This document shows positions 1 through 64,000 of a stretch of 64,000 bases of DNA, one piece after another. The notes under the pieces are model-generated. The model made no database searches. It had not been told where the DNA came from and worked only from the letters and a program-made list of their open reading frames with translations. The DNA comes from an uncultured Acidimicrobiia bacterium (GTDB taxonomy: Bacteria; Actinomycetota; Acidimicrobiia; Acidimicrobiales; AC-14). The position numbers were made by a program, and so were the translations under genes. The stretch covers positions 32,001 through 96,000 of the forward strand of contig CAWIIV010000011.1 of assembly GCA_963836205.1 (NCBI GenBank). Direction: 5' to 3'. Every line of letters starts with the position of its first letter. The stretch's first letter is position 1.

Positions 1-143
1 CTTCTCACCGCATCCTCATGGGTCGAGCTTGCCCCCGCGATTCAGGACGACTGGCGATCAACGTTCCGTCGACCTCTCTTCTAACCTCTTTACTGGGACC
101 GTTTCGAATCGCCATCCGCTCGAACCCTTCTGGCAGCCGTTGA

Positions 144-507
144 TCAGCTCCCGGTTGGTTCACGTGGCAAGACCTCTTTGTCCGACTCATTCCACCGCTC
201 GCGACCTTCCGGCCAGGGGTCCTTATGGAGTTCGCGCTCCGTCATATGTGCCACACGATTGTTGGCCCATCGGTCCCATGCGTCACGCCGAGCCGCCAAG
301 CGCGTATAATGTGAACCTCGTACTGTCCTTCTTCGCAGCGAACTCAAAGAGAATACGAGCATGGATAGCCGCGCTCTCCAGGAAGGCAACCTGCGAGCCT
401 CCTTCGGCCCGTTCAAAGGCGTCCGCCGCAAAGATCAGCCACTTCAGCTCATAGACGAGGTGAGTGCGCATCTGGTACAGGCAATCGTCTTCTAATCAAT
501 GACTCAC
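144..507 (-). pseudogene. Degraded gene for a HEPN-like/all-helical protein (premature stop plus frameshift)
   Basis: GGGGAG RBS, then GTG at 507 and an in-frame TGA at codon 4. Next comes MRTHLVYELKWL...LESAAIHARILFEF (283-471), continuing in another frame as DAWDRWANNRVAHMTERE (144-431 ORF). Lower GC than the flanks. Confidence 0.4.
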
Positions 508-908
508 GTCTCCCCATGCACCTCCACGGTAGCCACAGGCCGCTCACCCCAAGTGGGCGTGCCCTCGTCGTTGACCTGATCGCGCCAGCGGCGTTCTGGC
601 GGCTGGGCTCTGGTGACGACAATCGGGGCGAACGATCGACGGCTCTGGGCGCGCTCCGACGGGCGCCGGGTGTCCGTAATGGGCGCCCAGAACCTGGGGC
701 GGTCGCCACCCAAACGCGTAGCGAAAAGCCGGAGGAGGCAGGCCATCACCGCTGATCCTGGCCATGGCGGCGCCGTCCTCGCGTCGATACCAACATGCCA
801 TTTGCCACCGCAATGAGTGCAGCGGTCGCGACGCTAGCGATCCTCCGGGTTTGTCACTGGTCGTCTGCAGACAGGTTCCGAACGAGGCGGCAGCACCGTT
901 GTGGCGCG

Positions 909-1556
909 TCAGGCGGGGGTGAAGCGGAGGGTGGCGGCCATGCCGTCGGCGACCTCTTCGACGCCCTTGGCCAGGGGCGGGTTGCCGGTGCTGGCGGTCA
1001 GGACGGCCAGCCATTCGGTGGTGAGGACGGGGACGAAGTACTGCGTGAGGGCCACCGGCCGGGGCTCGGGCATGGCGGGGAGGCGCATGGTTTGGCGGGT
1101 TGCCACCTTGACGCCTACGCCTCCGGGCAGGACGACCTCCTCCACCCGGCGGGCGTCGGCCTCCTCGCCGGGGGACGCGAGGGCCCGGCGGTAGACCTCC
1201 CGCAGGCCGGCGACGGGGATGCCCTCGCCGTGGGTGTCGAGCTTGCGCCAGGCGAGGGTGGCGCTGGCCGACACCAGCTCGCCACCGACGTCGGCCGCGA
1301 GGATGGCGGCCATGAACACCTTCTCCCGGTGGAGCTGGCGCATGACGTCGAGGAGGGCGCGGCGGACGGGTCCCCGCTCCGCAGCCGCGTCGGGCCGGCC
1401 GGCCGAGCGCTGGTCGAGGAAGGCATCGAGCCATGCGTCCCACGTGTCGGGGTTGAGGTCGAGCACGGTCCAGTGGTCGGGGACGTCGATGGCGAAGCCG
1501 ATTGGAGGACGGGGGATATCGGCCGCGTAGCCGGCGGGGGGCAGGACGTCGGTCAT
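909..1556 (-). CDS. T7SS-locus-associated hypothetical protein (possible DcrB/PsbP-like adaptor fold)
   Basis: 215 aa, MTDVLPP...FAIDVPDHWTVLDL...MAATLRFTPA. ATGA overlap with the eccC stop. Confidence 0.75.
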   Translation of the reverse strand: MTDVLPPAGYAADIPRPPIGFAIDVPDHWTVLDLNPDTWDAWLDAFLDQRSAGRPDAAAERGPVRRALLDVMRQLHREKVFMAAILAADVGGELVSASATLAWRKLDTHGEGIPVAGLREVYRRALASPGEEADARRVEEVVLPGGVGVKVATRQTMRLPAMPEPRPVALTQYFVPVLTTEWLAVLTASTGNPPLAKGVEEVADGMAATLRFTPA

Positions 1557-4500
1557 CTCGGTACCTGGACGATCCGGGCCTCGCCGTCGAGGCCGAGGAC
1601 GGCTCTCCCCGGCGGCATGCGGCCGGTGAGGTTTCGGGGCAGGCGGAGTCCGATCAGGTCGCCGTCGAGGGTGGACGGCGGTGACAGCAGAAGGCCCGCC
1701 TTGGACTTCTTGGCCTCCACGATGGTGCCCCGCAGCTCGTTCTTGAGGTCGTCGAGCTGGCCCCCGACCACCACCGCCACCCGCCCCCGGCCGGCAGCCC
1801 GCAGGTAGTCCTTTACCGCGTCGTCGGCCGGCGTGCGGGCCAGCACCTCGGCGTCGTCGATCACGATCGCCAGCGGGCCCTCGTACCCGGCCAACAGGGT
1901 GGCCAGCTCCGGTCCGTCGGGCACGCCATCGAGCACATCCGCGCGCTCCCCGCCCAGATCGGTGAGGGGAGACGGGCGGGGACACAGGGCCAGCACCTGG
2001 CCGCCGCTGGCCAGGACGCTGCGGGCGATGGTGAGCAGGGCGGTGCTGCGGCCGGTCTTGCCCGGTCCCGCCACCACGAAGCCGCCCTCAACGGCGAGGT
2101 CGACGCCCACTGCCGCCAGTTCGTCGCCGCCCACGCCCACCAGCGCCCGCAGGGGCGACGAGGGTCGGCTACCGTCACCCGCGGCGGCGGCCTCGGCCAG
2201 GGCCCACGCCCGGTCGAAGCCGATGGTGGTGGGCAGGGCGTCGACCCGGAAGGGACGATTGTCGCGCTCGGCCGCCGGCCACCGTTGGTGCGCCAGCCGG
2301 CCCAGCTCCCGCACCGCCGCCGCCTGGGCCTGTCCCGACGGGTCGGGATCAAGGAGGGCGAACTGCACCTCGGAGCCGGAGTCGGCCCGGAAGGCCCGCC
2401 CCGGCGGCACGTCTTCAGGGATGGTGCGGGGGTTGAGGTTGGCCAGGCGGTAGTCGTTGCGGTCGGCCAGGCGCAGCACCAGCTTGTCCTCCACCTGCGC
2501 CGCCATGCGGTCCATGAGCAGGCTGCGGTCGCCGGCGATGACCAGGCGAAGGCCGACGCCGGCGCCCTCCCGCACCAGGCGGAGGATGGCCGCCGGCAGC
2601 TCCGAGCCGGTGTCGGTGGAGAACTGGGCGGTGAACCCCTCCCACCGGTCGAGGAGGACGACCAGGTAGGGCAGTCGCTCGGAAGGCGGTACCGCCTGCC
2701 GCTGCTCGCCGATGTCGCCCAGTCCCGACCGGGCCAGCAGCTCCAGGCGGCGGGCGACCTCGTTCCCGAGCCGGGCGACCAGGCGCTCGACGCGGCCGGT
2801 CTCCGACCCGACGACCACGCCCCCGCAGTGGGGTAGGTCGTCGAGGGGCAGGAGGGCGCCGTTGCCGAAGTCGAGGCCGTAGAGGTGGACGTCGGACGGC
2901 GATGTCGAGCGGGCAACGGAGGCGGCGATGGTCCTCAGTGCGCTGGAGCGTCCCGACCGGGCCGAGCCGGCGATGAGGACGTGGCTGCCGCCGACGAGGT
3001 CGAACGTGGCCGGCCGCTGGGCCTGGGCCGCGGGCAGGTCCTCCATGCCGATAACGGCGCCGGCCCCGGCTGCCTCGGGTAGTAGTACCGTGGTAGGAAG
3101 CGGCGGGAGCCACGGGCTGCGGGGTCGGGGGAGGCCGGCCCGGGCCGCGGCCCCGCCGATGATCTCGACCAGGGCGCTCAGATCGGTGGCGGCGCCGGCC
3201 TTGTCGTCGGCCCGCTGGGCGGCCGCCATCGGGTGGCCGAGGCGGTTCCACGGCACGGAGGCGACTCGTGGCGGGGGCACGTTGACGGTGGCGCCCTTGC
3301 GCCGACCGGCCACCCGGGCCGTCTGGAACTCCACCAGCACCGCCCGTCCCCCGGTGCGCACGTAACCCCGGCCGGGGGTGGCCCTGGTGATCGACGCCGC
3401 GTTGGGGGCGTCGAGCACCTCGCTGCTGTCCTGCTTGTCCTCCATCCGCAGGGCCACCCGCAGGCCGGTGTTGGCCTTCATCTCGGGGGACACCACGCCG
3501 GCCGGCCGTTGGGTGGCGAGGATGAGGTGCACACCGAGCGACCGTCCCACCCGGGCGATACGGATGAGGCCGCTCACGAAGTCGGGCAGCTCCCGGACCA
3601 GCTCGGCGAACTCGTCGATGACGATCACCAGCCGAGCCAGGCCGGCGTCGGCCGATCGCTGGGCGTCGCGCTCCCAGGCCGAGTCGACATCGGGGACTCC
3701 CATGTCCTTGAGGACGTGCTCCCGGCGCTTGAGCTCGGCGTCGAGGGAGACGAGGGCCCGCTCGGTGAGGTGCCCGTCGAGGTTGGTGACCATGCCGACG
3801 GTGTGGGGCAGGCGCTCGCAGTCGGCGAAGGCGCTGGCGCCCTTGTAGTCGACGAGCACGAAGTTCATGGCACTGGGACGGTTGGCCACCGCCAGCGACG
3901 CCACCACCGTCTGGAGGAACTCGCTCTTGCCTGCGCCGGTGGTGCCCGCCACCAGGGCGTGGGGGCCGTCCCGCTTGAGGTCGAGGTAGAGGGGCCCGTC
4001 GATCGACACGCCCACCAGGGCCTCGGTGGTGCGGCCCGCGCCCAGCCACGTGCTGGCGATGTCGTCGGGACGCTCGAGGTCGAGGTCGGCCAGTTCCACG
4101 AAGCGCACGAACTTGGGGATGGTGGCCTCCCCGTCCTCCCCACCGGTGTCGCGGATCGGGGCCAGGCTGCGGGCGACGTCGTCGGCCCACGACGCGTCAA
4201 CCTGGTCGAACAGGACCTGGCCCACCTCCTCCACGCCGTCGACCTCCAGGGTGGCCAGCGTGGGGTCGTCGGGGTCGACCACCAGCTGGGCCCGTCCCTC
4301 CTCGGCCAGGCGGGTGACGTCGCGGTCGAGCCCGATGGCGTAGATCCCGACCGCCGGTCCCTCCCGAAGCAGGCGGGGCACGCCCGGCACCGATCGCAGG
4401 GGACGGATGCCGTCGAAGACGACCACGTAGGTGGGCGTGAACGTGAGGCCGCGGTGCTCCTTGTCGACCTCGGCCCGGGCCTCGAGCACCTTGAGCAGCT

Positions 4501-5872
4501 CCTTGACCCGCTCCTCGCGGGTCGTGCGGTCGTTGCCCACCAGGGCCGGCGGCGCCTGGGGGTCGTCGGGCCGGATGTGGGGCAGCCAGCGAATCCAGTC
4601 CCAGTCGGCGCCGGCGTCGGCGTCGGTGAGGACGACCAGCTGCAGGTCGCGCGGGCTGCGGAGGGTGGTCAGCTGGGCGACCAGCCAGCGGGCGGCGGCC
4701 CGGATGGGGCCGGGCGGCCCGGCCACGCCGAGGACGCCGGCCTGAGCGAGGTCGACGCCGACGGGGACGGTGGGGAGGCGGGGCGGGGCCTGGTCGGGTC
4801 GCCCGCCGGTGCTGGTGATGGCGATCGACGCGGGCCGGTCGGCCACGCCCACCCGCAGCAGGGCGGCGTCGAGGTCGTGCTCCCGCCGCTCCCAGAGGCG
4901 CCGGTTGGGACCGGTGGCGATGGCGGCCAGAGTGGGTGGGTCGGGGAACTGGTGCCGGGTGAGGCTCACCTCCCGTTCGGCGGCCTCGAACATCAGGGCC
5001 TGGGCCTCGGCCACCTCGGCGTCGTGGCGAGCTTGCTCCTTGGCCGTGCGCTTGGCCTGCCGGCGGCGGCCGTACATGGCGTTGGCAACGGCCACCACCG
5101 GGAAGAGCAGCGCCTGCGGGCCCCAGAACAGCAGGCCCGCAACCGCCGGCACAGCCGGGGTGGCCACCTGGGCCCACGGGAAGGCCTGGTCGTCGCGGTC
5201 GGCCTGGCGGCCGGGGAACGCCACCGACGCCTCCCGTCGGGCGGGACGGATGCGGGCCGGCCGGTTGAAGGCCAGGCCGCCGGCGTCGTCCGGGTGGAGG
5301 TCGGCGTCGGCCTCCTTTGGGGCGCGGACCTCGAGCAGGCACGTGCCGACCTCGATCAGCTGGCCCGGCCGGAGCCGTGTGGGGCGGTCGAGGCGGACGC
5401 CGCCGACCCACGTCCCGTTGGTCGACCCGGCGTCGTCCACCGTGAACCCGTCCCCATCGACGGTGAGGCGGCAGTGGATGCGAGAGACGGAGGTGTCGTC
5501 GAGGCGGATGTCGGCCTGGGCCGAGCGCCCGAGCGTCACCTCGCCCTCGGAGAGCGGCCACGTGCGACCGCTCAGCGGTCCACCGACGACGGCGAGCTCG
5601 AGGGGGGCGTGGCGTTTGCCACCGGCACGCCTGCCGCTGCCGTTGGCGTTGCCGGCCGGTCCCGGGGCGCCGACCAGGAGGACGTCGCCGTCGTGCAGAC
5701 CGCTGTCGGCCAGGAGCCCGTCCCCCGGTAGGCGGCGACCGCGCACGAACAGGTCGGTGCCGGCGCCCACCGCGGCCATGACGTCGGCCATCGAGGTCTC
5801 CGCCTCCGCCACCAGGACGACGTGGTCGACCCGGCCCGAATAGTCGTCGAGGATGCGCAGGTTCAGTCGCAT
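1553..5872 (-). CDS. eccC: EccC/EssC-like FtsK/SpoIIIE T7SS ATPase with N-terminal ubiquitin-like and FHA domains
   Basis: 1439 aa from MRLNLRILDD (AGAGG RBS). FHA (LGRS...VSRIH...GSTNGT), short TM segment, LWERR, three ATPase domains (AGTTGAGKS, IIDEFAEL, LATQRP; AGSARSGRS; AGPGKTGRS). Confidence 0.92.
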   Translation of the reverse strand: MRLNLRILDDYSGRVDHVVLVAEAETSMADVMAAVGAGTDLFVRGRRLPGDGLLADSGLHDGDVLLVGAPGPAGNANGSGRRAGGKRHAPLELAVVGGPLSGRTWPLSEGEVTLGRSAQADIRLDDTSVSRIHCRLTVDGDGFTVDDAGSTNGTWVGGVRLDRPTRLRPGQLIEVGTCLLEVRAPKEADADLHPDDAGGLAFNRPARIRPARREASVAFPGRQADRDDQAFPWAQVATPAVPAVAGLLFWGPQALLFPVVAVANAMYGRRRQAKRTAKEQARHDAEVAEAQALMFEAAEREVSLTRHQFPDPPTLAAIATGPNRRLWERREHDLDAALLRVGVADRPASIAITSTGGRPDQAPPRLPTVPVGVDLAQAGVLGVAGPPGPIRAAARWLVAQLTTLRSPRDLQLVVLTDADAGADWDWIRWLPHIRPDDPQAPPALVGNDRTTREERVKELLKVLEARAEVDKEHRGLTFTPTYVVVFDGIRPLRSVPGVPRLLREGPAVGIYAIGLDRDVTRLAEEGRAQLVVDPDDPTLATLEVDGVEEVGQVLFDQVDASWADDVARSLAPIRDTGGEDGEATIPKFVRFVELADLDLERPDDIASTWLGAGRTTEALVGVSIDGPLYLDLKRDGPHALVAGTTGAGKSEFLQTVVASLAVANRPSAMNFVLVDYKGASAFADCERLPHTVGMVTNLDGHLTERALVSLDAELKRREHVLKDMGVPDVDSAWERDAQRSADAGLARLVIVIDEFAELVRELPDFVSGLIRIARVGRSLGVHLILATQRPAGVVSPEMKANTGLRVALRMEDKQDSSEVLDAPNAASITRATPGRGYVRTGGRAVLVEFQTARVAGRRKGATVNVPPPRVASVPWNRLGHPMAAAQRADDKAGAATDLSALVEIIGGAAARAGLPRPRSPWLPPLPTTVLLPEAAGAGAVIGMEDLPAAQAQRPATFDLVGGSHVLIAGSARSGRSSALRTIAASVARSTSPSDVHLYGLDFGNGALLPLDDLPHCGGVVVGSETGRVERLVARLGNEVARRLELLARSGLGDIGEQRQAVPPSERLPYLVVLLDRWEGFTAQFSTDTGSELPAAILRLVREGAGVGLRLVIAGDRSLLMDRMAAQVEDKLVLRLADRNDYRLANLNPRTIPEDVPPGRAFRADSGSEVQFALLDPDPSGQAQAAAVRELGRLAHQRWPAAERDNRPFRVDALPTTIGFDRAWALAEAAAAGDGSRPSSPLRALVGVGGDELAAVGVDLAVEGGFVVAGPGKTGRSTALLTIARSVLASGGQVLALCPRPSPLTDLGGERADVLDGVPDGPELATLLAGYEGPLAIVIDDAEVLARTPADDAVKDYLRAAGRGRVAVVVGGQLDDLKNELRGTIVEAKKSKAGLLLSPPSTLDGDLIGLRLPRNLTGRMPPGRAVLGLDGEARIVQVPR

Positions 5873-6021
5873 GAAACCTCTGCCGGACGCCGGCGCACGG
5901 ACCCCATCGTCTCCGGGTGCGTGCTGGATCCAGACTACCGGCAGCGAGCTCTTACTGAATTCGTCGCGCTGGCGTTTGCTGTTGGCTGGGCCGGACACCC
6001 AAGGCGGAAAGCGAGGCACTC

Positions 6022-6315
6022 ATGCCAGCGATCAAGGTCACGTCGGAGCAACTGGAGTCGGTCTCCCGGCTTCTCGACAGCGGGCGCCAGGACGTGGCCC
6101 AGCAGCTCGCCTCCATGGAGGGCCAGGTCAAGGGCCTCGTCGACGCCGACTGGCAGGGAGCGGCCTCCAGCAGCTTCCGCGACATGTGGGACCAGTGGCA
6201 CACCGGCGCCCGCCAGGTGGAAGAGGCCCTGGCCGGGATCTCCCAGCTCCTCCAGCAGGCGGCCACGACCTACCGCGACACGGAGGACCAGCTCTCCAGC
6301 CAGATGCGCGGGTAG
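6022..6315 (+). CDS. WXG100/ESAT-6 family T7SS substrate
   Basis: 97 aa with a central WQG motif and a C-terminal TYRDTE (YxxxE) signal. Divergent from eccC. Confidence 0.93.
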   Translation: MPAIKVTSEQLESVSRLLDSGRQDVAQQLASMEGQVKGLVDADWQGAASSSFRDMWDQWHTGARQVEEALAGISQLLQQAATTYRDTEDQLSSQMRG

Positions 6316-6335
6316 CCGAAGGCGAGGACGCAGCG

Positions 6336-6440
6336 GTGGAGCTGTACGTCGACGTCGACGCCCTGGCCGAGCTGTCCCGCCAGCTCGACGACGTCAAGGC
6401 GGCCCTGGAGCGGGCCCACGACGACGTCGGACCACCGTAG
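6336..6440 (+). pseudogene. Truncated N-terminus of a second WXG100-like gene
   Basis: GAGG RBS, GTG start, MELYVDVDALAELSRQLDDVKAALERAHDDVGPP* (34 aa). The first helix is WXG-like and the ORF ends before any WXG motif. Confidence 0.6.
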
Positions 6441-6537
6441 AAGACGGTTGGAGGAGGGTACGCGTGTGAACAGCGTGTCGATCCAGGAACGACAAGCGGG
6501 AGGAACCGTGGGCGCCAATCCCCTGGGGGACCAATGA
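6430..6537 (+). pseudogene. Start-less C-terminal remnant of a putative polymorphic nuclease toxin
   Basis: Frame DHRRRRLEEGTRVNSVSIQERQAGGTVGANPLGDQ*. Its TGA overlaps the ATG of the immunity gene (ATGA). Confidence 0.5.
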
Positions 6538-7145
6538 GCTTGTTCAAGAAGCGTTTCCAGCGGTTCATGTCCCACTACCGGCCCGACGGGCAGGCGCCCT
6601 CCGGTGAGGCACCCGACCTACCCGGCAGCCTGTCGGCCACCGGGTTCGACGAGCCGATGTCGCAGTACGCAGGGTGCACGTTCGACCGGGGGCTGTACCG
6701 GCTGCACACGCAGGCGTCGTCCGTCCTGGCCAACGGTTGGGTCGCAGAGGCGTTCCCGGAGTTCGCCCACCGGGTCCACTGCTTCGGCTTCGACTGGTCG
6801 GGCGACCAGTTCGCGCTCGACCGGGCGCGTACCCACAAGGGTGAGAACCTGGTCCTGCTGCTGGAGGCGGGCACGGCCGAGGCGCTGGAGATCCCGGCCA
6901 CCTTCGCCGCCTTCCACGACCAGGAGCTGGTCGACGAGGGGGAGGCGGCGCTCAGCATCAGCTTCTGGCAGGAGTGGCTGGCGGCCAATCCCGGCCAGGT
7001 GCCCCTGCGCTTCGCCGACTGCGTGGGGTACAAGGTGCCGCTGTTCCTCGGCGGCGAGGACACGGTCGAAAACCTGGAGGTCATCGACGTCGACGTGTAC
7101 TGGACGATCACCGGTCAGCTGCGGCGGCAGGTGGAGCAGATCTGA
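6534..7145 (+). CDS. Tdi1-like (DUF1851) nuclease-toxin immunity protein
   Basis: FGFDWSGDQFA and C-terminal CVGYKVPLFLGGEDTVENLEVIDVDVYW, typical of T6SS_Tdi1_C/DUF1851. Confidence 0.85.
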   Translation: MSLFKKRFQRFMSHYRPDGQAPSGEAPDLPGSLSATGFDEPMSQYAGCTFDRGLYRLHTQASSVLANGWVAEAFPEFAHRVHCFGFDWSGDQFALDRARTHKGENLVLLLEAGTAEALEIPATFAAFHDQELVDEGEAALSISFWQEWLAANPGQVPLRFADCVGYKVPLFLGGEDTVENLEVIDVDVYWTITGQLRRQVEQI

Positions 7146-7215
7146 CGTCACCAAGGCGGCTGTCCCGTCGAGGGTGAGTGCGAGCGCCTGGCGACCCGGG
7201 TGGCAGCATGGGGCC

Positions 7216-7842
7216 ATGCGCGCTCGTGTCCTCGTCGCTGTGGCGGCAATGGCCTTTCTCGTCGCCGGCTGCACCGACGACGACGACCCGGCCACCACGA
7301 CCACGTCGTCGGCGGTCGTGACGACGGTGCCGGTCAGCACCACCGGGGCGGGGTCGACCACGTCGCCCACGACCGTGCCCGCCGCGGTCGCGATCGTCCT
7401 GCACGCCGACGGACTCGGTGTCGTGGACTTCGGGGCCACCAAGGACGCGACGCTCACCGCCCTCGGAGCCCTCCTCGGCCCGATCGACGAGACTGGGACT
7501 GGTTGTGAGCTGGCCGGACCCGACGTCACCACCGCCCGGTGGGACGAGTTGCGGGTGCAGTTCGTCGGGACGGTGTTCGACTCCTACAACGTGCGCCCGC
7601 CTCCCGGCGAGGCCGCCGTCCTGGGCCTGAAGACCGACGCCGGGGTGGGGCTCGGTTCCACGGTGGCCCAGCTCGAGGCCGCCTACGGTTTGCAGCTCAC
7701 GATTCCCGGCCTGCCGCCCGAGTTCGGCGGCAACGACTTCCGGGTCACCTTCGGCGGCACCGGCCCGGAGTTGCTCGGAACGCTGTCCGACACCTCCGCC
7801 GCGGGCGTCGTCACCGCCATCTTCACCCAGGTCTGCGAGTAG
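7216..7842 (+). CDS. Lipoprotein of unknown function
   Basis: Signal peptide with LVAGC lipobox, Thr-rich linker, C-terminal globular domain. Confidence 0.8.
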   Translation: MRARVLVAVAAMAFLVAGCTDDDDPATTTTSSAVVTTVPVSTTGAGSTTSPTTVPAAVAIVLHADGLGVVDFGATKDATLTALGALLGPIDETGTGCELAGPDVTTARWDELRVQFVGTVFDSYNVRPPPGEAAVLGLKTDAGVGLGSTVAQLEAAYGLQLTIPGLPPEFGGNDFRVTFGGTGPELLGTLSDTSAAGVVTAIFTQVCE

Positions 7843-9004
7843 CCCGGAGGGCGGCGGCCACCTCCAGGCGGATCCGGAAGTCGGAGTCGCCGGCCAGGTC
7901 CTCGATCGGCGCCCGGCTGGGCTCGGCGCCCAGCTCGGAGAGTCCCCGAAGGGCCTTCCACCGGACCCACGCGTCGGCGTCGGCGAGGGCCGTCTCCAGG
8001 AGCGGCCGCAGGTCCTCCCGGCCGGCGTCGACCACCGCATCGACTGCGGCCCGCCGCACCGAGCGCACCGGGTCGGTCACGAGTCGGGCCCAGTCGGCCG
8101 CCGCGACCTCGGGGTCGGCCTCGCCCAAAAGGTTGGCCGCCACCTGCCGCCGGGACGGGTCGTCGTCGGTCGCCGCCGCCCGCACCCGGTCGAGGTCGTC
8201 GGCGTTGGTGGCGGGGCGGAGTGAGCCGAGGTCGCGCCACGCCCGGTCCAGGCGGCTGAGACGCTTGTTGTCGGCGGCCGGGGGCGTGCCGCCGACAACG
8301 CCCACGCCGACCATGCCGGCGCCGGCGGGGCCGCCCATCACCCGGGGAGCGCTCGTGTCGGGCGGGGCGTCGGGGTCGGCGAACTCGTCGGTGACCACGG
8401 CCAGGATGGGCCGCAGGACTCGTTCCCAGTCGGCCGCCCGGTGCAGGCCCACGGCCACGAAGTCGGGTCCGACGAGGACGTTGGCCACCTCGTCGTGCTC
8501 GGCGAAGAGGCGGGCGGCACCGGGGTCGTCGGCTGCGGCCGCGGCCGACTCGTACCAGCGGCTGGGTCCGCCGTGGATGGGACCCACCTGGAAGCGGATC
8601 GACCGGGGGTTGGGAGTGGCCTCGGGCACCACCGGCCCGCCGAACGTGCCCGCCAACAGGTCGGGCTCCGGGTCGGCGGCCGCGGGCCCGGCGGCGCCCG
8701 TCGTCGACACCCGCACCCCGAAGCGGTCGTCGACCCAGCCGTAGTCGAGGGTCACGTCGGGGCCGAGGTCGCGCCGCCACCTGCCGGCGCCGGGGCCCAC
8801 CGCGGCGGCGAGGGCGTCGTCGTCGCCCGGACCCCATTCCTCGGTCGAGAAGAACCGCTTGAGCAGCGCCTTGGTGGGGGCCAACGCCTCGAACGGGAGG
8901 GTGAGGAAGGCGTCGACGGTGAGGTGTCCGAAGGCGGCTCGGGCCAGGCCCCGCTCGACCACCAGCCGGCGGGCCTCATCCAGGTCGGCCCCGGACGTCG
9001 GCAT
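7823..9004 (-). CDS. Nfu/NifU N-terminal domain + HEAT-repeat protein (CvfC/YpgR-like)
   Basis: EATPNPRSIRF (Nfu_N), HEAT/PBS repeats (DPVRSVRRAAVDA, DADAWVRWKAL). TACCGT -10 lies 7 nt before the ATG. Confidence 0.8.
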   Translation of the reverse strand: MPTSGADLDEARRLVVERGLARAAFGHLTVDAFLTLPFEALAPTKALLKRFFSTEEWGPGDDDALAAAVGPGAGRWRRDLGPDVTLDYGWVDDRFGVRVSTTGAAGPAAADPEPDLLAGTFGGPVVPEATPNPRSIRFQVGPIHGGPSRWYESAAAAADDPGAARLFAEHDEVANVLVGPDFVAVGLHRAADWERVLRPILAVVTDEFADPDAPPDTSAPRVMGGPAGAGMVGVGVVGGTPPAADNKRLSRLDRAWRDLGSLRPATNADDLDRVRAAATDDDPSRRQVAANLLGEADPEVAAADWARLVTDPVRSVRRAAVDAVVDAGREDLRPLLETALADADAWVRWKALRGLSELGAEPSRAPIEDLAGDSDFRIRLEVAAALRATRRPG

Positions 9005-9091
9005 CGGACCGACGGTACCCGACGGAGATGTTCACACGATGGTGACCGGGCACCCCTTGCGCGGACCTTCCGACGGGGCAGAATCGCCCGC

Positions 9092-9997
9092 ATGCCGGTG
9101 CCCGTCCGCCAGGACCACGAGCTCATCGACCACGACGGGGTCGACTGGGCCCGCGTGGTTGGCAGCCGGTTCGTGATCCGCCAGCGGATGACGTACGTGT
9201 ACGACGGCCCCATCCACCACCTCCGCCACCGTCTGATGGTCGTGCCGCCCGTCCGCCACGGCGACCAGACGAGGATCGACCACGGCCTGGAGGTGATCGG
9301 CCCCGCCCACCGCATCGACCAGCGGGTCGACAAGTTCGGCAACCACCTGATCGAGGTGCGGGTGGCCCGGGTGAGCGAGATGGTGGAGTTCGAGACGTGG
9401 GCGGTGGCCGAGCGGGCGGCGGCCAACGGGCCTATCCGGGTCGACGCCAAGGCCCTCCACGACCCCCGGCTGCTCCAGCCGTCGCCGCTGACCTGGCCCA
9501 ACGACGCCCTGGAGGACGCCGCCCACCGCCTGCTGGCGAGCGGGGAGAAGGGGGCGGACCTGGCCCGGCACATCAACACGTGGGTGTTCCGGCTGATGCG
9601 CTACCGCCCGGGCGCCACCAACATCGACACCACCGCGGCCCGGGCGTTCGGTATGGCCCAGGGCGTGTGCCAGGACTACGCCCACGTGATGCTCTGCCTG
9701 TGCCGGCTGTGCGGGCTGCCCGCCCGCTACGTGTCCGGCCACCTCCTGGGCGAGGGGGGCAGCCACGCGTGGGTCGAGGTGATCGTGCCCGACCCGTCCG
9801 GCTCGGGGGGAGCGGTGGCCCTGCCCCTCGACCCCACCCACGGCCGAGCGGTCGGAATGAGCTACCTCACCATCGCCGTCGGCCGGGAGTACTCCGACGT
9901 GGCCCCCACCTACGGCACCTACTCCGGCGACGGTCGGGGCACGCTGTCGACCGTCAAGCGGGTCGGCGTGACGTCGGTGGACGTGGCGCCGGACTGA
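9092..9997 (+). CDS. Transglutaminase-like family protein
   Basis: Catalytic triad motifs GVCQDYAH, HAWVEV, DPT; also GREYSDVAP. Confidence 0.9.
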   Translation: MPVPVRQDHELIDHDGVDWARVVGSRFVIRQRMTYVYDGPIHHLRHRLMVVPPVRHGDQTRIDHGLEVIGPAHRIDQRVDKFGNHLIEVRVARVSEMVEFETWAVAERAAANGPIRVDAKALHDPRLLQPSPLTWPNDALEDAAHRLLASGEKGADLARHINTWVFRLMRYRPGATNIDTTAARAFGMAQGVCQDYAHVMLCLCRLCGLPARYVSGHLLGEGGSHAWVEVIVPDPSGSGGAVALPLDPTHGRAVGMSYLTIAVGREYSDVAPTYGTYSGDGRGTLSTVKRVGVTSVDVAPD

Positions 9998-10000
9998 GGG

Positions 10001-11686
10001 CTACGTCAGGAGGGCGGCGGCGCACCAGGCCCAGATCGGGCCCATGACCAGCAGGGAGTCGAGGCGGCGGAGGGCGGGGGCGTAGGCGGTGCGGTCGCCC
10101 AGGAGGGCGGAGCCGGCCACCGGGCCGAAGGGGGCCAACACCGCGGCCAGGGCGCCGAGCAGCAGGGGCGCACCGCCATGGAAGGGGGGCACGAACACCA
10201 CTGCCGCAGCCATGGTGAGGGGGAGGATGGCGACGACGCCGGCGGCGGGACCCTCCCACGCCGACGACGCCCCGGTGCCGACCAGGTATGCCCCCGCGTC
10301 GTAGAGGGCGGCGCAGGCCAGCAGGAAGAGGGCGGCGCGGGTGTCGATCGAGCGCAGGAGCACCGGTGCGGCGGCGGCCATGCCGACCGACACGCCGATC
10401 ACGAGCGTGAGGGCCACGTCGCGCCCGGGGGCCTTGGTGGGCGCCGCCGCCCGGGCGACCATGGTGAGGACGACGGCTCCGGCGACGACCATGTTCATGT
10501 GGTCGAGCCCGGTGGCCGCGGTGAGGGGCAGGGCGGCGGCGGCGGCAGCGGCGAAGGCCGGCAGCGGGCGCTCTCCCCGCTTGCGCCAGACGCTGGCCGC
10601 CTGGGACGCGGCCACGAAGGCGATCACCGCCATCCACACCGAGAGCCATCCCGGACCGGCGAGGAGCACCCCCGCGGTGACGACCGCCCACGCCACTCCG
10701 AGACGGCCGTGGGGACGGGTGCTCTGGTGGACGACGGCCAGGGGTGCCACCGGCTTGGCCTCGGGGACCGGGGCGGTGACAGGGACGGCCTCGGGCGCGG
10801 CGGCTGCCGCCTGCTGGCCCATGGGCGTGGGGACGGGCATGGCTGCCGGTTCCGGCGTCGGTGCCGGTGCCGGTGCCGATGAGGGCATGGGCTCCGGGTC
10901 GGGCATCGGTGCCAACGCCAACCGCCCCATCGAGCCACCGGCGGACGTCGGCGACGGCCCGGTCGGGAGCGGCTGGGACATGCGTTCGGGGTCGAACCGG
11001 TCGAGCTCGGCCGGGTCGTCGGGCGGCGGCGGCACCAAACGAAGCCGGCGGACGGGCCTGATGGTCCGGAGGGCCGGGCGTGATACCGGGCCCCCGATCG
11101 GGAACGCGGGCCAAACGCCGGGCAGACCGGGGTCGGCCGGGTCGGTCGAACCCATCAGCAGGCCCAGGGCCGTCGCCTCGGGCGAGTCGACCGGCCAGGC
11201 GATGCCCGACGGGTCAGGGAAGGCGGCCGGCGGGCCGGGGGTCGATTCGGGCGAGCCGATCGGCGAGGCGGGGGTCGGCGGATCGGGCCAACCCGTCGTC
11301 CCGTCGGGTGCCGGGTGTCCGGTCGAACCGGTCGACGGGCCGGGCGCCGATGGTCCCGGCCGACCGGCAGGCTCACCGGTCGGCGCTTCGGATGCCAGGT
11401 CGCCCGGGGCCGGGGGCCGGATGGTCCGGGCCGCGGCCTCGGCCGGGCTGGAGCCGCCGGAGACGGGGGGCAGGACGGCGACGATGTCGTGGGCGGCGAT
11501 GGGCATGCCCATCTCCGCGGGCTGGCCGTTCACCCACACCCGCGACGTGTCGAGCACCCGGCCGAAACGCTCGCCGAACTGGCCCCGGGCCTTGTCGAGC
11601 AACTCGGCCACGGTGGCGGCCTGGATCTCGGCGCGGGCGGTGCCCGCCGCTTCCCGAGCCGAGGCGAACAGGCGGAGGGTCGGCAT
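10001..11686 (-). CDS. MoaD/ThiS ubiquitin-like domain fused through a Pro-rich linker to a CdsA (CTP_transf_1)-like membrane domain
   Basis: LRLFASAREAAG...VAVLPPVSGG, ~230 aa Pro-rich linker, multi-TM domain with YDAGAYLVG, WEG, RLDS. Confidence 0.75.
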   Translation of the reverse strand: MPTLRLFASAREAAGTARAEIQAATVAELLDKARGQFGERFGRVLDTSRVWVNGQPAEMGMPIAAHDIVAVLPPVSGGSSPAEAAARTIRPPAPGDLASEAPTGEPAGRPGPSAPGPSTGSTGHPAPDGTTGWPDPPTPASPIGSPESTPGPPAAFPDPSGIAWPVDSPEATALGLLMGSTDPADPGLPGVWPAFPIGGPVSRPALRTIRPVRRLRLVPPPPDDPAELDRFDPERMSQPLPTGPSPTSAGGSMGRLALAPMPDPEPMPSSAPAPAPTPEPAAMPVPTPMGQQAAAAAPEAVPVTAPVPEAKPVAPLAVVHQSTRPHGRLGVAWAVVTAGVLLAGPGWLSVWMAVIAFVAASQAASVWRKRGERPLPAFAAAAAAALPLTAATGLDHMNMVVAGAVVLTMVARAAAPTKAPGRDVALTLVIGVSVGMAAAAPVLLRSIDTRAALFLLACAALYDAGAYLVGTGASSAWEGPAAGVVAILPLTMAAAVVFVPPFHGGAPLLLGALAAVLAPFGPVAGSALLGDRTAYAPALRRLDSLLVMGPIWAWCAAALLT

Positions 11687-11693
11687 GCGGCGC

Positions 11694-12528
11694 CTACCTC
11701 AGCTCGGCCCGGCCGTCGCGGATCACACGCTCGCCCCGGCTGGTGGCCTCGAAGGCGAAGGCCCCGTCGTCTGCCGCCGGGGTAGACGGTGGTGACCAGG
11801 TCGGAGCCGGGCAGCACCGGCTTGGAGAAGCGCACCGCCAGCCGGGCCAGGCGGGTGGGCTCGCCGCTGGCCACCGTCTCGATCACGGCCCGGCTGCACA
11901 TGGCCATCGTGCACAGCCCGTGGAGGATGATCCCCGGCAGCCCCACACCCTTGGCGAACTCGTCCTCGAGGTGGATCCGGTTGTCGTCGCCCGAAGCCGC
12001 CGCGTACCGCCAGGTCTGGTCGGCGTCGACCTTGGCCTCGAAGGTGGCCACCGACTCGCCCCGCCCCGACACGGGAAACATGTGGTCGGGACGCTCGGGC
12101 CCGCTCGCCTCCACATCGCTCCAGCCCCGCACGAACATGGTGCCGAACTGCTCCAGCATCTGCTCCCCCGAGTCGACGTCGACGCTCACCGCCCGCACCG
12201 TCACCCACGTCCCGGCCCGCGACGGCCGCACCGAGTACGGCCCGGCCACCGTGGCCAGCGTCGATCCGGGCACGAGCGGCCCCGAGAACCGCATGTCGTG
12301 GCCGGCGTGAAGCATGACCGGCTTCTTGTCCGGCGGCACGATGTCGAAGACGGCCGCGATCAGTGGGTCCCAGGCGGGCACCACGCCGAACACCGGGGGG
12401 GCGTATGTCCCGTCCAGGTAGGCGGGGTTGTCGTCGTTGGTGGCGGCGGCGTAGTCGAGCACCCGCTCGGGGTCGAGCGTGACCGTGCGCGGCGGGCGCG
12501 CGCCGAGGGTGTCGAGGGGGAGCGACAT
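11694..12528 (-). CDS. MaoC-family double hot-dog dehydratase (one extra base near 11780)
   Basis: YAAATNDDNP, ASGDDNRIH...IILHGLCTM. The natural C-terminus DDGAFAFEATSRGERVIRDGRAELR* lies in a shifted frame. Confidence 0.85.
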
Positions 12529-12539
12529 TCCCCCCGAAA

Positions 12540-13379
12540 CTACCCGGCGGGTCCCGGACCGGGCGAGAGCCGCTCGTCCAGCTCCCGGAGAAGGCGGTCG
12601 GCGAAGCCTCGGGAGAGCAGGTCGGTGCCGTGTCCGGAGCCGGGCAGCAGCCACAGCTCCTTCGGCTCCCGGGCCCACTCGTACAGGGCCCGGGGGTGCT
12701 CCTCGCCGAAGTAGTGGTCGGCGGGGTCGGACACGAGCAGGGTGAAGGCGGGGGCGATCTGCGCCACCAGGTCGCGGGAGTCGGGGACGGGCAGGAAGTC
12801 GTGGGCGATGCGGGTCTGGAGCAGCCGGGCCAGCACCTGGCGGCCGGCGGGGGAGCAGGCCCAGCGGGCGACGCGCCTGGTGCCCGGCGTGTTCCAGACG
12901 CCCGACCACGCCGGCGGACTGATGGCGACGACCCCCGCGATGCCTCCCCGGGTGCCGGCATGAAGGAGGACGGCCGCCGCCCCCAGGCTGATCCCGACGG
13001 TGACCACCGGCAGCGAGGGGTCGGCTGCGGCCACGGCCGCGGCCACGTCGAGGGGCTCCTCGTACCCGAGGGTGCACAGCCCGCCTGACGAGCCGTGGCC
13101 CCGAAGGTCGGGGACGATCACGTGTGCCCGCCGGGCGAGGAGATGGGCGAAGGCGTGGATGCGGGGCGTCCGGGAGGAGTGGACGAAGCCGTGGGCGAGC
13201 ACCACCGTCGCCACCGCGTCGGGGGGGCCGACCAGGTGGGCGCCGGCCAGGCGCACACCGTCCTCCGTCACCAATGAGAGCCGCTCCTCGGGCCGGTACC
13301 GGGGACCGAAGGCGTGCTTGCGGGCGACCGTGACGACCGTCGACCCGTGGCGGCGGTTTCGCTGCCGGGCGTCACTCAT
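12540..13379 (-). CDS. Alpha/beta-fold hydrolase
   Basis: AHGF, DLRGHGSS, GISLG nucleophile elbow, GSGH. Confidence 0.88.
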   Translation of the reverse strand: MSDARQRNRRHGSTVVTVARKHAFGPRYRPEERLSLVTEDGVRLAGAHLVGPPDAVATVVLAHGFVHSSRTPRIHAFAHLLARRAHVIVPDLRGHGSSGGLCTLGYEEPLDVAAAVAAADPSLPVVTVGISLGAAAVLLHAGTRGGIAGVVAISPPAWSGVWNTPGTRRVARWACSPAGRQVLARLLQTRIAHDFLPVPDSRDLVAQIAPAFTLLVSDPADHYFGEEHPRALYEWAREPKELWLLPGSGHGTDLLSRGFADRLLRELDERLSPGPGPAG

Positions 13380-13380
13380 G

Positions 13381-13433
13381 GCGAACCGGCGACACTCGAG
13401 GTCGCCCTGCGACCGGAACTGTCACCAGTTCGC
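13381..13433. repeat. Dispersed palindromic (REP-like) element, family A
   Basis: gcgAACCGGCGAC...ggtcgc-cct-gcgacc...GTCACCAGTTcgc. Confidence 0.75.
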
Positions 13434-13436
13434 AGG

Positions 13437-14939
13437 TCACGCAGGCGCGGCGTCGGCGATTTCGGCGCGGCGGGCCCGCCACTCGATCTCGGCCCGGCCC
13501 AGGTCGGTGGACGGGGCGGCTCCGTGCAGGTACTCGTTGAGCAGGTCGCCCCACCGGGCCCGGGCTCCGAGCCTGCCGAACAGCGCGCTCATGCCCCAGA
13601 CCACCCGGTCGAGGATCACGTAGGACGGGGGCATGTTCAACAGACGGATTACGTCGCCGAACTCGCCGTGGATGTCGAGCATCTTCTGCAGGGTGTGGCC
13701 GACGAACTCGGGCGTGAAGGTGAACTCCTCCTGCTGGAACGGGATGTAGGGCCCGCTGCAGAACTCGTACACCCGCTCCGCGGGCAGGCCGTGGTCGGGC
13801 GGGAGGAACCCGGCCCGCACCAGCGCCCGCACGGTGGCCCGGGGGTTGCGGGCGAGGACGGTGTCGAGGATGGGCGTGAGCGTCTCCAGCTCGCCCGGCG
13901 CCCACCGCTTCACCAGCCCGAAGTCGAGGAACGTGACCTTGCCCTTGTCGGGGTGGAACCGGTAGTTGCCGGGGTGGGGGTCGCCGTTGAAGACCCGGTG
14001 GTGCCAGATCGACCCCTCCGCGAACCGGAACAGGATCTCGGCCGCCTCCGCCTTCTGGGGCGGGGTGGCGGTGGCCAGGAAGTCGGCCCACGACAGCCCG
14101 TCCACCCAGTCGCTGGTGAGCACCCGCCGGGCGCTGCGCTCGGGGATCACGTCGGGGACGTGGATGAACGGGTGGCCGCGGTAGCGGTCGGCGAACTCGG
14201 CCTGGCAGCGGGCCTCCAGCCGGTAGTCGAGCTCGTCGCCCATGCGGGCCCGCAGCTCGTCGACCAGGGGCTTGATCTCCATGTTCTTGAGGGCGAAGGC
14301 GGCGAACATGCCGTAGAGCAGCTCGGCGTTGTCGAGGTCGGAGCTGATGGCCTGGTCGACGCCGGGGTACTGCACCTTCACCGCCACCACCCGTCCGTCG
14401 GGCATAACCGCCCGGTGGACCTGCCCGATCGACGCCGCCGCCACCGGGATCGGGTTCCAGTCGAGGAAGAGCTTCTCCGGACGCTCCCCCAGCTCCTCGA
14501 AGATCACGCCCTCGGCCAGGCTGGGGGCCATCGGGGGGACGTCGGCCTGGAGGGTGGCCAGGGCCGCCTGGGCCTCCGGTGGCAGCCCTTCGGCGATGAA
14601 GGAGAGCATCTGGCCCGCCTTCATGATGGCGCCCTTCATGCCTCCCAGGACCTCGGCCACGTCCTGGGCGGTGCGGATGGCGAACTGCTCCTCGAGCCGG
14701 GCCCGTCGCTCCTCGGTGGCGTGGCTGCCCCGCACCTTGACCACGCCCCACTGGGCCGCCCGGCGGGCACTCAGGCGCCAGATGCGGGCCTGGCGCTCGA
14801 GGCGGACCCGCCGGCCCTCGTCCTCCATGAGGTGGCGGACGGCGGTGGCGGCGGCCGCGGTGACCGCGGCCGCGCCGGCGACTCCGGCTGCGCCGGCCGC
14901 GATCGACCGCCGGGCGAGGTTGCCGAAGCTAGGTGCCAA
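13437..14939 (-). CDS. ABC1/UbiB (AarF) family atypical kinase (start uncertain: TTG 14939 or ATG 14828)
   Basis: MKAGQMLS, AAASIGQVH, VAVKVQYPG, ELDYRLEA, DPHPGN, LDFG. Confidence 0.9.
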   Translation of the reverse strand: MAPSFGNLARRSIAAGAAGVAGAAAVTAAAATAVRHLMEDEGRRVRLERQARIWRLSARRAAQWGVVKVRGSHATEERRARLEEQFAIRTAQDVAEVLGGMKGAIMKAGQMLSFIAEGLPPEAQAALATLQADVPPMAPSLAEGVIFEELGERPEKLFLDWNPIPVAAASIGQVHRAVMPDGRVVAVKVQYPGVDQAISSDLDNAELLYGMFAAFALKNMEIKPLVDELRARMGDELDYRLEARCQAEFADRYRGHPFIHVPDVIPERSARRVLTSDWVDGLSWADFLATATPPQKAEAAEILFRFAEGSIWHHRVFNGDPHPGNYRFHPDKGKVTFLDFGLVKRWAPGELETLTPILDTVLARNPRATVRALVRAGFLPPDHGLPAERVYEFCSGPYIPFQQEEFTFTPEFVGHTLQKMLDIHGEFGDVIRLLNMPPSYVILDRVVWGMSALFGRLGARARWGDLLNEYLHGAAPSTDLGRAEIEWRARRAEIADAAPA

Positions 14940-15306
14940 AGCGGGCTTGGCGCTCGGCCATGGCCTGGTCGGCGAGGCACAGGCGGGCCGCGGGCACGGC
15001 GTCGAGGCGGGCCTCGTCGATGGGCTTGCCGCACGCCTCGCACAGGCCGTAGGTGCCCTCGTCGAGTCGGCGCAGGGCGTGCTCCACGTCGGCCAGCTCG
15101 GCCTCCACCCGCTCGATGATGGAGAGGTCCTTCTCCCGCTCGAACGTCTCGGTGCCGATGTCGGCCTGGTGCTGGTCGTAGCCCGAAAGCTCGCCCAGGC
15201 TGTCGGTCTGGGAGGCGTCGAGGCCCTCGTCGTCGAACCCGGCACGCACGTCGACCAGCCGTTCGCGCTCGGCCTCCAAATGCCGGCGGGCCTCGTCCGG
15301 ATCCAT
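14929..15306 (-). CDS. TraR/DksA C4-type zinc finger protein
   Basis: DQHQAD, ALRRLDEGTYGLCEACGKPI..RL..P.ARLC. Confidence 0.9.
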   Translation of the reverse strand: MDPDEARRHLEAERERLVDVRAGFDDEGLDASQTDSLGELSGYDQHQADIGTETFEREKDLSIIERVEAELADVEHALRRLDEGTYGLCEACGKPIDEARLDAVPAARLCLADQAMAERQARFGT

Positions 15307-15348
15307 GCCCGAAGCCTACCGGTGTGCCGTGATCTTCGACTGCGGGGG

Positions 15349-15421
15349 TGGGCCGCCCGGGGCTCGAACCCGGTACCTTGGGATTAAAAGTCCCCTGCTC
15401 TACCAGTTGAGCTAGCGGCCC
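15349..15421 (-). tRNA. trnK: tRNA-Lys (anticodon TTT)
   Basis: GGGCCGCTAGCTCAACTGGTAGAGCAGGGGACTTTTAATCCCAAGGTACCGGGTTCGAGCCCCGGGCGGCCCA folds as a cloverleaf. CCA is not encoded. Confidence 0.97.
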
Positions 15422-15883
15422 GGGGACCAGAGTAAGTCGGCCCGGCCGCGTCTACGGCGTGGATGAATTCGGACGTACCTTCGGCCGCCATGCGAGTCGC
15501 CCGATCAGGCAGCTACGAGTCTCTTCTGGAGCTGCTGCAGCGGCGAGCCTCCGGAGCGCTGACCGGCAACGCACGCCAGGCCGACAGGCCCCGGAACTGG
15601 CGACGCCCAGTGCACGGATGGGCCCGCTCCCTCCAGAGGGGTCTGCTCGATGAGGTCGTTGAGGGCCTCGCGTCGTGGTGGCTGTCGCACCCCGTCTGTA
15701 TGTTCGGAGGAGCGACTTCCCCCCAGAGCGACTCGTGAGGAGGTGAAGTCCACCGTGGTCGATCACACGGCGTTCCGAACCCTCGCGCTCGTGCCCTCCT
15801 GGGTCGGTGCGCTCCTGCCACGCCTGGCGACGGAGCCTGTCGAAACACGCTGCCTTGAAGCAGTTGGCATCTACTGTCTTTCC

Positions 15884-16555
15884 GTGCCGACCAGACTTCC
15901 ACCACTGACACTGGACGCACTCAAGGCGTCGGCCGCTGAGTACAGCAAGCTGCTGAGCGCGACTCCTGTTCCGGCCTTGTACGGGGTCACGGACGGCAAG
16001 GCCATCGGCTCCTACGTCGAGGTGGCGTTCAACACCCATATCGCCACGGTATTCGCGCAAGACCCCGGAAATGCCGCGAAGGGAATCGATTTTCCTGGGC
16101 TGGGCGTAGATCTCAAGGTAACGTCGATCAAGAAACCTCAATCCAGCAGCCCGTTCAGAGACGCGACCCAAAAGGTCTACGGGCTTGGTTACCATCTGTT
16201 GGTCTTCGTCTACGAGAAGACTGATGACGCGGAGCTCACGGCGGCGCGGCTGAACATCAAGCATCTGATCTTCATCCACCGCGACAACACGGGAGACTTC
16301 CAGACCACGACCGGTTTGGCCAAGATACTCGACAGCGATGGAAACATCGACGATGTCGACGCCTTCCTGGAGGAACGCAATCTCCCGCTCGACGATATTG
16401 GAAGACGCGCCTTGGCCGACCGCATCATGGCCGAGCGTCCAGGCATTGGATTCCTGACCATCTCGAGGGCCTTCCAGTGGCGGCTGCAGTACACGCGTGC
16501 GATTGTCCTGGCGTCCTCTGGCGAAACCAGCGGAGTCTACGATCTCAATGCCTAA
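15884..16555 (+). CDS. Putative type II restriction endonuclease (PD-(D/E)XK)
   Basis: TDGKAIGSYVE, GIDFPGLGVDLKVTS, PQSSSPF. Overlaps the MTase start. TACTGT lies 6 nt before the GTG. Confidence 0.75.
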   Translation: MPTRLPPLTLDALKASAAEYSKLLSATPVPALYGVTDGKAIGSYVEVAFNTHIATVFAQDPGNAAKGIDFPGLGVDLKVTSIKKPQSSSPFRDATQKVYGLGYHLLVFVYEKTDDAELTAARLNIKHLIFIHRDNTGDFQTTTGLAKILDSDGNIDDVDAFLEERNLPLDDIGRRALADRIMAERPGIGFLTISRAFQWRLQYTRAIVLASSGETSGVYDLNA

Positions 16556-18098
16556 CAACGAGTGGGGTGACTTCCAGACTCCCCAAGAACTGGCTGCCAT
16601 CGTCGTCTCATCAGTAGGGCGGACTCCCTGGGCGCGAGTGCTGGAGCCGACCTGCGGGGTCGGTCGGTTCCTGGAGGCCACGAGATCGCTCGGCGGCGAC
16701 ATCGAACGTCTCGGGATCGAGGTGCAGCCTCACTACTTCGAGGCCGCCAGGAACGATGGTTTCAACGTGCTGGCGCGGAACATCTTCGATCTCAACCTTG
16801 CTCGAGACCTGACGTGGCGCACGCGTGGACCGCTCCTGGTCGTAGGGAACCCGCCATGGGTCACCAACGCCCAGTTGGGCACCCTCGGGTCGATCAACCT
16901 GCCCGCGAAGTCGAATATCCGCGGTCGCAACGGGTTCGACGCCATGACTGGTTCGTCAAACTTCGACATCGCCGAGTACATCTTCTTGAAGCTGATGCTC
17001 GAATTGGAGGGCGAGCGGCCGACGATCGCACTGCTGGTAAAGACACACGTCGCGCGGAACGTGCTTTCGTTCGCTTCGCAGTTCAAGTTGCCGTACTCCG
17101 GCTTCACCATCCGGTCGATCAATGCCAAGGCGTGGTTCGGAGCGAGCGTGGACGCATGCCTGTTCACGGTCCAGCACTGTGAGGCGCCGGAGTACGTCTG
17201 CGACGTCTACCCCGGCATCGACAGCGCCGAGCCGTCGCACACCATCGGCGTCGTGGGCCACCGCCTGGTCGCCGACATGGACCTGTACCGGCGAACCGCT
17301 TTCGCCGACGGTCGTTCGCCATTGGAGTGGCGATCCGGGGTCAAGCATGACGCCTCTCGGGTCATGGAGGTTTCGGCAGAGACCCGAACGCGACTTGCGC
17401 TTGAGGATGAGTTCGTCTTCCCGCTGCTGAAGTGTACCGACCTCTTTCGCGGCCGGCTCACACCAACCAAGTTCATGGTCGTTCCTCAGCTTCGATTCGG
17501 TGAGGACACCGCCCATCTGCGGCAGAAGGCTCCCAAGCTGTGGGCCTACCTCGACTCTCATGCCGAAACGCTCGACAAGAGAGCGTCGTCCATCTATCGG
17601 AACCAGCCACGATTCGCGGTATTTGGTCTCGGGGAGTATACCTTCTCGCGATACAAGATCGCGATTTCGGGTTTCCACAAAGAGATCCGTTTTGTCCTGC
17701 TGAATGAGTTCGAGAAGCGACCGATCGTCGTGGACGATGCCTGCTACACGCTCTCGTTCGATGATGGCGCAGAAGCGTCGATGTGCCATGCCCTGCTTGG
17801 GACACAGAGCGTGACCGACCTGCTTCGCTCCCTCGCGTTCTGGGACGCCAAGCGGCCAATCAACAAGACCTTGCTCCAGCGCATCGACCTGTTGGCGATC
17901 GCCCGCAAAGCAGAACTGACGGAGTTGGTTCCCTTGGCGGACGAGGCCGCGGAACGACTGGGGATCGACCCTCCGTGCTCCTGGCAGGGAACACTTGACA
18001 AGCTCATGCACGACTGGGAGATCCCGGCTCCCAACCATCGGCGGCCGCGTCCTGTAAAGGCCAGGTCATCGGAGACCGCCCTCACATTCGACGTGTAG
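16548..18098 (+). CDS. N6-adenine DNA methyltransferase (gamma class)
   Basis: GDFQTP, LEPTCGVGRFL (motif I), VVGNPPW (motif IV), C-terminal TRD. Confidence 0.9.
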   Translation: MPNNEWGDFQTPQELAAIVVSSVGRTPWARVLEPTCGVGRFLEATRSLGGDIERLGIEVQPHYFEAARNDGFNVLARNIFDLNLARDLTWRTRGPLLVVGNPPWVTNAQLGTLGSINLPAKSNIRGRNGFDAMTGSSNFDIAEYIFLKLMLELEGERPTIALLVKTHVARNVLSFASQFKLPYSGFTIRSINAKAWFGASVDACLFTVQHCEAPEYVCDVYPGIDSAEPSHTIGVVGHRLVADMDLYRRTAFADGRSPLEWRSGVKHDASRVMEVSAETRTRLALEDEFVFPLLKCTDLFRGRLTPTKFMVVPQLRFGEDTAHLRQKAPKLWAYLDSHAETLDKRASSIYRNQPRFAVFGLGEYTFSRYKIAISGFHKEIRFVLLNEFEKRPIVVDDACYTLSFDDGAEASMCHALLGTQSVTDLLRSLAFWDAKRPINKTLLQRIDLLAIARKAELTELVPLADEAAERLGIDPPCSWQGTLDKLMHDWEIPAPNHRRPRPVKARSSETALTFDV

Positions 18099-18356
18099 CT
18101 GGCCACTGACGGCGAGCGCTGGCGTCAGCGGCGAGCCGGGCGCACCCCATCGCTCCACGATCCTGCCAATTGGGCGTCGACGGGAACTGCGCCAGCCCAC
18201 AAACTCCGCCAACCAGTGGTACGTCAGCAGGGCGAATCAGCCTGGTCGACCCAACCACCACGGGTGCCCCGAGGTCGTGCCGTTGGTTCAGGCGGCGCGA
18301 CCACGCTGGTACCTTCGATCGCAGGGACGTCCCGTCGGGACGTCGAAAGGGTGGCC

Positions 18357-18947
18357 ATGCCCCATCGGCGGTTCGCAGTCCCCCTCGTCGCCCTCTTGAT
18401 CCTGGCCTTGGCCTCGGCGTGTGGCGACGACGAAGCGTCAGACGTGGCGACGGCCCCGTCGGTGACCGGTGCCGTGGCGACCACGTCGACTGCGCCCGCC
18501 TCCAGCCCGACGACCGTCCCGACCGACACCCCGACGACCGCCCCCGAACCCTCCACGCCCGGGACGACGTCCCCGCCTGTCACCTCTCCTCCGGCCACCT
18601 CTCCTCCGGCCACCTCGCCGCCGGTGACGGCCGCCCCCGGCCGCACCGCCGCCCTGGGCGAGAGCTTCTCCCTCGGCGTCGGGGAGACGGTGACGATCCC
18701 CTCCGAGGGACTTTCGGTGACGTTCGGCAACGTGGGACCCGACAACCGCTGCCCGCCGGGCGTCATGTGCATCGTCGCGGGGAACGCGTCGATCGGCGTG
18801 CCCGTCACCAAGAGCGGGTCGGCGACCGCCATCCTGGTCCTCAACACCGACGATGTCCCGATGTCCGGCTCTTACGGGCCGTACACCGTCCACCTCGTCC
18901 GGCTCAGCCGGGGTTCGCCGCCGGTCGCCACCCTCATGGTGGCGTAG
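18357..18947 (+). CDS. Lipoprotein with Thr/Pro-rich linker
   Basis: LASAC lipobox, DNRCPPGVMCIVAG domain. Confidence 0.8.
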   Translation: MPHRRFAVPLVALLILALASACGDDEASDVATAPSVTGAVATTSTAPASSPTTVPTDTPTTAPEPSTPGTTSPPVTSPPATSPPATSPPVTAAPGRTAALGESFSLGVGETVTIPSEGLSVTFGNVGPDNRCPPGVMCIVAGNASIGVPVTKSGSATAILVLNTDDVPMSGSYGPYTVHLVRLSRGSPPVATLMVA

Positions 18948-18959
18948 ACCGCCGACCGT

Positions 18960-19871
18960 TCAGACGGAGGCGGTGGCTTCCTCGCGCTTCGCCGACAGGC
19001 GGTGGCCCACCCGTCCGATCTTGGCGATTCGCTCCATCAGCCGCTCGCGGGCCTGCTCCGCCTCGGGCGTGAGGCCCTCGAGGTGCTCCAGCCGCCAGTG
19101 GCGGACGACGACGGGCAGCAGGATCTGGTCGTGATGGATGCCGAGGTCGTAGATTCCCGCCCGGGCGATGGCCTTGGCCAGGTCGCGGAAGCCCTCGACG
19201 CCGGTGCCGGGCATCTCGAAGTCGCGCACCTGGCGCTCCATGGCCAGCACCATGCTCGACGGGTCGAGGGCCACCGCGGCGGTGCTCACGTCGCGGTAGA
19301 AGAGGTAGTGGAGGTTCTCGTCGGCCGCCACCCGGGCCATGACCTCGTAGCCGGAGGGGTCGTACTCGGCCAGCAGCTTGCCCGTGTTGCGGTGGGAGAT
19401 CCGCGTGGCCAGCTCCTGGAGGGCGACGTAGACCAGGCCCTCGAAGGCGTTGGCGATGGGCTGGTGGAACCCGTGGCTCACCTGCTTCATGCGGGCCCGT
19501 TCGAGCGCGACCGGGTCGATCGCCCCGGAGAGGGTGAGGTAATCGCGGATGACGATCGAGTGGCGGCCCTCCTCGGCCGTCCACCGGCGGTTCCAGGCGC
19601 CCCACGGGTGGTCCATCCCGAACATGGAGTCGAGCTTGACCGTGTAGTACGGCAGGTTGTCCTCGGTGAGCAGGTTGAGGAACAGCGCCTGGCGCACGGC
19701 CTCGTCCATGGGGTGGGCGGCGATGTCCCACGGCTCCCGGGGATCGGACTTGGCCGCCCGGTCCCAGGGCACCAACTGGTGCGGGAACCACTCCTTGGAG
19801 GTGTTCAAGTGCCGTTCGAGCAGCCGTTCCGCCTCCGGGGCCAGCTCGTGAAGGAGATCCGTCTCATTCAT
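18960..19871 (-). CDS. desA: Acyl-ACP desaturase (di-iron, DesA1-like)
   Basis: NLLTEDNLP, WTAEEGRH, QELAT, DENLH, MPG. Confidence 0.93.
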   Translation of the reverse strand: MNETDLLHELAPEAERLLERHLNTSKEWFPHQLVPWDRAAKSDPREPWDIAAHPMDEAVRQALFLNLLTEDNLPYYTVKLDSMFGMDHPWGAWNRRWTAEEGRHSIVIRDYLTLSGAIDPVALERARMKQVSHGFHQPIANAFEGLVYVALQELATRISHRNTGKLLAEYDPSGYEVMARVAADENLHYLFYRDVSTAAVALDPSSMVLAMERQVRDFEMPGTGVEGFRDLAKAIARAGIYDLGIHHDQILLPVVVRHWRLEHLEGLTPEAEQARERLMERIAKIGRVGHRLSAKREEATASV

Positions 19872-19880
19872 GCGGACCCA

Positions 19881-19902
19881 GCCTACCTACAAGTAGGTAG
19901 GC
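19881..19902. promoter_or_regulatory. Perfect palindrome, candidate repressor operator of the desaturase
   Basis: GCCTACCTAC-aa-GTAGGTAGGC, about 10 bp upstream of the desA ATG. Confidence 0.6.
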
Positions 19903-19914
19903 ACGAAAAATCGG

Positions 19915-20999
19915 TCAGAACACGACCACCGAGCGCAGGACCTCTCCCCGCTGCATCTTGGCGAAGGCGTCCTCCACGTGGTCGACGTCGATCGTCTCCG
20001 ACACGAAGCGGTCGAGGTCGAAGCGGCCCGAGAGGTACAGGTCGATCAGCATCGGGAAGTCGCGGGTGGGCAGGCAGTCGCCGTACCACGAGGGCTTGAG
20101 GGCACCGCCCCGTCCGAAGAACTCGATGTGGGGGAGCTCGAGGGTCATCGTCGGCGACGGGACCCCGACCTGGACCACGATCCCCGCCAGGTCGCGGGCG
20201 TTGAAGGCCTGGAGGAACACGTCCGGGCGCCCGACGGCCTCGATGGCGACGTCGACCCCGAAGCCGTCGGTGAGGGCCTTGATGGCCTCGACGGGGTCGT
20301 CTCCCGGGAGTTGACGGTGTCGGTGGCGCCGAACGCCCGGGCCCACTCGAGCTTGCGGTCGTCGACGTCGACCGCGATCACCGTGCGGGCACCGGCCAGC
20401 CGGGAGGCGGCGATGGCGGCGTCGCCCACCCCGCCGCAGCCGAAGACGGCCACCGTGTCGCCCCGGCCGACCCCGCCGGTGGTGACCGCGGCGCCGAAGC
20501 CGGCCATGACGCCGCAGCCGATGAGCCCGGCCGCCTCGGGGCGAGCCCGGGGGTCGACCTTCACCGCCTGGCCCGCGGCCACGAGCGTCTTCTCCACGAA
20601 GGCGCCGATGCCCAGGGCGGGGCTCAGGGGGGTGCCGTCGGCGAGGGTCATCTTCTGGGTCGCGTTGGCGCTGTCGAAGCAGTACCAGGGCCGGCCCCGC
20701 AGGCACGAACGGCACCGCCCGCACGGCGCCCGCCAGGCCAGCACCACATAGTCGCCGACGGCCACGTTGTCGACGTCGGGCCCGACGGCGTCGACCACGC
20801 CCGCCGCTTCGTGGCCGAGGAGGAACGGGAAGTCGTCGTTGATGGCGCCCTCCCGGTAGTGGAGGTCGGTGTGGCAGACGCCGCAGGCCTGCACCGTCAC
20901 CACCACCTCGCCCGGCCCGGGGTCGGGGACGACGACGGTCTCGACCGTCACCGGCGCCCCCTTGGCGGTCGCGACAACACCTCGAACCTCGCTCGGCAT
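19915..20999 (-). CDS. mscR: S-(hydroxymethyl)mycothiol dehydrogenase / S-nitrosomycothiol reductase (one base missing near 20303)
   Basis: [31 protein letters not shown] in one frame; DPVEAI...[14 protein letters not shown]...GEVLRSVV in another. Confidence 0.9.
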
Positions 21000-21071
21000 C
21001 GGATGTCCCTCCTGTCTCGGAGTGGTTCGGACCAACCTTACGGGCGCCGAGGCTCGGTACCATGCCGTTGC

Positions 21072-21656
21072 ATGGGTCGTCCTGCTCGCCTCGGGTTCGC
21101 CCTGCTGGCGGCCGTGGTCCTCGTCTGCGCCGGGTGTTCGTCGAAGGTCGACACCGTCGGTACGGAAGGACCGCCGTCGACCATCTCCGGTCAGCCGCCG
21201 GCGTCCGAGCCGACTCCGCCCGCCGACACCGTCCCCGACGGTGATGGCGACCTCCCCACCGACCTCCCTCTCGACACCGAGCCGCCGCTGATCGAGAACC
21301 CGGATGGCGAGATGGTCGCGCCCGCCGTCGCCCAGGCCGGCGGCGGGTGGCGGCTGGTGGTGAACCATCCGACCGCGGGGTCGACGGTGGGGCGGGCGGC
21401 GCTGGTCTGCTACGTCGTCACGGGACCGGTTCAGAGTGCCGCCGTCGTGCTCGAGGTCACCGTCGTCGGCCAGGCGCCGGTCCAGGTCGCGGGATCGGTG
21501 GGGCGGGGGTCGGCCCACGCCGACCTCACGGCCGATCCCGAGCCCCGCGACGTCCGTGTGCAGCTGATCGTCGACGGCAGGCGACTCGACGGTGGGGCGG
21601 TGACGATCCCGGCCGTCCTCGTGGCCCCCGCGGTCGTCGACGCGCCCTGTCCCTGA
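21072..21656 (+). CDS. Lipoprotein of unknown function
   Basis: VCAGC lipobox. TACCAT -10 before the ATG. Confidence 0.7.
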
Positions 21657-21675
21657 CGGGGCGCGTCGGTCCCCG

Positions 21676-21966
21676 CTACGAGGGAGTGGCCCCCGGCATG
21701 TTGAGCGTGGTCATGTCGGCCAGGGGATAGACGTTGTAGGTGGAGTAGTTGTAGACCGGCGACTGGGCCAGCAGCATCTCCAACTCGTCGTTGGAGCTCA
21801 CGTTGTAGATCCACGCCCCGCCGTGGCTGCCGACGATGTGGTAGCGGCCGATGACCTTGCCTGACGCCTCCAGCGGCTTGGCATAGTCGGGCATCCTCAG
21901 GACGGTGCGCATCATCTCGCCCGACAGCCGCGAGATCTCCATCCGCCAAATGACCAGGAACTTCAC
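21676..21966 (-). CDS. Muconolactone isomerase/DUF3303-like small protein
   Basis: GAGGAGG RBS. MKFLVIW...[28 protein letters not shown]...P..YPL. Confidence 0.7.
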
Positions 21967-22001
21967 AGTGAGGCCTCCTCGAAGTGGTTCGGTACCAAGG
22001 T

Positions 22002-22353
22002 AGGCGCACAGTCGGACGGGCTCCGCCCCCCGACGGCCCCCCGAGGTCAAAGGCGCACAGTCGGACGGGCTCCGCCCCCCGACGGCCCCCCGAGGTCAAA
22101 GGCGCACAGTCGGACGGGCTCCGCCCCCCGACGGCCCCCCGAGGTCAAAGGCGCACAGTCGGACGGGCTCCGCCGCCCGACGGCCCCCCGAGGTCAGGTC
22201 AAAGGCGCACAGTCGGACGGGCTCCGCCCCCCGACGGCCCCCCGAGGTCAAAGGCGCACAGTCGGACGGGCTCCGCCCCCCGACGGCCCCCCGAGGTCAA
22301 AGGCGCACAGTCGGACGGGCTCCGCCCCCCGACGGCCCCCCGAGGTCAAAGGC
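22002..22353. repeat. Tandem array of seven 49-bp hairpin-containing units
   Basis: Unit aggcgcacagtcggacgggctccgccccccgacggccccccgaggtcaa at 22002, 22051, 22100, 22149 (+5 bp), 22203, 22252, 22301. Confidence 0.95.
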
Positions 22354-22447
22354 TCGGACCAGCTTCGGCCGGGCTGCTCGTTGTTCCGACAGGCGTTCCG
22401 GCTCCTTCGACGCCTGCCTGTCGGGCCGGGCCGGGGTCCGGCCCTGT

Positions 22448-22500
22448 CGAAACTGGTGACGGGAAAGGGCGTGTGGCGGCCTTGGGTGTCACCAGTTCGG
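22448..22500. repeat. Palindromic element, family A
   Basis: AACTGGTGAC...GTCACCAGTT, 47-bp core. Confidence 0.75.
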
Positions 22501-22521
22501 GACGGGCGGCGGGGGGGTGGC

Positions 22522-22546
22522 GGTTATCGGGGGGGGATGCGGGTAG
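22522..22546 (+). promoter_or_regulatory. SigB/SigF-type promoter
   Basis: GGTT-N15-GGGTAG, 10 nt upstream of the ATG at 22557. Confidence 0.5.
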
Positions 22547-22556
22547 GTACCGGGGC

Positions 22557-22856
22557 ATGACCGATCCCCGCCTGGAAGATCACGTGGTCGGGTTGGAACT
22601 GCAGCTCGTCGAGTTGGTCGAGCGTCGCGAGCGGGCCCTGGTGCAGGGCTTGCCCGACGAGGCGGAGGCCATCGCCGACGAGATCGACGAGGTGCAGACC
22701 GAGCTGATTGTCAGTGCCGAGGCAGTTGCCACCGAGCATCCGGAACCGCACGCCGAGGTGTTGGCCGAGTCGGCGGAAGAGGCGACGTTCACCCTCCTCG
22801 ACGCCGGTATGCACGTCGGGCCGGCGGGCCGGCCCCGGGACCGGATGGCCAGCTAG
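22557..22856 (+). CDS. Small acidic coiled-coil hypothetical protein
   Basis: 99 aa, MTDPRLEDHVVGLELQLVEL..., typical codon bias. Confidence 0.65.
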   Translation: MTDPRLEDHVVGLELQLVELVERRERALVQGLPDEAEAIADEIDEVQTELIVSAEAVATEHPEPHAEVLAESAEEATFTLLDAGMHVGPAGRPRDRMAS

Positions 22857-22874
22857 TCCCGGCGGAGCGGCGGG

Positions 22875-23438
22875 CTACTCCCCGTCCCCGGCGTCCCCGG
22901 CGGGCCGGTTTCCTTCCGCGTCGACCTGCTCGACGCTCTCGGCCTGCTCCTTCTCCAGCACCTCGGCCGCGTCGCGGGCCTCTTCGTCGGACTCGGCATG
23001 CACTGCCACCAGGACCTTCCCGCCCCTGATGGAGTCCCCGAAGGTGAGCTCCCAGTTCTCGCTGAGGTCCATCGACCCGATGCCGCCGACCATGCCGCCG
23101 ACCGCGCCACCCCCGATGCCGCCGGCGAACATGGCCGCGAAGATCCCAGTCCCGATGCCGGGGCCGACGCCGGGGATGGCGAAGGCGGCCGCGCCCGCCA
23201 GAGCCCCGAGGACGGTGCCCACCGCTCCTCCCTTGGCCGCCTGCTTGCCCATCTCGGCTGCGACCTCCATGTCGCGCAGGCGGGTGTCGGGATCGCTGGC
23301 CACCTCCTCCGCATCGCGGCCGACGAGTGAGACCTTGTCGGCGTCGAAGCCGGCCCGACTCAGGCCCTCAAGGGCCTCCCGGGCCTGCTCGGGCGTGGCG
23401 AAGGTGGCGACGACGTTGTGGTCGCTCGGCCGGGTCAT
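22875..23438 (-). CDS. General stress protein (YflT/17M-like, glycine zipper)
   Basis: VVATFATPEQAREALEGL..AGF...VSLVG, Gly-zipper, GGKVLVAVH. Confidence 0.85.
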   Translation of the reverse strand: MTRPSDHNVVATFATPEQAREALEGLSRAGFDADKVSLVGRDAEEVASDPDTRLRDMEVAAEMGKQAAKGGAVGTVLGALAGAAAFAIPGVGPGIGTGIFAAMFAGGIGGGAVGGMVGGIGSMDLSENWELTFGDSIRGGKVLVAVHAESDEEARDAAEVLEKEQAESVEQVDAEGNRPAGDAGDGE

Positions 23439-23563
23439 ATCGGCATGGGGTCCGGGAAGGGCGGCTCGGGCAGCGGCATGGGCGGCTCCGGCTCCGGCAT
23501 GGGCCCGGGGAGGGGGTCGATGGGCGGCGGGGACGGGATGGGTTGCGGGATGCTCGATCGCAC
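23435..23563 (-). CDS. Small proline-rich peptide (42 aa)
   Basis: GTG start, MRSSIPQPIPSPPPIDPLPGPMPEPEPPMPLPEPPFPDPMPI*. ATGA overlap with the stress-protein gene; SigB-like promoter upstream. Confidence 0.55.
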   Translation of the reverse strand: MRSSIPQPIPSPPPIDPLPGPMPEPEPPMPLPEPPFPDPMPI

Positions 23564-23573
23564 GCCTACGCGC

Positions 23574-23599
23574 CTACCCGCGGCCTCCGCGCCCGAAAC
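23574..23599 (-). promoter_or_regulatory. SigB/SigF-type promoter
   Basis: GTTT-N16-GGGTAG on the minus strand. Confidence 0.6.
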
Positions 23600-23654
23600 G
23601 GCCGTGCCCGGCGCCCGGGTTGGAACCGGGGACGGGCGGGAAGGGTGGCCGGCA

Positions 23655-24704
23655 ATGGCCCGGCTGCGCAGGAGCGACCTCAACGGGCCCGGCATCCGCC
23701 GGCGGCGGGCGGGCAAGGGGTTCACCTACCTCGACGCCGACGGCCGGCGGGTGAGCGACCCCGAGATCCTCGACCGCATCCGGGCCCTGGGCATCCCTCC
23801 GGCGTGGACCGACGTGTGGATCTGCCCCGAGCCCAGGGGCCACATCCAGGCCGTCGGCACCGACGCCCGGGGCCGCCGCCAGTACCGGTACCACGACGTG
23901 TGGCGGATCGACCGTGACCGGGAGAAGTTCGACCACATGCTCGAGTTCGGGCGCAGCCTGCCGAAGCTCCGGCACTGCATGTTCGAGCACCTCCGGGAGG
24001 ACGGGCTGGGCCGTGACCGGGTCCTCGCCTGCAGCGCCCGCCTCCTCGACCTGGGGTTCTTCCGCATCGGCACCGAGGGCTACGCCGAGGAGAACCAGAC
24101 CTACGGCCTGGCCACCATGCAGAAGCGGCACGTGAAGCTGGCCGGTGACGGGATCGTCGAGTTCGACTACGTCGCCAAGGGCGGCAAGCGCCGGCTGACC
24201 TCGGTGGTCGACCCCCTGGTCTACGACGTGGTGGCCGCGCTCAAGCAGCGCCGGGGCGGGCTGCCGGAGCTGTTGGCCTGGCGCCGGCGGGTGGGGCGAC
24301 GGGTGGTCTGGGTCGACGTCCGGTCCACCGACATCAACGCCTACATCAAGGAGGTGACCGGCGGGGACTTCACGGCCAAGGACTTCCGCACCTGGAACGC
24401 CACCGTGTTGGCCGCGGTGGCCCTGTCGGTGTCGACCAACGCGGCCTCGCCCCACGCCCGCAAACGAGCGATTAGCCGGGCTTATCAGGAGGTCGCCCAC
24501 TACCTGGGGAACACGCCCGCCGTGTGCCGGAAGTCGTACGTCGACCCCCGCCTGCTCGACCACTACCAGTCGGGGTCGACCATCGCCGACGTGCTCGAAT
24601 CGATCTGGGCCGCCGACGACGACATCGCCACCCACGATGCGGTCGAGACCGCCGTCCTCGACCTGCTCGATCCGGTCATGACCCGGGAGGCCATACCGGC
24701 CTGA
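23655..24704 (+). CDS. Bacterial DNA topoisomerase IB
   Basis: IPPAWTDVWIC, GRRQYRYH, FRIG, KDFRTW, LGNTPAVCRKSY (catalytic Tyr). Confidence 0.95.
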   Translation: MARLRRSDLNGPGIRRRRAGKGFTYLDADGRRVSDPEILDRIRALGIPPAWTDVWICPEPRGHIQAVGTDARGRRQYRYHDVWRIDRDREKFDHMLEFGRSLPKLRHCMFEHLREDGLGRDRVLACSARLLDLGFFRIGTEGYAEENQTYGLATMQKRHVKLAGDGIVEFDYVAKGGKRRLTSVVDPLVYDVVAALKQRRGGLPELLAWRRRVGRRVVWVDVRSTDINAYIKEVTGGDFTAKDFRTWNATVLAAVALSVSTNAASPHARKRAISRAYQEVAHYLGNTPAVCRKSYVDPRLLDHYQSGSTIADVLESIWAADDDIATHDAVETAVLDLLDPVMTREAIPA

Positions 24705-24732
24705 TCGGAGGCCGGGTGCTCTACGCTCGGAC

Positions 24733-25302
24733 GTGATGCGGCTCCGACCCGCCCTGATCCTGGCCGCACCCGCCGGTGTCCTGGGCGGCCATGCGATCGG
24801 GTACCTGGCCGCACCCGGACCGGCGGGCGTGGCCGCGGTCCATCACGGCTACCTGGCCCTGGCCCTGGCCATCGCCGTTCCCCTGGCCGTGCTCGCCGTG
24901 GGATGGGCGGTCACCGCAGGGGCGGCCGGCACGGGCACCGTCGCTGCCGCCTCCCGCCGGGGGGCCGTCTCCGTCGGGCCGCTGCTCCTGGGCCAGTGGA
25001 CGTTGTTCGTCGGCCAAGAGGTGGTGGAGCACGCCGCCACCGGTCACGGCGCCGCCGCCGTGCTCCACTCGCCGGCCCTGTGGTGCGGGCTGGCGGCCCA
25101 GGTGGTCACCGCCCTGGCGGTGGTGGTCCTGGTGCGGGCGTCGGCCGGCACCGGAGCCCGGCTCGTCTCCCGGTTCGGTGGCCGCCTCCTGTGGGTCCTG
25201 CCGCTCTTCTTCTGGCTCGTGCCTCGGCCGCCCCGCCGGCCGCCGCTGTCGCTCGTCGTCGTCAGCCCGTCCCGGGGACCGCCCGCGGCCCGGTTCGCCT
25301 GA
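24733..25302 (+). CDS. His-containing membrane protein with a C-terminal RGPP (arrest-like) motif
   Basis: About 4 TM, GH..GY, HHGY, QEVVEH. Ends VSPSRGPPAARFA*. Confidence 0.75.
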   Translation: MMRLRPALILAAPAGVLGGHAIGYLAAPGPAGVAAVHHGYLALALAIAVPLAVLAVGWAVTAGAAGTGTVAAASRRGAVSVGPLLLGQWTLFVGQEVVEHAATGHGAAAVLHSPALWCGLAAQVVTALAVVVLVRASAGTGARLVSRFGGRLLWVLPLFFWLVPRPPRRPPLSLVVVSPSRGPPAARFA

Positions 25303-25339
25303 CACCACGTCCGACAACCTTTCACGAGAGCGAGGGAAC

Positions 25340-25777
25340 ATGGCCCTGGCCCGCATCACGCGGCTGGCCGTCGTCGTCACCGTCGTCGCCGGCATCGCCC
25401 TGAGCGCATGCAGCGACGACGACAGCACTGTGTCGAGCTCGTCCACCACCGTCGTCACCACGGTCCCCGGCGGCTCCAGCACCACCGCCGCCACGGCCCC
25501 CACCACCACCGCCTCGGCAGGGAAGGTCGCCGCCTTCTCCTTCTCCGGTGGCAACGTCACCGGTGACAGCGAGGTCACGGCCAAGGTCGGCGAGCAGGTC
25601 ACCATCGTCGTGGTGAGCGACGTCGCCGAGGAGGTTCACGTCCACACCTACGACCTCATGGTGGAACTGGAGCCCAACGTGGCCGGCCAAATCACGTTCA
25701 CGGCCGACATCCCCGGGGTCCACGAGGTCGAGCTGGAGGACAGCGGGCTCCACCTCACCAGCCTCAAGGTGCAGTGA
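25340..25777 (+). CDS. Lipoprotein with a cupredoxin-like domain
   Basis: LSAC lipobox. GEQVTIVVVSD..EEVHVHTYD...FTADIPGVHEVE. Confidence 0.75.
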   Translation: MALARITRLAVVVTVVAGIALSACSDDDSTVSSSSTTVVTTVPGGSSTTAATAPTTTASAGKVAAFSFSGGNVTGDSEVTAKVGEQVTIVVVSDVAEEVHVHTYDLMVELEPNVAGQITFTADIPGVHEVELEDSGLHLTSLKVQ

Positions 25778-27144
25778 CCGCAGGCCGCAGGGTCGTCCTG
25801 CTGTCGGCGGCGACGGCGGGGGCGTGGCTGGCGACGGCCGGCCCCGCCTTCGCCCACGGCCTGGGCGGGCGCTCCGACCTGCCCCTGCCGGTGTGGATGT
25901 TCGCCTACGGGGCGGCCGGCGCCATCGTGGTGTCCTTCGCCGCCCTGGCCGCCTTCTGGCCGGTGGCGCGGCTCCAGGACGGCGTGGCCGGGGTCGTCCT
26001 CGTGCCGGCCGAACGGCGGGGGCTGACGTCGGGGTTGGCAGCCGTCGCCCGGGTGGTGGGCGTGGTCGTCTTCGTCGTGGTGCTGGGGGCGGCCTTGTTC
26101 GGGCCGGCGGAGGCGGCCGACAATCTGGCCCCGGCCGTGGTCTACATCGCCTTCTGGGTGGGTTTCATGTTCGTCAGCGCCGTCGTCGGCGACGGGTGGC
26201 GGGCGCTGTCGCCGTTCCCCGCCCTGGCCGCCGCCGTCGAGCGGCTCCGGGGTGGCCCGCCGGCCGAGCCCTACCTGGTCGGACACTGGCCGGCGGTGGG
26301 ACTGCTGTTCGGGTTCGTGTGGCTGGAGCTGGCCTACCCCGACCGGGCCGACCCCCGGCACTTGGCAGTGGCGATGATCGTCTACACCGGCGTGGTGCTC
26401 GCCGGCGCCGCCCGGTGGGGCAAACCCTTCCTCCGCCGCGGGGAGGCCTTTGCCGCCTTCTTCGGGCTGCTGGCGACGATGGCGCCGGTCTACACCGACG
26501 ACGAGGGGCGCCTGCGGCTGCGCCCGCCGCTGACCGGACTGGCGACGATGGAGGTGTTTCCGGGCACGGTGGCGATGATCATCGTCGCCCTGGGCTCGAC
26601 CACCTTCGACGGGGTCAGCCGCACCCGGGTGTGGGTCGACCTGGTCAGCGACCTGGGGAAGTGGCCGCTCATGGTCGCCCTCACCCTGGGGCTGATGGCC
26701 ACCATCATCGTGGTGGGTGCGGCCTACGTGGGGGCCATGAAGGTGGCCGCCGCCCGCACCGGCCGGGAGTTGCACGAGCTGACCCGGCTGTTCGCCCACA
26801 CGCTCGTCCCCATCGTGTTCGCCTACGCGGTGGCGCACTACTTCTCGTACCTGCTGTTCGAGGGCCAGGCGGTCATCTCGCTGGCGTCCGACCCGTTCGG
26901 GCAGGGCTGGGACCTGTTCGGGACGGCGACGAGGGCGATCGACTACCGGCTGGTGACGCCCCGGGTGGTGTCGTGGGTGCAGGTGGCGGCCATCGTGTCG
27001 GGCCACGTGGCCGGGGTGGTGCTGGCCCACGACCGGGCCCTGGCCACCTTCCCGGCCAAGGACGCCACCCGTTCCCAATACCCGCTGCTGGCGGCCATGG
27101 TCCTCTTCACCGTCGGCGGCCTGACGTTGCTCCTGTCGACGTGA
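25774..27144 (+). CDS. Polytopic membrane protein (family often labelled fenitrothion hydrolase/FedB-like)
   Basis: AFAHGLGGRSDLPLP, GSTTFDG, PIVFAYAVAHY, SDPFGQGWDLFG, GHVAGVVLAHD, SQYP. Confidence 0.8.
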   Translation: MTAGRRVVLLSAATAGAWLATAGPAFAHGLGGRSDLPLPVWMFAYGAAGAIVVSFAALAAFWPVARLQDGVAGVVLVPAERRGLTSGLAAVARVVGVVVFVVVLGAALFGPAEAADNLAPAVVYIAFWVGFMFVSAVVGDGWRALSPFPALAAAVERLRGGPPAEPYLVGHWPAVGLLFGFVWLELAYPDRADPRHLAVAMIVYTGVVLAGAARWGKPFLRRGEAFAAFFGLLATMAPVYTDDEGRLRLRPPLTGLATMEVFPGTVAMIIVALGSTTFDGVSRTRVWVDLVSDLGKWPLMVALTLGLMATIIVVGAAYVGAMKVAAARTGRELHELTRLFAHTLVPIVFAYAVAHYFSYLLFEGQAVISLASDPFGQGWDLFGTATRAIDYRLVTPRVVSWVQVAAIVSGHVAGVVLAHDRALATFPAKDATRSQYPLLAAMVLFTVGGLTLLLST

Positions 27145-27305
27145 TCGTCGCCCACGGAGGGACGGCGGGAGCGGTGGCGGAGGCTGTCTTCCTGGCCGTC
27201 CCCGTGGTCGTGTTCCTCCTCCTGTCACGATGGTCGAAGCGCAAGGCGAGGGCGCTCGAGGCCCAGGAGGGCCGGGGCGAAGGCGAGAGGGAGGACGGCC
27301 CTTGA
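27141..27305 (+). CDS. Small single-TM protein (54 aa)
   Basis: MIVAHGGTAGAVAEAVFLAVPVVVFLLLSRWSKRK. Overlaps at both ends (GTGA, TTGA). Confidence 0.7.
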   Translation: MIVAHGGTAGAVAEAVFLAVPVVVFLLLSRWSKRKARALEAQEGRGEGEREDGP

Positions 27306-28234
27306 GACGACTCGGCCCGATGGCGGTGGTGGCGGTCGGCTGCGCCGCCCTCCTGGCCCGACCGTGGCTGATCCGGCTGCCGGGAGACCCGGTCGCGCTC
27401 CTGGTCGTCCTGTTCGTGGTCCTCGGCCTGGTAGGCGCTTTCTGGCCCCTCCCGACCCCGGCCTCGGAGGCGACGGCGACGGCAACGGCGACGGCAACGG
27501 CGGCCGACGACGGGCCACCCGGGCAAGTGCGGGTGTCCGACCCGATCGTGGGGCCGTCCCTGCCGTCCCTGCCGTCGCCGCCCCTGCCGCCCGCCCGAGT
27601 CCCCCGGCCCCTTCGCCTCGGCGAGCGATTGGCGCGGAAACCGCCAGGAGGGGGCACTCGTGGCAATCGCTCGCACCGAGAGCCCCGCCGCTCGTCACCC
27701 CCGCCAGCGATTGGCGCGGGAGCCCCCGAGGAGGGGGCACTTGTGGCGATCGCTCGGACGACGAGCTCCGAACCGGCGCCGTGGGCGGCGGCTCCGGCGA
27801 CGACGCTGGTGCTGCCCTCGGAGCAGCCGAGCGCGAGGCCCCCGGCGTCGGCCTGGCCGCCGGTGCCGGCGTGGTTGGCGCTTGGGGTCGGATTGGGCGC
27901 CTTCGGGGCGGGACGGCTGCTGGCCGTGGGGGCGGTGCCGGTCGCCCCCTTCGTGCTGCGGTCGGTGGCCCTCAACAGCCTGGCCGCGGTCTCGGAGGAG
28001 GCCTTCTTCCGCCGCTTCGCCTACGGCCTGGCCGCGGCCCGGCGAGGGCCGGCCGTGGCCATCGGCACCTCGGCCGCCATCTTCGCCGCCGTCCACGTGA
28101 CGGTGTGGGGCTGGGCCGTCCTCCCCCTCGACCTGGCCGCCGGACTCGTCCTCGGCTGGCAACGGTGGGCCAGCGGCGGCTGGTCGGTGCCCGCCGCCAC
28201 CCACGTGGCCGCCAACGTCCTGGCGGTGTGGTGA
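27302..28234 (+). CDS. CPBP (CAAX/Abi) family intramembrane glutamic protease
   Basis: EEAFFR, FAAVH, THVAAN motifs, with a long low-complexity insert. Confidence 0.85.
   Translation: MRRLGPMAVVAVGCAALLARPWLIRLPGDPVALLVVLFVVLGLVGAFWPLPTPASEATATATATATAADDGPPGQVRVSDPIVGPSLPSLPSPPLPPARVPRPLRLGERLARKPPGGGTRGNRSHREPRRSSPPPAIGAGAPEEGALVAIARTTSSEPAPWAAAPATTLVLPSEQPSARPPASAWPPVPAWLALGVGLGAFGAGRLLAVGAVPVAPFVLRSVALNSLAAVSEEAFFRRFAYGLAAARRGPAVAIGTSAAIFAAVHVTVWGWAVLPLDLAAGLVLGWQRWASGGWSVPAATHVAANVLAVW
27621..27757. repeat. Two copies of a ~52-54 bp palindromic element (family B) inside the CPBP CDS
   Basis: gcgagcgattggcgcg...cgtggcaatcgctcgc and agcgattggcgcg...tgtggcgatcgctc. Confidence 0.75.
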
Positions 28235-29502
28235 TGGCTCGCCGCAGCACGCTCGCCCTGGTCGCCGTCGTCACCCTGGCCGCGTCCGCCTGCGGGGTCG
28301 TCGGCGACGGCCGTGACACGGTCACCATCGGCGCCCTCTACCCGATATCCGGGCGCCAGGGCCCGGGCGGCATCGACGAGGAGCGGGGCGCTCGCCTGGC
28401 GGTGGAGCTGGCCAACCGGGACGAGACCCTCGCCGGCCGGCGGATCAAGCTCCAGCTGGCCGACGTCGACTCCGGCTCGGCCGCGCCCGCGGCCATGCGC
28501 CGGCTCAAGGCCGACGGCGTCGACATCGTCCTCGGCACCTACGGCAGCACCATCTCCGCCCCCGCGGCCGCCACCGCCGCCCACGAGGGCATGCTCCTGT
28601 GGGAGACGGGAGCGGTGGGCGAGCTCACCACCGACGACGGGGCCGCGCCCGGCCAGTCGTTCTTCCGGGTCGCCCCCCAGGGTGGGCACCTGGGCCAGGC
28701 CGCAGTCGAGTTCGTTCGGGACCAGCTCTCCCCCCTTCTCGGGGCGTCGGACCTGCGGTACGCGGTGGCCTACGTCGACGACGCCTACGGCCGGGCCGTC
28801 GGGCTGGGTGCGGTCCACGAGGTGGAGCGGGGCGGGGGGGTGATGGCGGGGTCGTTCCCCTACGACGCCAACCGCGTCGACAGCGGCGGTGCCGCCGACC
28901 TGGTCGCCCAGATCGCCGCCGTGCGCCCAGACGTGCTGTTCGTGTCCGCCTACCTCGACGACGGGGTGGCCCTGCGCAAGGCCACCATCGCCGCCCACCT
29001 GCCGCTCAAGGCCAGCATCGGCACCAGCTCCAGCTACTGCATGCCCGCCTTCGCGGTGGCGCTCGGCACCGGCGCGGTGGGCCTGTTCGCGTCCGACAAG
29101 CCCGACGGGGCCCAGGTGAAGGCAGAGGCCCTCACCGACGAGGGCGGGCGCACCCTGCGGTGGGCCCGCTCCCGGTTCCGCGATCGCTACCACGAGGAGA
29201 TGAGCGCGGCCGCCCTGTCCGGCTTCGCCAACGCCTGGGCCCTGGTGGGCCACGTCCTGCCCGCCTCCCCCTCGCTGACGGCCGCCGACGTGGCCGCCAC
29301 CGCCCTCCGCCTCAAACTGCCGGCCGGCACGCTCGCCAACGGCGCCGGCCTCGACCTGGCCGCACCGGGCGAGCCCGACGCAGGCGAGAACCGGGCCGCG
29401 GTGAGCGTCATCTGGCAGTGGGTCGACGCCCGCACCCAGGCCGTGGTGTGGCCCCCGGCCTTCGCCACCCGGCCCCTCGTCGCCATCCCCATCGAGATCT
29501 GA
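28234..29502 (+). CDS. LivJ-type (PBP1) substrate-binding lipoprotein
   Basis: ASAC lipobox, TIGALYPISG, VLGTYGS, YVDDAYG, VVWP. Confidence 0.85.
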   Translation: MARRSTLALVAVVTLAASACGVVGDGRDTVTIGALYPISGRQGPGGIDEERGARLAVELANRDETLAGRRIKLQLADVDSGSAAPAAMRRLKADGVDIVLGTYGSTISAPAAATAAHEGMLLWETGAVGELTTDDGAAPGQSFFRVAPQGGHLGQAAVEFVRDQLSPLLGASDLRYAVAYVDDAYGRAVGLGAVHEVERGGGVMAGSFPYDANRVDSGGAADLVAQIAAVRPDVLFVSAYLDDGVALRKATIAAHLPLKASIGTSSSYCMPAFAVALGTGAVGLFASDKPDGAQVKAEALTDEGGRTLRWARSRFRDRYHEEMSAAALSGFANAWALVGHVLPASPSLTAADVAATALRLKLPAGTLANGAGLDLAAPGEPDAGENRAAVSVIWQWVDARTQAVVWPPAFATRPLVAIPIEI

Positions 29503-30305
29503 TGGTCCGCCGGCGCCCGCTGGGGATCGGTCTGGGACTGGCCGCCGCCTACCTCCTGGCTGCGGTGGCGACCATGGTCCTGTCCGACCGTCCCTTCCGG
29601 CCCCTCTTCGACGGGTTGGCGCCGCCCCTGCCCTACCACTGGGTCAACCCACCCCCGGCCAACGCCCGCGACAACGTGGCGCCGTCGGCCGCCCGGCGGG
29701 AGGTCCTCCTCTCCGCCGACGGGAGCCCGTTCGTCAACCTGACCCCCGAGGACGGCCAGGCCATCCTCCTCCTGGAGGAGAAGGCGATCGCACCCAACCC
29801 GCCGGACACCGCGGTCGACCTCGCCGTCACCCCCCGCGACGTGCTCACCCTCGGTCCCCTGCCGGAGAACCGGTCCCCCGAGAGCAACGCCTACCAGGTG
29901 GAGGCCACCTACCGGCCCTCCGGTCAACCGGTCACCGACTTCGACCTGGACACCTCGTCGATCGCCGTCGTGGCGGCGGGTCCGTCCGACTTCCTCCTGT
30001 ACTCCCGGGACGGGCAGTCGTGGGATGAGCGGTCGACCACGCCGTACAGCGCCCACGGCCTGGAGACCGCCTTCGCCGGGCACGGCTACTACGTGGTCAC
30101 GTCGATCTCGGGCGACGCCGGCGGAGGGTCGTCACCTCTGGTGGTGGGGCTGGTGCTGCTGGCGCCGCCCCTCATCGTGGGCGGACTCGTGCTCCGCAGC
30201 CGGCGGGCCAAGACGGCGGCGGCCGCCAAGGCGGCGGCGAAGGCGGCTAAGCGGCGAGGACCGCCGCCGAAAGGCGGTCAGAAGTCGAACCGTCCTCGGC
30301 GATGA
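29502..30305 (+). CDS. Membrane-anchored exported protein
   Basis: N-terminal TM, RPLFDG..PLPYHWVNPP, C-terminal TM and basic tail. Confidence 0.75.
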   Translation: MVRRRPLGIGLGLAAAYLLAAVATMVLSDRPFRPLFDGLAPPLPYHWVNPPPANARDNVAPSAARREVLLSADGSPFVNLTPEDGQAILLLEEKAIAPNPPDTAVDLAVTPRDVLTLGPLPENRSPESNAYQVEATYRPSGQPVTDFDLDTSSIAVVAAGPSDFLLYSRDGQSWDERSTTPYSAHGLETAFAGHGYYVVTSISGDAGGGSSPLVVGLVLLAPPLIVGGLVLRSRRAKTAAAAKAAAKAAKRRGPPPKGGQKSNRPRR

Positions 30306-31623
30306 CGAGGTCGATCCGGTCGGCGCCGCGGATGATGCGGCCGCTGCCGCCCGGTCCCGAGAAGCGACCGTCGGCCTCGGGGAGACGGTTGGTCCCGCTC
30401 CAACGGCGGGCCCACCGGCCGAGCGAGTCGGCCAGCTCGTCGAGATCGCGGGGTGTGTCCCCGAGCCACCGGTCGACCATCCCGGCCGCGGTTCCGCAGC
30501 GCACCACCCCGTAGGCGTCGCCGTTCCACCCGCCGGCGGCGGTCTCGGCCTCGTCGGTCGACAGGTGGAGGTCGAGCACCTCGATCATGTCGAACTCGCC
30601 GATGGTGGCGGTGTCGACCGCGGTGCAGCCGGTGGCGGCGGCCAGGTCGGGGAGGGCGGGCCGGGTCCACTGCCGCCCGGGGACGTACCGGTCGGGGTGG
30701 ATGATCTCCTCGGTCGACGTCGGCGGCTGGCGGTAGGCGTTGTCGACGGCCGCGAACCCGCCGTCGTCGTGGAGAGCGGACACGAAGTCGAGGCCGGCCT
30801 GGTAGGGGAAGTACAGGGAGTCGAGGATGTACTCGGGCATGTCGAGGTAGGCCGACGGGTCGCCGGTGCTGCCCAGCTCGGCCTCGATCTGCTGGCGGCC
30901 GGTGAGGTGCTCGTCGGCCCAGAGAAGGCGCACCAGCTCGGCGTCGCCCTCGACCAGGGCCGACAGGGCGTAGATCTCCTCGCCCAGGTCCTGGTCGGAC
31001 AGGGCCCGGTTGCGGGTGCCGAAGTCGAAATGCTGGTCGGTGAGGGCGTGGATCAGCTCGTGCACCATCGTCGACTGGGTGGCCACGTCGAGGTCGTCGT
31101 CGGGGTCGCCGGCCACGAACAGCTCCTTGGCCTCGTCGTCGTAGAAGCCGAGGACGCCACCCTCCAGCAGCTCGTCGATGGTGGACGTGTAGTCGAGGTC
31201 GGCCGGGACGAGGTGGAGGAGCTTGAGGACGGTCTCCACCGCGGCCTCGTCGTCCGGGTCCTTGGCCCGTTCGACGGCGGTGAGGTCGCGCACCCGCCGG
31301 TCGAGCTCGTCGACGGGGATGATCCGGATGGGAAGGTCCCGTTGCCACTGGAGGCCCCGGATCTCGGCCACCTGCTCCTTGAGCTCGGCGACCGTCCGAG
31401 CCTGGTCGGCGGACAGGTTGGAGGCCGAGGTGGTGGGGGTGGTCGTCCCCGACGGGACGTCACCCGCGGTCGTGGGCGTGGGCGTGGGCGTGGCCCGGTC
31501 GTCGTCGTCCCCATCGGGGCGGACGGCGAGGGTGATCGACGCCGCCACCACGACGAGGACGAGGGCCAGGGCGATGGCGATGGCCGGCGAGGCGGGGGCG
31601 GGACGGGTGGTTCGGTCGGGCAC
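30247..31623 (-). CDS. Exported zincin-like metallopeptidase
   Basis: Signal anchor, GFYD, VHELIHALTDQHFD (HEXXH), ALVEGDA, FPYQAG. Confidence 0.8.
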   Translation of the reverse strand: MPDRTTRPAPASPAIAIALALVLVVVAASITLAVRPDGDDDDRATPTPTPTTAGDVPSGTTTPTTSASNLSADQARTVAELKEQVAEIRGLQWQRDLPIRIIPVDELDRRVRDLTAVERAKDPDDEAAVETVLKLLHLVPADLDYTSTIDELLEGGVLGFYDDEAKELFVAGDPDDDLDVATQSTMVHELIHALTDQHFDFGTRNRALSDQDLGEEIYALSALVEGDAELVRLLWADEHLTGRQQIEAELGSTGDPSAYLDMPEYILDSLYFPYQAGLDFVSALHDDGGFAAVDNAYRQPPTSTEEIIHPDRYVPGRQWTRPALPDLAAATGCTAVDTATIGEFDMIEVLDLHLSTDEAETAAGGWNGDAYGVVRCGTAAGMVDRWLGDTPRDLDELADSLGRWARRWSGTNRLPEADGRFSGPGGSGRIIRGADRIDLVIAEDGSTSDRLSAAVLAA

Positions 31624-31715
31624 AGTGCCTCCAGGAGCGGCTGTCGGAACGGTAACGCCGCCGACCGGTGGTTCGGTTCGCGGCCGGGCCGGGACGGGAC
31701 GGGCAGACTGGCCTC

Positions 31716-32225
31716 GTGGGTCGGGTCCGGAGGGCGATCAAGCCGTTGCTCCTGGCCGGTGTGGTGGGGTTCGGCCTGCTGCAACTGGTCCCCTACGGGT
31801 GGCGCCACGCCAACCCGCCGGTGACGGCGGCGGCGGTGTGGCCGTCGGCCGAGTCCGAGCGCCTGGCTCGCGCCGCCTGCTACGACTGCCACAGCAACGA
31901 GACCGAGTGGCCGCCCTACTCCTACGTGGCCCCGATGTCGTGGCTGGTGCGCTACGACGTCGACCGGGGACGGGACGAGCTGAACTTCTCCACCGATGGC
32001 GCCGACGACGCCGACGACGCGGCGGAGGCGATCGAGGACCGGTCGATGCCCCCCGACCGCTACGTCCGCCTCCACCCCGGCGCCCGCCTGTCGGCCGAGG
32101 AGCGGCGGGCGCTGGTCGCGGCCCTGCAGGCGATGGACGGGGCCGACGGCGGCGGCGGCGGGGGGAACAGCGGCCCCGGCGGGGGGAACAGCGGCCCCGG
32201 CGGGGGGAACCGCGGCCCCGGTTAG
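31716..32225 (+). CDS. Haem-binding (Haem_bd) monoheme cytochrome c-like protein
   Basis: ACYDCHSNET, YSYVAP.SW, MPP, Gly-rich tail. Confidence 0.85.
   Translation: MGRVRRAIKPLLLAGVVGFGLLQLVPYGWRHANPPVTAAAVWPSAESERLARAACYDCHSNETEWPPYSYVAPMSWLVRYDVDRGRDELNFSTDGADDADDAAEAIEDRSMPPDRYVRLHPGARLSAEERRALVAALQAMDGADGGGGGGNSGPGGGNSGPGGGNRGPG
32157..32219 (+). repeat. 3 x 21-bp coding repeat (GGGNSGP)
   Basis: ggcggggggaacagcggcccc x3 (the third copy has one mismatch). Confidence 0.85.
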
Positions 32226-32599
32226 AAGGTCACGATGGTGATGGTCCCGCCGACGAACAGCAGTCCGCTCAGGCCGAACAGCACGCCCAGCACCAGCCGG
32301 CGCAGGCCCGGGCGGCGGACGTAGTCGCCGACGATCCAGCGCAGGCCGTTGAGGCCGTGGGCCAGGGCCAGGGCCAGCAGCAGCCAGTCGAAGATCCGCC
32401 ACAGCGGGTTCCCCCACCGGTCGGCCACGAAGTCGTAGTCGGTGTCGACGACGTCGTTGACGATATGGGTCACCGAGAAGTGAACGAGGGCGAGGAACAC
32501 CAGGGCCAGTCCCGACAGGCGCATGAAGATCCACGACCACGTCTCGAGGTTGCGCTCCCGGCGGGGCGGCGCCGGCGACGGCTGCTCAGTGACGGTCAC
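32222..32599 (-). CDS. sdhD: Succinate dehydrogenase hydrophobic anchor subunit
   Basis: WIFMRLSG..L..L...H, HGLNGLR.IV.DY. Confidence 0.9.
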   Translation of the reverse strand: MTVTEQPSPAPPRRERNLETWSWIFMRLSGLALVFLALVHFSVTHIVNDVVDTDYDFVADRWGNPLWRIFDWLLLALALAHGLNGLRWIVGDYVRRPGLRRLVLGVLFGLSGLLFVGGTITIVTF

Positions 32600-32985
32600 C
32601 CGAACCGCCCCTCGAGAAACGGCTTCATGATGATGAAGGCGCCCGGCAACCCGGCTGCGAGGGTGAGCACGACCACCGCGGTCAGCAGGCGGCGCTCGTT
32701 GGCCACCTGTCCCGGGAAGAAGTCGACGACCACGATGCGCAGACCGTTGAGGGTGTGGAACAGCAGGGCGAAGAGCAGTCCCACCTCGAACGAGCGGAGC
32801 AGGACGTTGCCGTAGAGGCGGTGGATCTCGTCGTACACGCCCGGCCAGCGGATGGTGGCCACGTCGACGATGTGCAGGAGCAGGAAGAAGAACACGAGGA
32901 ACCCGCTCACCCGGTGGCCGACGAACGCCCACTGGCCGCCCTTGCCCTTGTAGACGGTGGCCCCCGACTTCACCTTGCCGCTCAC
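32596..32985 (-). CDS. sdhC: Succinate dehydrogenase cytochrome b556 subunit
   Basis: YKGKGGQWAFVGHRVSG, LHIVD, FHTLNGLRIVVVDF. The GTG is overlapped by the upstream stop. Confidence 0.9.
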   Translation of the reverse strand: MSGKVKSGATVYKGKGGQWAFVGHRVSGFLVFFFLLLHIVDVATIRWPGVYDEIHRLYGNVLLRSFEVGLLFALLFHTLNGLRIVVVDFFPGQVANERRLLTAVVVLTLAAGLPGAFIIMKPFLEGRFG

Positions 32986-33113
32986 CGGCGCGAGCGCCGC
33001 CGGTACCAACGATCGCTCCACCGGGTGGACGAGACAACGTACAGGCCGAAGCCGGTGATGAGGAGCGTGAGCGTGCCCAACGCGATCGAGAAGGCCAGCT
33101 GCGCCGGGGTCAC
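32982..33113 (-). CDS. Unannotated 43-aa single-TM protein coupled to sdhC
   Basis: MTPAQLAFSIALGTLTLLITGFGLYVVSSTRWSDRWYRRRSRR*. TAGGTT -10 lies 7 nt upstream; GTGA overlap with sdhC. Confidence 0.7.
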   Translation of the reverse strand: MTPAQLAFSIALGTLTLLITGFGLYVVSSTRWSDRWYRRRSRR

Positions 33114-33123
33114 CCGGTCGAAC

Positions 33124-33954
33124 CTAGTGGCCCGGCACTCCTGTGCGGACGTGGCCGCGGCCGAACAGCACCGACGTGATCCCGAAGGTGGCCGCCGCCA
33201 CCAGCACGATGGTGCCCCCCGGGGCCAGTCCCCAGATGCGGGCCGCGCCCAGCCCGATCACCACTGAGACCACACCGACCACCGCCGACAGCCACAGCGT
33301 CGCACGGAACGACCGGGCGATGGTCTGGGCGGTGGCGACCGGAAGAACCATCAGGGCCGCCACCAGGAGGATGCCGACCACCCGCATGGCGGCCACGACC
33401 GTCACCGCGGCCAAGGCCGCCAGCAGGCTGTTGAGCCCGTCCACCGGCAACCCGCCCACCCGGGACGACTCCTCGTCGAGCACCACCGCGAACAGGGCCC
33501 GCCCGCAGACGACCACCGCGGTCACGATCACCACGCCGAGGATGCCGACGACGAGCACGTCCTGGCGGGTCACGGTGAGGATGCCGCCGAACAGGTAGGT
33601 GAGGATCCCGGCGTTGAACGAGTCGGACAGGCCCACGAGGACCACTCCCGCGGCGATGCCCGAGTAGAGGAACAGGGCCAGGGCCAGGTCGGCCGAGGCC
33701 TTTCCCCGGGAGCGCAGGCGCTCGAGGCTGAGGGCGCCGGTGACGGCCACCACCAGGGCCGCCCACACCGGCCACACGCCCAGGAGGAGCCCGGCCGCCA
33801 CCCCGGCGAAGGCCAGGTGGCCGATCCCGTCGCCGAGCAGCGACAGCCGCCGCTGCACGAGGAACGTCCCGATCAGGGGCGCGCACGCTCCCACCACCAC
33901 GCCCGCCAGCAGGGCCAGCTGCATGTACTCCCGGTCGAAGGGGAACGGGAGCAT
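33124..33954 (-). CDS. znuB: Zn/Mn ABC transporter permease
   Basis: LGDGIGHLAFAGVA, YLFGGIL, VVGILLVAALMVLP. Confidence 0.92.
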   Translation of the reverse strand: MLPFPFDREYMQLALLAGVVVGACAPLIGTFLVQRRLSLLGDGIGHLAFAGVAAGLLLGVWPVWAALVVAVTGALSLERLRSRGKASADLALALFLYSGIAAGVVLVGLSDSFNAGILTYLFGGILTVTRQDVLVVGILGVVIVTAVVVCGRALFAVVLDEESSRVGGLPVDGLNSLLAALAAVTVVAAMRVVGILLVAALMVLPVATAQTIARSFRATLWLSAVVGVVSVVIGLGAARIWGLAPGGTIVLVAAATFGITSVLFGRGHVRTGVPGH

Positions 33955-34697
33955 CAGCCCAGGCCCTCCAGCCACAGGGGGAGGTCGGCCTGCTCGACCC
34001 CCAGGCGGACACCTGTGCCGGCCAGCTCCGACGGCGGGCCGTCGAAGATGATCCGCTGCTTGAGGACGAGCACCCGGTCGAGGACGTGGGCCACCGAGCC
34101 CAGCTCGTGGGAAACGAGGAGGACCCCGGCACCGTGCTCGTCGACCAGGTGGGTGAGGGAGTCGGCGAAGCGCTTCTGCGACTCGGCGTCGACGCCCGCC
34201 ACCGGCTCGTCGAGGACGAGCAGCTCGGGCTCGCTGGCCAGGGCCTTGGCGATGAACGAGCGCTGCTGCTGGCCGCCGGACAGCTCGCTCACCGGTCGGT
34301 CACGGAGGTCGAGGAGGGCGACCGCCTCCAAGGCGTGGTCGATGGCGATGCGGTCGGTGGGTCCCATCCGGCCCCGCCAGCCGCTGCGGGCCAGGCGGCC
34401 GGCGGCCACCACCTCCTGCACCGAGGCCGGCACCTCCCGGGCCAGGGCCGGGCGCTGGGGGACGTAACCCAGCCGCCACCGGTCGTGGAGGTCGCGGGGG
34501 TCCTCGCCGAAGACCCGCACCGTCCCCGAGGCGGGCCGCAAGAGGCCGAGGAGCACCCGCAGGAGGGTCGACTTGCCCGAGCCGTTGGGTCCGACCAGGG
34601 CGACGAACTCGCCCGCATCGAGGGAGAACGTGACGCCGTCGAGGACGACGTCGTTCCCGTAGGAGAACGACACGCCCTCGGCGCTCAGGATGGTCAT
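33954..34697 (-). CDS. znuC: Zn/Mn ABC transporter ATPase
   Basis: GPNGSGKS, GYVPQ, LSGGQQQR, LDEP, SHE. Confidence 0.93.
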   Translation of the reverse strand: MTILSAEGVSFSYGNDVVLDGVTFSLDAGEFVALVGPNGSGKSTLLRVLLGLLRPASGTVRVFGEDPRDLHDRWRLGYVPQRPALAREVPASVQEVVAAGRLARSGWRGRMGPTDRIAIDHALEAVALLDLRDRPVSELSGGQQQRSFIAKALASEPELLVLDEPVAGVDAESQKRFADSLTHLVDEHGAGVLLVSHELGSVAHVLDRVLVLKQRIIFDGPPSELAGTGVRLGVEQADLPLWLEGLG

Positions 34698-34718
34698 GGC
34701 CGTGCTCGCCCTTCCCAG

Positions 34719-34739
34719 GAATGAGAACCATCCTCATTC
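34719..34739. promoter_or_regulatory. Zur/Fur-family box upstream of znuC
   Basis: GAATGAGAACCATCCTCATTC palindrome. Confidence 0.75.
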
Positions 34740-34777
34740 TACGCCGGCGTCGCCGCGCCGCGGCCGTCGATCGGGAC

Positions 34778-35410
34778 TCAGGGGCGGACGCCGGCGAGGA
34801 GCGCCATCTCCCGCCACTTCCAGTGGCAGTCGACGTCGTCGAAGCCGATCGCCCGCAACCACCGGAGCTGGTCCTCGACCGGCGCCAGCAGGTTGGACGG
34901 GTCGTCGTTGTCGGGATCGGCACCGACCGCGACGAGGAAGCGGTTGTGCAGGCGCTCCGTCGGTGAGGCCACGTGCTCCAGGTTGAGGAACGCCCCTCCC
35001 GGCCGCAGGAGCCCGAAGATCTCCTGGTAGAGGGCCTGCTTGCGTCCGTCGTCGACATGGTGGATGGCGAAGCTGGAGACCACCGCGTCGAAGGGCCCGC
35101 CGAGGTCGGGAAGGGCCTGGTCGAGGTCGTGGGCCAGGACGTCGACCCCGTCTACATCGTGGAAGCGGGCGGTGGCGGCCGCCAGCATGACCGGGGAGAA
35201 GTCCACCGCGATTCCGCCGGCGCCCGGGTGGGCGGCCCGTACGAGCGCCAGCAGCCGTCCGTCACCACAACCCAGGTCGAGCACCCGTTCGACCGTCGTG
35301 GGGAGCAGGTCGAGGAGCTCGGCCTCGCCTTCGTCCCGGTGGGGGATGGAGTCGGCCCGGGTGAGGTACCAGAGGGCGTGCTCGTCGGTGGGCCACAAGT
35401 TCTCCGCCAT
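34778..35410 (-). CDS. Class I SAM-dependent methyltransferase
   Basis: VLDLGCGDG, VDFSP, FDAVVSSFAIHH, LRPGG. Confidence 0.9.
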   Translation of the reverse strand: MAENLWPTDEHALWYLTRADSIPHRDEGEAELLDLLPTTVERVLDLGCGDGRLLALVRAAHPGAGGIAVDFSPVMLAAATARFHDVDGVDVLAHDLDQALPDLGGPFDAVVSSFAIHHVDDGRKQALYQEIFGLLRPGGAFLNLEHVASPTERLHNRFLVAVGADPDNDDPSNLLAPVEDQLRWLRAIGFDDVDCHWKWREMALLAGVRP

Positions 35411-35453
35411 GGGCGCCACGTTGTCACACCCTTCGGCCAGACTCGGGGGACAT

Positions 35454-35939
35454 ATGGCGACCTGGACCGACGTCGAAGCGGCCGCTCCCGAGCTGGCCGC
35501 CACCGCCCGGCAGCGCTTCGAGGCCCACGGCCTGGGGCTGCTGGCCACCCTCCGCCGCGACGGCTCACCCCGTATCAGCGGCATCGAACCGCTCTTCGCC
35601 CTGGGCGAGCTGTGGCTGGGGATGATGCCCGGCTCGCTCAAGGCGGCCGACGTGCAGCGCGACCCCCGGTTCGCCCTGCACAACGCCACCACCGACAAGA
35701 ACGTCACCGACGGCGACGCCAAGATCTGTGGGACGGTCGTGCTGGTCGACGACGAGGACGAGTTCGCCCGCTTCGTCGAGGCGTTCGCAGCCGCTTCCGG
35801 CTACCCGCCGCCGCCAGGGCCGTTCCCCCTGTTCAAGGCCGACGTCCGGGAGGTGTCGACGGTGAAGCCGGCGGGCGACCACCTCGATATCGAGTCGTGG
35901 CGGGAGGGCCGAGGCGTCAGGAAGGTCGAGCGGAGATAG
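35454..35939 (+). CDS. Pyridoxamine 5'-phosphate oxidase-like (PPOX/FDOR) protein
   Basis: LATLRRDGSPRISGIE, KAADVQRDPRFALH. Confidence 0.88.
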   Translation: MATWTDVEAAAPELAATARQRFEAHGLGLLATLRRDGSPRISGIEPLFALGELWLGMMPGSLKAADVQRDPRFALHNATTDKNVTDGDAKICGTVVLVDDEDEFARFVEAFAAASGYPPPPGPFPLFKADVREVSTVKPAGDHLDIESWREGRGVRKVERR

Positions 35940-37230
35940 CCGTCGCCCCGCCGAAAGAGGGCTGGAGGGCGGGCGGCAGGGCGATCGATCCGTCGGGTTG
36001 GCGGTGGGTCTCGACGACCGCGGCCCACACCCGGGGGACGGCGAGGGCGGAGCCGTTGAGGGTGTTGGCCACGACGGTGCCGGCGCCGTGGGCGCCGCCG
36101 CCGGTGCCGGGCGCCGGGCGGTAGCGGATGTTGGCCCGCCGGGCCTGGTAGTCGGAGAACCACGACACCGACGACGCCTCCAGCCACATGTCGCAACCGG
36201 GGGCGTAGACCTCGAGGTCGAAGGTGCGGGCCGACGACGCCCCCAGGTCGCCCGCGGCCAGGTCGAGCACCCGGTAGGCGAGGCCGAGGGCGGAGAGCGC
36301 GGCCTCGGCCCGGCGCAGGATGTCGGCGTGGACGTCGGCCGCCTGGGCCTCGGTGGCGTAGGCCAGGATCTCGACCTTGTCGAACTCGTGGACTCGGAGG
36401 AGGCCGCGGGTGTCCCGACCCGCCGACCCTGCCTCCCGCCGGAAGCAGGAGGTATGGGCCATGAGGCGGACCGGGAGGTCGGCCTCGTCGTACACGTGGT
36501 CGCGGCCGAGGGACGTGAGGGGGACCTCGGCGGTGGGGATGGCCCAGAGGTCGTCGCGCTCGAGGTGGTAGGCGTCGTCCTCGAACTTGGGCAGGTGGCC
36601 GGTGGACACCATGGTCTCGGTGCGGACGAGCGTGGGGGGTCTGATCTCCTCGTAGGCGTCGCGGTTGAGGTCGAGGGCGAGCTGGCAGAGTGCTCGTACC
36701 AGGCGGGCGCCCTCGCCCCGGTAGAGGGGGAACATCGAGCCGGACAGGCGGGCGCCGGCCTCGAGGTCGAGGATGCCCAGCTCGGTGCCGATGTCCCAAT
36801 GGGGGACGCGCTGGTGGGAGCCGTAGGCGTCCGCGACGAAGCCCTCGACCCGGACGACTTGGTTGTCGGCCTCGGTCAGCCCGTCGGGGGCGTCGGGCGA
36901 CGGGAGGTTGGGCGTGCGCAAGAGGACGTCCCGCAGCTCGGCCGCCACCGCCGCCGCCTCGGTGTCGACCGTCTTGCTCTCCTCGCCGACCGCCCTGCTC
37001 TCCGCCGCCCGCTCGTCGGCTGTGGCCACGTCGCCCGCCCGCCGGGCCTCGCCGACCTCCTTGGACAGGATCCTGACCCGCGCCCGCAGGTCGTCGGCCG
37101 TCGACTTGAGCATGCGCTCCCGCCGGTCGAGCTCGGCCAGCCGGTCGACCTCCTCGGCCGGGACGCCGCGCCGTCCGAGGGCGGCCTTGACCCCGTCGAG
37201 GTCGGTGCGCAGCCGGCGGGCGTCGATCAC
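35917..37230 (-). CDS. serS: Serine--tRNA ligase
   Basis: MIDARRLR, GHLPKF, IPTAEVP, FRREAGSAGRDTRGLLRVHEFDKVE, NGSALA. Confidence 0.97.
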   Translation of the reverse strand: MIDARRLRTDLDGVKAALGRRGVPAEEVDRLAELDRRERMLKSTADDLRARVRILSKEVGEARRAGDVATADERAAESRAVGEESKTVDTEAAAVAAELRDVLLRTPNLPSPDAPDGLTEADNQVVRVEGFVADAYGSHQRVPHWDIGTELGILDLEAGARLSGSMFPLYRGEGARLVRALCQLALDLNRDAYEEIRPPTLVRTETMVSTGHLPKFEDDAYHLERDDLWAIPTAEVPLTSLGRDHVYDEADLPVRLMAHTSCFRREAGSAGRDTRGLLRVHEFDKVEILAYATEAQAADVHADILRRAEAALSALGLAYRVLDLAAGDLGASSARTFDLEVYAPGCDMWLEASSVSWFSDYQARRANIRYRPAPGTGGGAHGAGTVVANTLNGSALAVPRVWAAVVETHRQPDGSIALPPALQPSFGGATAISARPS

Positions 37231-37278
37231 CCACGGGACCGTAGCGTCCGCAGGCCTGAGCCCCCGACGCCCCCGCCC

Positions 37279-37420
37279 AACCGGTGACGGCAGGTTCCGA
37301 CCCAGGCAACTGGTGACACTTTTCGGGGCCCTGGCAACCGAAAACGTCACCGGTTCGCAACGCCCGTCCAACCGGTGACACTTTTCGGGGCCCTGGCGAC
37401 CGAAAACGTCACCGGTTCGC
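37279..37420. repeat. Two full copies (37308, 37370) and one partial copy of palindromic element family A
   Basis: aacyggtgacacttttcggggccctggcraccgaaaacgtcaccggttcgc x2. Confidence 0.9.
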
Positions 37421-37445
37421 TACGCCCGGCGGGCCGGGTCGGCGG

Positions 37446-37874
37446 CTACGGCCAGGGCCAGAGGCCGGCGCCTTTGACGGCCGCGACGACGTCGGCGTCC
37501 TCGCCTTTCGCGATGCGGCGGGCGGCCGGGTGCTCGCCTTCGGCCAGCCACTCCGGCTCCGAGAGTCCCCGGGCCAGGGCGTTGGCCACGCCGCCGGCCA
37601 GCTGCCACGCCCGGGGCCGGAGCTTGGCCTCCTGGGCCTTGCGCACCGCCGCCTCCTCCATCCGCCGGGCCTTCGACGCCACGTCGACCTCGTCGAGGAT
37701 CCACGCCTCGACCACGTCACCCGTCCACACCGGGCCGATGGTGAGGACTGTGGGCGGCGGCAACCGGCCCTCGTCCATCCACTTGGTGACCTCGTCCGGC
37801 GTCTTGTCGATGCGCGCGGCCAGCTCCACGATCCCGTAGGCCGGCGGCGGCGCGGACGGCCCGTCTGTCGTCAT
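37446..37874 (-). CDS. AlpA/excisionase-like HTH protein
   Basis: GIVELAARI...VTKW...GRLPPP....GPVW....VEAW. Confidence 0.6.
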   Translation of the reverse strand: MTTDGPSAPPPAYGIVELAARIDKTPDEVTKWMDEGRLPPPTVLTIGPVWTGDVVEAWILDEVDVASKARRMEEAAVRKAQEAKLRPRAWQLAGGVANALARGLSEPEWLAEGEHPAARRIAKGEDADVVAAVKGAGLWPWP

Positions 37875-37883
37875 ACGTGCAGG

Positions 37884-39221
37884 CTACGCCCGTTCCCGGC
37901 CGGCCAGACCCTCCGGACCGGCCTCGATCCAGGCCCGGACGGTCCGGAACGCATCGGTCGCCCGGATGAGGTCGAAGTTGGGGTCGGCGTCGAGCACCTC
38001 GGTGTCGCGCCAGCCCAGTTCGACCGCCTTGTGCAGCCACGACAGGGCCTCCTGGGCGTCGCCCGCGCACGCCCAGCTGCAGGCGACGTTGTAGGCCACC
38101 ACGCCGGCCGGCGCCCGCCGGAAGAGCACCTCGCCCACCCGGGACGCCTCCCGGAACAGGTCGGAGTGGTGCAGGCCGAGCTGGAGGGCCCGCAGGGCGG
38201 TGACGGCCTGGCCCTCGGGCAGGGCGGCCACGTCCTCCAGGAGCTGGTCGAGGACGTCGTGCTCGACGACGACGCGCGCCGCCACCACCGCCCCCACCGA
38301 GTCCTCGCAGGTGCCGTAGGCGACGGCCAGCGACGGGGCCGGACGGCCGGCGGCCAGCTCGACCGAGGTGCGGACAAGGTGGCTGGCGGTGACTCCGCCC
38401 CCCAGCCGGTGGAGGGCGGCCTCGGCGTCGGCCGGCTGGCCCGCGGCCAGGTGGGACCAGGCCAGGAGCTCCATGCCCGCGGTCTGGACCCGCGCCGACG
38501 TCCGTCCCGCGGTGACCTCGCGGGCCACCTCGGCCGCGGCGACGGGGTCGCCCGCGAGGAGCGCGGCCCGCCCCTCGTTGATGCGCAGCAGGGCGGGGTG
38601 GTCGCGGGCCCGGGCCAGCACCTGCCAGTTCTGGAACCCGAAGAAGGCGGCGATCATGGCCACGTACGGCTCCTTGACCATGATGCCCACCACCGCCAGG
38701 GCCGCGGCCGCCACCAGCGAGACCACCCGGGCCGCCCGTTGGCCGCCGCCGCCGGTGGCCTGCTCCAGGGCCGATGCCATCACGTTGCCGCCGTCGAGGG
38801 GGAGGATCGGCAGGAGATTGAAGACACCCCAGGCCATGGTGACGAAGATCAGGTCCGAGAACGCACTGCGCAGCAGCTCCGAGTCGGTGCCGACCGACCG
38901 GTACAGCCAGATGCCCACCGCCCCCGCGGCGAACCCGGTGAGGGGACCGGCCAGGCTGACCACCATCGACCGGCGGGGAGGCTGGACCGCCCCGGTGGTG
39001 TAGCCGCCGAAGCCGTGGAGGGTGATCTCGGCGTCCGAGCCGAAGCGGCGGAAGGCGAGGGCGTGACCCAGCTCGTGGACGAGGATGCCGAACCCGGCCA
39101 CCACGATCCATTCGACGACGAACAGTCCCTCACGGCCGCCGGCCAGGCCGAACATGCCCATGATCAGGAAGAACAACGGCTCGACCCGGACCGGGAAGCC
39201 CAGGGCGCGAAAGCGGAGCAC
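37884..39221 (-). CDS. Site-2 protease (M50) with C-terminal TPR domain
   Basis: HELGH, VSLAGP, NLLPILPLDGG, YNVACSWA...DADPNFD. Confidence 0.9.
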   Translation of the reverse strand: MLRFRALGFPVRVEPLFFLIMGMFGLAGGREGLFVVEWIVVAGFGILVHELGHALAFRRFGSDAEITLHGFGGYTTGAVQPPRRSMVVSLAGPLTGFAAGAVGIWLYRSVGTDSELLRSAFSDLIFVTMAWGVFNLLPILPLDGGNVMASALEQATGGGGQRAARVVSLVAAAALAVVGIMVKEPYVAMIAAFFGFQNWQVLARARDHPALLRINEGRAALLAGDPVAAAEVAREVTAGRTSARVQTAGMELLAWSHLAAGQPADAEAALHRLGGGVTASHLVRTSVELAAGRPAPSLAVAYGTCEDSVGAVVAARVVVEHDVLDQLLEDVAALPEGQAVTALRALQLGLHHSDLFREASRVGEVLFRRAPAGVVAYNVACSWACAGDAQEALSWLHKAVELGWRDTEVLDADPNFDLIRATDAFRTVRAWIEAGPEGLAGRERA

Positions 39222-39288
39222 AGGTGCAGGGTAAACGGGTGGCCGTGGCTGCGGAGGGTGATGCGGGTGACGCGCTAACCTCCGCATC

Positions 39289-39546
39289 ATGCGCACCACG
39301 GTGTCGATCGACGACGAGTTGCTCGGGGCGGCCAAGCGGCGCGCCCGTGAGCGGGGTCAGACGCTGGGCCAGGTGGTGGAGACCGCCCTCCGGAGGGAAC
39401 TGGCCGAGCCGGTCGTCGCCGGGTCGCTGACGCCCATCCCGGTGTTCACGGGGGGCGGCGGGCCGAGGCCCGGACTCGACCTGACGTCGAACCGGGCGTT
39501 GCACGAGGCGCTCGACGACGGCGTCGACCTCGACCGTCTGCGCTGA
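39289..39546 (+). CDS. vapB: VapB-type antitoxin (RHH)
   Basis: [15 protein letters not shown], directly upstream of a PIN toxin. Confidence 0.85.
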
Positions 39547-39547
39547 C

Positions 39548-39979
39548 GTGCTCCTCGTCCTCGACGTCAACGTCGTCCTCGCCGCCCACCGCCAGGACCA
39601 TCCCTCCCACGGGTCCGTTCGCCCCTGGTTCGACGCGGTCGTGGCCGGCGACGACGATTTCGCGGTTCCGGACGGGGTCTGGGCCTCGTTCCTCCGCCTC
39701 GCCACCAACCGCCGCATCTTCGTCGTGCCGACCCCGCTCGCCGACGCGTTCCTCTTCCTCGACGCGACCATCGCCCAGCCCCGCCACCTTCGTCTGGGGC
39801 CCGGCCCTCGCCATCCGGCCCTCGTCCGCCGGCTCTGCGAGGAGGCCGAGGCCACCGGCGACCTCGTCCCCGACGCCGTGCTCGGCGCGATCGCGGTCGA
39901 GCACGGGGCCACCGTCGCGACGCTCGATCGCGACTTCGCCCGGTTCCCGTCCGTCGCCCACGTCCGTCCCGGGCGCTGA
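39548..39979 (+). CDS. vapC: VapC PIN-domain toxin
   Basis: [37 protein letters not shown]. Confidence 0.9.
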
Positions 39980-39988
39980 ACGCCGGAA

Positions 39989-40867
39989 TCAGCCCCGGCG
40001 GCAGCCGAGTGCGGTTTGCAGGGTGGCCAGGTTCTGGCGCATGAGCGAGAAGTAGTCGTCCTCGCCCTCGTTCTCCACGCCCTCGATGGTGTTCAGCACG
40101 GCCGTCGTCACCCCGGCCTCCCGGGCCAGGGTCTCCGCCACCTCGGGCGAGACCAGCTCCTCGGTGAAGATGGTGGTCACCCCCCGGCTCCTCACCAGGT
40201 CGGCCAGCTCGGCCAGGCGGCGGGGGTCGGGCTCGGCGTCGGGGGACAGGCCGGAGATGGCTACCTCCTCCAGGCCGTACCGGCGGACCAGGTAGCCGAA
40301 CGCCTGGTGGCTGGTGACGATGAGGCGGGAATCGCACTCGGCCAGGCCGGACCGGAGCTCGGCGTCGAGCTCGTCCAGCCGCCGGCGGTAGTCGTCGGCC
40401 CCCGCCCGGTAGGTGTCGGCATGGGCGGGGTCGACCTCGATCAGGGCCGCCTCGATCCCGTCGGCCACCTCGCCGAACACCACCGGGTCGAGCCACACGT
40501 GGGGGTCGTCCGCCTCCGCGCCGTCCAGGTCAGCCCGGAGGTCGACCGCGTTGGGTGTGAGCCGGGCCGCGTCCTCCACCGCCGGTTGAAAGCCGCCGCC
40601 CAGGTAGAACATGAGGTCGGCCGAGGCGATCCGGTCGAGCTGGCGGGGGTTGAGCTCGATGTCGTGGGGCTCGACGCCGGCCGGCGTGAGGTTGGCGACG
40701 TCGACCTGCTCACCGCCGACACCCCGGGTGGCATCGACCAGGGGGTAGAAGCTGGCCACCACCGACAGCCGCCCGTCGCCCGAGGACCCCGAGCCGCGCT
40801 CACCGCCGCACCCGCCCAACAGGACGGCGAGGGAGACGATGACGCCGACCGCCTGTGTTCTGCGCAT
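39989..40867 (-). CDS. znuA: Zn ABC transporter substrate-binding lipoprotein
   Basis: LGGC lipobox, VVASFYP, GVEPHD, DPHVWLDP, SHQAFGY. Confidence 0.92.
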   Translation of the reverse strand: MRRTQAVGVIVSLAVLLGGCGGERGSGSSGDGRLSVVASFYPLVDATRGVGGEQVDVANLTPAGVEPHDIELNPRQLDRIASADLMFYLGGGFQPAVEDAARLTPNAVDLRADLDGAEADDPHVWLDPVVFGEVADGIEAALIEVDPAHADTYRAGADDYRRRLDELDAELRSGLAECDSRLIVTSHQAFGYLVRRYGLEEVAISGLSPDAEPDPRRLAELADLVRSRGVTTIFTEELVSPEVAETLAREAGVTTAVLNTIEGVENEGEDDYFSLMRQNLATLQTALGCRRG

Positions 40868-40886
40868 GCCCGGCACGGTACCACGG

Positions 40887-40907
40887 TGATGGGAATGATT
40901 CTCATTC
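40887..40907. promoter_or_regulatory. Zur/Fur-family box upstream of znuA
   Basis: Minus strand GAATGAGAATCATTCCCATCA, near-identical to the znuC box. Confidence 0.75.
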
Positions 40908-40927
40908 GCTACCCGGGTCGAGCGACT

Positions 40928-41836
40928 CTAGGGCGGCGGCGGTTCCACCTTGGGGGCCGGTCCGAGGCGGGCCAGTTCCCGCTCCACGTCGTCCCAGAGC
41001 AGGAGGCCGTCGGCCTCGCCGTACTCCTTCTGGCTCGACTCCTCCCGGGAGTACCAGCGGAAGAAGATCACCGCGATCACGATCCACAGGTAGAACCCGG
41101 CCCCCACCTTCATGATCAGGCCCGCGAACAACTGGTCGTTGAGGGCCGAGATGTCCCACAGCCGGGGGAACGTCTCGTAGATCGGGTAAAGCGGCTTCTT
41201 GCCGAAGGTGAGGAAGGAGGCCGGCACCGTCGGGACCACCGTCTGGAGGAACAGGTAGAGCATCTGCACCGGCGGTTTCAACCGGGGGACCTCGGGCAGG
41301 GGGCTCAACACCGGGAACCACATGAGCACGGCCGAGGTCAGCAGCACCGCGTGGGCGATGAAATGCAGCGGGTGGTGGACCACCGTGGCCTCCACCACCG
41401 CCGGCCAGTGGCTCAGGACGAGGATCAGGTTGGCCTGGAACAGGGCGAGCGCGGGCTTGGAGAAGGCCCGCACGATCTTGAGCAGCCCCGGCGGGCTGAG
41501 CAGCCGCCGCATGAGCCAGCCGGGCGTTCCCAGCAGGAGCAGGGGCGCCACCACCAGCGTGAGCGTGAGGTGCTGGGCCATGTGGGCGCTGTAGAGGTAG
41601 CCCTCGGCCAGGTCGTGCACCGGCCAGTCGGAGACACCCCACATGACGGCCATCCCCAGGCCGAAGGCCCACAGCTGGCCGCGGGTGGCGACGGCCTCAG
41701 CGCCAGGTCCCCGGCGGGCCCGCTCCCGCCGCAGGGCGACGAGGTAGCCGAGGATGATGAGGGAGAAGAGCGCCCAGCTGTCGAAGTGGGCGTGCCAGGC
41801 GGGGAAGGGGACGGCCGCAGCCGCTATCGGTGCCAA
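40928..41836 (-). CDS. ctaG: Cytochrome c oxidase assembly factor CtaG (caa3 type)
   Basis: SAHMAQH, APLLLLG, H..P, DQLFAGLIMK. Confidence 0.88.
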   Translation of the reverse strand: MAPIAAAAVPFPAWHAHFDSWALFSLIILGYLVALRRERARRGPGAEAVATRGQLWAFGLGMAVMWGVSDWPVHDLAEGYLYSAHMAQHLTLTLVVAPLLLLGTPGWLMRRLLSPPGLLKIVRAFSKPALALFQANLILVLSHWPAVVEATVVHHPLHFIAHAVLLTSAVLMWFPVLSPLPEVPRLKPPVQMLYLFLQTVVPTVPASFLTFGKKPLYPIYETFPRLWDISALNDQLFAGLIMKVGAGFYLWIVIAVIFFRWYSREESSQKEYGEADGLLLWDDVERELARLGPAPKVEPPPP

Positions 41837-42180
41837 ATGTGGAACGTCGACAACACGCTGACGTAGCAGAACAGGGCCAGGACGAGGCCGGTGACGAAGA
41901 AGCGGCGGAACAGCTTGCTGTCGAAGCGCAGGTGCATGAAGAACATCACGACCACGCTGAACTTCACGACCGCCATGATCACCAGGATGTAGACCAGCAG
42001 CCCCTCCAGGGCCTCCACGTAGTAGACGCCCACCTCGGCCGCGGTGACCACGGCCAGGAAGAGGGCGATGTAGACGTACTGGAGGTCGCTCGGGTGCTCG
42101 TGGGCGGCGCCGTGGGCCGGCCCCCCGTGCTCGGGCGGGGTGTCGACGACGGGCCCCCCGGTGGGGTCGGTAGCCGTCAT
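41824..42180 (-). CDS. Cytochrome c oxidase subunit IV (COX4_pro)
   Basis: YVYIALFLAVVTAAEV, KFSVVVMFFMHLRFD. Confidence 0.88.
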   Translation of the reverse strand: MTATDPTGGPVVDTPPEHGGPAHGAAHEHPSDLQYVYIALFLAVVTAAEVGVYYVEALEGLLVYILVIMAVVKFSVVVMFFMHLRFDSKLFRRFFVTGLVLALFCYVSVLSTFHIWHR

Positions 42181-42824
42181 GGGATGAGGTACACGAGGGT
42201 GAAGATCACGATCCAGACGATGTCGACGAAGTGCCAGTAGAGGCCGATGAGCTCGACCACCTCGGCTTTGGCCGACGGTAGCTTCCCCTTCAGGGACATG
42301 CTCCAAAGCGACAGGAGCATGAGCACGCCGATGGTGACGTGGGCCCCGTGGAAGCCGGTCATGATGTAGAAGCTGCTGCCGAAGAGATTGGTGCGGAGGT
42401 TGAGGCCTTCCCGCACGAAGACGGTGAACTCGTAGGCCTGGCCGGCCACGAAGCTCCCGCCCAGCAGGGCGGTGGTGAGCAGCCACACCCGTAGGGCCCG
42501 GTGGTCGCCCCGCTGGATTGCCGACAGGGCCAGCACCATGGTGAGGCTGCTCATGAGCAGGACGAACGAGCTGACCGATGTGTAGGGGATGTCGAAGATG
42601 TCGGCCGGGTTGATCGTCCCCGGCTCGCTCTGGCCCTTATAGAGCAAATACGTCGATATCAGCCCCCCGAAGAGGAGGCACTCCGAGCCCAGGAAGGCCC
42701 ACATCGCCACCTTCTCGTTGCTGAGTCCGGTGGAGGTGGGGGGATGGCCGGGCTCCACCTCGTGGTGGCTGCCCTCGGAGCTGCTTTCGGGGGATGCGGA
42801 GACGTCGTGGTCGGTGACGGTCAT
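42177..42824 (-). CDS. ctaE: Cytochrome c oxidase subunit III
   Basis: MWAFLGSE, LLMSS, TGFHGAHV, LYWHFVDIVW. Confidence 0.95.
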   Translation of the reverse strand: MTVTDHDVSASPESSSEGSHHEVEPGHPPTSTGLSNEKVAMWAFLGSECLLFGGLISTYLLYKGQSEPGTINPADIFDIPYTSVSSFVLLMSSLTMVLALSAIQRGDHRALRVWLLTTALLGGSFVAGQAYEFTVFVREGLNLRTNLFGSSFYIMTGFHGAHVTIGVLMLLSLWSMSLKGKLPSAKAEVVELIGLYWHFVDIVWIVIFTLVYLIP

Positions 42825-44968
42825 CCCTGGCCCACCGGCTGGAGGTCTTCGGACGGCGAGTCGTCGGGGGCCAGGGCGGCGTCGTGGCCGTTGGGCTCCT
42901 CCGGCGGCTCCGGCTCGGTGGCCGGCTCGAGTCCCCAGGAGTAGATGCCGCCGAGCATCCAGATGCCGCCGATCACGGCCACGACCCAGAACTTGTAGAT
43001 CATCCCGTAGCAGATGACCGCCAGTCCGACGGCGGTGAAGGCGGGCCAGTACGAGGGCGACGGCAGGTGGATGTGGACGTGCTCCTCGTGGTCGTCCCCG
43101 TGCTCGCCGTCGTGATCACCGTCGGGGCCGTCAGCGTGGTCGCCGTGATCAGCGTCGTGGCCGTCACCGTCGGCGAGGACGACGTCGGTGGACGCCTCCA
43201 CCTCGTCGGTGGCCTCCTCCTGGGGCGACACCTTGGCGTCGGCCGGGATGGGCTTGTCCCGCAGGACCGCCCGGCCGTGCTCGTCCTCGGTGTACTTCTG
43301 GTGCCAGAAGTCGTCGCGGGCGGTGACGGTGGGCACTTCCTTGAAGTTGTACTCGGGCGGCGGGGACGGGATGGTCCACTCCAGGGTGCGGGCGTCCCAG
43401 GGGTCGTCGCCGACGTGGGGACCCTTGCGGCTGACCCACAGGTTGTACATGAACACCATCACCGACAGGGCGATGAGGAACGAGCCCAGGGTGGCCACGA
43501 AGTTCCACACGTCCCAGCCCCGGCCCGTGGGGTACGTGTAGACCCGCCGGGGCATGCCCTGCAGGCCGAGGATGTGGAACGGGGCGAAGGTGGCGTTGAA
43601 CCCGATCATCGTCAGCCAGAAGTGGACCTTGCCCATGCGGTCGGACAGCATCCGCCCGGTGAGCTTGGGGTACCAGTAGTAGAGCCCGGCGAAGAGGCCG
43701 AAGATGCTGCCGCCGAAGAGCACGTAGTGGAAGTGGGCGACGATGTAGTAGGTGTCGGTCTGCTGGGTGTCGGAGGGGACGACGGCGTGGGTCACTCCCG
43801 ACAGCCCGCCGATGGTGAACATGGTCACGAACCCGACCGCGAACAGCAGGGGAGTGGTGAGGCGGATCTTGCCTTTCCACAGGGTGCTGATCCAGTTGAA
43901 GATCTTCACGCCGGTTGGCACCGCGATGAACATGGTGGAGGCGCTGAAGGCGGACAGGGCGACGGGGCCGAGGCCGGTGGCGAACATGTGGTGGGCCCAC
44001 ACGCCCCAGCCCATGAAGCCGATGGCGATGCCCGAGAACACCATGACCTGGTAGCCGAACAGGGGTTTCCGGGAGAACACCGGTAACACCTCGGACACGA
44101 TCCCCATCGCAGGGAGGATCAGGATATAGACCTCCGGATGGCCGAAGAGCCAGAAGAGGTGTTGCCAGAGCAGGGGGTCGGCCCCCGCCTCGGCGTTGAA
44201 GAAGTTGGTGGCGAAGAGCCGGTCGAAGCTGAGCAGGAACAGGGCCACGGTGATGACCGGGATGGCGAAGAGCAGCAGGAACTGGGCCACCAGCGACATC
44301 CACACGAAGATGGGCATCCGCATGAGGCTCATGCCCGGGGCCCGCATGTTGATGACGGTGACGATCAGGTTGACGGCACCGGTCAGCGAGGCGATGCCCA
44401 GGATCTGGAGGCCGAAGACCCAGTAGTCGATGTTGTGGCCGGGCATGTTGCGGGTGAGGGGGGCGTAGCCGAACCAGCCGCCGTTGGGCGCCCCGCCCAG
44501 GAAGAAGCTGGAGTACATGAACAGTCCGCCGACGATGAACACCCAGTAGCCGAAGGCGTTGAGCCGGGGAAACGCCACGTCGCGGGCACCGATCATGAGC
44601 GGCAGCAGGTAGTTGGCGAGCCCGGCCGACAGGGGCATGATCACCAGGAAGATCATGGTGGTGCCGTGCATGGTGAAGATCTGGTTGTAGGCGTCGGCGC
44701 TGAGGAAGGTGCTGTTGGGCGAACCCAGCTGGACTCGCAGCAGGAGGGCCTCGATGCCGCCGATCAGGAAGAAGATCATGGCCGAGACGGCGTAGAGGAC
44801 GCCGATCTTCTTGTGGTCGACGGTGGTGATCCACCCCCACAGGCCCTTGGCGTCGCCGGTGGGCCGCCGGAGGAGGCGGGTGGGGGCCTTGGCGTCGGGG
44901 GTGCCGGGTGCGCCAGGGCCGACGGGTGAGGCCGGGGCCGCGGGCGCCGGTTGGGTGACGATGGCCAT
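42821..44968 (-). CDS. ctaD: Cytochrome c oxidase subunit I (A1 type, intact), with a His/Asp-rich C-terminal extension
   Basis: FTMHG, GARDVAFPRLN, GHPEVY, WAHH, PTGVK, AHFHY, GMPRR. Confidence 0.97.
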   Translation of the reverse strand: MAIVTQPAPAAPASPVGPGAPGTPDAKAPTRLLRRPTGDAKGLWGWITTVDHKKIGVLYAVSAMIFFLIGGIEALLLRVQLGSPNSTFLSADAYNQIFTMHGTTMIFLVIMPLSAGLANYLLPLMIGARDVAFPRLNAFGYWVFIVGGLFMYSSFFLGGAPNGGWFGYAPLTRNMPGHNIDYWVFGLQILGIASLTGAVNLIVTVINMRAPGMSLMRMPIFVWMSLVAQFLLLFAIPVITVALFLLSFDRLFATNFFNAEAGADPLLWQHLFWLFGHPEVYILILPAMGIVSEVLPVFSRKPLFGYQVMVFSGIAIGFMGWGVWAHHMFATGLGPVALSAFSASTMFIAVPTGVKIFNWISTLWKGKIRLTTPLLFAVGFVTMFTIGGLSGVTHAVVPSDTQQTDTYYIVAHFHYVLFGGSIFGLFAGLYYWYPKLTGRMLSDRMGKVHFWLTMIGFNATFAPFHILGLQGMPRRVYTYPTGRGWDVWNFVATLGSFLIALSVMVFMYNLWVSRKGPHVGDDPWDARTLEWTIPSPPPEYNFKEVPTVTARDDFWHQKYTEDEHGRAVLRDKPIPADAKVSPQEEATDEVEASTDVVLADGDGHDADHGDHADGPDGDHDGEHGDDHEEHVHIHLPSPSYWPAFTAVGLAVICYGMIYKFWVVAVIGGIWMLGGIYSWGLEPATEPEPPEEPNGHDAALAPDDSPSEDLQPVGQG

Positions 44969-45024
44969 CAGGAGCGCCCGGCCGCGATAGGCCACGTCGG
45001 GGGAAGGAGGTGGTGTTCGGTCAC
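44968..45024 (-). other. Mini-ORF bridging the ctaC stop and ctaD start
   Basis: GTGA overlap, MTEHHLLPPTWPIAAGRS*, TGATG overlap. Confidence 0.5.
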
Positions 45025-46085
45025 TGCAACGTCTCCAGGTAGGCGATGAGCTGGTCGATCTCGTCGTCGGTGAGGCCCAGGTCGGGCATCAGCGAGCCGG
45101 GCTTGACCGCAGGCGGGTCCGCCAGCCAGGTGCGGAGGTTCTCCTCGTTGAGGTTGAAGATGCTGCCGGCGAAGGTCTTGCGGCTCTGGAAGTGGGTGAG
45201 GTCGGGACCGATCTTGCCCTGCGAGACCCCGGCCACCGTGTGGCAGCCGGCGCAGCCCTTGGCGCTGAAGAGAGCCAGGCCCTCGGCCGCGGGGCCGCCC
45301 GCGGGCGGGGTGACAGCGGCCGAGCGCTGTCGCGCCACCCAGGTGTCGAAGTTGGCCGGGGTGTGGGCGACGGCCTGGGCTCGCATGTTGGCGTGGGAGA
45401 GCCCGCAGAACTCGGTGCACTGCCCGAGGTAGGTGCCGGGCTTGTCGGCCTCGAAGCTCATATGGTTGACCCGGCCGGGGATGACGTCGGTCTTCCCGGC
45501 GAGGGGCGGGATCCAGTAGCTGTGGATGACGTCGACGCTCTCCAGGTTGAGCTCGACGGGCATGCCGGCGGGGATGTTGAGCTCGTTGGCGGTGGTGATG
45601 CCGAGATCGTCGTAGCGGTACTCCCACCAGTACTGGTGGCCGATGACGGTGACGTGGAGGGCGTTGGCCGGCTTCTCGGCCAGGTCGAAGATGGTGGCGA
45701 TCGTGGGGATGGCGATGGCGAACAGGATGAGGGCGGGGATGAGCGTCCAGCCCACCTCGAGCTTGGTGTTGCCGTGGATCTGCTCCGGCTCGGGCCCGGG
45801 CCGGTCACGGAACCTGATCACGCAGTAGAGGACGAGGGCGGGCACCAGCACGAGAAACACACCGGCGATGAGAAAAACCGGCTCGCTCAGGTCGAGGATC
45901 TTCTTGGCCACCGGACCCGCAGGCTCCATCGTGTCCTGGGGGGCCTTCTCGGCGCAGGCGCCGAGGGTGAGGAGGAGCCCGCCGCTGGCGAACGCGCCCA
46001 GACGCCGGAGCCCTCGGGCTGGACTCGTGAAGCCGTTCACATCAGTGACTCTCGCGGTTCGCTCCGCGCCCGTCCAATCCCTCAT
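45021..46085 (-). CDS. ctaC: Cytochrome c oxidase subunit II with fused cytochrome c (caa3)
   Basis: LGAC lipobox, HQYWWEY, DVIHSYW, CTEFCGLSHANM (CuA), CAGCH...MP. Confidence 0.96.
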   Translation of the reverse strand: MRDWTGAERTARVTDVNGFTSPARGLRRLGAFASGGLLLTLGACAEKAPQDTMEPAGPVAKKILDLSEPVFLIAGVFLVLVPALVLYCVIRFRDRPGPEPEQIHGNTKLEVGWTLIPALILFAIAIPTIATIFDLAEKPANALHVTVIGHQYWWEYRYDDLGITTANELNIPAGMPVELNLESVDVIHSYWIPPLAGKTDVIPGRVNHMSFEADKPGTYLGQCTEFCGLSHANMRAQAVAHTPANFDTWVARQRSAAVTPPAGGPAAEGLALFSAKGCAGCHTVAGVSQGKIGPDLTHFQSRKTFAGSIFNLNEENLRTWLADPPAVKPGSLMPDLGLTDDEIDQLIAYLETLQ

Positions 46086-46105
46086 GCCAGCCCCTTGGCC
46101 CTCAT
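46082..46105 (-). other. Mini-ORF bridging the cupredoxin-fusion stop and ctaC start
   Basis: ATGA-MRAKGLA-ATGA double overlap. Confidence 0.5.
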
Positions 46106-47103
46106 GCCACCTTGGCCTTGCCGTTCATGTTGGGGTGGACGTCGCACTGGAAGAAGTACTCGCCCGGTGCCGGGCTGGCGAAGTGGTAGGTGACCTCGGC
46201 CGGACCGGCCACGATGTCGCCCTTGAAGATGGGGGGCGCGGTGGCGTCGGCACCGCCGTAGAGCGACACGTTGTGGGGAATCCCCGTGTCGTCGTTCTTG
46301 AGGACGATCTCGGCCTCGCCTGCCGGCAGGGAGAACTCCTTGAGGTCGAAGGCGATGTCGTCGGCCACGATCTCGACCGCGCCGGGGGCGTGGCCCTCCT
46401 GGCCCCCGCCGTGGTGCTCGATGTGGCGCTCGCCGGCACTGGCCGCCACCAGTCCCCCGGCGATCATGAGCACGCCGGCGACGCCGAGCACGGAGACCAT
46501 GGTGCGGGCCGAGATCGACGGCCGCAGGGCGAGCAGGGTGGCCATCCCGAGGATGACGACGGCCACCGCCAGCGCGATCCAGGTGGATGCCATCTCGGGC
46601 ACGGCCAGCAGGATGCGGGACATGAAGTACATCAGCGAGGCGATGCAGAACAGCCCCAGGACGGGGATGCCGATGGGCAGGAGGTTGATCTGGCGACCGG
46701 TGGTGTCGGCCGACACCCGGGCCAGCCAGCCGGCGACGGTGACCAGTCCCAGGCCGACGCCGAAGTAGGCGGGCAGGGGCCCCACCACCAGGCCGAGCAG
46801 GAGGAGGGTGATCGAGAGGGCGGCGGTGAAGGGCCAGGAGCCGCCGGCCGGAAGGGGCGCCCGGGCGACCTCGTGGTAGGCGGGCGGGTCGGCGTCGGGG
46901 GCGACCCACTCGGGCGCGTCGTTGACCCGGAATCCGGCGACGACGACCCCGGCGAAGCCGGCCACGCCGACCAGGAGCAGGTAGAGGGTGATGCCCAGCC
47001 AGTCGCCGGTGAAGGCGCCGTAGACGATGCTCAGGAGGAGGGACGCGGCCGAGACGGGCAGGAAGATCCGCGACGGCTGGGTGAGGACGGCCGACTTCGC
47101 CAT
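46102..47103 (-). CDS. Actinobacterial subunit IV (CtaF)-like membrane protein fused to a type-1 blue-copper domain
   Basis: About 7 TM with LPAGGSWP. C-terminal PHNV...PGEYFFQCDVHPNMNG (His, Cys, His, Met). Confidence 0.8.
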   Translation of the reverse strand: MAKSAVLTQPSRIFLPVSAASLLLSIVYGAFTGDWLGITLYLLLVGVAGFAGVVVAGFRVNDAPEWVAPDADPPAYHEVARAPLPAGGSWPFTAALSITLLLLGLVVGPLPAYFGVGLGLVTVAGWLARVSADTTGRQINLLPIGIPVLGLFCIASLMYFMSRILLAVPEMASTWIALAVAVVILGMATLLALRPSISARTMVSVLGVAGVLMIAGGLVAASAGERHIEHHGGGQEGHAPGAVEIVADDIAFDLKEFSLPAGEAEIVLKNDDTGIPHNVSLYGGADATAPPIFKGDIVAGPAEVTYHFASPAPGEYFFQCDVHPNMNGKAKVA

Positions 47104-47762
47104 CAGCCGTTGACCCGGCTGAGCACGAACAGCACGGTGCCGATCGCGAACCAGATGGCATTGGTGTACTGGAAGAACAGGATGCCGCTGCGCAGCGGGT
47201 CGTGGTGGTCGGCGGTGAAGTGCCCGAGCAGCGAGCGTCCGGCCAGGAGCACGAGCAGGCCCATGGCCGTGAGCAGGTGCACCAGGTGGTAGCCGATGAG
47301 CACGTAGTAGAAGGTGCCGTAGGCGTGGTCGCCGACTCCGAAGCCGGCCTTGCCGAAGGCGGCCCACTCGGCGTTGGCCGCCGCCACCCCGAGGAACACG
47401 GTGAGGATCAGGGCGATGGCCACGTTGCGCTGGTCGTTCTCGCGCACCGCCCGGATCGCCCACATGGCCGCCGCGGAAGCCATGGTGACGGTGATGGTGA
47501 CGACGGAGGGGATGTAGGTGCCGACGCCGACGTCGACCGGCGGCCACGCCGACGACCCGTCCTTGACCGCGAAGTAGGCGGCCACGATGGTCGACAGCAC
47601 CATGGCGTCGGCCACCATGAACAGGTAGGTGCCGAGGGCCCGGGTGCGATCGGGGAGGACGCGGGCGGGCGTGGGCTTCACCCCGCTGGGCAGGGCGAGG
47701 GGCGCCGCGGGGGAGGCGGCCGGGGAGGCGTCGGTGCGGGCGGGCGCGGTGACGGCCGTCAC
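47103..47762 (-). CDS. Divergent oxidase subunit III paralog
   Basis: GTYLFMVADAM, WPP, YGTFYYVLIGYHLVH. The canonical YWHFVD is replaced by FFQYTN. Confidence 0.85.
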   Translation of the reverse strand: MTAVTAPARTDASPAASPAAPLALPSGVKPTPARVLPDRTRALGTYLFMVADAMVLSTIVAAYFAVKDGSSAWPPVDVGVGTYIPSVVTITVTMASAAAMWAIRAVRENDQRNVAIALILTVFLGVAAANAEWAAFGKAGFGVGDHAYGTFYYVLIGYHLVHLLTAMGLLVLLAGRSLLGHFTADHHDPLRSGILFFQYTNAIWFAIGTVLFVLSRVNG

Positions 47763-47779
47763 GAGCGATGAACCATCAT
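47759..47779 (-). other. Mini-ORF bridging the subunit-I paralog stop and subunit-III paralog start
   Basis: TGATG-MMVHRS-GTGA double overlap. Confidence 0.5.
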
Positions 47780-49458
47780 CAGGGCTGGGCCTCCGGTGGG
47801 GCCAGGTCGAGGAGGGGCGTCTCGGAGCGCACCTCGGGGAGGACGCGGAAGTTGTCGGCGGGCGGGGGCGACGTGGTGGTCCACTCCAGGGTGTGGCCGC
47901 CCCACGGATCGGATCCGGCGGCCTGACCCCGGCCGGCGAGCACACTGACCAGCAGGTTCAGGATCAGGAGCAGCACCCCGAACACGATGATCACCCCGCC
48001 GATGGAGGCGATGAGGTTGGCCGGCGCCCAGTTGCCGTCGGTGACGTAGCTGGCGGTGTGGGCGCCCATGTCCTGGATGCCGAGCACGAACATGGCCAGG
48101 AACGTGAGGTGCATGCCCCCCACCAGGGCCAGCCACTGGATGCGGCCGAGGCCCTCCGACAGGTGGCGGCCCCAGAGCTTGGGCGCCCAGTAGTAGATGG
48201 CGGCCACCGCGCCCGAGAGGGCAGCCCCGAAGAAGAGCGTGTGCTGGGTGGCGACGCCCCAGTAGTTGCGGTGGGAGCGGCCGCCGGCGTCGAGGCCGGC
48301 GATCAGCTCGCCGGCCAGGCCGATGGCGAGCAGGCTGATCATGCCCACCACGTGGAGCATCGGCACCGACCGCAGCCGCTGCTTGAGCGTCTTGTCCTTG
48401 CGGGCGGCGGTGACGATGGTGGCCAGCCAGTTCAGGATCAGGGAGGCCACCGGCAGCAGGACGAGGAGGACGCCGAGGGCGAACAGGGGCCGGGCCCGCC
48501 GCAGGTTGCCCACCTCGCTGCCCCAGCCGGCGAACGACAGGACCCCGATGGCGGCGATGGCGGCGATGGCCCGGGGGTGGCTGAAGAGCCGGCGGCGGGC
48601 GAACACGGGGATGATGTCGGACGCCGCCCCCAGGGCCGGCAGCAGGAGGGCCCACAGCAGGGGGAAGGCGCCGAACCAGAACAGCCGGGGCCACAGGAGA
48701 GGGTTGCCGCCCCGGGTGCCGGTGAACCCGTTGAAGACGTGGCCGCCGTAGTGGCGGTCGACGAAGAGCAGGAGGAGCACGCCCACCAGTACCGGGAGGG
48801 CCAGGAGCATCACCGCCGAGGACACGGTGGCGGACCAGCTGAACAGGGGGATGCGGGCCATGGTGAGGCCGGGCGCCCGCAGTTGGAGGACGGTGGCGAG
48901 CACGTTGATCGCCACCGTGATGGCCGCCACCGCCACCACGATCAGGCCCAGGATGAGCAGGTCGATGCCCTCGCCGGCGAAGGCGGCGCCCTCGGGGAGG
49001 GGCGAGCTGAGGGTCCATCCCCCCACCACGTCGGACACCAACGGGGCCGCCGCCACCATCGCCGCCCCGCCCAGGAACAGCCAGAGGGACAGGGCGTGGA
49101 CCCGGGGAAAGGCCATCCGGGTGGCGCCGATCTGGAGGGGCACCATGGCCGTGACCAGGCCCAGCCAGAGGGGGAGGAGGAAGAGGAACACCATCATCAC
49201 GCCGTGCATGGTGAAGAGCTGGCGGTAGGTGTTGCCGCCGACGACATCGAGGTCGGGGGCGGCCAGCTGCGACCGCATGATCATGGCCAGCACCCCGCCG
49301 GCCACGAGGAAGGCGAGGGAGGCGGCGATGAAGAGCGTGCCGATGACCTTGTGGTCGGTTCCGGCGGTGGAACCCTGGTCAACCTCGACCTCGACCGTCT
49401 CGGGCTCGGACGCGGCTCCGGGGGCGTCCGTCTCGGGACTGGCGTCGGTGATCGTCAT
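47779..49458 (-). CDS. Heme-copper oxidase subunit I paralog lacking the CuB/heme a3 ligands
   Basis: DHKVIG, FTMHG, AFPR, GGNPLLW, WAPKLWG, DPWGGHTLEW.TTSPPP are retained. HPEVY, HH, the first H of HFH and PRR are lost. Confidence 0.9.
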   Translation of the reverse strand: MTITDASPETDAPGAASEPETVEVEVDQGSTAGTDHKVIGTLFIAASLAFLVAGGVLAMIMRSQLAAPDLDVVGGNTYRQLFTMHGVMMVFLFLLPLWLGLVTAMVPLQIGATRMAFPRVHALSLWLFLGGAAMVAAAPLVSDVVGGWTLSSPLPEGAAFAGEGIDLLILGLIVVAVAAITVAINVLATVLQLRAPGLTMARIPLFSWSATVSSAVMLLALPVLVGVLLLLFVDRHYGGHVFNGFTGTRGGNPLLWPRLFWFGAFPLLWALLLPALGAASDIIPVFARRRLFSHPRAIAAIAAIGVLSFAGWGSEVGNLRRARPLFALGVLLVLLPVASLILNWLATIVTAARKDKTLKQRLRSVPMLHVVGMISLLAIGLAGELIAGLDAGGRSHRNYWGVATQHTLFFGAALSGAVAAIYYWAPKLWGRHLSEGLGRIQWLALVGGMHLTFLAMFVLGIQDMGAHTASYVTDGNWAPANLIASIGGVIIVFGVLLLILNLLVSVLAGRGQAAGSDPWGGHTLEWTTTSPPPADNFRVLPEVRSETPLLDLAPPEAQP

Positions 49459-49695
49459 TGCGTCGCGGACTGTAGTGGGCGGCCTCCTGGGTATTCGAAC
49501 TGAGAACCCCCGGTCGGCGACGGTCGCTCGCCACGGCGGACGGAAAAATTACTGTCTGCAGGGGTGCGGACGATGGTGCGAGCTCGAGCGTGCGCCGCCT
49601 TTCTGCGCCGGACGGTCGCCGGCCGACAAGACCGTTCGGTGACCCCGCCCTGCGAACGGGTGACGGTGAACGTCCTCTCCCGGCGGCGGAGGCGA

Positions 49696-50055
49696 GCCGT
49701 CTGCGAACCGGGGACGGATCCGGTGGCCAGGACCACCGAAAGTGTCACCGGTTGGAGGTGGGGCGGCGCCGTCTGCGAACCGGGGACGGATCCGGTGGCC
49801 AGGACCACCGAAAGTGTCACCGGTTCGAGGTGGGGCGGCGCCGTCTGCGAACCGGGGACGGATCCGGTGGCCAGGACCACCGAAAGTGTCACCGGTTGGA
49901 GGTGGGGGCGCGCCGTCTGCGAACTGGTGACGGATCTGGTGGCCAGGACCACCAGAAACGTCACCGGTTGGAGGTGGGGGCGCGCCGTCTGCGAACTGGT
50001 GACGGATCTGGTGGCCAGGACCACCAGAAACGTCACCGGTTGGAGGTGCAGGCGG
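49696..50055. repeat. Tandem array of five 72-bp units, each carrying a family A palindrome
   Basis: Units at 49696, 49768, 49840, 49912, 49984: gccgtctgcgaacyggkgacggatcyggtggccaggaccacc...gtcaccggtt.gaggtg. Confidence 0.95.
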
Positions 50056-50954
50056 TGAGTGTGCCTTCGGCGCCTGAGTGGCCGGGGGTTCTGGCCGCGT
50101 GGACGTTCGAGCCGGTGACGGTCGCGGGCCTGGCCTCGGCGGCGGTGGCCTACGGGCAGGCGTGCCGGGTGGCCCGGTCGCTCACTCCCCGCCACCCGGT
50201 CGACGCATGGCGGCGGGCGGCGTTCTTCGGCGGGCTGGCGGTGGTGGGGGTCGCCCTCCTCTCGCCGGTCGACACCTACGCCGACGCCCTCCTGTCGGTC
50301 CACATGGCCCAGCACGTGCTGCTGACCCTCGTGGCCGCGCCCCTGCTCCTCCTGGGCCGGCCGGGGGAGCTGGCCCTGCGGGTGGTGTCGCCCGCCCGCC
50401 GGCGGCGGTGGCTGCGGGCCGGCCACTCCCCGGCCGTCCGGCTGGCGTCGGCACCCCTCGTGGCCTGGACCGTCTTCGCCGCCGCGGGCTGGGTTGTCCA
50501 CTTCTCGCCCCTGTTCGACGCCGCCCTCCGGTCCCAGCAGGTGCACGTCGCCGAGCACGCCCTGTTCCTGGGCACCGCCCTGTTGTTCTGGTGGCCGGTC
50601 GTGGGCGGCCATCCCGGCCGGCGTCCACTGGCCCACCCTGTCCGCCTCCTCTACCTGGGGGTGGCGATGCCCCAGAACACGTTCTTGGCCCTGGCCATCC
50701 TCGGGGCCAACGGGGTCCTCTACTCCCACTACGCCGATCTGGCCCGCTCGTGGGGACCGTCGCCCTTGGCCGACCAGCGCCAGGGGGCGGGGCTCATGTG
50801 GGTGGCCGGCGACCTGATCCTGCTGGTGTCGGTGCTGTTGGTGGCCGCCGCGTGGGCCCGCCACGAGCAGCGGGCGACGGAGCGGGCCGAGCGGGCGGAG
50901 GACGCGGCCGCGGCCGAGGCCGAGGCCGGCGCGGGCGCCCCCGGTTCTCCTTAG
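50055..50954 (+). CDS. ctaG: Second CtaG-family oxidase assembly protein
   Basis: SVHMAQH, APLLLLG, EHALF, DQRQGAGLMW. Confidence 0.88.
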   Translation: MSVPSAPEWPGVLAAWTFEPVTVAGLASAAVAYGQACRVARSLTPRHPVDAWRRAAFFGGLAVVGVALLSPVDTYADALLSVHMAQHVLLTLVAAPLLLLGRPGELALRVVSPARRRRWLRAGHSPAVRLASAPLVAWTVFAAAGWVVHFSPLFDAALRSQQVHVAEHALFLGTALLFWWPVVGGHPGRRPLAHPVRLLYLGVAMPQNTFLALAILGANGVLYSHYADLARSWGPSPLADQRQGAGLMWVAGDLILLVSVLLVAAAWARHEQRATERAERAEDAAAAEAEAGAGAPGSP

Positions 50955-51835
50955 TGGGGCAGGAGCTGGTCGACGGCCATGGCGCCGAACAGGAGGGTGA
51001 TGTAGGTGATCGACCACCCGAACAGCCGCATGGCCTTCTCGTAGGTGCCGCTGCGGGCCAGGGCCACCGCATGCCAGGTGAAGATGGCGCCCAGGACGAT
51101 CGCCGCCCCCCCGTAGAGCAGGCCCATCTCGCCCACCGGCCAGAAGGCGAGGCTGATCGCCCACAGGATGAGGGTGTAGGCCACGATCCGGCGGGACGTG
51201 AACTCGAAGCTGGCCACCGACGGGAGCATGGGGACTCCGGCGGCCGAGTAGTCGTCGCGGTAGCGGACGGCGAGGGCCCAGAAGTGGGGCGGGGTCCAGG
51301 CGAAGATGATGCCGAAGAGCACGACCGGGGCCCAGCTCAGCGTCCCGGTGACTGCGGCCCAGCCGACCAGCACCGGCACCGCCCCCGCGGCCCCGCCGAT
51401 CACGATGTTCTGGGTCGACGTCCGCTTGAGCCACAGGCTGTAGACGAAGACGTAGAAGAGGGTGGCCGACACCGCCAGCAGGGCGCTCAGGGGGTTCACC
51501 GTCAGCCACAGGACCGCCGCCGCCAGCAGCTCGAGGGCGATGGCGAACACCAGGGCGTTGCGGGGCGTGATCTCGCCGGTGACCAGGGGGCGCTTCTGGG
51601 TGCGCTGCATGATCGTGTCGATGTCGCGGTCGATGACCATGTTGGTGGCGTTGGCGCCGGCCGCGGCCAGGGTGCCGCCGACCAGGGTGGCGAAGATGAG
51701 CCACACCTCCGGCATCCCCCGCTGGGCCACCACCATCGTCGGCACCGTGGTCACCAGGAGCAGCTCGATGATGCGCGGCTTGGTGAGCGCCAGGTAGGCC
51801 GCGAAACGGGAACGGGTGGTGAGAACGGCGGTCAT
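50951..51835 (-). CDS. ctaB: Protoheme IX farnesyltransferase (heme o synthase)
   Basis: LTKPRI, DRDID..M.RT..RP, LKR...QNIVIGG, WTPPHFWALA, DY..AGVPMLP. Confidence 0.96.
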   Translation of the reverse strand: MTAVLTTRSRFAAYLALTKPRIIELLLVTTVPTMVVAQRGMPEVWLIFATLVGGTLAAAGANATNMVIDRDIDTIMQRTQKRPLVTGEITPRNALVFAIALELLAAAVLWLTVNPLSALLAVSATLFYVFVYSLWLKRTSTQNIVIGGAAGAVPVLVGWAAVTGTLSWAPVVLFGIIFAWTPPHFWALAVRYRDDYSAAGVPMLPSVASFEFTSRRIVAYTLILWAISLAFWPVGEMGLLYGGAAIVLGAIFTWHAVALARSGTYEKAMRLFGWSITYITLLFGAMAVDQLLPH

Positions 51836-51896
51836 CCGGGCCTGAGACTACGGCCGGCCCGGCCGCAACCTCAAAGTAGCCCCCGGCCGTCGACCG

Positions 51897-52874
51897 TCAC
51901 GGGGCAACGGTGGGCGCGGCCGGCGCGGCCGGCGCGGCCGCCGTGCCCCGCCAGTCGGGTACGTAGTCCTGGCCCTGCTCGCCGCTGGTGAGGGCGGTCA
52001 CGCCCCCGTTGGCCACGTCGAGGACGAAGATCCGGGTGCCCCCGCCCCGGCCGCTCTGGAAGGCGATGAAGCGCCCGTCGGGCGCCCACGACGGGGCGAA
52101 GTCGCCGCTTCCGGCCTTGGTCTGGCGCTTCTCGCCGCTGCCGTCGACGTTGGCGGTGTAGATGTCGAAGTTGTTGCCCTGGGAACGCTGGAAGGCGAGC
52201 TGGGTGCCGTCGGCGGAGAAGACGGGCAGCTGGTCCTCGCCCTCGTCGTTGGTGACCCGGGTGACACCGGTGCCGTCGGGGTTGGTGAGGAAGATCTCGG
52301 AGTTGCCCTCCCGCACGCCGTGGAAGGCGATCCGGGAGCCGTCGGGCGACCACGAGGGGGCGAAGTCCGACGTCGCCTCGGTGGTGACCCGGGACGGGTT
52401 GGAGCCGTCGGCCCCCATCACGTAGATCTCGAAGTTGCCGTCGCGGTAGCTGGTGAAGGCGATGCGGGACCCGTCGGGCGACCAGGCCGGGAACTGGTCG
52501 ATGGCGCCGTGCTCGGTGATCCGCTTCTGGTCGGTTCCGTCGGCGGCCATCGTGTAGATCTCGAAGTTGCCGTCGCGGTCGGACTCGAAGGCGATCCTCG
52601 ACCCGTCGGGCGACCACGACGGGGTGGAGTCGTCGGTGGGACTGTCGGTCAGCCGGGTCTGGTTCCGCCCGGAGGCGTCCATGGAGTAGATCTCGAGGTT
52701 GCCGTCGCGGGTGCTGGCGAAGACGATCTGGCCCTGGAGCTGGGCGACGTCGGGGCCGGGCGACGTCGTGGTCTTGAACAGGATCACCGCCACCGCCGCC
52801 ACCAGGAGGAGGGCGACCGCCCCCGCCAGGTTGACGACCTGCGTGCGCTGGCTCCGGTCCAGGTCGGAAAGCAC
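51897..52874 (-). CDS. TolB-like beta-propeller (PD40 repeats), membrane anchored
   Basis: Repeated P.WSPDGSRIAF.S.RDGNFEIY.M. Confidence 0.9.
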   Translation of the reverse strand: MLSDLDRSQRTQVVNLAGAVALLLVAAVAVILFKTTTSPGPDVAQLQGQIVFASTRDGNLEIYSMDASGRNQTRLTDSPTDDSTPSWSPDGSRIAFESDRDGNFEIYTMAADGTDQKRITEHGAIDQFPAWSPDGSRIAFTSYRDGNFEIYVMGADGSNPSRVTTEATSDFAPSWSPDGSRIAFHGVREGNSEIFLTNPDGTGVTRVTNDEGEDQLPVFSADGTQLAFQRSQGNNFDIYTANVDGSGEKRQTKAGSGDFAPSWAPDGRFIAFQSGRGGGTRIFVLDVANGGVTALTSGEQGQDYVPDWRGTAAAPAAPAAPTVAP

Positions 52875-52878
52875 GGGT

Positions 52879-53937
52879 TCAGTGTGACCGATCGAGGGTC
52901 GGCTGTGGGGAGGGAGCTGTCTTTCCGCGCAGCCATTCACCGACGCCGGCCGCGAACAGGGCCGGTGAGCCCCCGGTGTGGAGGAAAACGGTTCTGGTGC
53001 GGGGGTCGATCCGCCCGTCGGCCCGAGCCGCGATCAGCCCGGCCATGGCCTTGCCGGTGTAGACGGGGTCGAGGAGGAGCCCCTCGGTGCGGGCGGCGAG
53101 GACGATGGCGTCGCGGCAGGCGTCGGTGAGGTCGGCGTAGCGCCGGCCGACCTGGTCGTGGTCGACGACGACGGTGCCAGTCGGCTCCGGCCGCCCGGCC
53201 AGGGCCGCCGCCTGGGCGGCCTTGCCCGGGAGGACGTCCTCGACGTCGGGCCGGGCGCCCACGTCGACGCCCAGGATGCGGTCGTGGTCGCCGATGCCGA
53301 CGGCCAGGCCGGCATGGGTGCCACCCGAGCCGTCGGCCACGACGATGAGGTCGGGCTCGGCCCCCGTGGCCTCGACCGCCTGCCGGAGGATCTCGGTACC
53401 CGCCCCCACGTAGCCGAGGGCGCCCACCGGGCTGGCCCCGCCCACCGGGATGCCGTAGGGGCGACGGCCGTCGGCGACCAGGCGCTCGGTGGTGGCCACG
53501 ATGGCGGCTTCGACGGCGTAGTAGTCGAGACCCCCACCGTTTTCGCCGCCGCCGTCGCCGATGCGGACGACCTCGGGCCCGAAGAGCTCGTCGAGGACGA
53601 CGTTGCCGGTGGCCACTGCGGGCGCGTCGCCAGGGACGACCACGACGCACGCCAGTCCCAGGCGATTGGCGGCGGCGGCCGTCATCCGGACGTGGTTGCT
53701 CTGCTGGCCGCCGCCGGTGACCAGGACGTCGCAGCCCCGGGCGATGGCGTCGGCGCAGAGGAACTCGAGCTTGCGGGCCTTGTTGCCTCCGCCGCCGAGG
53801 CCGGTGACGTCGTCCCGCTTCACCCACAGCGTGCCCGGCGCCATGCCCAGGGCGGCACCGAGGCGGGGGAGGGGTTCGAAGGGGGTGGGCAGGGTCACCA
53901 ACGGGATCCGCCGCTCGAGCGCAGGGCCGGTGAACAT
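52879..53937 (-). CDS. dcyD: D-cysteine desulfhydrase / ACC deaminase family PLP enzyme
   Basis: KRDD..G.GGGGNKARKLE, QSNH, GSGGT, LDPVYTGKA, HTGG. Confidence 0.9.
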   Translation of the reverse strand: MFTGPALERRIPLVTLPTPFEPLPRLGAALGMAPGTLWVKRDDVTGLGGGGNKARKLEFLCADAIARGCDVLVTGGGQQSNHVRMTAAAANRLGLACVVVVPGDAPAVATGNVVLDELFGPEVVRIGDGGGENGGGLDYYAVEAAIVATTERLVADGRRPYGIPVGGASPVGALGYVGAGTEILRQAVEATGAEPDLIVVADGSGGTHAGLAVGIGDHDRILGVDVGARPDVEDVLPGKAAQAAALAGRPEPTGTVVVDHDQVGRRYADLTDACRDAIVLAARTEGLLLDPVYTGKAMAGLIAARADGRIDPRTRTVFLHTGGSPALFAAGVGEWLRGKTAPSPQPTLDRSH

Positions 53938-54046
53938 CCGCTCCGACGGTATCGGCCGCTGCGGGGAGGGTCGTGAATGCGCAGGTGAACGAGGTGTGAA
54001 CGGGGCGAGGGCCGACCTTGACCATGACGGGAATATGATCGTGGCC

Positions 54047-57000
54047 GTGAGCGACACAGAGCCCCAGGGGGGCCCTGGGCGCCCGCGTGACGCCGGTGGT
54101 CAGGTGCTGGTGTGGATGCGGGACGAATTCGAGGCCCTGCGCCGACAGGTCCACGCGCTCGCATCCAGCGTGGCCCAGCAACGCGCCATGCTCACCGAGC
54201 TGGGCGGGAACCGGGTCGCGGAGCTGTCCACGTCGCTGGCCGAGCTGGAGGGCTGCGCCGCCGCCCTGCGCAACGAGGCCGCCCGCCTCCAGTCCATCGA
54301 GCGCTCCCTCGGAGACCGGCTGGCGGCGGTGGTGGGCGAGGCCGTGTCACAGCAGGTGGGCGAGATGTCACTCAAGGGTATGGAGACGCTCCTGCAGGAC
54401 CGGCTCACCGACGTGGTCGCCGACGCCGTCCGTCCCCAACTGCGGGCCGCCATCGCCGCCCGCCTGCCGGAGCTGGTCAACGAGGTGGTCCAACCCCAGG
54501 TGAAGGCGGCGCTGGCCGAGCTCCACGGGTGCACGACCGAGCTGCGAACGGAGTACGCCAACCTCCGAGCCTTGCGCGACGACCTCCTGGTCCGCTTTCC
54601 CCGGCTGGTGGAGACCTCGGTCGAGCGGGTGCTGGCCCGCCAGGCCGCCTCCATCACCGCCAACGCGGCCAACGCGGGACGGGCCGCGGCGGCCGCGTTG
54701 ATCGCCGCCCCTCCCACCGCCGCGCCACCCGCCCCGGCCGCGGCCGCGGGCTCGCAGTCCGCCGCCGCCGGGCCCGGCTCGCAGTCCGCCGCCGCCGAGC
54801 CCGGCCAGCAGTCCGCCGCCGTCGAGCCCGGCCCGCAGGCCGCGGCCGGCGCCCCGCCCGTCCCCGCAGCCGCGCCGGTGCCGACCGGCTCGGCGGCCTC
54901 GACGGGCCTGCCCACCCCCGCCGGGGCGACCCCGCCCGTGGCTTCGCCGCCCTTGCACGGGGCACCGCCGGCTACCGATGTTCCGCCCGCCCCGCCCGCG
55001 CCGCCCTCCGCCGCTCCGACCGGGCCCGGTGTCGGCCCGCACGCCTCGGCGTCGCCGTCCACCGGCACGGTCCCCGGCCCTCCGCCGCCCACGGGCGTGA
55101 GCCCGGCGGCCCCGGGTCCGGCCGCCTCCTCCGGCACACGCACCGCGCCACCTGCCGCGGGCGGAGCGAACGCTCCGGGCACCCCCGACCCCCCTTCCAC
55201 GGTTCGCCCATCGGCCACGTCGCCCGCCGATCCCTTCGGGGCCGGACGCCCGGCCACCACTCCCCCGGTTGACCGCGGCGCTTCGGGCCTGCCCACGACT
55301 TCGCCCGCCGGGCCGCCGCCGGCGTCGACACCGACCCCGGCCTCGACCGCACCGGCGGAGCCGGCCGCCCCGTCGGCGGTCGTCGTCGATACCGCGCCAC
55401 CCCGGCCCCCCGAGGCCCCGTCCCAGCCGGCGACCGCCCCGGCGACTGCGTCGAGCCCGTCGGCGGCGCCCGTCACCGGCCCGCCGGCCGCCCCCGCCGA
55501 GGCGGCCCGCACCGAGGTCATCTCCACCCCCTCCGTGCCCGTCCCGACCACCACCGACCCGACCGCCAACGGGCCCGCTCCCGGCACTGTCCGGTACGCG
55601 GAAGAGGCGGCCGCCGCGGCCGCGGCCGCCGCCGCCGACGCGGCCGACGGGATCGCCTGCGTCCTGCCGGGCATGGTCGTCGGACCGTCCCTCGCCGTCG
55701 GGGTGGCCGAGGCGCTCGGCCGGGCCCGCCTGCGCCGCCGGCGCCGCCGCCGGGCGGCTCCCCCCGCGGCCGGCCTCTACCGCCGCGACCCGTTCGCCGG
55801 ACACGTCACCCGTCGCCTCGAGCGATTCGCCCGGGGCCGGGCCACCCCGCCCACAACCGGCCGGGCCATGGGTGCCGGGGGATGGGCCAACGTCGTCGTC
55901 GGCGAGCGGGAGGCGGCCGAGGTGGGCGTCGACCTGTCGGCCGGTGGACTCGTCCTGGCCGGCCCCAGCGCGGCCGACGTCGTCCGGGCCGCCGTCACCG
56001 GGCTCCTGGCCGACCAGGGCCCGTCCACCATGGCGGCCGTCGTGGCCGGCGACCTCCTCCCGGCGGTTCCCCCGTTCCCCGGTCTGGCCCAGACGGTGGT
56101 GCTCGGACCGGCCATCGACGAGCTCACCAGCGAGGTCGGCCGGCGGGTCCAGCTCCTGGCCGACGACCACGTTCCTGACGCCGGCGCCTACCGGGCCAAG
56201 CATCCCGACGCCAACTTCCCGATGATCGTCCTCGCCGCGGCCGACGTCGGTCCCGACGATCTCGAGCGGGTGCGGGCCCTGTTCGCCGAGGGGGCCCGGG
56301 CCGGCGTGTCCGGAATCGTCGTCCCCGCCGCCGACCCGAACGGCGCCGACATCCTTCTGGCACCGGGCGGGATGGTGGCCGAGGCCCGGTCCGACGCCCT
56401 CGGCGACCGCCTCAACGGCGCCCGCCTGTTCCGCATGGAGCCCCAGGTGGCGGCCGAGCTGCTGGCCGTGCTGGCCTCGGCCCGCACCGACGGCGAGCAC
56501 ATGCGCCCCGTCCCCGACGACGACGAGTCGTTCATGCCGGCCACGTCGGCCGCCACCGCGCCGGTGGCGGTGCAGCTGCTCGGCGTCTACCGGATCGAGG
56601 TCGACGGCACCGAGATCAAGAGCGGGCTGCGGGCCAAGGCCAAGGAGCTGCTGGCCTTCTACCTGCTCCACCCGGAGGGGGCCACCCTCGACGACGCGGT
56701 CGAGGCCCTGTGGCCGGAGGCCGATCCCCGCCGGGGCTCGGAGTGGTTCTGGACCGCCCTCGGCAACCTCCGCACCAAGCTGCGCCAGGCGACGGGCCAG
56801 AAGGAGCTCAAGGTCATCGACCGCGACGGCGACCTCTACCGCATCGAGGACGTGTTCGACGTCGACCTGTGGAGCCTCCAGCACGCCCTGCGGGAAGGGG
56901 CCCAGAGCCGCGACGACGCCGTCCGCCAGTCGGCGCTCGACCGGGCGGTGGCCGACTACGACGGTGAGCTGCTGGTGGGCCTCGACTGGTTCTGGCTGGA

Positions 57001-57295
57001 GACGCCCCGCGAGGACCTTCGCCAGCGGATGGTCGACGTGTTGGTGTGGCTGGGCGACCGCCGGTGGGCCTCGGGCGACGCCCGGGCGGCGTGGGCCGCG
57101 TTGCAGCGGGCGCTGGAGGTCGACCCCTACGCCGAGCAGATCTACCGGCGGATCATGCGCCTCCAGGGCAAGCTCTCCCGCCCCGACGACGCCGACGTCA
57201 CCTACCGGCGGTTGCTCGCCAAGCTCCAGGAGGTCGACCTCGTCCCGACCTCCGAGACCGACAAGCTCCACGCCGAGGTCTGCCCCCAGGCATAG
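54047..57295 (+). CDS. Large coiled-coil / Pro-rich / wHTH-BTAD (SARP-like) protein
   Basis: C-terminal VQLLG, ELLAFYLLHPEG, LWPEAD, VDLW, Y.GELL, DPYAEQIYRRIM. TATGAT lies 7 nt before the GTG. Confidence 0.8.
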   Translation: MSDTEPQGGPGRPRDAGGQVLVWMRDEFEALRRQVHALASSVAQQRAMLTELGGNRVAELSTSLAELEGCAAALRNEAARLQSIERSLGDRLAAVVGEAVSQQVGEMSLKGMETLLQDRLTDVVADAVRPQLRAAIAARLPELVNEVVQPQVKAALAELHGCTTELRTEYANLRALRDDLLVRFPRLVETSVERVLARQAASITANAANAGRAAAAALIAAPPTAAPPAPAAAAGSQSAAAGPGSQSAAAEPGQQSAAVEPGPQAAAGAPPVPAAAPVPTGSAASTGLPTPAGATPPVASPPLHGAPPATDVPPAPPAPPSAAPTGPGVGPHASASPSTGTVPGPPPPTGVSPAAPGPAASSGTRTAPPAAGGANAPGTPDPPSTVRPSATSPADPFGAGRPATTPPVDRGASGLPTTSPAGPPPASTPTPASTAPAEPAAPSAVVVDTAPPRPPEAPSQPATAPATASSPSAAPVTGPPAAPAEAARTEVISTPSVPVPTTTDPTANGPAPGTVRYAEEAAAAAAAAAADAADGIACVLPGMVVGPSLAVGVAEALGRARLRRRRRRRAAPPAAGLYRRDPFAGHVTRRLERFARGRATPPTTGRAMGAGGWANVVVGEREAAEVGVDLSAGGLVLAGPSAADVVRAAVTGLLADQGPSTMAAVVAGDLLPAVPPFPGLAQTVVLGPAIDELTSEVGRRVQLLADDHVPDAGAYRAKHPDANFPMIVLAAADVGPDDLERVRALFAEGARAGVSGIVVPAADPNGADILLAPGGMVAEARSDALGDRLNGARLFRMEPQVAAELLAVLASARTDGEHMRPVPDDDESFMPATSAATAPVAVQLLGVYRIEVDGTEIKSGLRAKAKELLAFYLLHPEGATLDDAVEALWPEADPRRGSEWFWTALGNLRTKLRQATGQKELKVIDRDGDLYRIEDVFDVDLWSLQHALREGAQSRDDAVRQSALDRAVADYDGELLVGLDWFWLETPREDLRQRMVDVLVWLGDRRWASGDARAAWAALQRALEVDPYAEQIYRRIMRLQGKLSRPDDADVTYRRLLAKLQEVDLVPTSETDKLHAEVCPQA

Positions 57296-57311
57296 AGGCC
57301 GGCCATCGCGG

Positions 57312-57812
57312 TCACACCTCGTGGATCGTTGGGGCGACGATGTGCCCGTCCTCCACGTCGAAGGTGGCCAGGGTGTGGACGGGTTGGCGGCGGCGCTCGG
57401 TGGGCGAGCCCGGGTTGAGGAGGAGCTGGCCGTCGACGCCCGGCTCCAACCACGGGATGTGACTGTGGCCGAAGACCACCAGGTCTCGGTCGGGGAACTT
57501 CCGCCGCATCCGCCGGGCCCGGCCGGACGCGTCGCCGCTGTCGTGCACCATCCCCACCCGCACTCCGTCGAGGTCGATCTCCAGGACCTCGGGCAGCAGG
57601 CCCACCAGCTCGTGGTCGTTGTTGCCGAGGACGGCGTGGACGGGAGCGAAGCCGGCCAGCTCGTCGAGGACCGCGCCCGTCACCACGTCGCCCGCGTGGA
57701 GGATGACGTCGGCCCGGCCGAGGTGGGCGTAGGCGGCGTCGGGCAGCCGCCGGGACCCGCCCCGGTGGATGTGGGTGTCGGACAGGACGACGACGCGACG
57801 CACGGAAGCCAT
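57312..57812 (-). CDS. YfcE/MJ0936-family metallophosphoesterase
   Basis: LSDTH, HAGD, GNND, FGHSH, NPGS. Confidence 0.92.
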   Translation of the reverse strand: MASVRRVVVLSDTHIHRGGSRRLPDAAYAHLGRADVILHAGDVVTGAVLDELAGFAPVHAVLGNNDHELVGLLPEVLEIDLDGVRVGMVHDSGDASGRARRMRRKFPDRDLVVFGHSHIPWLEPGVDGQLLLNPGSPTERRRQPVHTLATFDVEDGHIVAPTIHEV

Positions 57813-57846
57813 CCTTCCCCAAAGCCCATGGGTAGCCTCGGAGCCA

Positions 57847-58890
57847 ATGGACCCGGTCGCCGCCCTCCAGCGCATCGCCTACCTGCTCGAGAAGGCGGGG
57901 GCGCCCACCTACCGGGTGCGCGCCTTCCGGTCGGCGGCGTCGACCCTCGCCGAGCTCGGCCCCGACGGCGTCCGGGAGCGGGCGGCGACGGGCCGGCTGC
58001 GCGATCTCCCCGGCGTCGGCCAGACCACCGAGGCCGTCGTGCAGGAGGCGCTGGCCGGGGGCGTTCCCGCCTACCTCAAGAAGCTGGAGGACGAGCTCGT
58101 CTCGTCCCTGACCGACGGGGAGGACGAGCAGGGCGAGCACCCGGCCACCCTGGCCATCCGGGCCGCCCTCAAGGGCGACCTCCACACCCACTCCGACTGG
58201 TCCGACGGGGGCAGCAGCATCGACGAGATGGCCCGCACCGGCCGCGACCTGGGCCACGACTACATGGCCCTCACCGACCACTCGCCCCGGCTGACGGTGG
58301 CCCGGGGCCTGTCCCCCGAGCGCCTGCGCCGGCAGCTCGACGTGGTGGCCGAGGTCAACGAGCGCCTGGCCCCGTTCCGGCTGCTCACGGGCATCGAGGT
58401 CGACATCAACGAGGACGGGTCCCTCGATCAGGAGGACGAGCTGCTGGCCCGTCTCGACGTGGTGGTGGCCAGCGTCCACTCCAAGCTGCGGATGGAGTCG
58501 GCCCTCATGACCCCCCGCATGATCAAGGCCGTCCGCAACCCGTACACCGACATCCTCGGCCACTGCACCGGCCGGCTGGTGGCGGGGAAGGGCCGGCCCG
58601 AGTCGGCGTTCGACGCGGCCGCCGTGTTCGCGGCCTGCGCCGAGACCGACACCGCGGTGGAGATCAACAGCCGGCCCGAGCGACTCGACCCGCCCCGGCG
58701 GCTACTGCGAATGGTGGTGGCGGCGGGCTGCAAGGTGGCCATCGACACCGACGGCCACGCCCCCGGCCAACTGGAGTGGCAGATGAACGGCTGCCGCCGA
58801 GCCGCCGAGTGCCAGGTCCCGCAAGAGGCGATCGTGAACACCTGGTCGGCCGACGAGCTCCTGGCCTGGACGGCCAGCCACCAGGCGTAG
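57847..58890 (+). CDS. PHP-domain protein with a PolX-like N-terminal HhH (no polymerase core)
   Basis: YRVRAFR.AA, LPGVG, DLHTHSDWSDG, TDHS, GIEVD, EIN, DTDGH. Confidence 0.9.
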   Translation: MDPVAALQRIAYLLEKAGAPTYRVRAFRSAASTLAELGPDGVRERAATGRLRDLPGVGQTTEAVVQEALAGGVPAYLKKLEDELVSSLTDGEDEQGEHPATLAIRAALKGDLHTHSDWSDGGSSIDEMARTGRDLGHDYMALTDHSPRLTVARGLSPERLRRQLDVVAEVNERLAPFRLLTGIEVDINEDGSLDQEDELLARLDVVVASVHSKLRMESALMTPRMIKAVRNPYTDILGHCTGRLVAGKGRPESAFDAAAVFAACAETDTAVEINSRPERLDPPRRLLRMVVAAGCKVAIDTDGHAPGQLEWQMNGCRRAAECQVPQEAIVNTWSADELLAWTASHQA

Positions 58891-58920
58891 CGGGGGAGGG
58901 CGACGCTGCCCCCCCGCCGG

Positions 58921-59331
58921 CTACGACGCGATGCGGATGTGGCTGACGGTGGCCAGCTCGGGCTCGGACTCGATGTCCTCCAGGAGGATGTCGGTGCCGA
59001 TGGCCCAGCCGTCCAGCTCCTCGACCTCGACCGACTCCACGATGGCGGTGGCGGCGGCGGGGCTGAGGTTGCACGTCCACCAGGGCCGGTTGTCCTCGTC
59101 CTTCTTCGACGCCCGGAGGGCGGCCCAGAGGACGTGACCGGCGAAGGTCGTGGGGATCAGCCCACCGCGCTCGAGCCGGCAGTGGCCGTCGAACACCAAC
59201 GGCACCGACCAGTCGGTAACCCGCAGCGGACCCCGGAAGGAGATCGACCCCCGGTGGGCTTTGAAGGGGATGCTGAGCAGACGGGTGAGGTCCTCAGCCA
59301 GATCGTCAAGTTGTGCCTGCTTGATCGCCAT
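58921..59331 (-). CDS. Hypothetical protein
   Basis: 136 aa, MAIKQAQLDDL..., coding-like composition. Confidence 0.65.
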   Translation of the reverse strand: MAIKQAQLDDLAEDLTRLLSIPFKAHRGSISFRGPLRVTDWSVPLVFDGHCRLERGGLIPTTFAGHVLWAALRASKKDEDNRPWWTCNLSPAAATAIVESVEVEELDGWAIGTDILLEDIESEPELATVSHIRIAS

Positions 59332-59395
59332 ATCCGACGTATCGGCAGTCCTGGACGAGAACATTAGGGATTGGGGGCGGGAGGGAGGAAGGTTC

Positions 59396-60763
59396 TCAGC
59401 CGAGGTGGCGGGGCGACCAGAAACCGGGCTCCGGGCGCCCATGGCGGCCGCCCGTGGCGTAGGCGCGAAGCCGCTCTCGACCGTCTGTCGAGAGGATCTC
59501 GGCGGCATCGAAGAACCCGGCCCGGCCCACGCCCTTGAGGACCCGGGCGGCGGCTTCTTTGGCGGCCGGGAGGTGGCTCGTGAGCAGGACCAGGGGGCGG
59601 AGGCCGGCGGCGGCGACCACCGACGCCCGGCCCAGCGCCTCCCATGCCTCGCCGGTGCGGGCCAGCCCGGCCCGGGGCGTGGTGAGGGCGCCCGAGACGT
59701 CGAAGTACCAGCGGGTGCCTGCCCGGTCGAGGGCGGTGAGGTCGACGGTGAGGCCGGTGCCCCGGATCGAGGGGCCCGGGGCGACCTCGGTGAAGCCGGC
59801 CTCGGCCAGGACGTCGACCGCCAACCGCCCGATTCCAAGTGGCTGCGGCACCCCAACGCCAGCCGCCGGCACCTCGGCCGCCACCCGTCTCCGGGCCGCC
59901 TCCACGTAGGCCGCGTCGGTGTCGTAGCCCGCCCACCGCCGGCCGGTGCGGGCTGCGGCCACGGCCGTCGATCCCGACCCGAGGAAGGGGTCGAGGACGA
60001 GGTCGCCCCGGTAGGTGTACAGCTCGATCAGGCGCTGGGGCAGCTCGACCGGGAAGGGGGCGGGGTGGCCCACCCGGCGGGCGCTCTCGGGGGCGATGCG
60101 CCACACGTCGAGGGTGGACTCGAGGAACTCGTCGGAGGTGACGGTGGCCTCCGACGGCAGCCCCTCGGCCCGCCGGCGGGCGGGGGGACGGGCCCGGTCG
60201 AAGCGACCCTTGCTGGCCACCACCACCCGCTCGCTGACGTCGCGCAGCACCGGGTTGGCCGGGCTGCGGTACGACCCCCAGGCGCACGAACCGGTCGCCC
60301 CCTCCGCCTTCACCCACACGATCTCGCCCCGCAGGAGCAACCCGAGGTCGTCCTGGAGGATGCGGATCACGTCGGAGGCCAGGCTCCGGTACGGCCGCCG
60401 GCCGAGGTTGGCCACGTTCACCGCCATGCGCCCGCCCGGCTCCAACACCCGCCGGCACTCCTCGAAGACGTCGCGCAGCATGCCCAGGTAGTCGAGGTAC
60501 GAGGCGGGCACGCCGCCGACGCCGACCGCCTGCTCGTACTCCTTGCCCGCGTAGTAGGGGGGTGACGTGACCACGAGGGCGACGCAGTCGTCCTTGAGGT
60601 CGTCCATGTGGCGGGCGTCGCCGCACACCAGGGCCGGCTCGGGATCGAAGGCCACCACGCCGTCGTCGGTGCTGATCTCGGGCGGACGGAAGCGGGCGTA
60701 GAACTCGCGGGCGTCGTGGCCCTCCCGCTTGCCGACGCCGAACGGCGAGGTGGAGGTGCCCAC
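59396..60763 (-). CDS. Beta-class DNA methyltransferase (N4C/N6A) with a C-terminal nuclease-like domain
   Basis: VVTSPPY, HPAPFP, VLDPFLGSGST, followed by a ~150 aa extension. Confidence 0.88.
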   Translation of the reverse strand: MGTSTSPFGVGKREGHDAREFYARFRPPEISTDDGVVAFDPEPALVCGDARHMDDLKDDCVALVVTSPPYYAGKEYEQAVGVGGVPASYLDYLGMLRDVFEECRRVLEPGGRMAVNVANLGRRPYRSLASDVIRILQDDLGLLLRGEIVWVKAEGATGSCAWGSYRSPANPVLRDVSERVVVASKGRFDRARPPARRRAEGLPSEATVTSDEFLESTLDVWRIAPESARRVGHPAPFPVELPQRLIELYTYRGDLVLDPFLGSGSTAVAAARTGRRWAGYDTDAAYVEAARRRVAAEVPAAGVGVPQPLGIGRLAVDVLAEAGFTEVAPGPSIRGTGLTVDLTALDRAGTRWYFDVSGALTTPRAGLARTGEAWEALGRASVVAAAGLRPLVLLTSHLPAAKEAAARVLKGVGRAGFFDAAEILSTDGRERLRAYATGGRHGRPEPGFWSPRHLG

Positions 60764-60807
60764 AGCCGAAACATAGCCGTGGGCGCGGCCGGGGGGAACG
60801 ACCCTGC

Positions 60808-61647
60808 TCAGCCGCCGGAGAGGGTGTGGCGGCGGAAGAAGTCGACGGCCAGGGCCGGCACCGCGGTGGGGATCTCGTGCCCGCCCGGGTGGACGTAGGT
60901 GGCCAGCTCGAGGTTGCCCCGACCCGGCTCCAGCTGGAGGTACCCGGAGACCGTGGCCCGGTCGGGGCTGGCGCCGAGCTTCCTCTCCGCGGGCGGGATG
61001 CTCAGCTTCTGGAGGGCGTAGGGGACGATCGGGTCGGCCCGGCCCATCACCATGAACATCGATCGGGCGGGGGAGGCGTCGAGGAGGCGGGCCGAGGGCT
61101 GGGCCGAGACGGTGGCCGCCGAGGCGACGGTCGTCCCCCGCCGGCTGACCAGGAGGGATGCGAACGCGGCCCCGTTCGAGTGTCCGAAGAGGTGGACCCG
61201 ATCGGGGTCGACGGGGAAGTTCGAGCGGAGGGTGGCGAGGATGGTGTCGTAGAAGGCGAGGTCGCGGTCGCCGAGCTCGCCGGCCGCGGTCTGCCAGCCC
61301 GACAGCAGGCCTTGGGGGTCGGTGTTGCCCTTGTGACCGGGGATCCCGTCGGGGTAGACGACGACCGCTCCGGGCCACCGGGCCTGGAGACCGGTGTTGC
61401 GCTCCAGCCAGGCGCCGGTGCCTCCGTGGCCGTGGAAGGCGAACACCACCGGCAGCGGACGGGAGAGGTCGGTCGGTACCACCACGATGGCGGTGCGGCG
61501 GACGCCGGCCACCTGGAACGAGTTGGCGTGCCGGCCGGGGGCGTAGTCGGTCGAGGCGGCCGCGGCCGCGGTGGGCCAGGCTCCGACCGCGGCCGTCCCT
61601 ATCGCCGCCAACAGCACAGGCCACAGGCAACGCCGAATTCGTCTCAT
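60808..61647 (-). CDS. Secreted PHB-depolymerase/LpqC-like esterase
   Basis: Signal peptide, FHGHGG, VVYPDG, GHSNG, HPGGH. Confidence 0.85.
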   Translation of the reverse strand: MRRIRRCLWPVLLAAIGTAAVGAWPTAAAAASTDYAPGRHANSFQVAGVRRTAIVVVPTDLSRPLPVVFAFHGHGGTGAWLERNTGLQARWPGAVVVYPDGIPGHKGNTDPQGLLSGWQTAAGELGDRDLAFYDTILATLRSNFPVDPDRVHLFGHSNGAAFASLLVSRRGTTVASAATVSAQPSARLLDASPARSMFMVMGRADPIVPYALQKLSIPPAERKLGASPDRATVSGYLQLEPGRGNLELATYVHPGGHEIPTAVPALAVDFFRRHTLSGG

Positions 61648-61674
61648 GTCCCGATTGTCGGCGGCCGGAGCCGG

Positions 61675-61698
61675 CGTCCTGAGCCCCGTCTCAGGACG
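61675..61698. promoter_or_regulatory. Inverted repeat between divergent genes
   Basis: CGTCCTGAG-ccccgt-CTCAGGACG. Confidence 0.35.
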
Positions 61699-61727
61699 TT
61701 CCCAGTTTTGTGGCCCATGCTGGAGGG

Positions 61728-62702
61728 GTGGACGACTACCCGACCGCGCCCGCCGGGGCGACCGCCGGAGTTCCGGGCTGGTATCCCGACCCGTGGTCGG
61801 GCACCCGCCGCCGCTGGTGGACGGGCGAGGTGTGGACGTTCTCCACCATCGAGCTGGGCGAGGACCAGCCCCTCCCCCCGCCCCCGCCGGCACCGGAGCC
61901 GCTCACCGCCCCTCCACCGACCCCGGCTCCGCCATCCCGGGGTGGCCTCGTCATCGCCCTCCTTCTCGCCCTCGGCCTGGTCGCGGGCGTGCTCGGGGCC
62001 ACGCTCCTGGGCAACGACTCCAAGGAGCGGGCGTCCGACGTCGTCCCGACGACGCCGACCACGGGCCTGATCCGGCCGCCGTCGTCCTCGACCACGACCA
62101 CCATCGACCCCCTCGAGTCCGCCCTCCTCTCGCTCGTCGTCCTCCCGGAAGACGTGTCCCCGTCACACACGGTGGGGCTGCTCCCCGGCGGTGACGGCCT
62201 GTTGCAGCCCACCCTCGACGTCTGCAACGGCACGTACCCCAGCGAGGCCCTGCGGGAGGCCCGCCTGCAGGACGTGGTGGTCGACGACCAGGACGAGGTC
62301 TCGCTGAGCACGGAGGCGGTGCTCTACCGCGACGGGGCGGCGGCCGCCCAGGCGTTGGCCGAGCTGCGGTCGGTGGCCGCCGCCTGCCCGGCGGAGCCGG
62401 TGCCCAGTCCCGTCGGCGCGCCGACCGTCACCACCCGCTTCGCCGCCGCCCCCGACGGCGACTGGCCCCAGACCGACACCGTCACCCGGTTGGCCTTCGA
62501 CCTCACGACCACCGACGCCACCGGCCTGACCCGACACTCGATCGCGGTCTACCTCCAACGGGGCCGGGTGCTGCTGGGCGTTTACTTCCCCTCGCCCGAC
62601 GGGCCGCAGTCGCCGATCGCGGGCGAGACCACGATCCGGGGGATCGTCGGCGTGTTCGCCGGGCGGGTGGCGGCCCTGCCGGCGTCGGTCGTCGGGCCCT
62701 GA
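61728..62702 (+). CDS. DUF2510 protein with TM and an extracellular PknH-like domain
   Basis: PGWYPDP..RRWWTG.WT, TM, Cys-containing sensor-like domain. GGAGG RBS. Confidence 0.8.
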   Translation: MDDYPTAPAGATAGVPGWYPDPWSGTRRRWWTGEVWTFSTIELGEDQPLPPPPPAPEPLTAPPPTPAPPSRGGLVIALLLALGLVAGVLGATLLGNDSKERASDVVPTTPTTGLIRPPSSSTTTTIDPLESALLSLVVLPEDVSPSHTVGLLPGGDGLLQPTLDVCNGTYPSEALREARLQDVVVDDQDEVSLSTEAVLYRDGAAAAQALAELRSVAAACPAEPVPSPVGAPTVTTRFAAAPDGDWPQTDTVTRLAFDLTTTDATGLTRHSIAVYLQRGRVLLGVYFPSPDGPQSPIAGETTIRGIVGVFAGRVAALPASVVGP

Positions 62703-62706
62703 TCGG

Positions 62707-63171
62707 GTGGAGGTCCGCTCCGACCGGACGTTCACGTTCCCGGTCGGCCCGGCGGAACTGTGGTCGGCGCTGACGAGCGTCGAGCGGTACCGCTCGTGGT
62801 GGCCGTGGCTGCGCCGGTTCGACGGGGTCTCGTTCTCGGAGGGCGCCCACTGGACGTGCGCCGTTCGGGCCCCGCTCCTCTACCCGGTCCGGTTCGTGGT
62901 CGTCCTGGAGGAGGTGGTGGCGGGGCGGTCGGCCGCGGCGGTGGTGACGGGTGACATCGCCGGCCACGCCCGCCTCGACGTGGTCGCGGCCGGGGTCGGC
63001 GGCGGCCTCGGCAGCGAGCTGCGGCTGCGGTCGACGCTTGCATCGCGGCGCTGGCTGCTGCGGGCCATCGCCCGCCTGGCCCCGCCGGTGGCCCGCTTCG
63101 GCCACGACCGCCTCCTCGACACCGGCGTCCGCCAGTTCCGGAAGCGGGCACTCGCCGGGCCCGGTGCGTAG
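62707..63171 (+). CDS. SRPBCC/polyketide cyclase-like protein
   Basis: P.ELW.AL..VERY.SWWPW, GDI.G.ARL. Confidence 0.8.
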   Translation: MEVRSDRTFTFPVGPAELWSALTSVERYRSWWPWLRRFDGVSFSEGAHWTCAVRAPLLYPVRFVVVLEEVVAGRSAAAVVTGDIAGHARLDVVAAGVGGGLGSELRLRSTLASRRWLLRAIARLAPPVARFGHDRLLDTGVRQFRKRALAGPGA

Positions 63172-63182
63172 CGTGGAGGGCA

Positions 63183-64000
63183 GTGAGCGGCGGCCAAGGC
63201 TGGGACGTGTTCGTGGCCTACGCCTCGCCCGACCGCGACCGGGCCCGTTCGCTGCACCAAGCGCTGACCACGGCCGGCCTGTCGGTGTTCTTCGACCAGA
63301 CCGCGCTCCGGCCCGGCGACAACTGGCAGCGGGATCTGCCCGGGCACCTGCGCTCCTCGACGGTGGTCGTGGCCCTCATCTCCGCCCACACCGCGGCGGC
63401 CACCTTCGAGAACGAGGAGATCCTGACCGCGCTCGACCAGATCCGGCTGGAGGTGGCCGGCTGGTCCCGCTGCGCCTCGACGCCCTGGCCATGCTGCCGT
63501 TCGGGACCAAGGCGCTCCACGCGGTGGATTTCTTCGACGACGGTGGGATCGCGATTGTGGTCGACCGCATCGTGGACGTCGTCCGCAACCCGGCGAAGGT
63601 GCCGGCGCTGGTGGGTACCCAGGTCTGGTGCGGGCGGATACCAGCCCTGCCGGTCGTCTTCGCCGGTCGCGACGTCCTTCTGGAGGAGTTGGGCGCGTCG
63701 ATCTCTGGTGGCACCGGGGCGGTGCTGACCCAGACGATCAATGGCATGGGCGGCGTCGGGAAGACGACCGTCGCCGCCGCGCTGGCCGAGGCCCACCGCC
63801 ACCGGCTCGACGTGGTGTGGTGGGTCCGAGCCGAGCAGTCGTCGGTGCTGGTTTCCGACTTGGCCGAGCTCGCGCCCAGGGTGGGGGTGCCCATCGACGA
63901 CAACCCGGCCGTGACCGCAGTCGCGGTACGGGACTGGCTGGAGTCGACGACTCGCCCGTGGCTGATGGTGTTCGACAACGTCCCCGAGGAGTCCGCCATC
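63183..64000 (+). CDS. TIR + NB-ARC (STAND) protein, 3'-partial, with a 1-base frameshift near 63445
   Basis: WDVFVAYASPDR...VFFD...PGDNW...ENEEI. The shifted frame gives RLVPLRLD...FAGR...GMGGVGKT...VVWWV...WLMVFDNV. Confidence 0.85.

What the first reader, a model, noticed from the sequence alone, without database searches (positions are those of the whole stretch)
46102..49458. A 'pseudo-oxidase' module: subunit I paralog with low-spin heme ligands only, co-encoded with a canonical caa3 oxidase
Seen, aligning it to the intact CtaD of the same operon: FTMHG is kept (heme a His). GHPEVY becomes AFPLLW (CuB His, Glu and cross-linked Tyr lost). WAHH becomes GWGSE (both CuB His lost). AHFHY becomes ATQHT (heme a3 His lost, second heme a His kept). 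GARDVAFPRLN becomes GATRMAFPRVH (D-channel lost), PTGVK becomes PVASL (K-channel lost), and GMPRR becomes DMGAH. The ORF is full length (559 aa), first in the operon, and has its own subunit III paralog and a blue-copper partner. Established: without these ligands it cannot reduce O2 or NO. Inference: selective retention of exactly the two low-spin ligands argues for function rather than decay, such as an electron-input or quinol-oxidising module, or an asymmetric active/inactive oxidase heterodimer. I know of no description of this arrangement, though I cannot search the literature.
Basis: partly seen in the sequence, partly recalled or inferred. Interest (0 to 1): 0.9.

Follow-up and report, generated by a model that had tools for sequence, protein, structure and literature searches.

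The report
Dead oxidase paralog beside caa3 oxidase
An Acidimicrobiia bacterium encodes, next to a normal cytochrome c oxidase, a conserved second copy of the oxidase core that has lost its oxygen-reducing metal site; this looks like a previously uncatalogued non-catalytic accessory of the respiratory chain.

Summary
It lacks all three CuB His, the cross-linked Tyr, the high-spin heme His and the D/K-channel residues, but keeps both low-spin heme His.

It is not decaying. All 119 homologs (55-91% identity) keep the same pattern, and its dN/dS (0.21-0.38) matches that of the real oxidase genes.

With psCOX3 and a 7-TM protein it forms a paralogous copy of the actinobacterial CtaD/CtaE/CtaF core. 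The 7-TM protein is a CtaF-like domain, a 3-TM anchor and a type-1 copper cupredoxin. The module always sits between ctaB and the ctaC of a caa3 operon.

Of 41 module orthologs sampled in the same order, 29 have lost both low-spin His, 8 keep one and 4 keep both. His-less copies are still under purifying selection (0.15-0.20).

The conserved role is therefore most likely structural: a dead oxidase core acting as scaffold or adaptor for caa3. The heme and blue copper of this lineage may be a retained, possibly redox-active, early state.

My literature searches found no description of it. One standard HCO classifier discards such sequences.

The parts
47779..49458 (-). psCtaD: 559-aa COX1-family pseudo-subunit I. 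It keeps H85 and H406 (the low-spin heme ligands). It lacks the CuB His, the cross-linked Tyr, the high-spin heme His and the D/K-channel residues.
47103..47762 (-). psCOX3: 219-aa paralog of subunit III (5-TM CtaE type) with a GTG start. Its stop codon overlaps the ATG of the next gene.
46699..47103 (-). memCup residues 1-135: four TM helices, CtaF-like (actinobacterial subunit IV, the split-off TM1-2 of subunit III). This is the predicted interface with psCtaD.
46438..46680 (-). memCup residues 142-222: a three-helix 'TM2' anchor with the motif FMSRxLLAV. In other orders it occurs as a stand-alone TM2+cupredoxin gene after ctaG.
46102..46383 (-). memCup residues 241-333 plus stop codon: type-1 copper cupredoxin domain with ligands H277, C320, H323 and M326. 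It is auracyanin/amicyanin-like.
45021..46085 (-). CtaC: subunit II with a fused cytochrome c domain (caa3 type).
42821..44995 (-). CtaD: canonical subunit I with all six His, Tyr and D/K channels. It carries a C-terminal His/Asp-rich linker and two extra TM helices.
42177..42824 (-). CtaE: canonical subunit III.
41824..42180 (-). CtaF: COX4_pro-type subunit IV, 118 aa from ATG 42180.
40928..41836 (-). CtaG: Caa3_CtaG assembly factor.
50951..51835 (-). CtaB: heme O synthase (UbiA family). It lies upstream of the module in every related locus.
49590..50954 (+). Second Caa3_CtaG paralog, divergently oriented. The Pfam domain covers residues 188-424 of the ORF, so the true start probably lies downstream of the tandem repeat.
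49696..50048 (.). 72-bp tandem repeat, 4.9 copies at 96% match, in the divergent region between psCtaD and the CtaG paralog.

Best explanation
Shown. psCtaD, psCOX3 and memCup are a paralogous, catalytically dead copy of the actinobacterial aa3 oxidase core. psCtaD corresponds to CtaD. psCOX3 plus the CtaF-like N-terminus of memCup correspond to CtaE + CtaF, the split subunit III. There is no subunit II. The binuclear centre and both proton channels are gone, so the module cannot reduce O2 or NO. It is under purifying selection. It is encoded directly upstream of the ctaC-ctaD-ctaE-ctaF-ctaG genes of a caa3 oxidase, with short gaps or overlapping stop and start codons. It was found only in genomes of the window's own order, and only in genomes that have that caa3 oxidase.

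Inferred. The three products assemble into a stable membrane sub-complex, and the model supports psCtaD binding the CtaF-like domain. This sub-complex serves as a non-catalytic structural partner (scaffold or adaptor) of the co-encoded caa3 oxidase. In this lineage the scaffold still holds one bis-His heme in the low-spin site. It also tethers a type-1 copper domain on the outer face through a 3-TM anchor. That copper domain most likely shuttles electrons to the cytochrome c domain of CtaC. Whether the retained heme carries electrons or only stabilises the fold is open.

Across the order the module loses the cupredoxin and then the heme ligands, yet stays conserved. The shared function is therefore architectural rather than redox.
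For: Ligand loss: BLASTP against the canonical CtaD and HMMER against mycobacterial CtaD.

Subfamily conservation (120 sequences including the window's):
- both low-spin His in 120 of 120;
- no His at CuB site 1 (Y 108, F 12);
- W replaces the cross-linked Tyr in 120 of 120;
- D-channel Asp is Arg in 119 of 120.

Selection (NG86 dN/dS): psCtaD 0.21-0.38, ctaD 0.21-0.32, ctaC 0.27-0.45, psCOX3 0.24-0.52, memCup 0.24-0.50.

Synteny: ctaB lies upstream in 19 of 19 family loci. psCOX3 and memCup lie downstream in 18 of 19, and the remaining contig ends there. ctaC-ctaD follows in 15 of 15 contigs that reach that far. Four more divergent loci have the same order, as do L090-L094 and L097.

Phylogeny: the 46 ligand-poor COX1 rows form one clade (SH-like support 100) in a 150-row FastTree. 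The window's family (7 rows) is sister to the other 39.

memCup domains:
- 7 TM helices plus a cupredoxin in the model, mean pLDDT 79.5.
- PF12270 Cyt_c_ox_IV matches 7 of 32 members, best E 1.6e-5.
- Profile positions 4-124 hit small ORFs directly next to actinobacterial-type ctaD genes, E 1e-7 to 1e-12.
- Profile positions 75-140 hit TM1-2 of solved subunit III chains, E 0.0015-0.02.
- This matches the published statement that CtaF supplies TM1-2 of subunit III (PMC8361435, passages read).

Binding: complex prediction for psCtaD + memCup + heme scored 0.67, best of 3 controls 0.01. That mark was reached by 58 of 80 solved complexes and 2 of 110 mismatched pairs. The runs agree in at least 84% of contacts and partner pLDDT is at least 71. 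The interface is memCup residues 8-126.

Copper site: H277, C320, H323 and M326 are at least 90% conserved in 32 sequences. Foldseek finds auracyanin and amicyanin at E about 1e-7.

Order-wide picture:
- The full-length membrane-domain profile matches about 72 of 94 same-order genomes.
- In a phylum sample of 401 genomes it matches full length only in the same order, 21 of 23.
- Of 41 module orthologs, 29 lack both low-spin His.
- His-less close pairs have dN/dS 0.15-0.20.
- R62, Y78 and G86 are lost together with the His.
- Five of five module-less same-order genomes have only 28-34%-identical CtaC hits without the cytochrome c domain.
Against: - No data show that the proteins are made, or that they sit in the oxidase complex.
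- The complex prediction may pass only because psCtaD and the CtaF-like domain resemble the solved mycobacterial CtaD-CtaF pair. It placed no confident contact for the cupredoxin or the TM2 anchor.
- The CtaF-like assignment rests on several weak matches. The window's own PF12270 hit is E 0.024, below the curated cut-off. Foldseek hits to 8hcr_H and 6hwh_S are E 0.3-0.4.
- Operon membership is equally expected for an assembly factor, since CtaG and CtaB are in the same cluster.
- The strict conservation of both His in the window's own subfamily fits a redox role as well as a structural one.
- caa3 operons in other orders work without the module (L095, L096 and L098). Whatever it adds is not essential to caa3 chemistry.
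- The tree is FastTree only, and dN/dS by NG86 is biased in a 72% GC genome.
Confidence: 0.5

Rival explanations
1. Redox module. The retained bis-His heme and the type-1 copper form a working electron-transfer chain. This chain feeds the caa3 oxidase or oxidises quinol. The heme is the point of the protein.
For: - Both His are invariant in 120 of 120 subfamily sequences.
- R62 is invariant in the subfamily and is lost together with the His elsewhere. From recall, this Arg is the one that hydrogen-bonds the heme a formyl group in canonical oxidases.
- The cupredoxin with intact type-1 copper ligands is fused to the module in this subfamily. It is present in the 17 family loci whose gene is complete.
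- The window's family is the earliest branch of the ligand-poor clade. A redox-active ancestral state is therefore plausible.
Against: - 29 of 41 order-wide orthologs have neither His, and these copies are still under purifying selection.
- Lineages that keep both His but have no cupredoxin exist: L077, L081, L082 and L097.
- The predicted complex gives no confident cupredoxin-psCtaD contact.
- The heme has no downstream acceptor inside the protein, because the a3/CuB site is gone.
- The genome already encodes two Rieske/cytochrome b complexes for quinol oxidation.
Confidence: 0.2
2. Biogenesis factor. The dead core is a transient assembly scaffold or a heme/copper hand-over platform for the caa3 oxidase. 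It is not a stoichiometric subunit of the mature enzyme.
For: - It sits between ctaB (heme O synthase) and ctaC.
- In many relatives ctaA is also adjacent. Examples are G295, G147, G167, G002 and G171, by comparing the coordinates.
- CtaG assembly factors flank the operon.
Against: - A full three-protein copy of subunits I, III and IV is a heavy solution for a chaperone.
- Heme-less lineages cannot hand over heme.
- caa3 operons of other orders assemble without it.
- Translational coupling and tight gene spacing resemble those of the structural genes.
Confidence: 0.15
3. Independent membrane function unrelated to caa3. The old fold would be re-used, for example, as an ion or proton channel, a transporter or a sensor.
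For: - Family-specific invariant polar residues replace the channel and site residues. These are R114 at the D-channel Asp and E315 near the former CuB His.
- Q109 is conserved in 41 of 41 order-wide orthologs where the canonical CtaD has Met.
Against: - The module is always embedded in the caa3 operon.
- It was not found in the five same-order genomes that lack caa3-type CtaC.
- R114 and E315 are not kept across the order.
Confidence: 0.1
4. Decaying duplicate (pseudogene) with no function.
For: The catalytic ligands are lost.
Against: - The ORF is intact here, in 119 homologs and in 41 order-wide loci without internal stops.
- dN/dS is 0.15-0.38.
- Synteny is conserved down to 23-35% identity.
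Confidence: 0.01

Closest known systems
Actinobacterial aa3 oxidase core CtaD/CtaE/CtaF, as in the Mycobacterium smegmatis and M. tuberculosis CIII2CIV2 supercomplex (6HWH, 8HCR)
   Same: - Its subunit I is the closest solved relative of psCtaD (8hcr_F, E 9.9e-97).
- Subunit III is split in the same way into a 5-TM CtaE-like protein and a CtaF-like protein that supplies TM1-2 (PMC8361435).
- The predicted psCtaD contact with the CtaF-like domain fits this arrangement.
   Different: - There is no subunit II partner.
- CuB, heme a3, the cross-linked Tyr and the D and K channels are all missing.
- The CtaF-like part is fused to a 3-TM anchor and a type-1 copper domain.
- The module is encoded inside a caa3 operon, not next to qcrCAB.
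Divergent HCO families (eNOR, sNOR, gNOR, nNOR and others) of Murali et al. 2024 (PMC11214002)
   Same: [quoted passage not shown]
   Different: - Those families keep a binuclear site. The paper calls gNOR, with one His changed to Asp, the first example of a replaced active-site His (passage read).
- Here all three CuB His and the high-spin heme His are gone, and in most of the order the low-spin His as well.
Membrane-tethered blue copper carriers of terminal oxidases: auracyanin, plus sulfocyanin SoxE, halocyanin and AcoP (these three recalled)
   Same: - The fold and ligand set are those of a type-1 copper cupredoxin.
- Foldseek finds auracyanin 6kol at E 1.1e-7 and amicyanin 2idq at E 1.7e-7.
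- One of 32 scanned members matches Pfam SoxE at E 0.0096. PF06525 is also a precomputed domain on three distant homologs.
- It is encoded with an oxidase.
   Different: - It is anchored by 7 TM helices, four of which are a CtaF-like oxidase subunit domain.
- In other Acidimicrobiia orders the same anchor plus cupredoxin is a separate gene after ctaG.
Catalytically dead paralogs kept as structural subunits of respiratory complexes, such as the core proteins of mitochondrial complex III derived from the matrix processing peptidase (recalled, analogy only)
   Same: An enzyme fold is kept under selection after its active site is lost, apparently for architecture.
   Different: The protein family is unrelated. 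Here the dead copy is a paralog of the very enzyme it accompanies. Physical association is not yet shown.

Membership tests
Heme-copper oxidoreductase superfamily, subunit I fold (Pfam COX1 PF00115) | Full-length sequence homology to subunit I | tested here: met
   PF00115 at E 2.1e-84 and 284 bits against a cut-off of 34.8, covering 2-436 of 436 profile positions. 8hcr_F at E 9.9e-97.
Catalytic HCO (O2 or NO reductase) | Six conserved His: two for the low-spin heme, one for the high-spin heme and three for CuB/FeB | tested here: not met
   Only the two low-spin His are present. CuB sites read F, S/G and E, and the a3 site reads T. No sequence of the 120 carries the CuB or a3 His set; one has a single His at the column MAFFT aligned to CuB His 2.
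Catalytic HCO (O2 reductase, A family) | His-Tyr cross-link tyrosine and the D and K proton channels | tested here: not met
   Tyr is Trp in 120 of 120. D-channel Asp is Arg in 119 of 120. K-channel Lys is Leu in 113 of 120.
Cytochrome c oxidase subunit III (Pfam COX3 PF00510) | Sequence homology over the 5-TM core | tested here: met
   psCOX3 matches PF00510 at E 2.8e-18 and 67 bits against a cut-off of 23.8. It is 21% identical to the operon's CtaE, E 5e-14.
Actinobacterial subunit IV / CtaF (Pfam Cyt_c_ox_IV PF12270) | Four-TM protein whose last two helices are the equivalent of TM1-2 of subunit III and which binds CtaD | tested here: inconclusive
   - The window's own protein matches at E 0.024 and 15 bits, below the 26.9-bit cut-off. 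Seven of 32 members match at E up to 1, best E 1.6e-5.
- The profile hits ORFs next to actinobacterial-type ctaD genes.
- The profile hits TM1-2 of solved subunit III chains at E 0.0015-0.02.
- Foldseek's top hits are 8hcr_H and 6hwh_S, but at E 0.3-0.4.
- The predicted interface with psCtaD uses this domain.
Type-1 (blue) copper cupredoxin | Cupredoxin fold with the His, Cys, His, Met ligand set | tested here: met
   Cupredoxin_1 at 29.8 bits against a cut-off of 27, and Copper-bind at 22.9 bits against 21.2. H277, C320, H323 and M326 are at least 90% conserved. Auracyanin and amicyanin match at E about 1e-7. Copper binding itself cannot be tested here.
caa3-type cytochrome c oxidase (the canonical genes of the operon) | Subunit II with a fused cytochrome c, subunit I with the full ligand set, subunits III and IV, and CtaG | tested here: met
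   CtaC carries COX2, COX2_TM and Cytochrom_C. CtaD matches PF00115 at E 4.7e-161 with all listed ligands. CtaE, CtaF (COX4_pro) and Caa3_CtaG are present.
Quinol oxidase of the bo3 / aa3-600 type | Quinol-binding residues in TM1-2 of subunit I | not tested
   I did not align psCtaD to CyoB or QoxB residue by residue. By recall of the E. coli site the residues appear absent, but this is not a tool result.

The most novel reading that the evidence does not exclude
A whole order of Actinomycetota builds an asymmetric respiratory assembly. A dead copy of the actinobacterial aa3 core (CtaD, CtaE and CtaF, the subunits that mediate complex III-IV docking in mycobacteria) has been recruited as a permanent adaptor of a caa3 oxidase. 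It would dock the oxidase to a Rieske/cytochrome b complex and/or hold the blue-copper carrier in place. The order preserves an evolutionary series, from a heme- and copper-bearing pseudo-oxidase (this window) to a completely cofactor-free one. [quoted passage not shown]
Probability: 0.3. Interest if true: 0.85.

Novelty: new variant of a known kind. Interest (0 to 1): 0.72.

Why it matters
[quoted passage not shown] One widely used classifier explicitly discards sequences that lack them (PMC3084760, Methods passage read). A large, conserved, monophyletic group of subunit I paralogs has therefore gone uncatalogued.
- These genes are annotated as 'cytochrome c oxidase subunit I' or 'cbb3-type oxidase subunit I'. 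Metagenomic inventories of Acidimicrobiia would count them as extra terminal oxidases.
- If the module is a structural partner of caa3, it is a bacterial case of a respiratory enzyme that recruits a dead copy of an oxidase core.
- It also offers a natural series for asking what the low-spin heme contributes to the fold and what the subunit I/III scaffold does apart from catalysis.

Tried and rejected
- **Decay.** Rejected on conservation and dN/dS.
- **Alternative catalytic HCO (NOR-like).** Rejected because no metal ligands remain at the binuclear site.
- **Heme A synthase substitute.** CtaA (PF02628) was not found in the window's genome, which is 88.6% complete. It is present in 99 of 101 genomes of the order, including the same genus. 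The gap is most likely an assembly gap, so I dropped the idea.
- **Distribution by psCtaD profile.** This failed to discriminate. Canonical CtaD of the same genome scored 470 and 411 bits against 962 for psCtaD, and other genomes' best hits were at most 471 bits. I used the memCup membrane-domain profile instead.
- **Foldseek on full-length memCup.** It returned only cupredoxins. The membrane-domain model gave only weak hits, with no match at E <= 0.001.
- **Expression.** No RNA holder was listed for window 46102-49458.
- **Complex prediction.** It was used once, for psCtaD + memCup + heme.
- **Literature.** Eight searches found no description of ligand-less subunit I paralogs. A bioRxiv hit was read in passages and is irrelevant. 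The SI and Dataset S1 of PMC11214002 could mention such sequences.
- **Dropped rows.** In one search the two 'ctaD ... L015' rows were dropped. That contig ends after psCtaD, so the script compared psCtaD with ctaD.
- **Alignment caveat.** In some searches the window's own helix-X segment is shifted by one column. I counted the other rows on the canonical columns.

Full report
**What is in the window.** The region is about 72% GC. On the minus strand, eight tightly packed genes follow a divergent intergenic region:

| Gene | Coordinates | Note |
|---|---|---|
| psCtaD | 49458-47779 | 559 aa |
| psCOX3 | 47762-47103 | GTG start 16 nt after the psCtaD stop |
| memCup | 47103-46102 | its ATG overlaps the psCOX3 stop |
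| ctaC | 46085-45021 | |
| ctaD | 44995-42821 | |
| ctaE | 42824-42177 | |
| ctaF | 42180-41824 | |
| ctaG | 41836-40928 | |

Pfam assigns COX1 to psCtaD (E 2.1e-84) and to CtaD (E 4.7e-161). It assigns COX3 to psCOX3 and CtaE. CtaC carries COX2, COX2_TM and cytochrome c. CtaF is COX4_pro and CtaG is Caa3_CtaG. memCup carries Cupredoxin_1 and Copper-bind. Upstream lie ctaB (51835-50951, -) and, on the plus strand, a second Caa3_CtaG paralog. A 72-bp repeat of 4.9 copies sits between that paralog and psCtaD.

**Checking the observation.** HMMER against the closest solved chain, mycobacterial CtaD 8hcr_F (E 9.9e-97), gives the same register. H85 and H406 lie on the two low-spin heme His. T404 lies on the high-spin heme His. 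AFPLLW lies on GHPEVY, and WGSE lies on WAHH.

**It is a conserved family, not decay.** The word-indexed search returned 702 proteins at E <= 1e-20 among 8000 scored candidates. The best 120 listed, the window's own plus 119 homologs, are 55-91% identical to it. Where labelled, they come from Acidimicrobiia, Acidimicrobiales or Actinomycetota MAGs. They are annotated as ordinary 'cytochrome c oxidase subunit I' or 'cbb3-type ... subunit I'. In an alignment of these 120 sequences:
- both low-spin His are invariant (120 of 120);
- CuB His 1 is Tyr (108) or Phe (12);
- the cross-link Tyr is Trp (120 of 120);
- the D-channel Asp is Arg (119 of 120);
- the K-channel Lys is Leu (113 of 120);
- the high-spin heme His is Gln, Thr, Glu or Tyr.

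Pairwise Nei-Gojobori dN/dS against five or six close relatives gives these ranges:

| Gene | dN/dS |
|---|---|
| psCtaD | 0.21-0.38 |
| ctaD | 0.21-0.32 |
| ctaC | 0.27-0.45 |
| psCOX3 | 0.24-0.52 |
| memCup | 0.24-0.50 |
| ctaE | 0.10-0.28 |

Two artefact rows involving L015 were dropped. The absolute values are inflated by GC-driven codon bias. The point is that the pseudo-genes behave like the real oxidase genes.

**Synteny.** A scan of one genome per species found 19 loci with a psCtaD of 43-84% identity.
- ctaB lies upstream in 19 of 19.
- psCOX3 and memCup follow in 18 of 19, and the remaining contig ends there.
- ctaC-ctaD follows in all 15 contigs that extend far enough. One of these, L010, has an inserted ZnuA-like gene.
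- Four further loci, brought in by their canonical ctaD, carry a 31-33%-identical psCtaD in the same position.

**What memCup is.** The AlphaFold model (mean pLDDT 79.5) has seven TM helices: 9-32, 35-58, 90-107, 109-135, 142-167, 170-193 and 199-222. A cupredoxin follows at 243-332. Its ligands H277, C320, H323 and M326 are at least 90% conserved in 32 homologs. Foldseek finds auracyanin and amicyanin at E about 1e-7.

Several weak but concordant results tie the first four helices to actinobacterial CtaF:
- PF12270 matches 7 of 32 members (best E 1.6e-5; the window's own E 0.024, below the cut-off).
- A profile of the membrane domain hits, with its positions 4-124, small ORFs directly beside actinobacterial-type ctaD genes, E 1e-7 to 1e-12.
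- Its positions 75-140 hit the first two helices of solved subunit III chains, E 0.0015-0.02.
- The top two Foldseek hits of the membrane-domain model are the 139-residue chains 8hcr_H and 6hwh_S of the mycobacterial supercomplex, but only at E 0.3-0.4.

A review states that mycobacterial subunit III is split into CtaE and CtaF. It says CtaF supplies the equivalents of TM1-2. It also says CtaE and CtaF make the main contacts to complex III (PMC8361435, passages read). The module is therefore a paralog of the CtaD + CtaE + CtaF core without a subunit II.

The next three helices ('TM2', motif FMSRxLLAV) together with a cupredoxin occur in other Acidimicrobiia orders as a separate 241-aa gene. 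That gene lies just after the ctaG of caa3 operons that have no pseudo-module. In this lineage the blue-copper carrier of caa3 has been fused to the CtaF-like subunit of the dead core.

**Predicted binding.** Complex prediction for psCtaD + memCup with heme riding along scored 0.67, against 0.01 for the best of three controls. That mark was reached by 58 of 80 solved complexes and 2 of 110 mismatched pairs. The runs agree in at least 84% of contacts, and partner pLDDT is at least 71. The confident interface uses memCup residues 8-126. On psCtaD it uses residues 113-134, 163-223, 255-325 and 534-552. Mycobacterial CtaD-CtaF complexes are solved, so the pass may reflect that likeness. It shows that the pair still looks like a CtaD-CtaF pair, not that it binds. 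No confident contact was given for the TM2 anchor or the cupredoxin.

**The order-wide view changes the interpretation.**
- In a FastTree of 150 rows, all 46 rows of one clade (SH-like support 100) are ligand-poor. The rows were the best 50%-identity cluster representatives of at least 480 aa, the two window proteins and seven locus proteins. The window's family (7 rows) is sister to the other 39, many of which lack all six His.
- With the memCup membrane-domain profile as marker, full-length matches occur in about 72 of 94 sampled genomes of the window's own order (73 by the family tallies, one of which is a CtaF-only hit). In other orders of the class only the TM2 part matches.
- In a phylum-wide sample of 401 genomes, full-length matches are again confined to the same order (21 of 23). 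Outside the class there are 13 TM2-only matches.
- I fetched the region upstream of the marker from 41 same-order genomes. Every one has an intact COX1-like ORF there.
- On the canonical His columns, 4 of the 41 keep both low-spin His, 8 keep one and 29 keep neither.
- R62, Y78 and G86, invariant in the window's subfamily, disappear together with the His. R62 is kept in 2 of 4, 0 of 8 and 1 of 29. This argues that the His-bearing lineages really bind heme and the others really do not.
- What stays conserved in all 41 is a set of loop and interface positions: P96, G100, P107, Q109, R119, R194, P266 and W424 in all 41, and E525-W526 in 40 of 41. Several of these lie in the predicted contact with the CtaF-like domain.
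- Close pairs of His-less orthologs have dN/dS 0.15, 0.19 and 0.20, and a one-His pair has 0.16. More distant pairs give 0.24-0.69, and two pairs are saturated.

**Link to caa3.** Five same-order genomes that lack the marker have only 28-34%-identical CtaC matches that stop before the cytochrome c domain. They therefore appear to lack a caa3-type oxidase. Conversely, caa3 operons without the module exist in other orders (L095, L096 and L098). In the genomes examined, the module occurs only with caa3.

**Genome context.** The same genome (88.6% complete) also has an actinobacterial-type ctaC-ctaD next to a qcr cytochrome b. It has a second Rieske / split cytochrome b6 / diheme cytochrome c cluster with a 2x[4Fe-4S] protein beside the nuo genes. 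No cytochrome bd was found. Quinol oxidation is thus already provided for.

**Interpretation.**
- *Shown:* the module is a conserved, selected, catalytically dead paralog of an oxidase core that is genomically bound to caa3.
- *Inferred:* it forms a psCtaD/psCOX3/CtaF-like sub-complex that acts as a structural partner of caa3. In this lineage it still carries a bis-His heme and tethers the blue-copper electron carrier.
- *Reasoning:* most of the order has shed the heme ligands, and many lineages the cupredoxin, while keeping the proteins under selection. The shared function is therefore architectural.
- *Possible early state:* the window's subfamily is the earliest branch and keeps both cofactors, so it may represent an earlier, possibly still redox-active, state.
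- *Untested hypothesis:* CtaE and CtaF are the complex III docking surface in mycobacteria. This makes an adaptor role between caa3 and a Rieske/cytochrome b complex attractive.

**Novelty.** Eight full-text searches found no description. The HCO classifier paper states that sequences lacking the six His were discarded (PMC3084760). Murali et al. 2024 describe the active-site His as completely conserved in all families except gNOR (PMC11214002). I could not see supplements. [quoted passage not shown]

Noticed in passing
window 49696-50048: A 72-bp tandem repeat, 4.9 copies at 96% match, lies in the divergent region between psCtaD and the plus-strand CtaG paralog. This is where the operon's promoter should be. 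Read in frame, it gives the repeated peptide seen in two spurious long ORFs.
   Followed up: partly
window 42821-43300 (C-terminal part of ctaD, minus strand): The canonical CtaD carries a C-terminal extension. It has a His/Asp/Gly-rich acidic linker, then two extra TM helices with a weak match to Cyt_c_ox_IV (E 0.0029) and to the haloarchaeal DUF7541. This is probably a fused equivalent of subunit III TM1-2. The His-rich stretch could bind metal.
   Followed up: no
window 49590-50954 (+) and 40928-41836 (-): Two Caa3_CtaG paralogs flank the operon (E 7.3e-66 and 1.1e-46). The plus-strand copy is present in 9 of the 19 family loci (L004-L010, L014 and L015) and absent between ctaB and psCtaD in the rest.
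   Followed up: partly
window 39989-40876 (-): A gene directly after ctaG encodes a lipoprotein that, read by eye, resembles a ZnuA-type metal-binding component of an ABC transporter. I ran no family scan on it. It is conserved in that position in the closest relatives. It could supply metal for oxidase assembly.
   Followed up: no
G000:C11:125867-129766 (outside the window; locus L087): A Rieske/cytochrome b cluster lies next to the nuo genes. It has a 2x[4Fe-4S] ferredoxin-like protein, a split cytochrome b6 with a subunit IV-like part, a Rieske protein and a diheme cytochrome c. It is a candidate electron donor complex for the caa3 oxidase.
   Followed up: partly
whole genome G000: No heme A synthase (CtaA, PF02628) was found in this 88.6%-complete assembly. 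By contrast, 99 of 101 genomes of the order have one, often next to ctaB and the module. This is probably an assembly gap.
   Followed up: yes
L104 and L110 (G295:C59, G171:C44): One sub-lineage of module psCtaDs keeps both helix-X His (HLHTV, HIHMV) and the Glu and Tyr of the GHPEVY motif (GRPE[IV]Y), but has Arg for CuB His 1 and no HH pair. It may be a two-heme, copper-free intermediate form.
   Followed up: no
L016, L018 and L019: In one branch of the family, memCup carries two tandem cupredoxin domains, each with the His, Cys, His, Met ligand set.
   Followed up: no
representatives P0149, P0193, P0224, P0256, P0153, P0170, P0204, P0221 and P0231: Other COX1-like proteins with few or no metal ligands fall outside the 46-row clade, among canonical A-family sequences. 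Loss of ligands may therefore have happened more than once. Their taxa could not be looked up.
   Followed up: no
window 16001-18000: GC content drops to 0.60, against about 0.72 elsewhere in the window.
   Followed up: no
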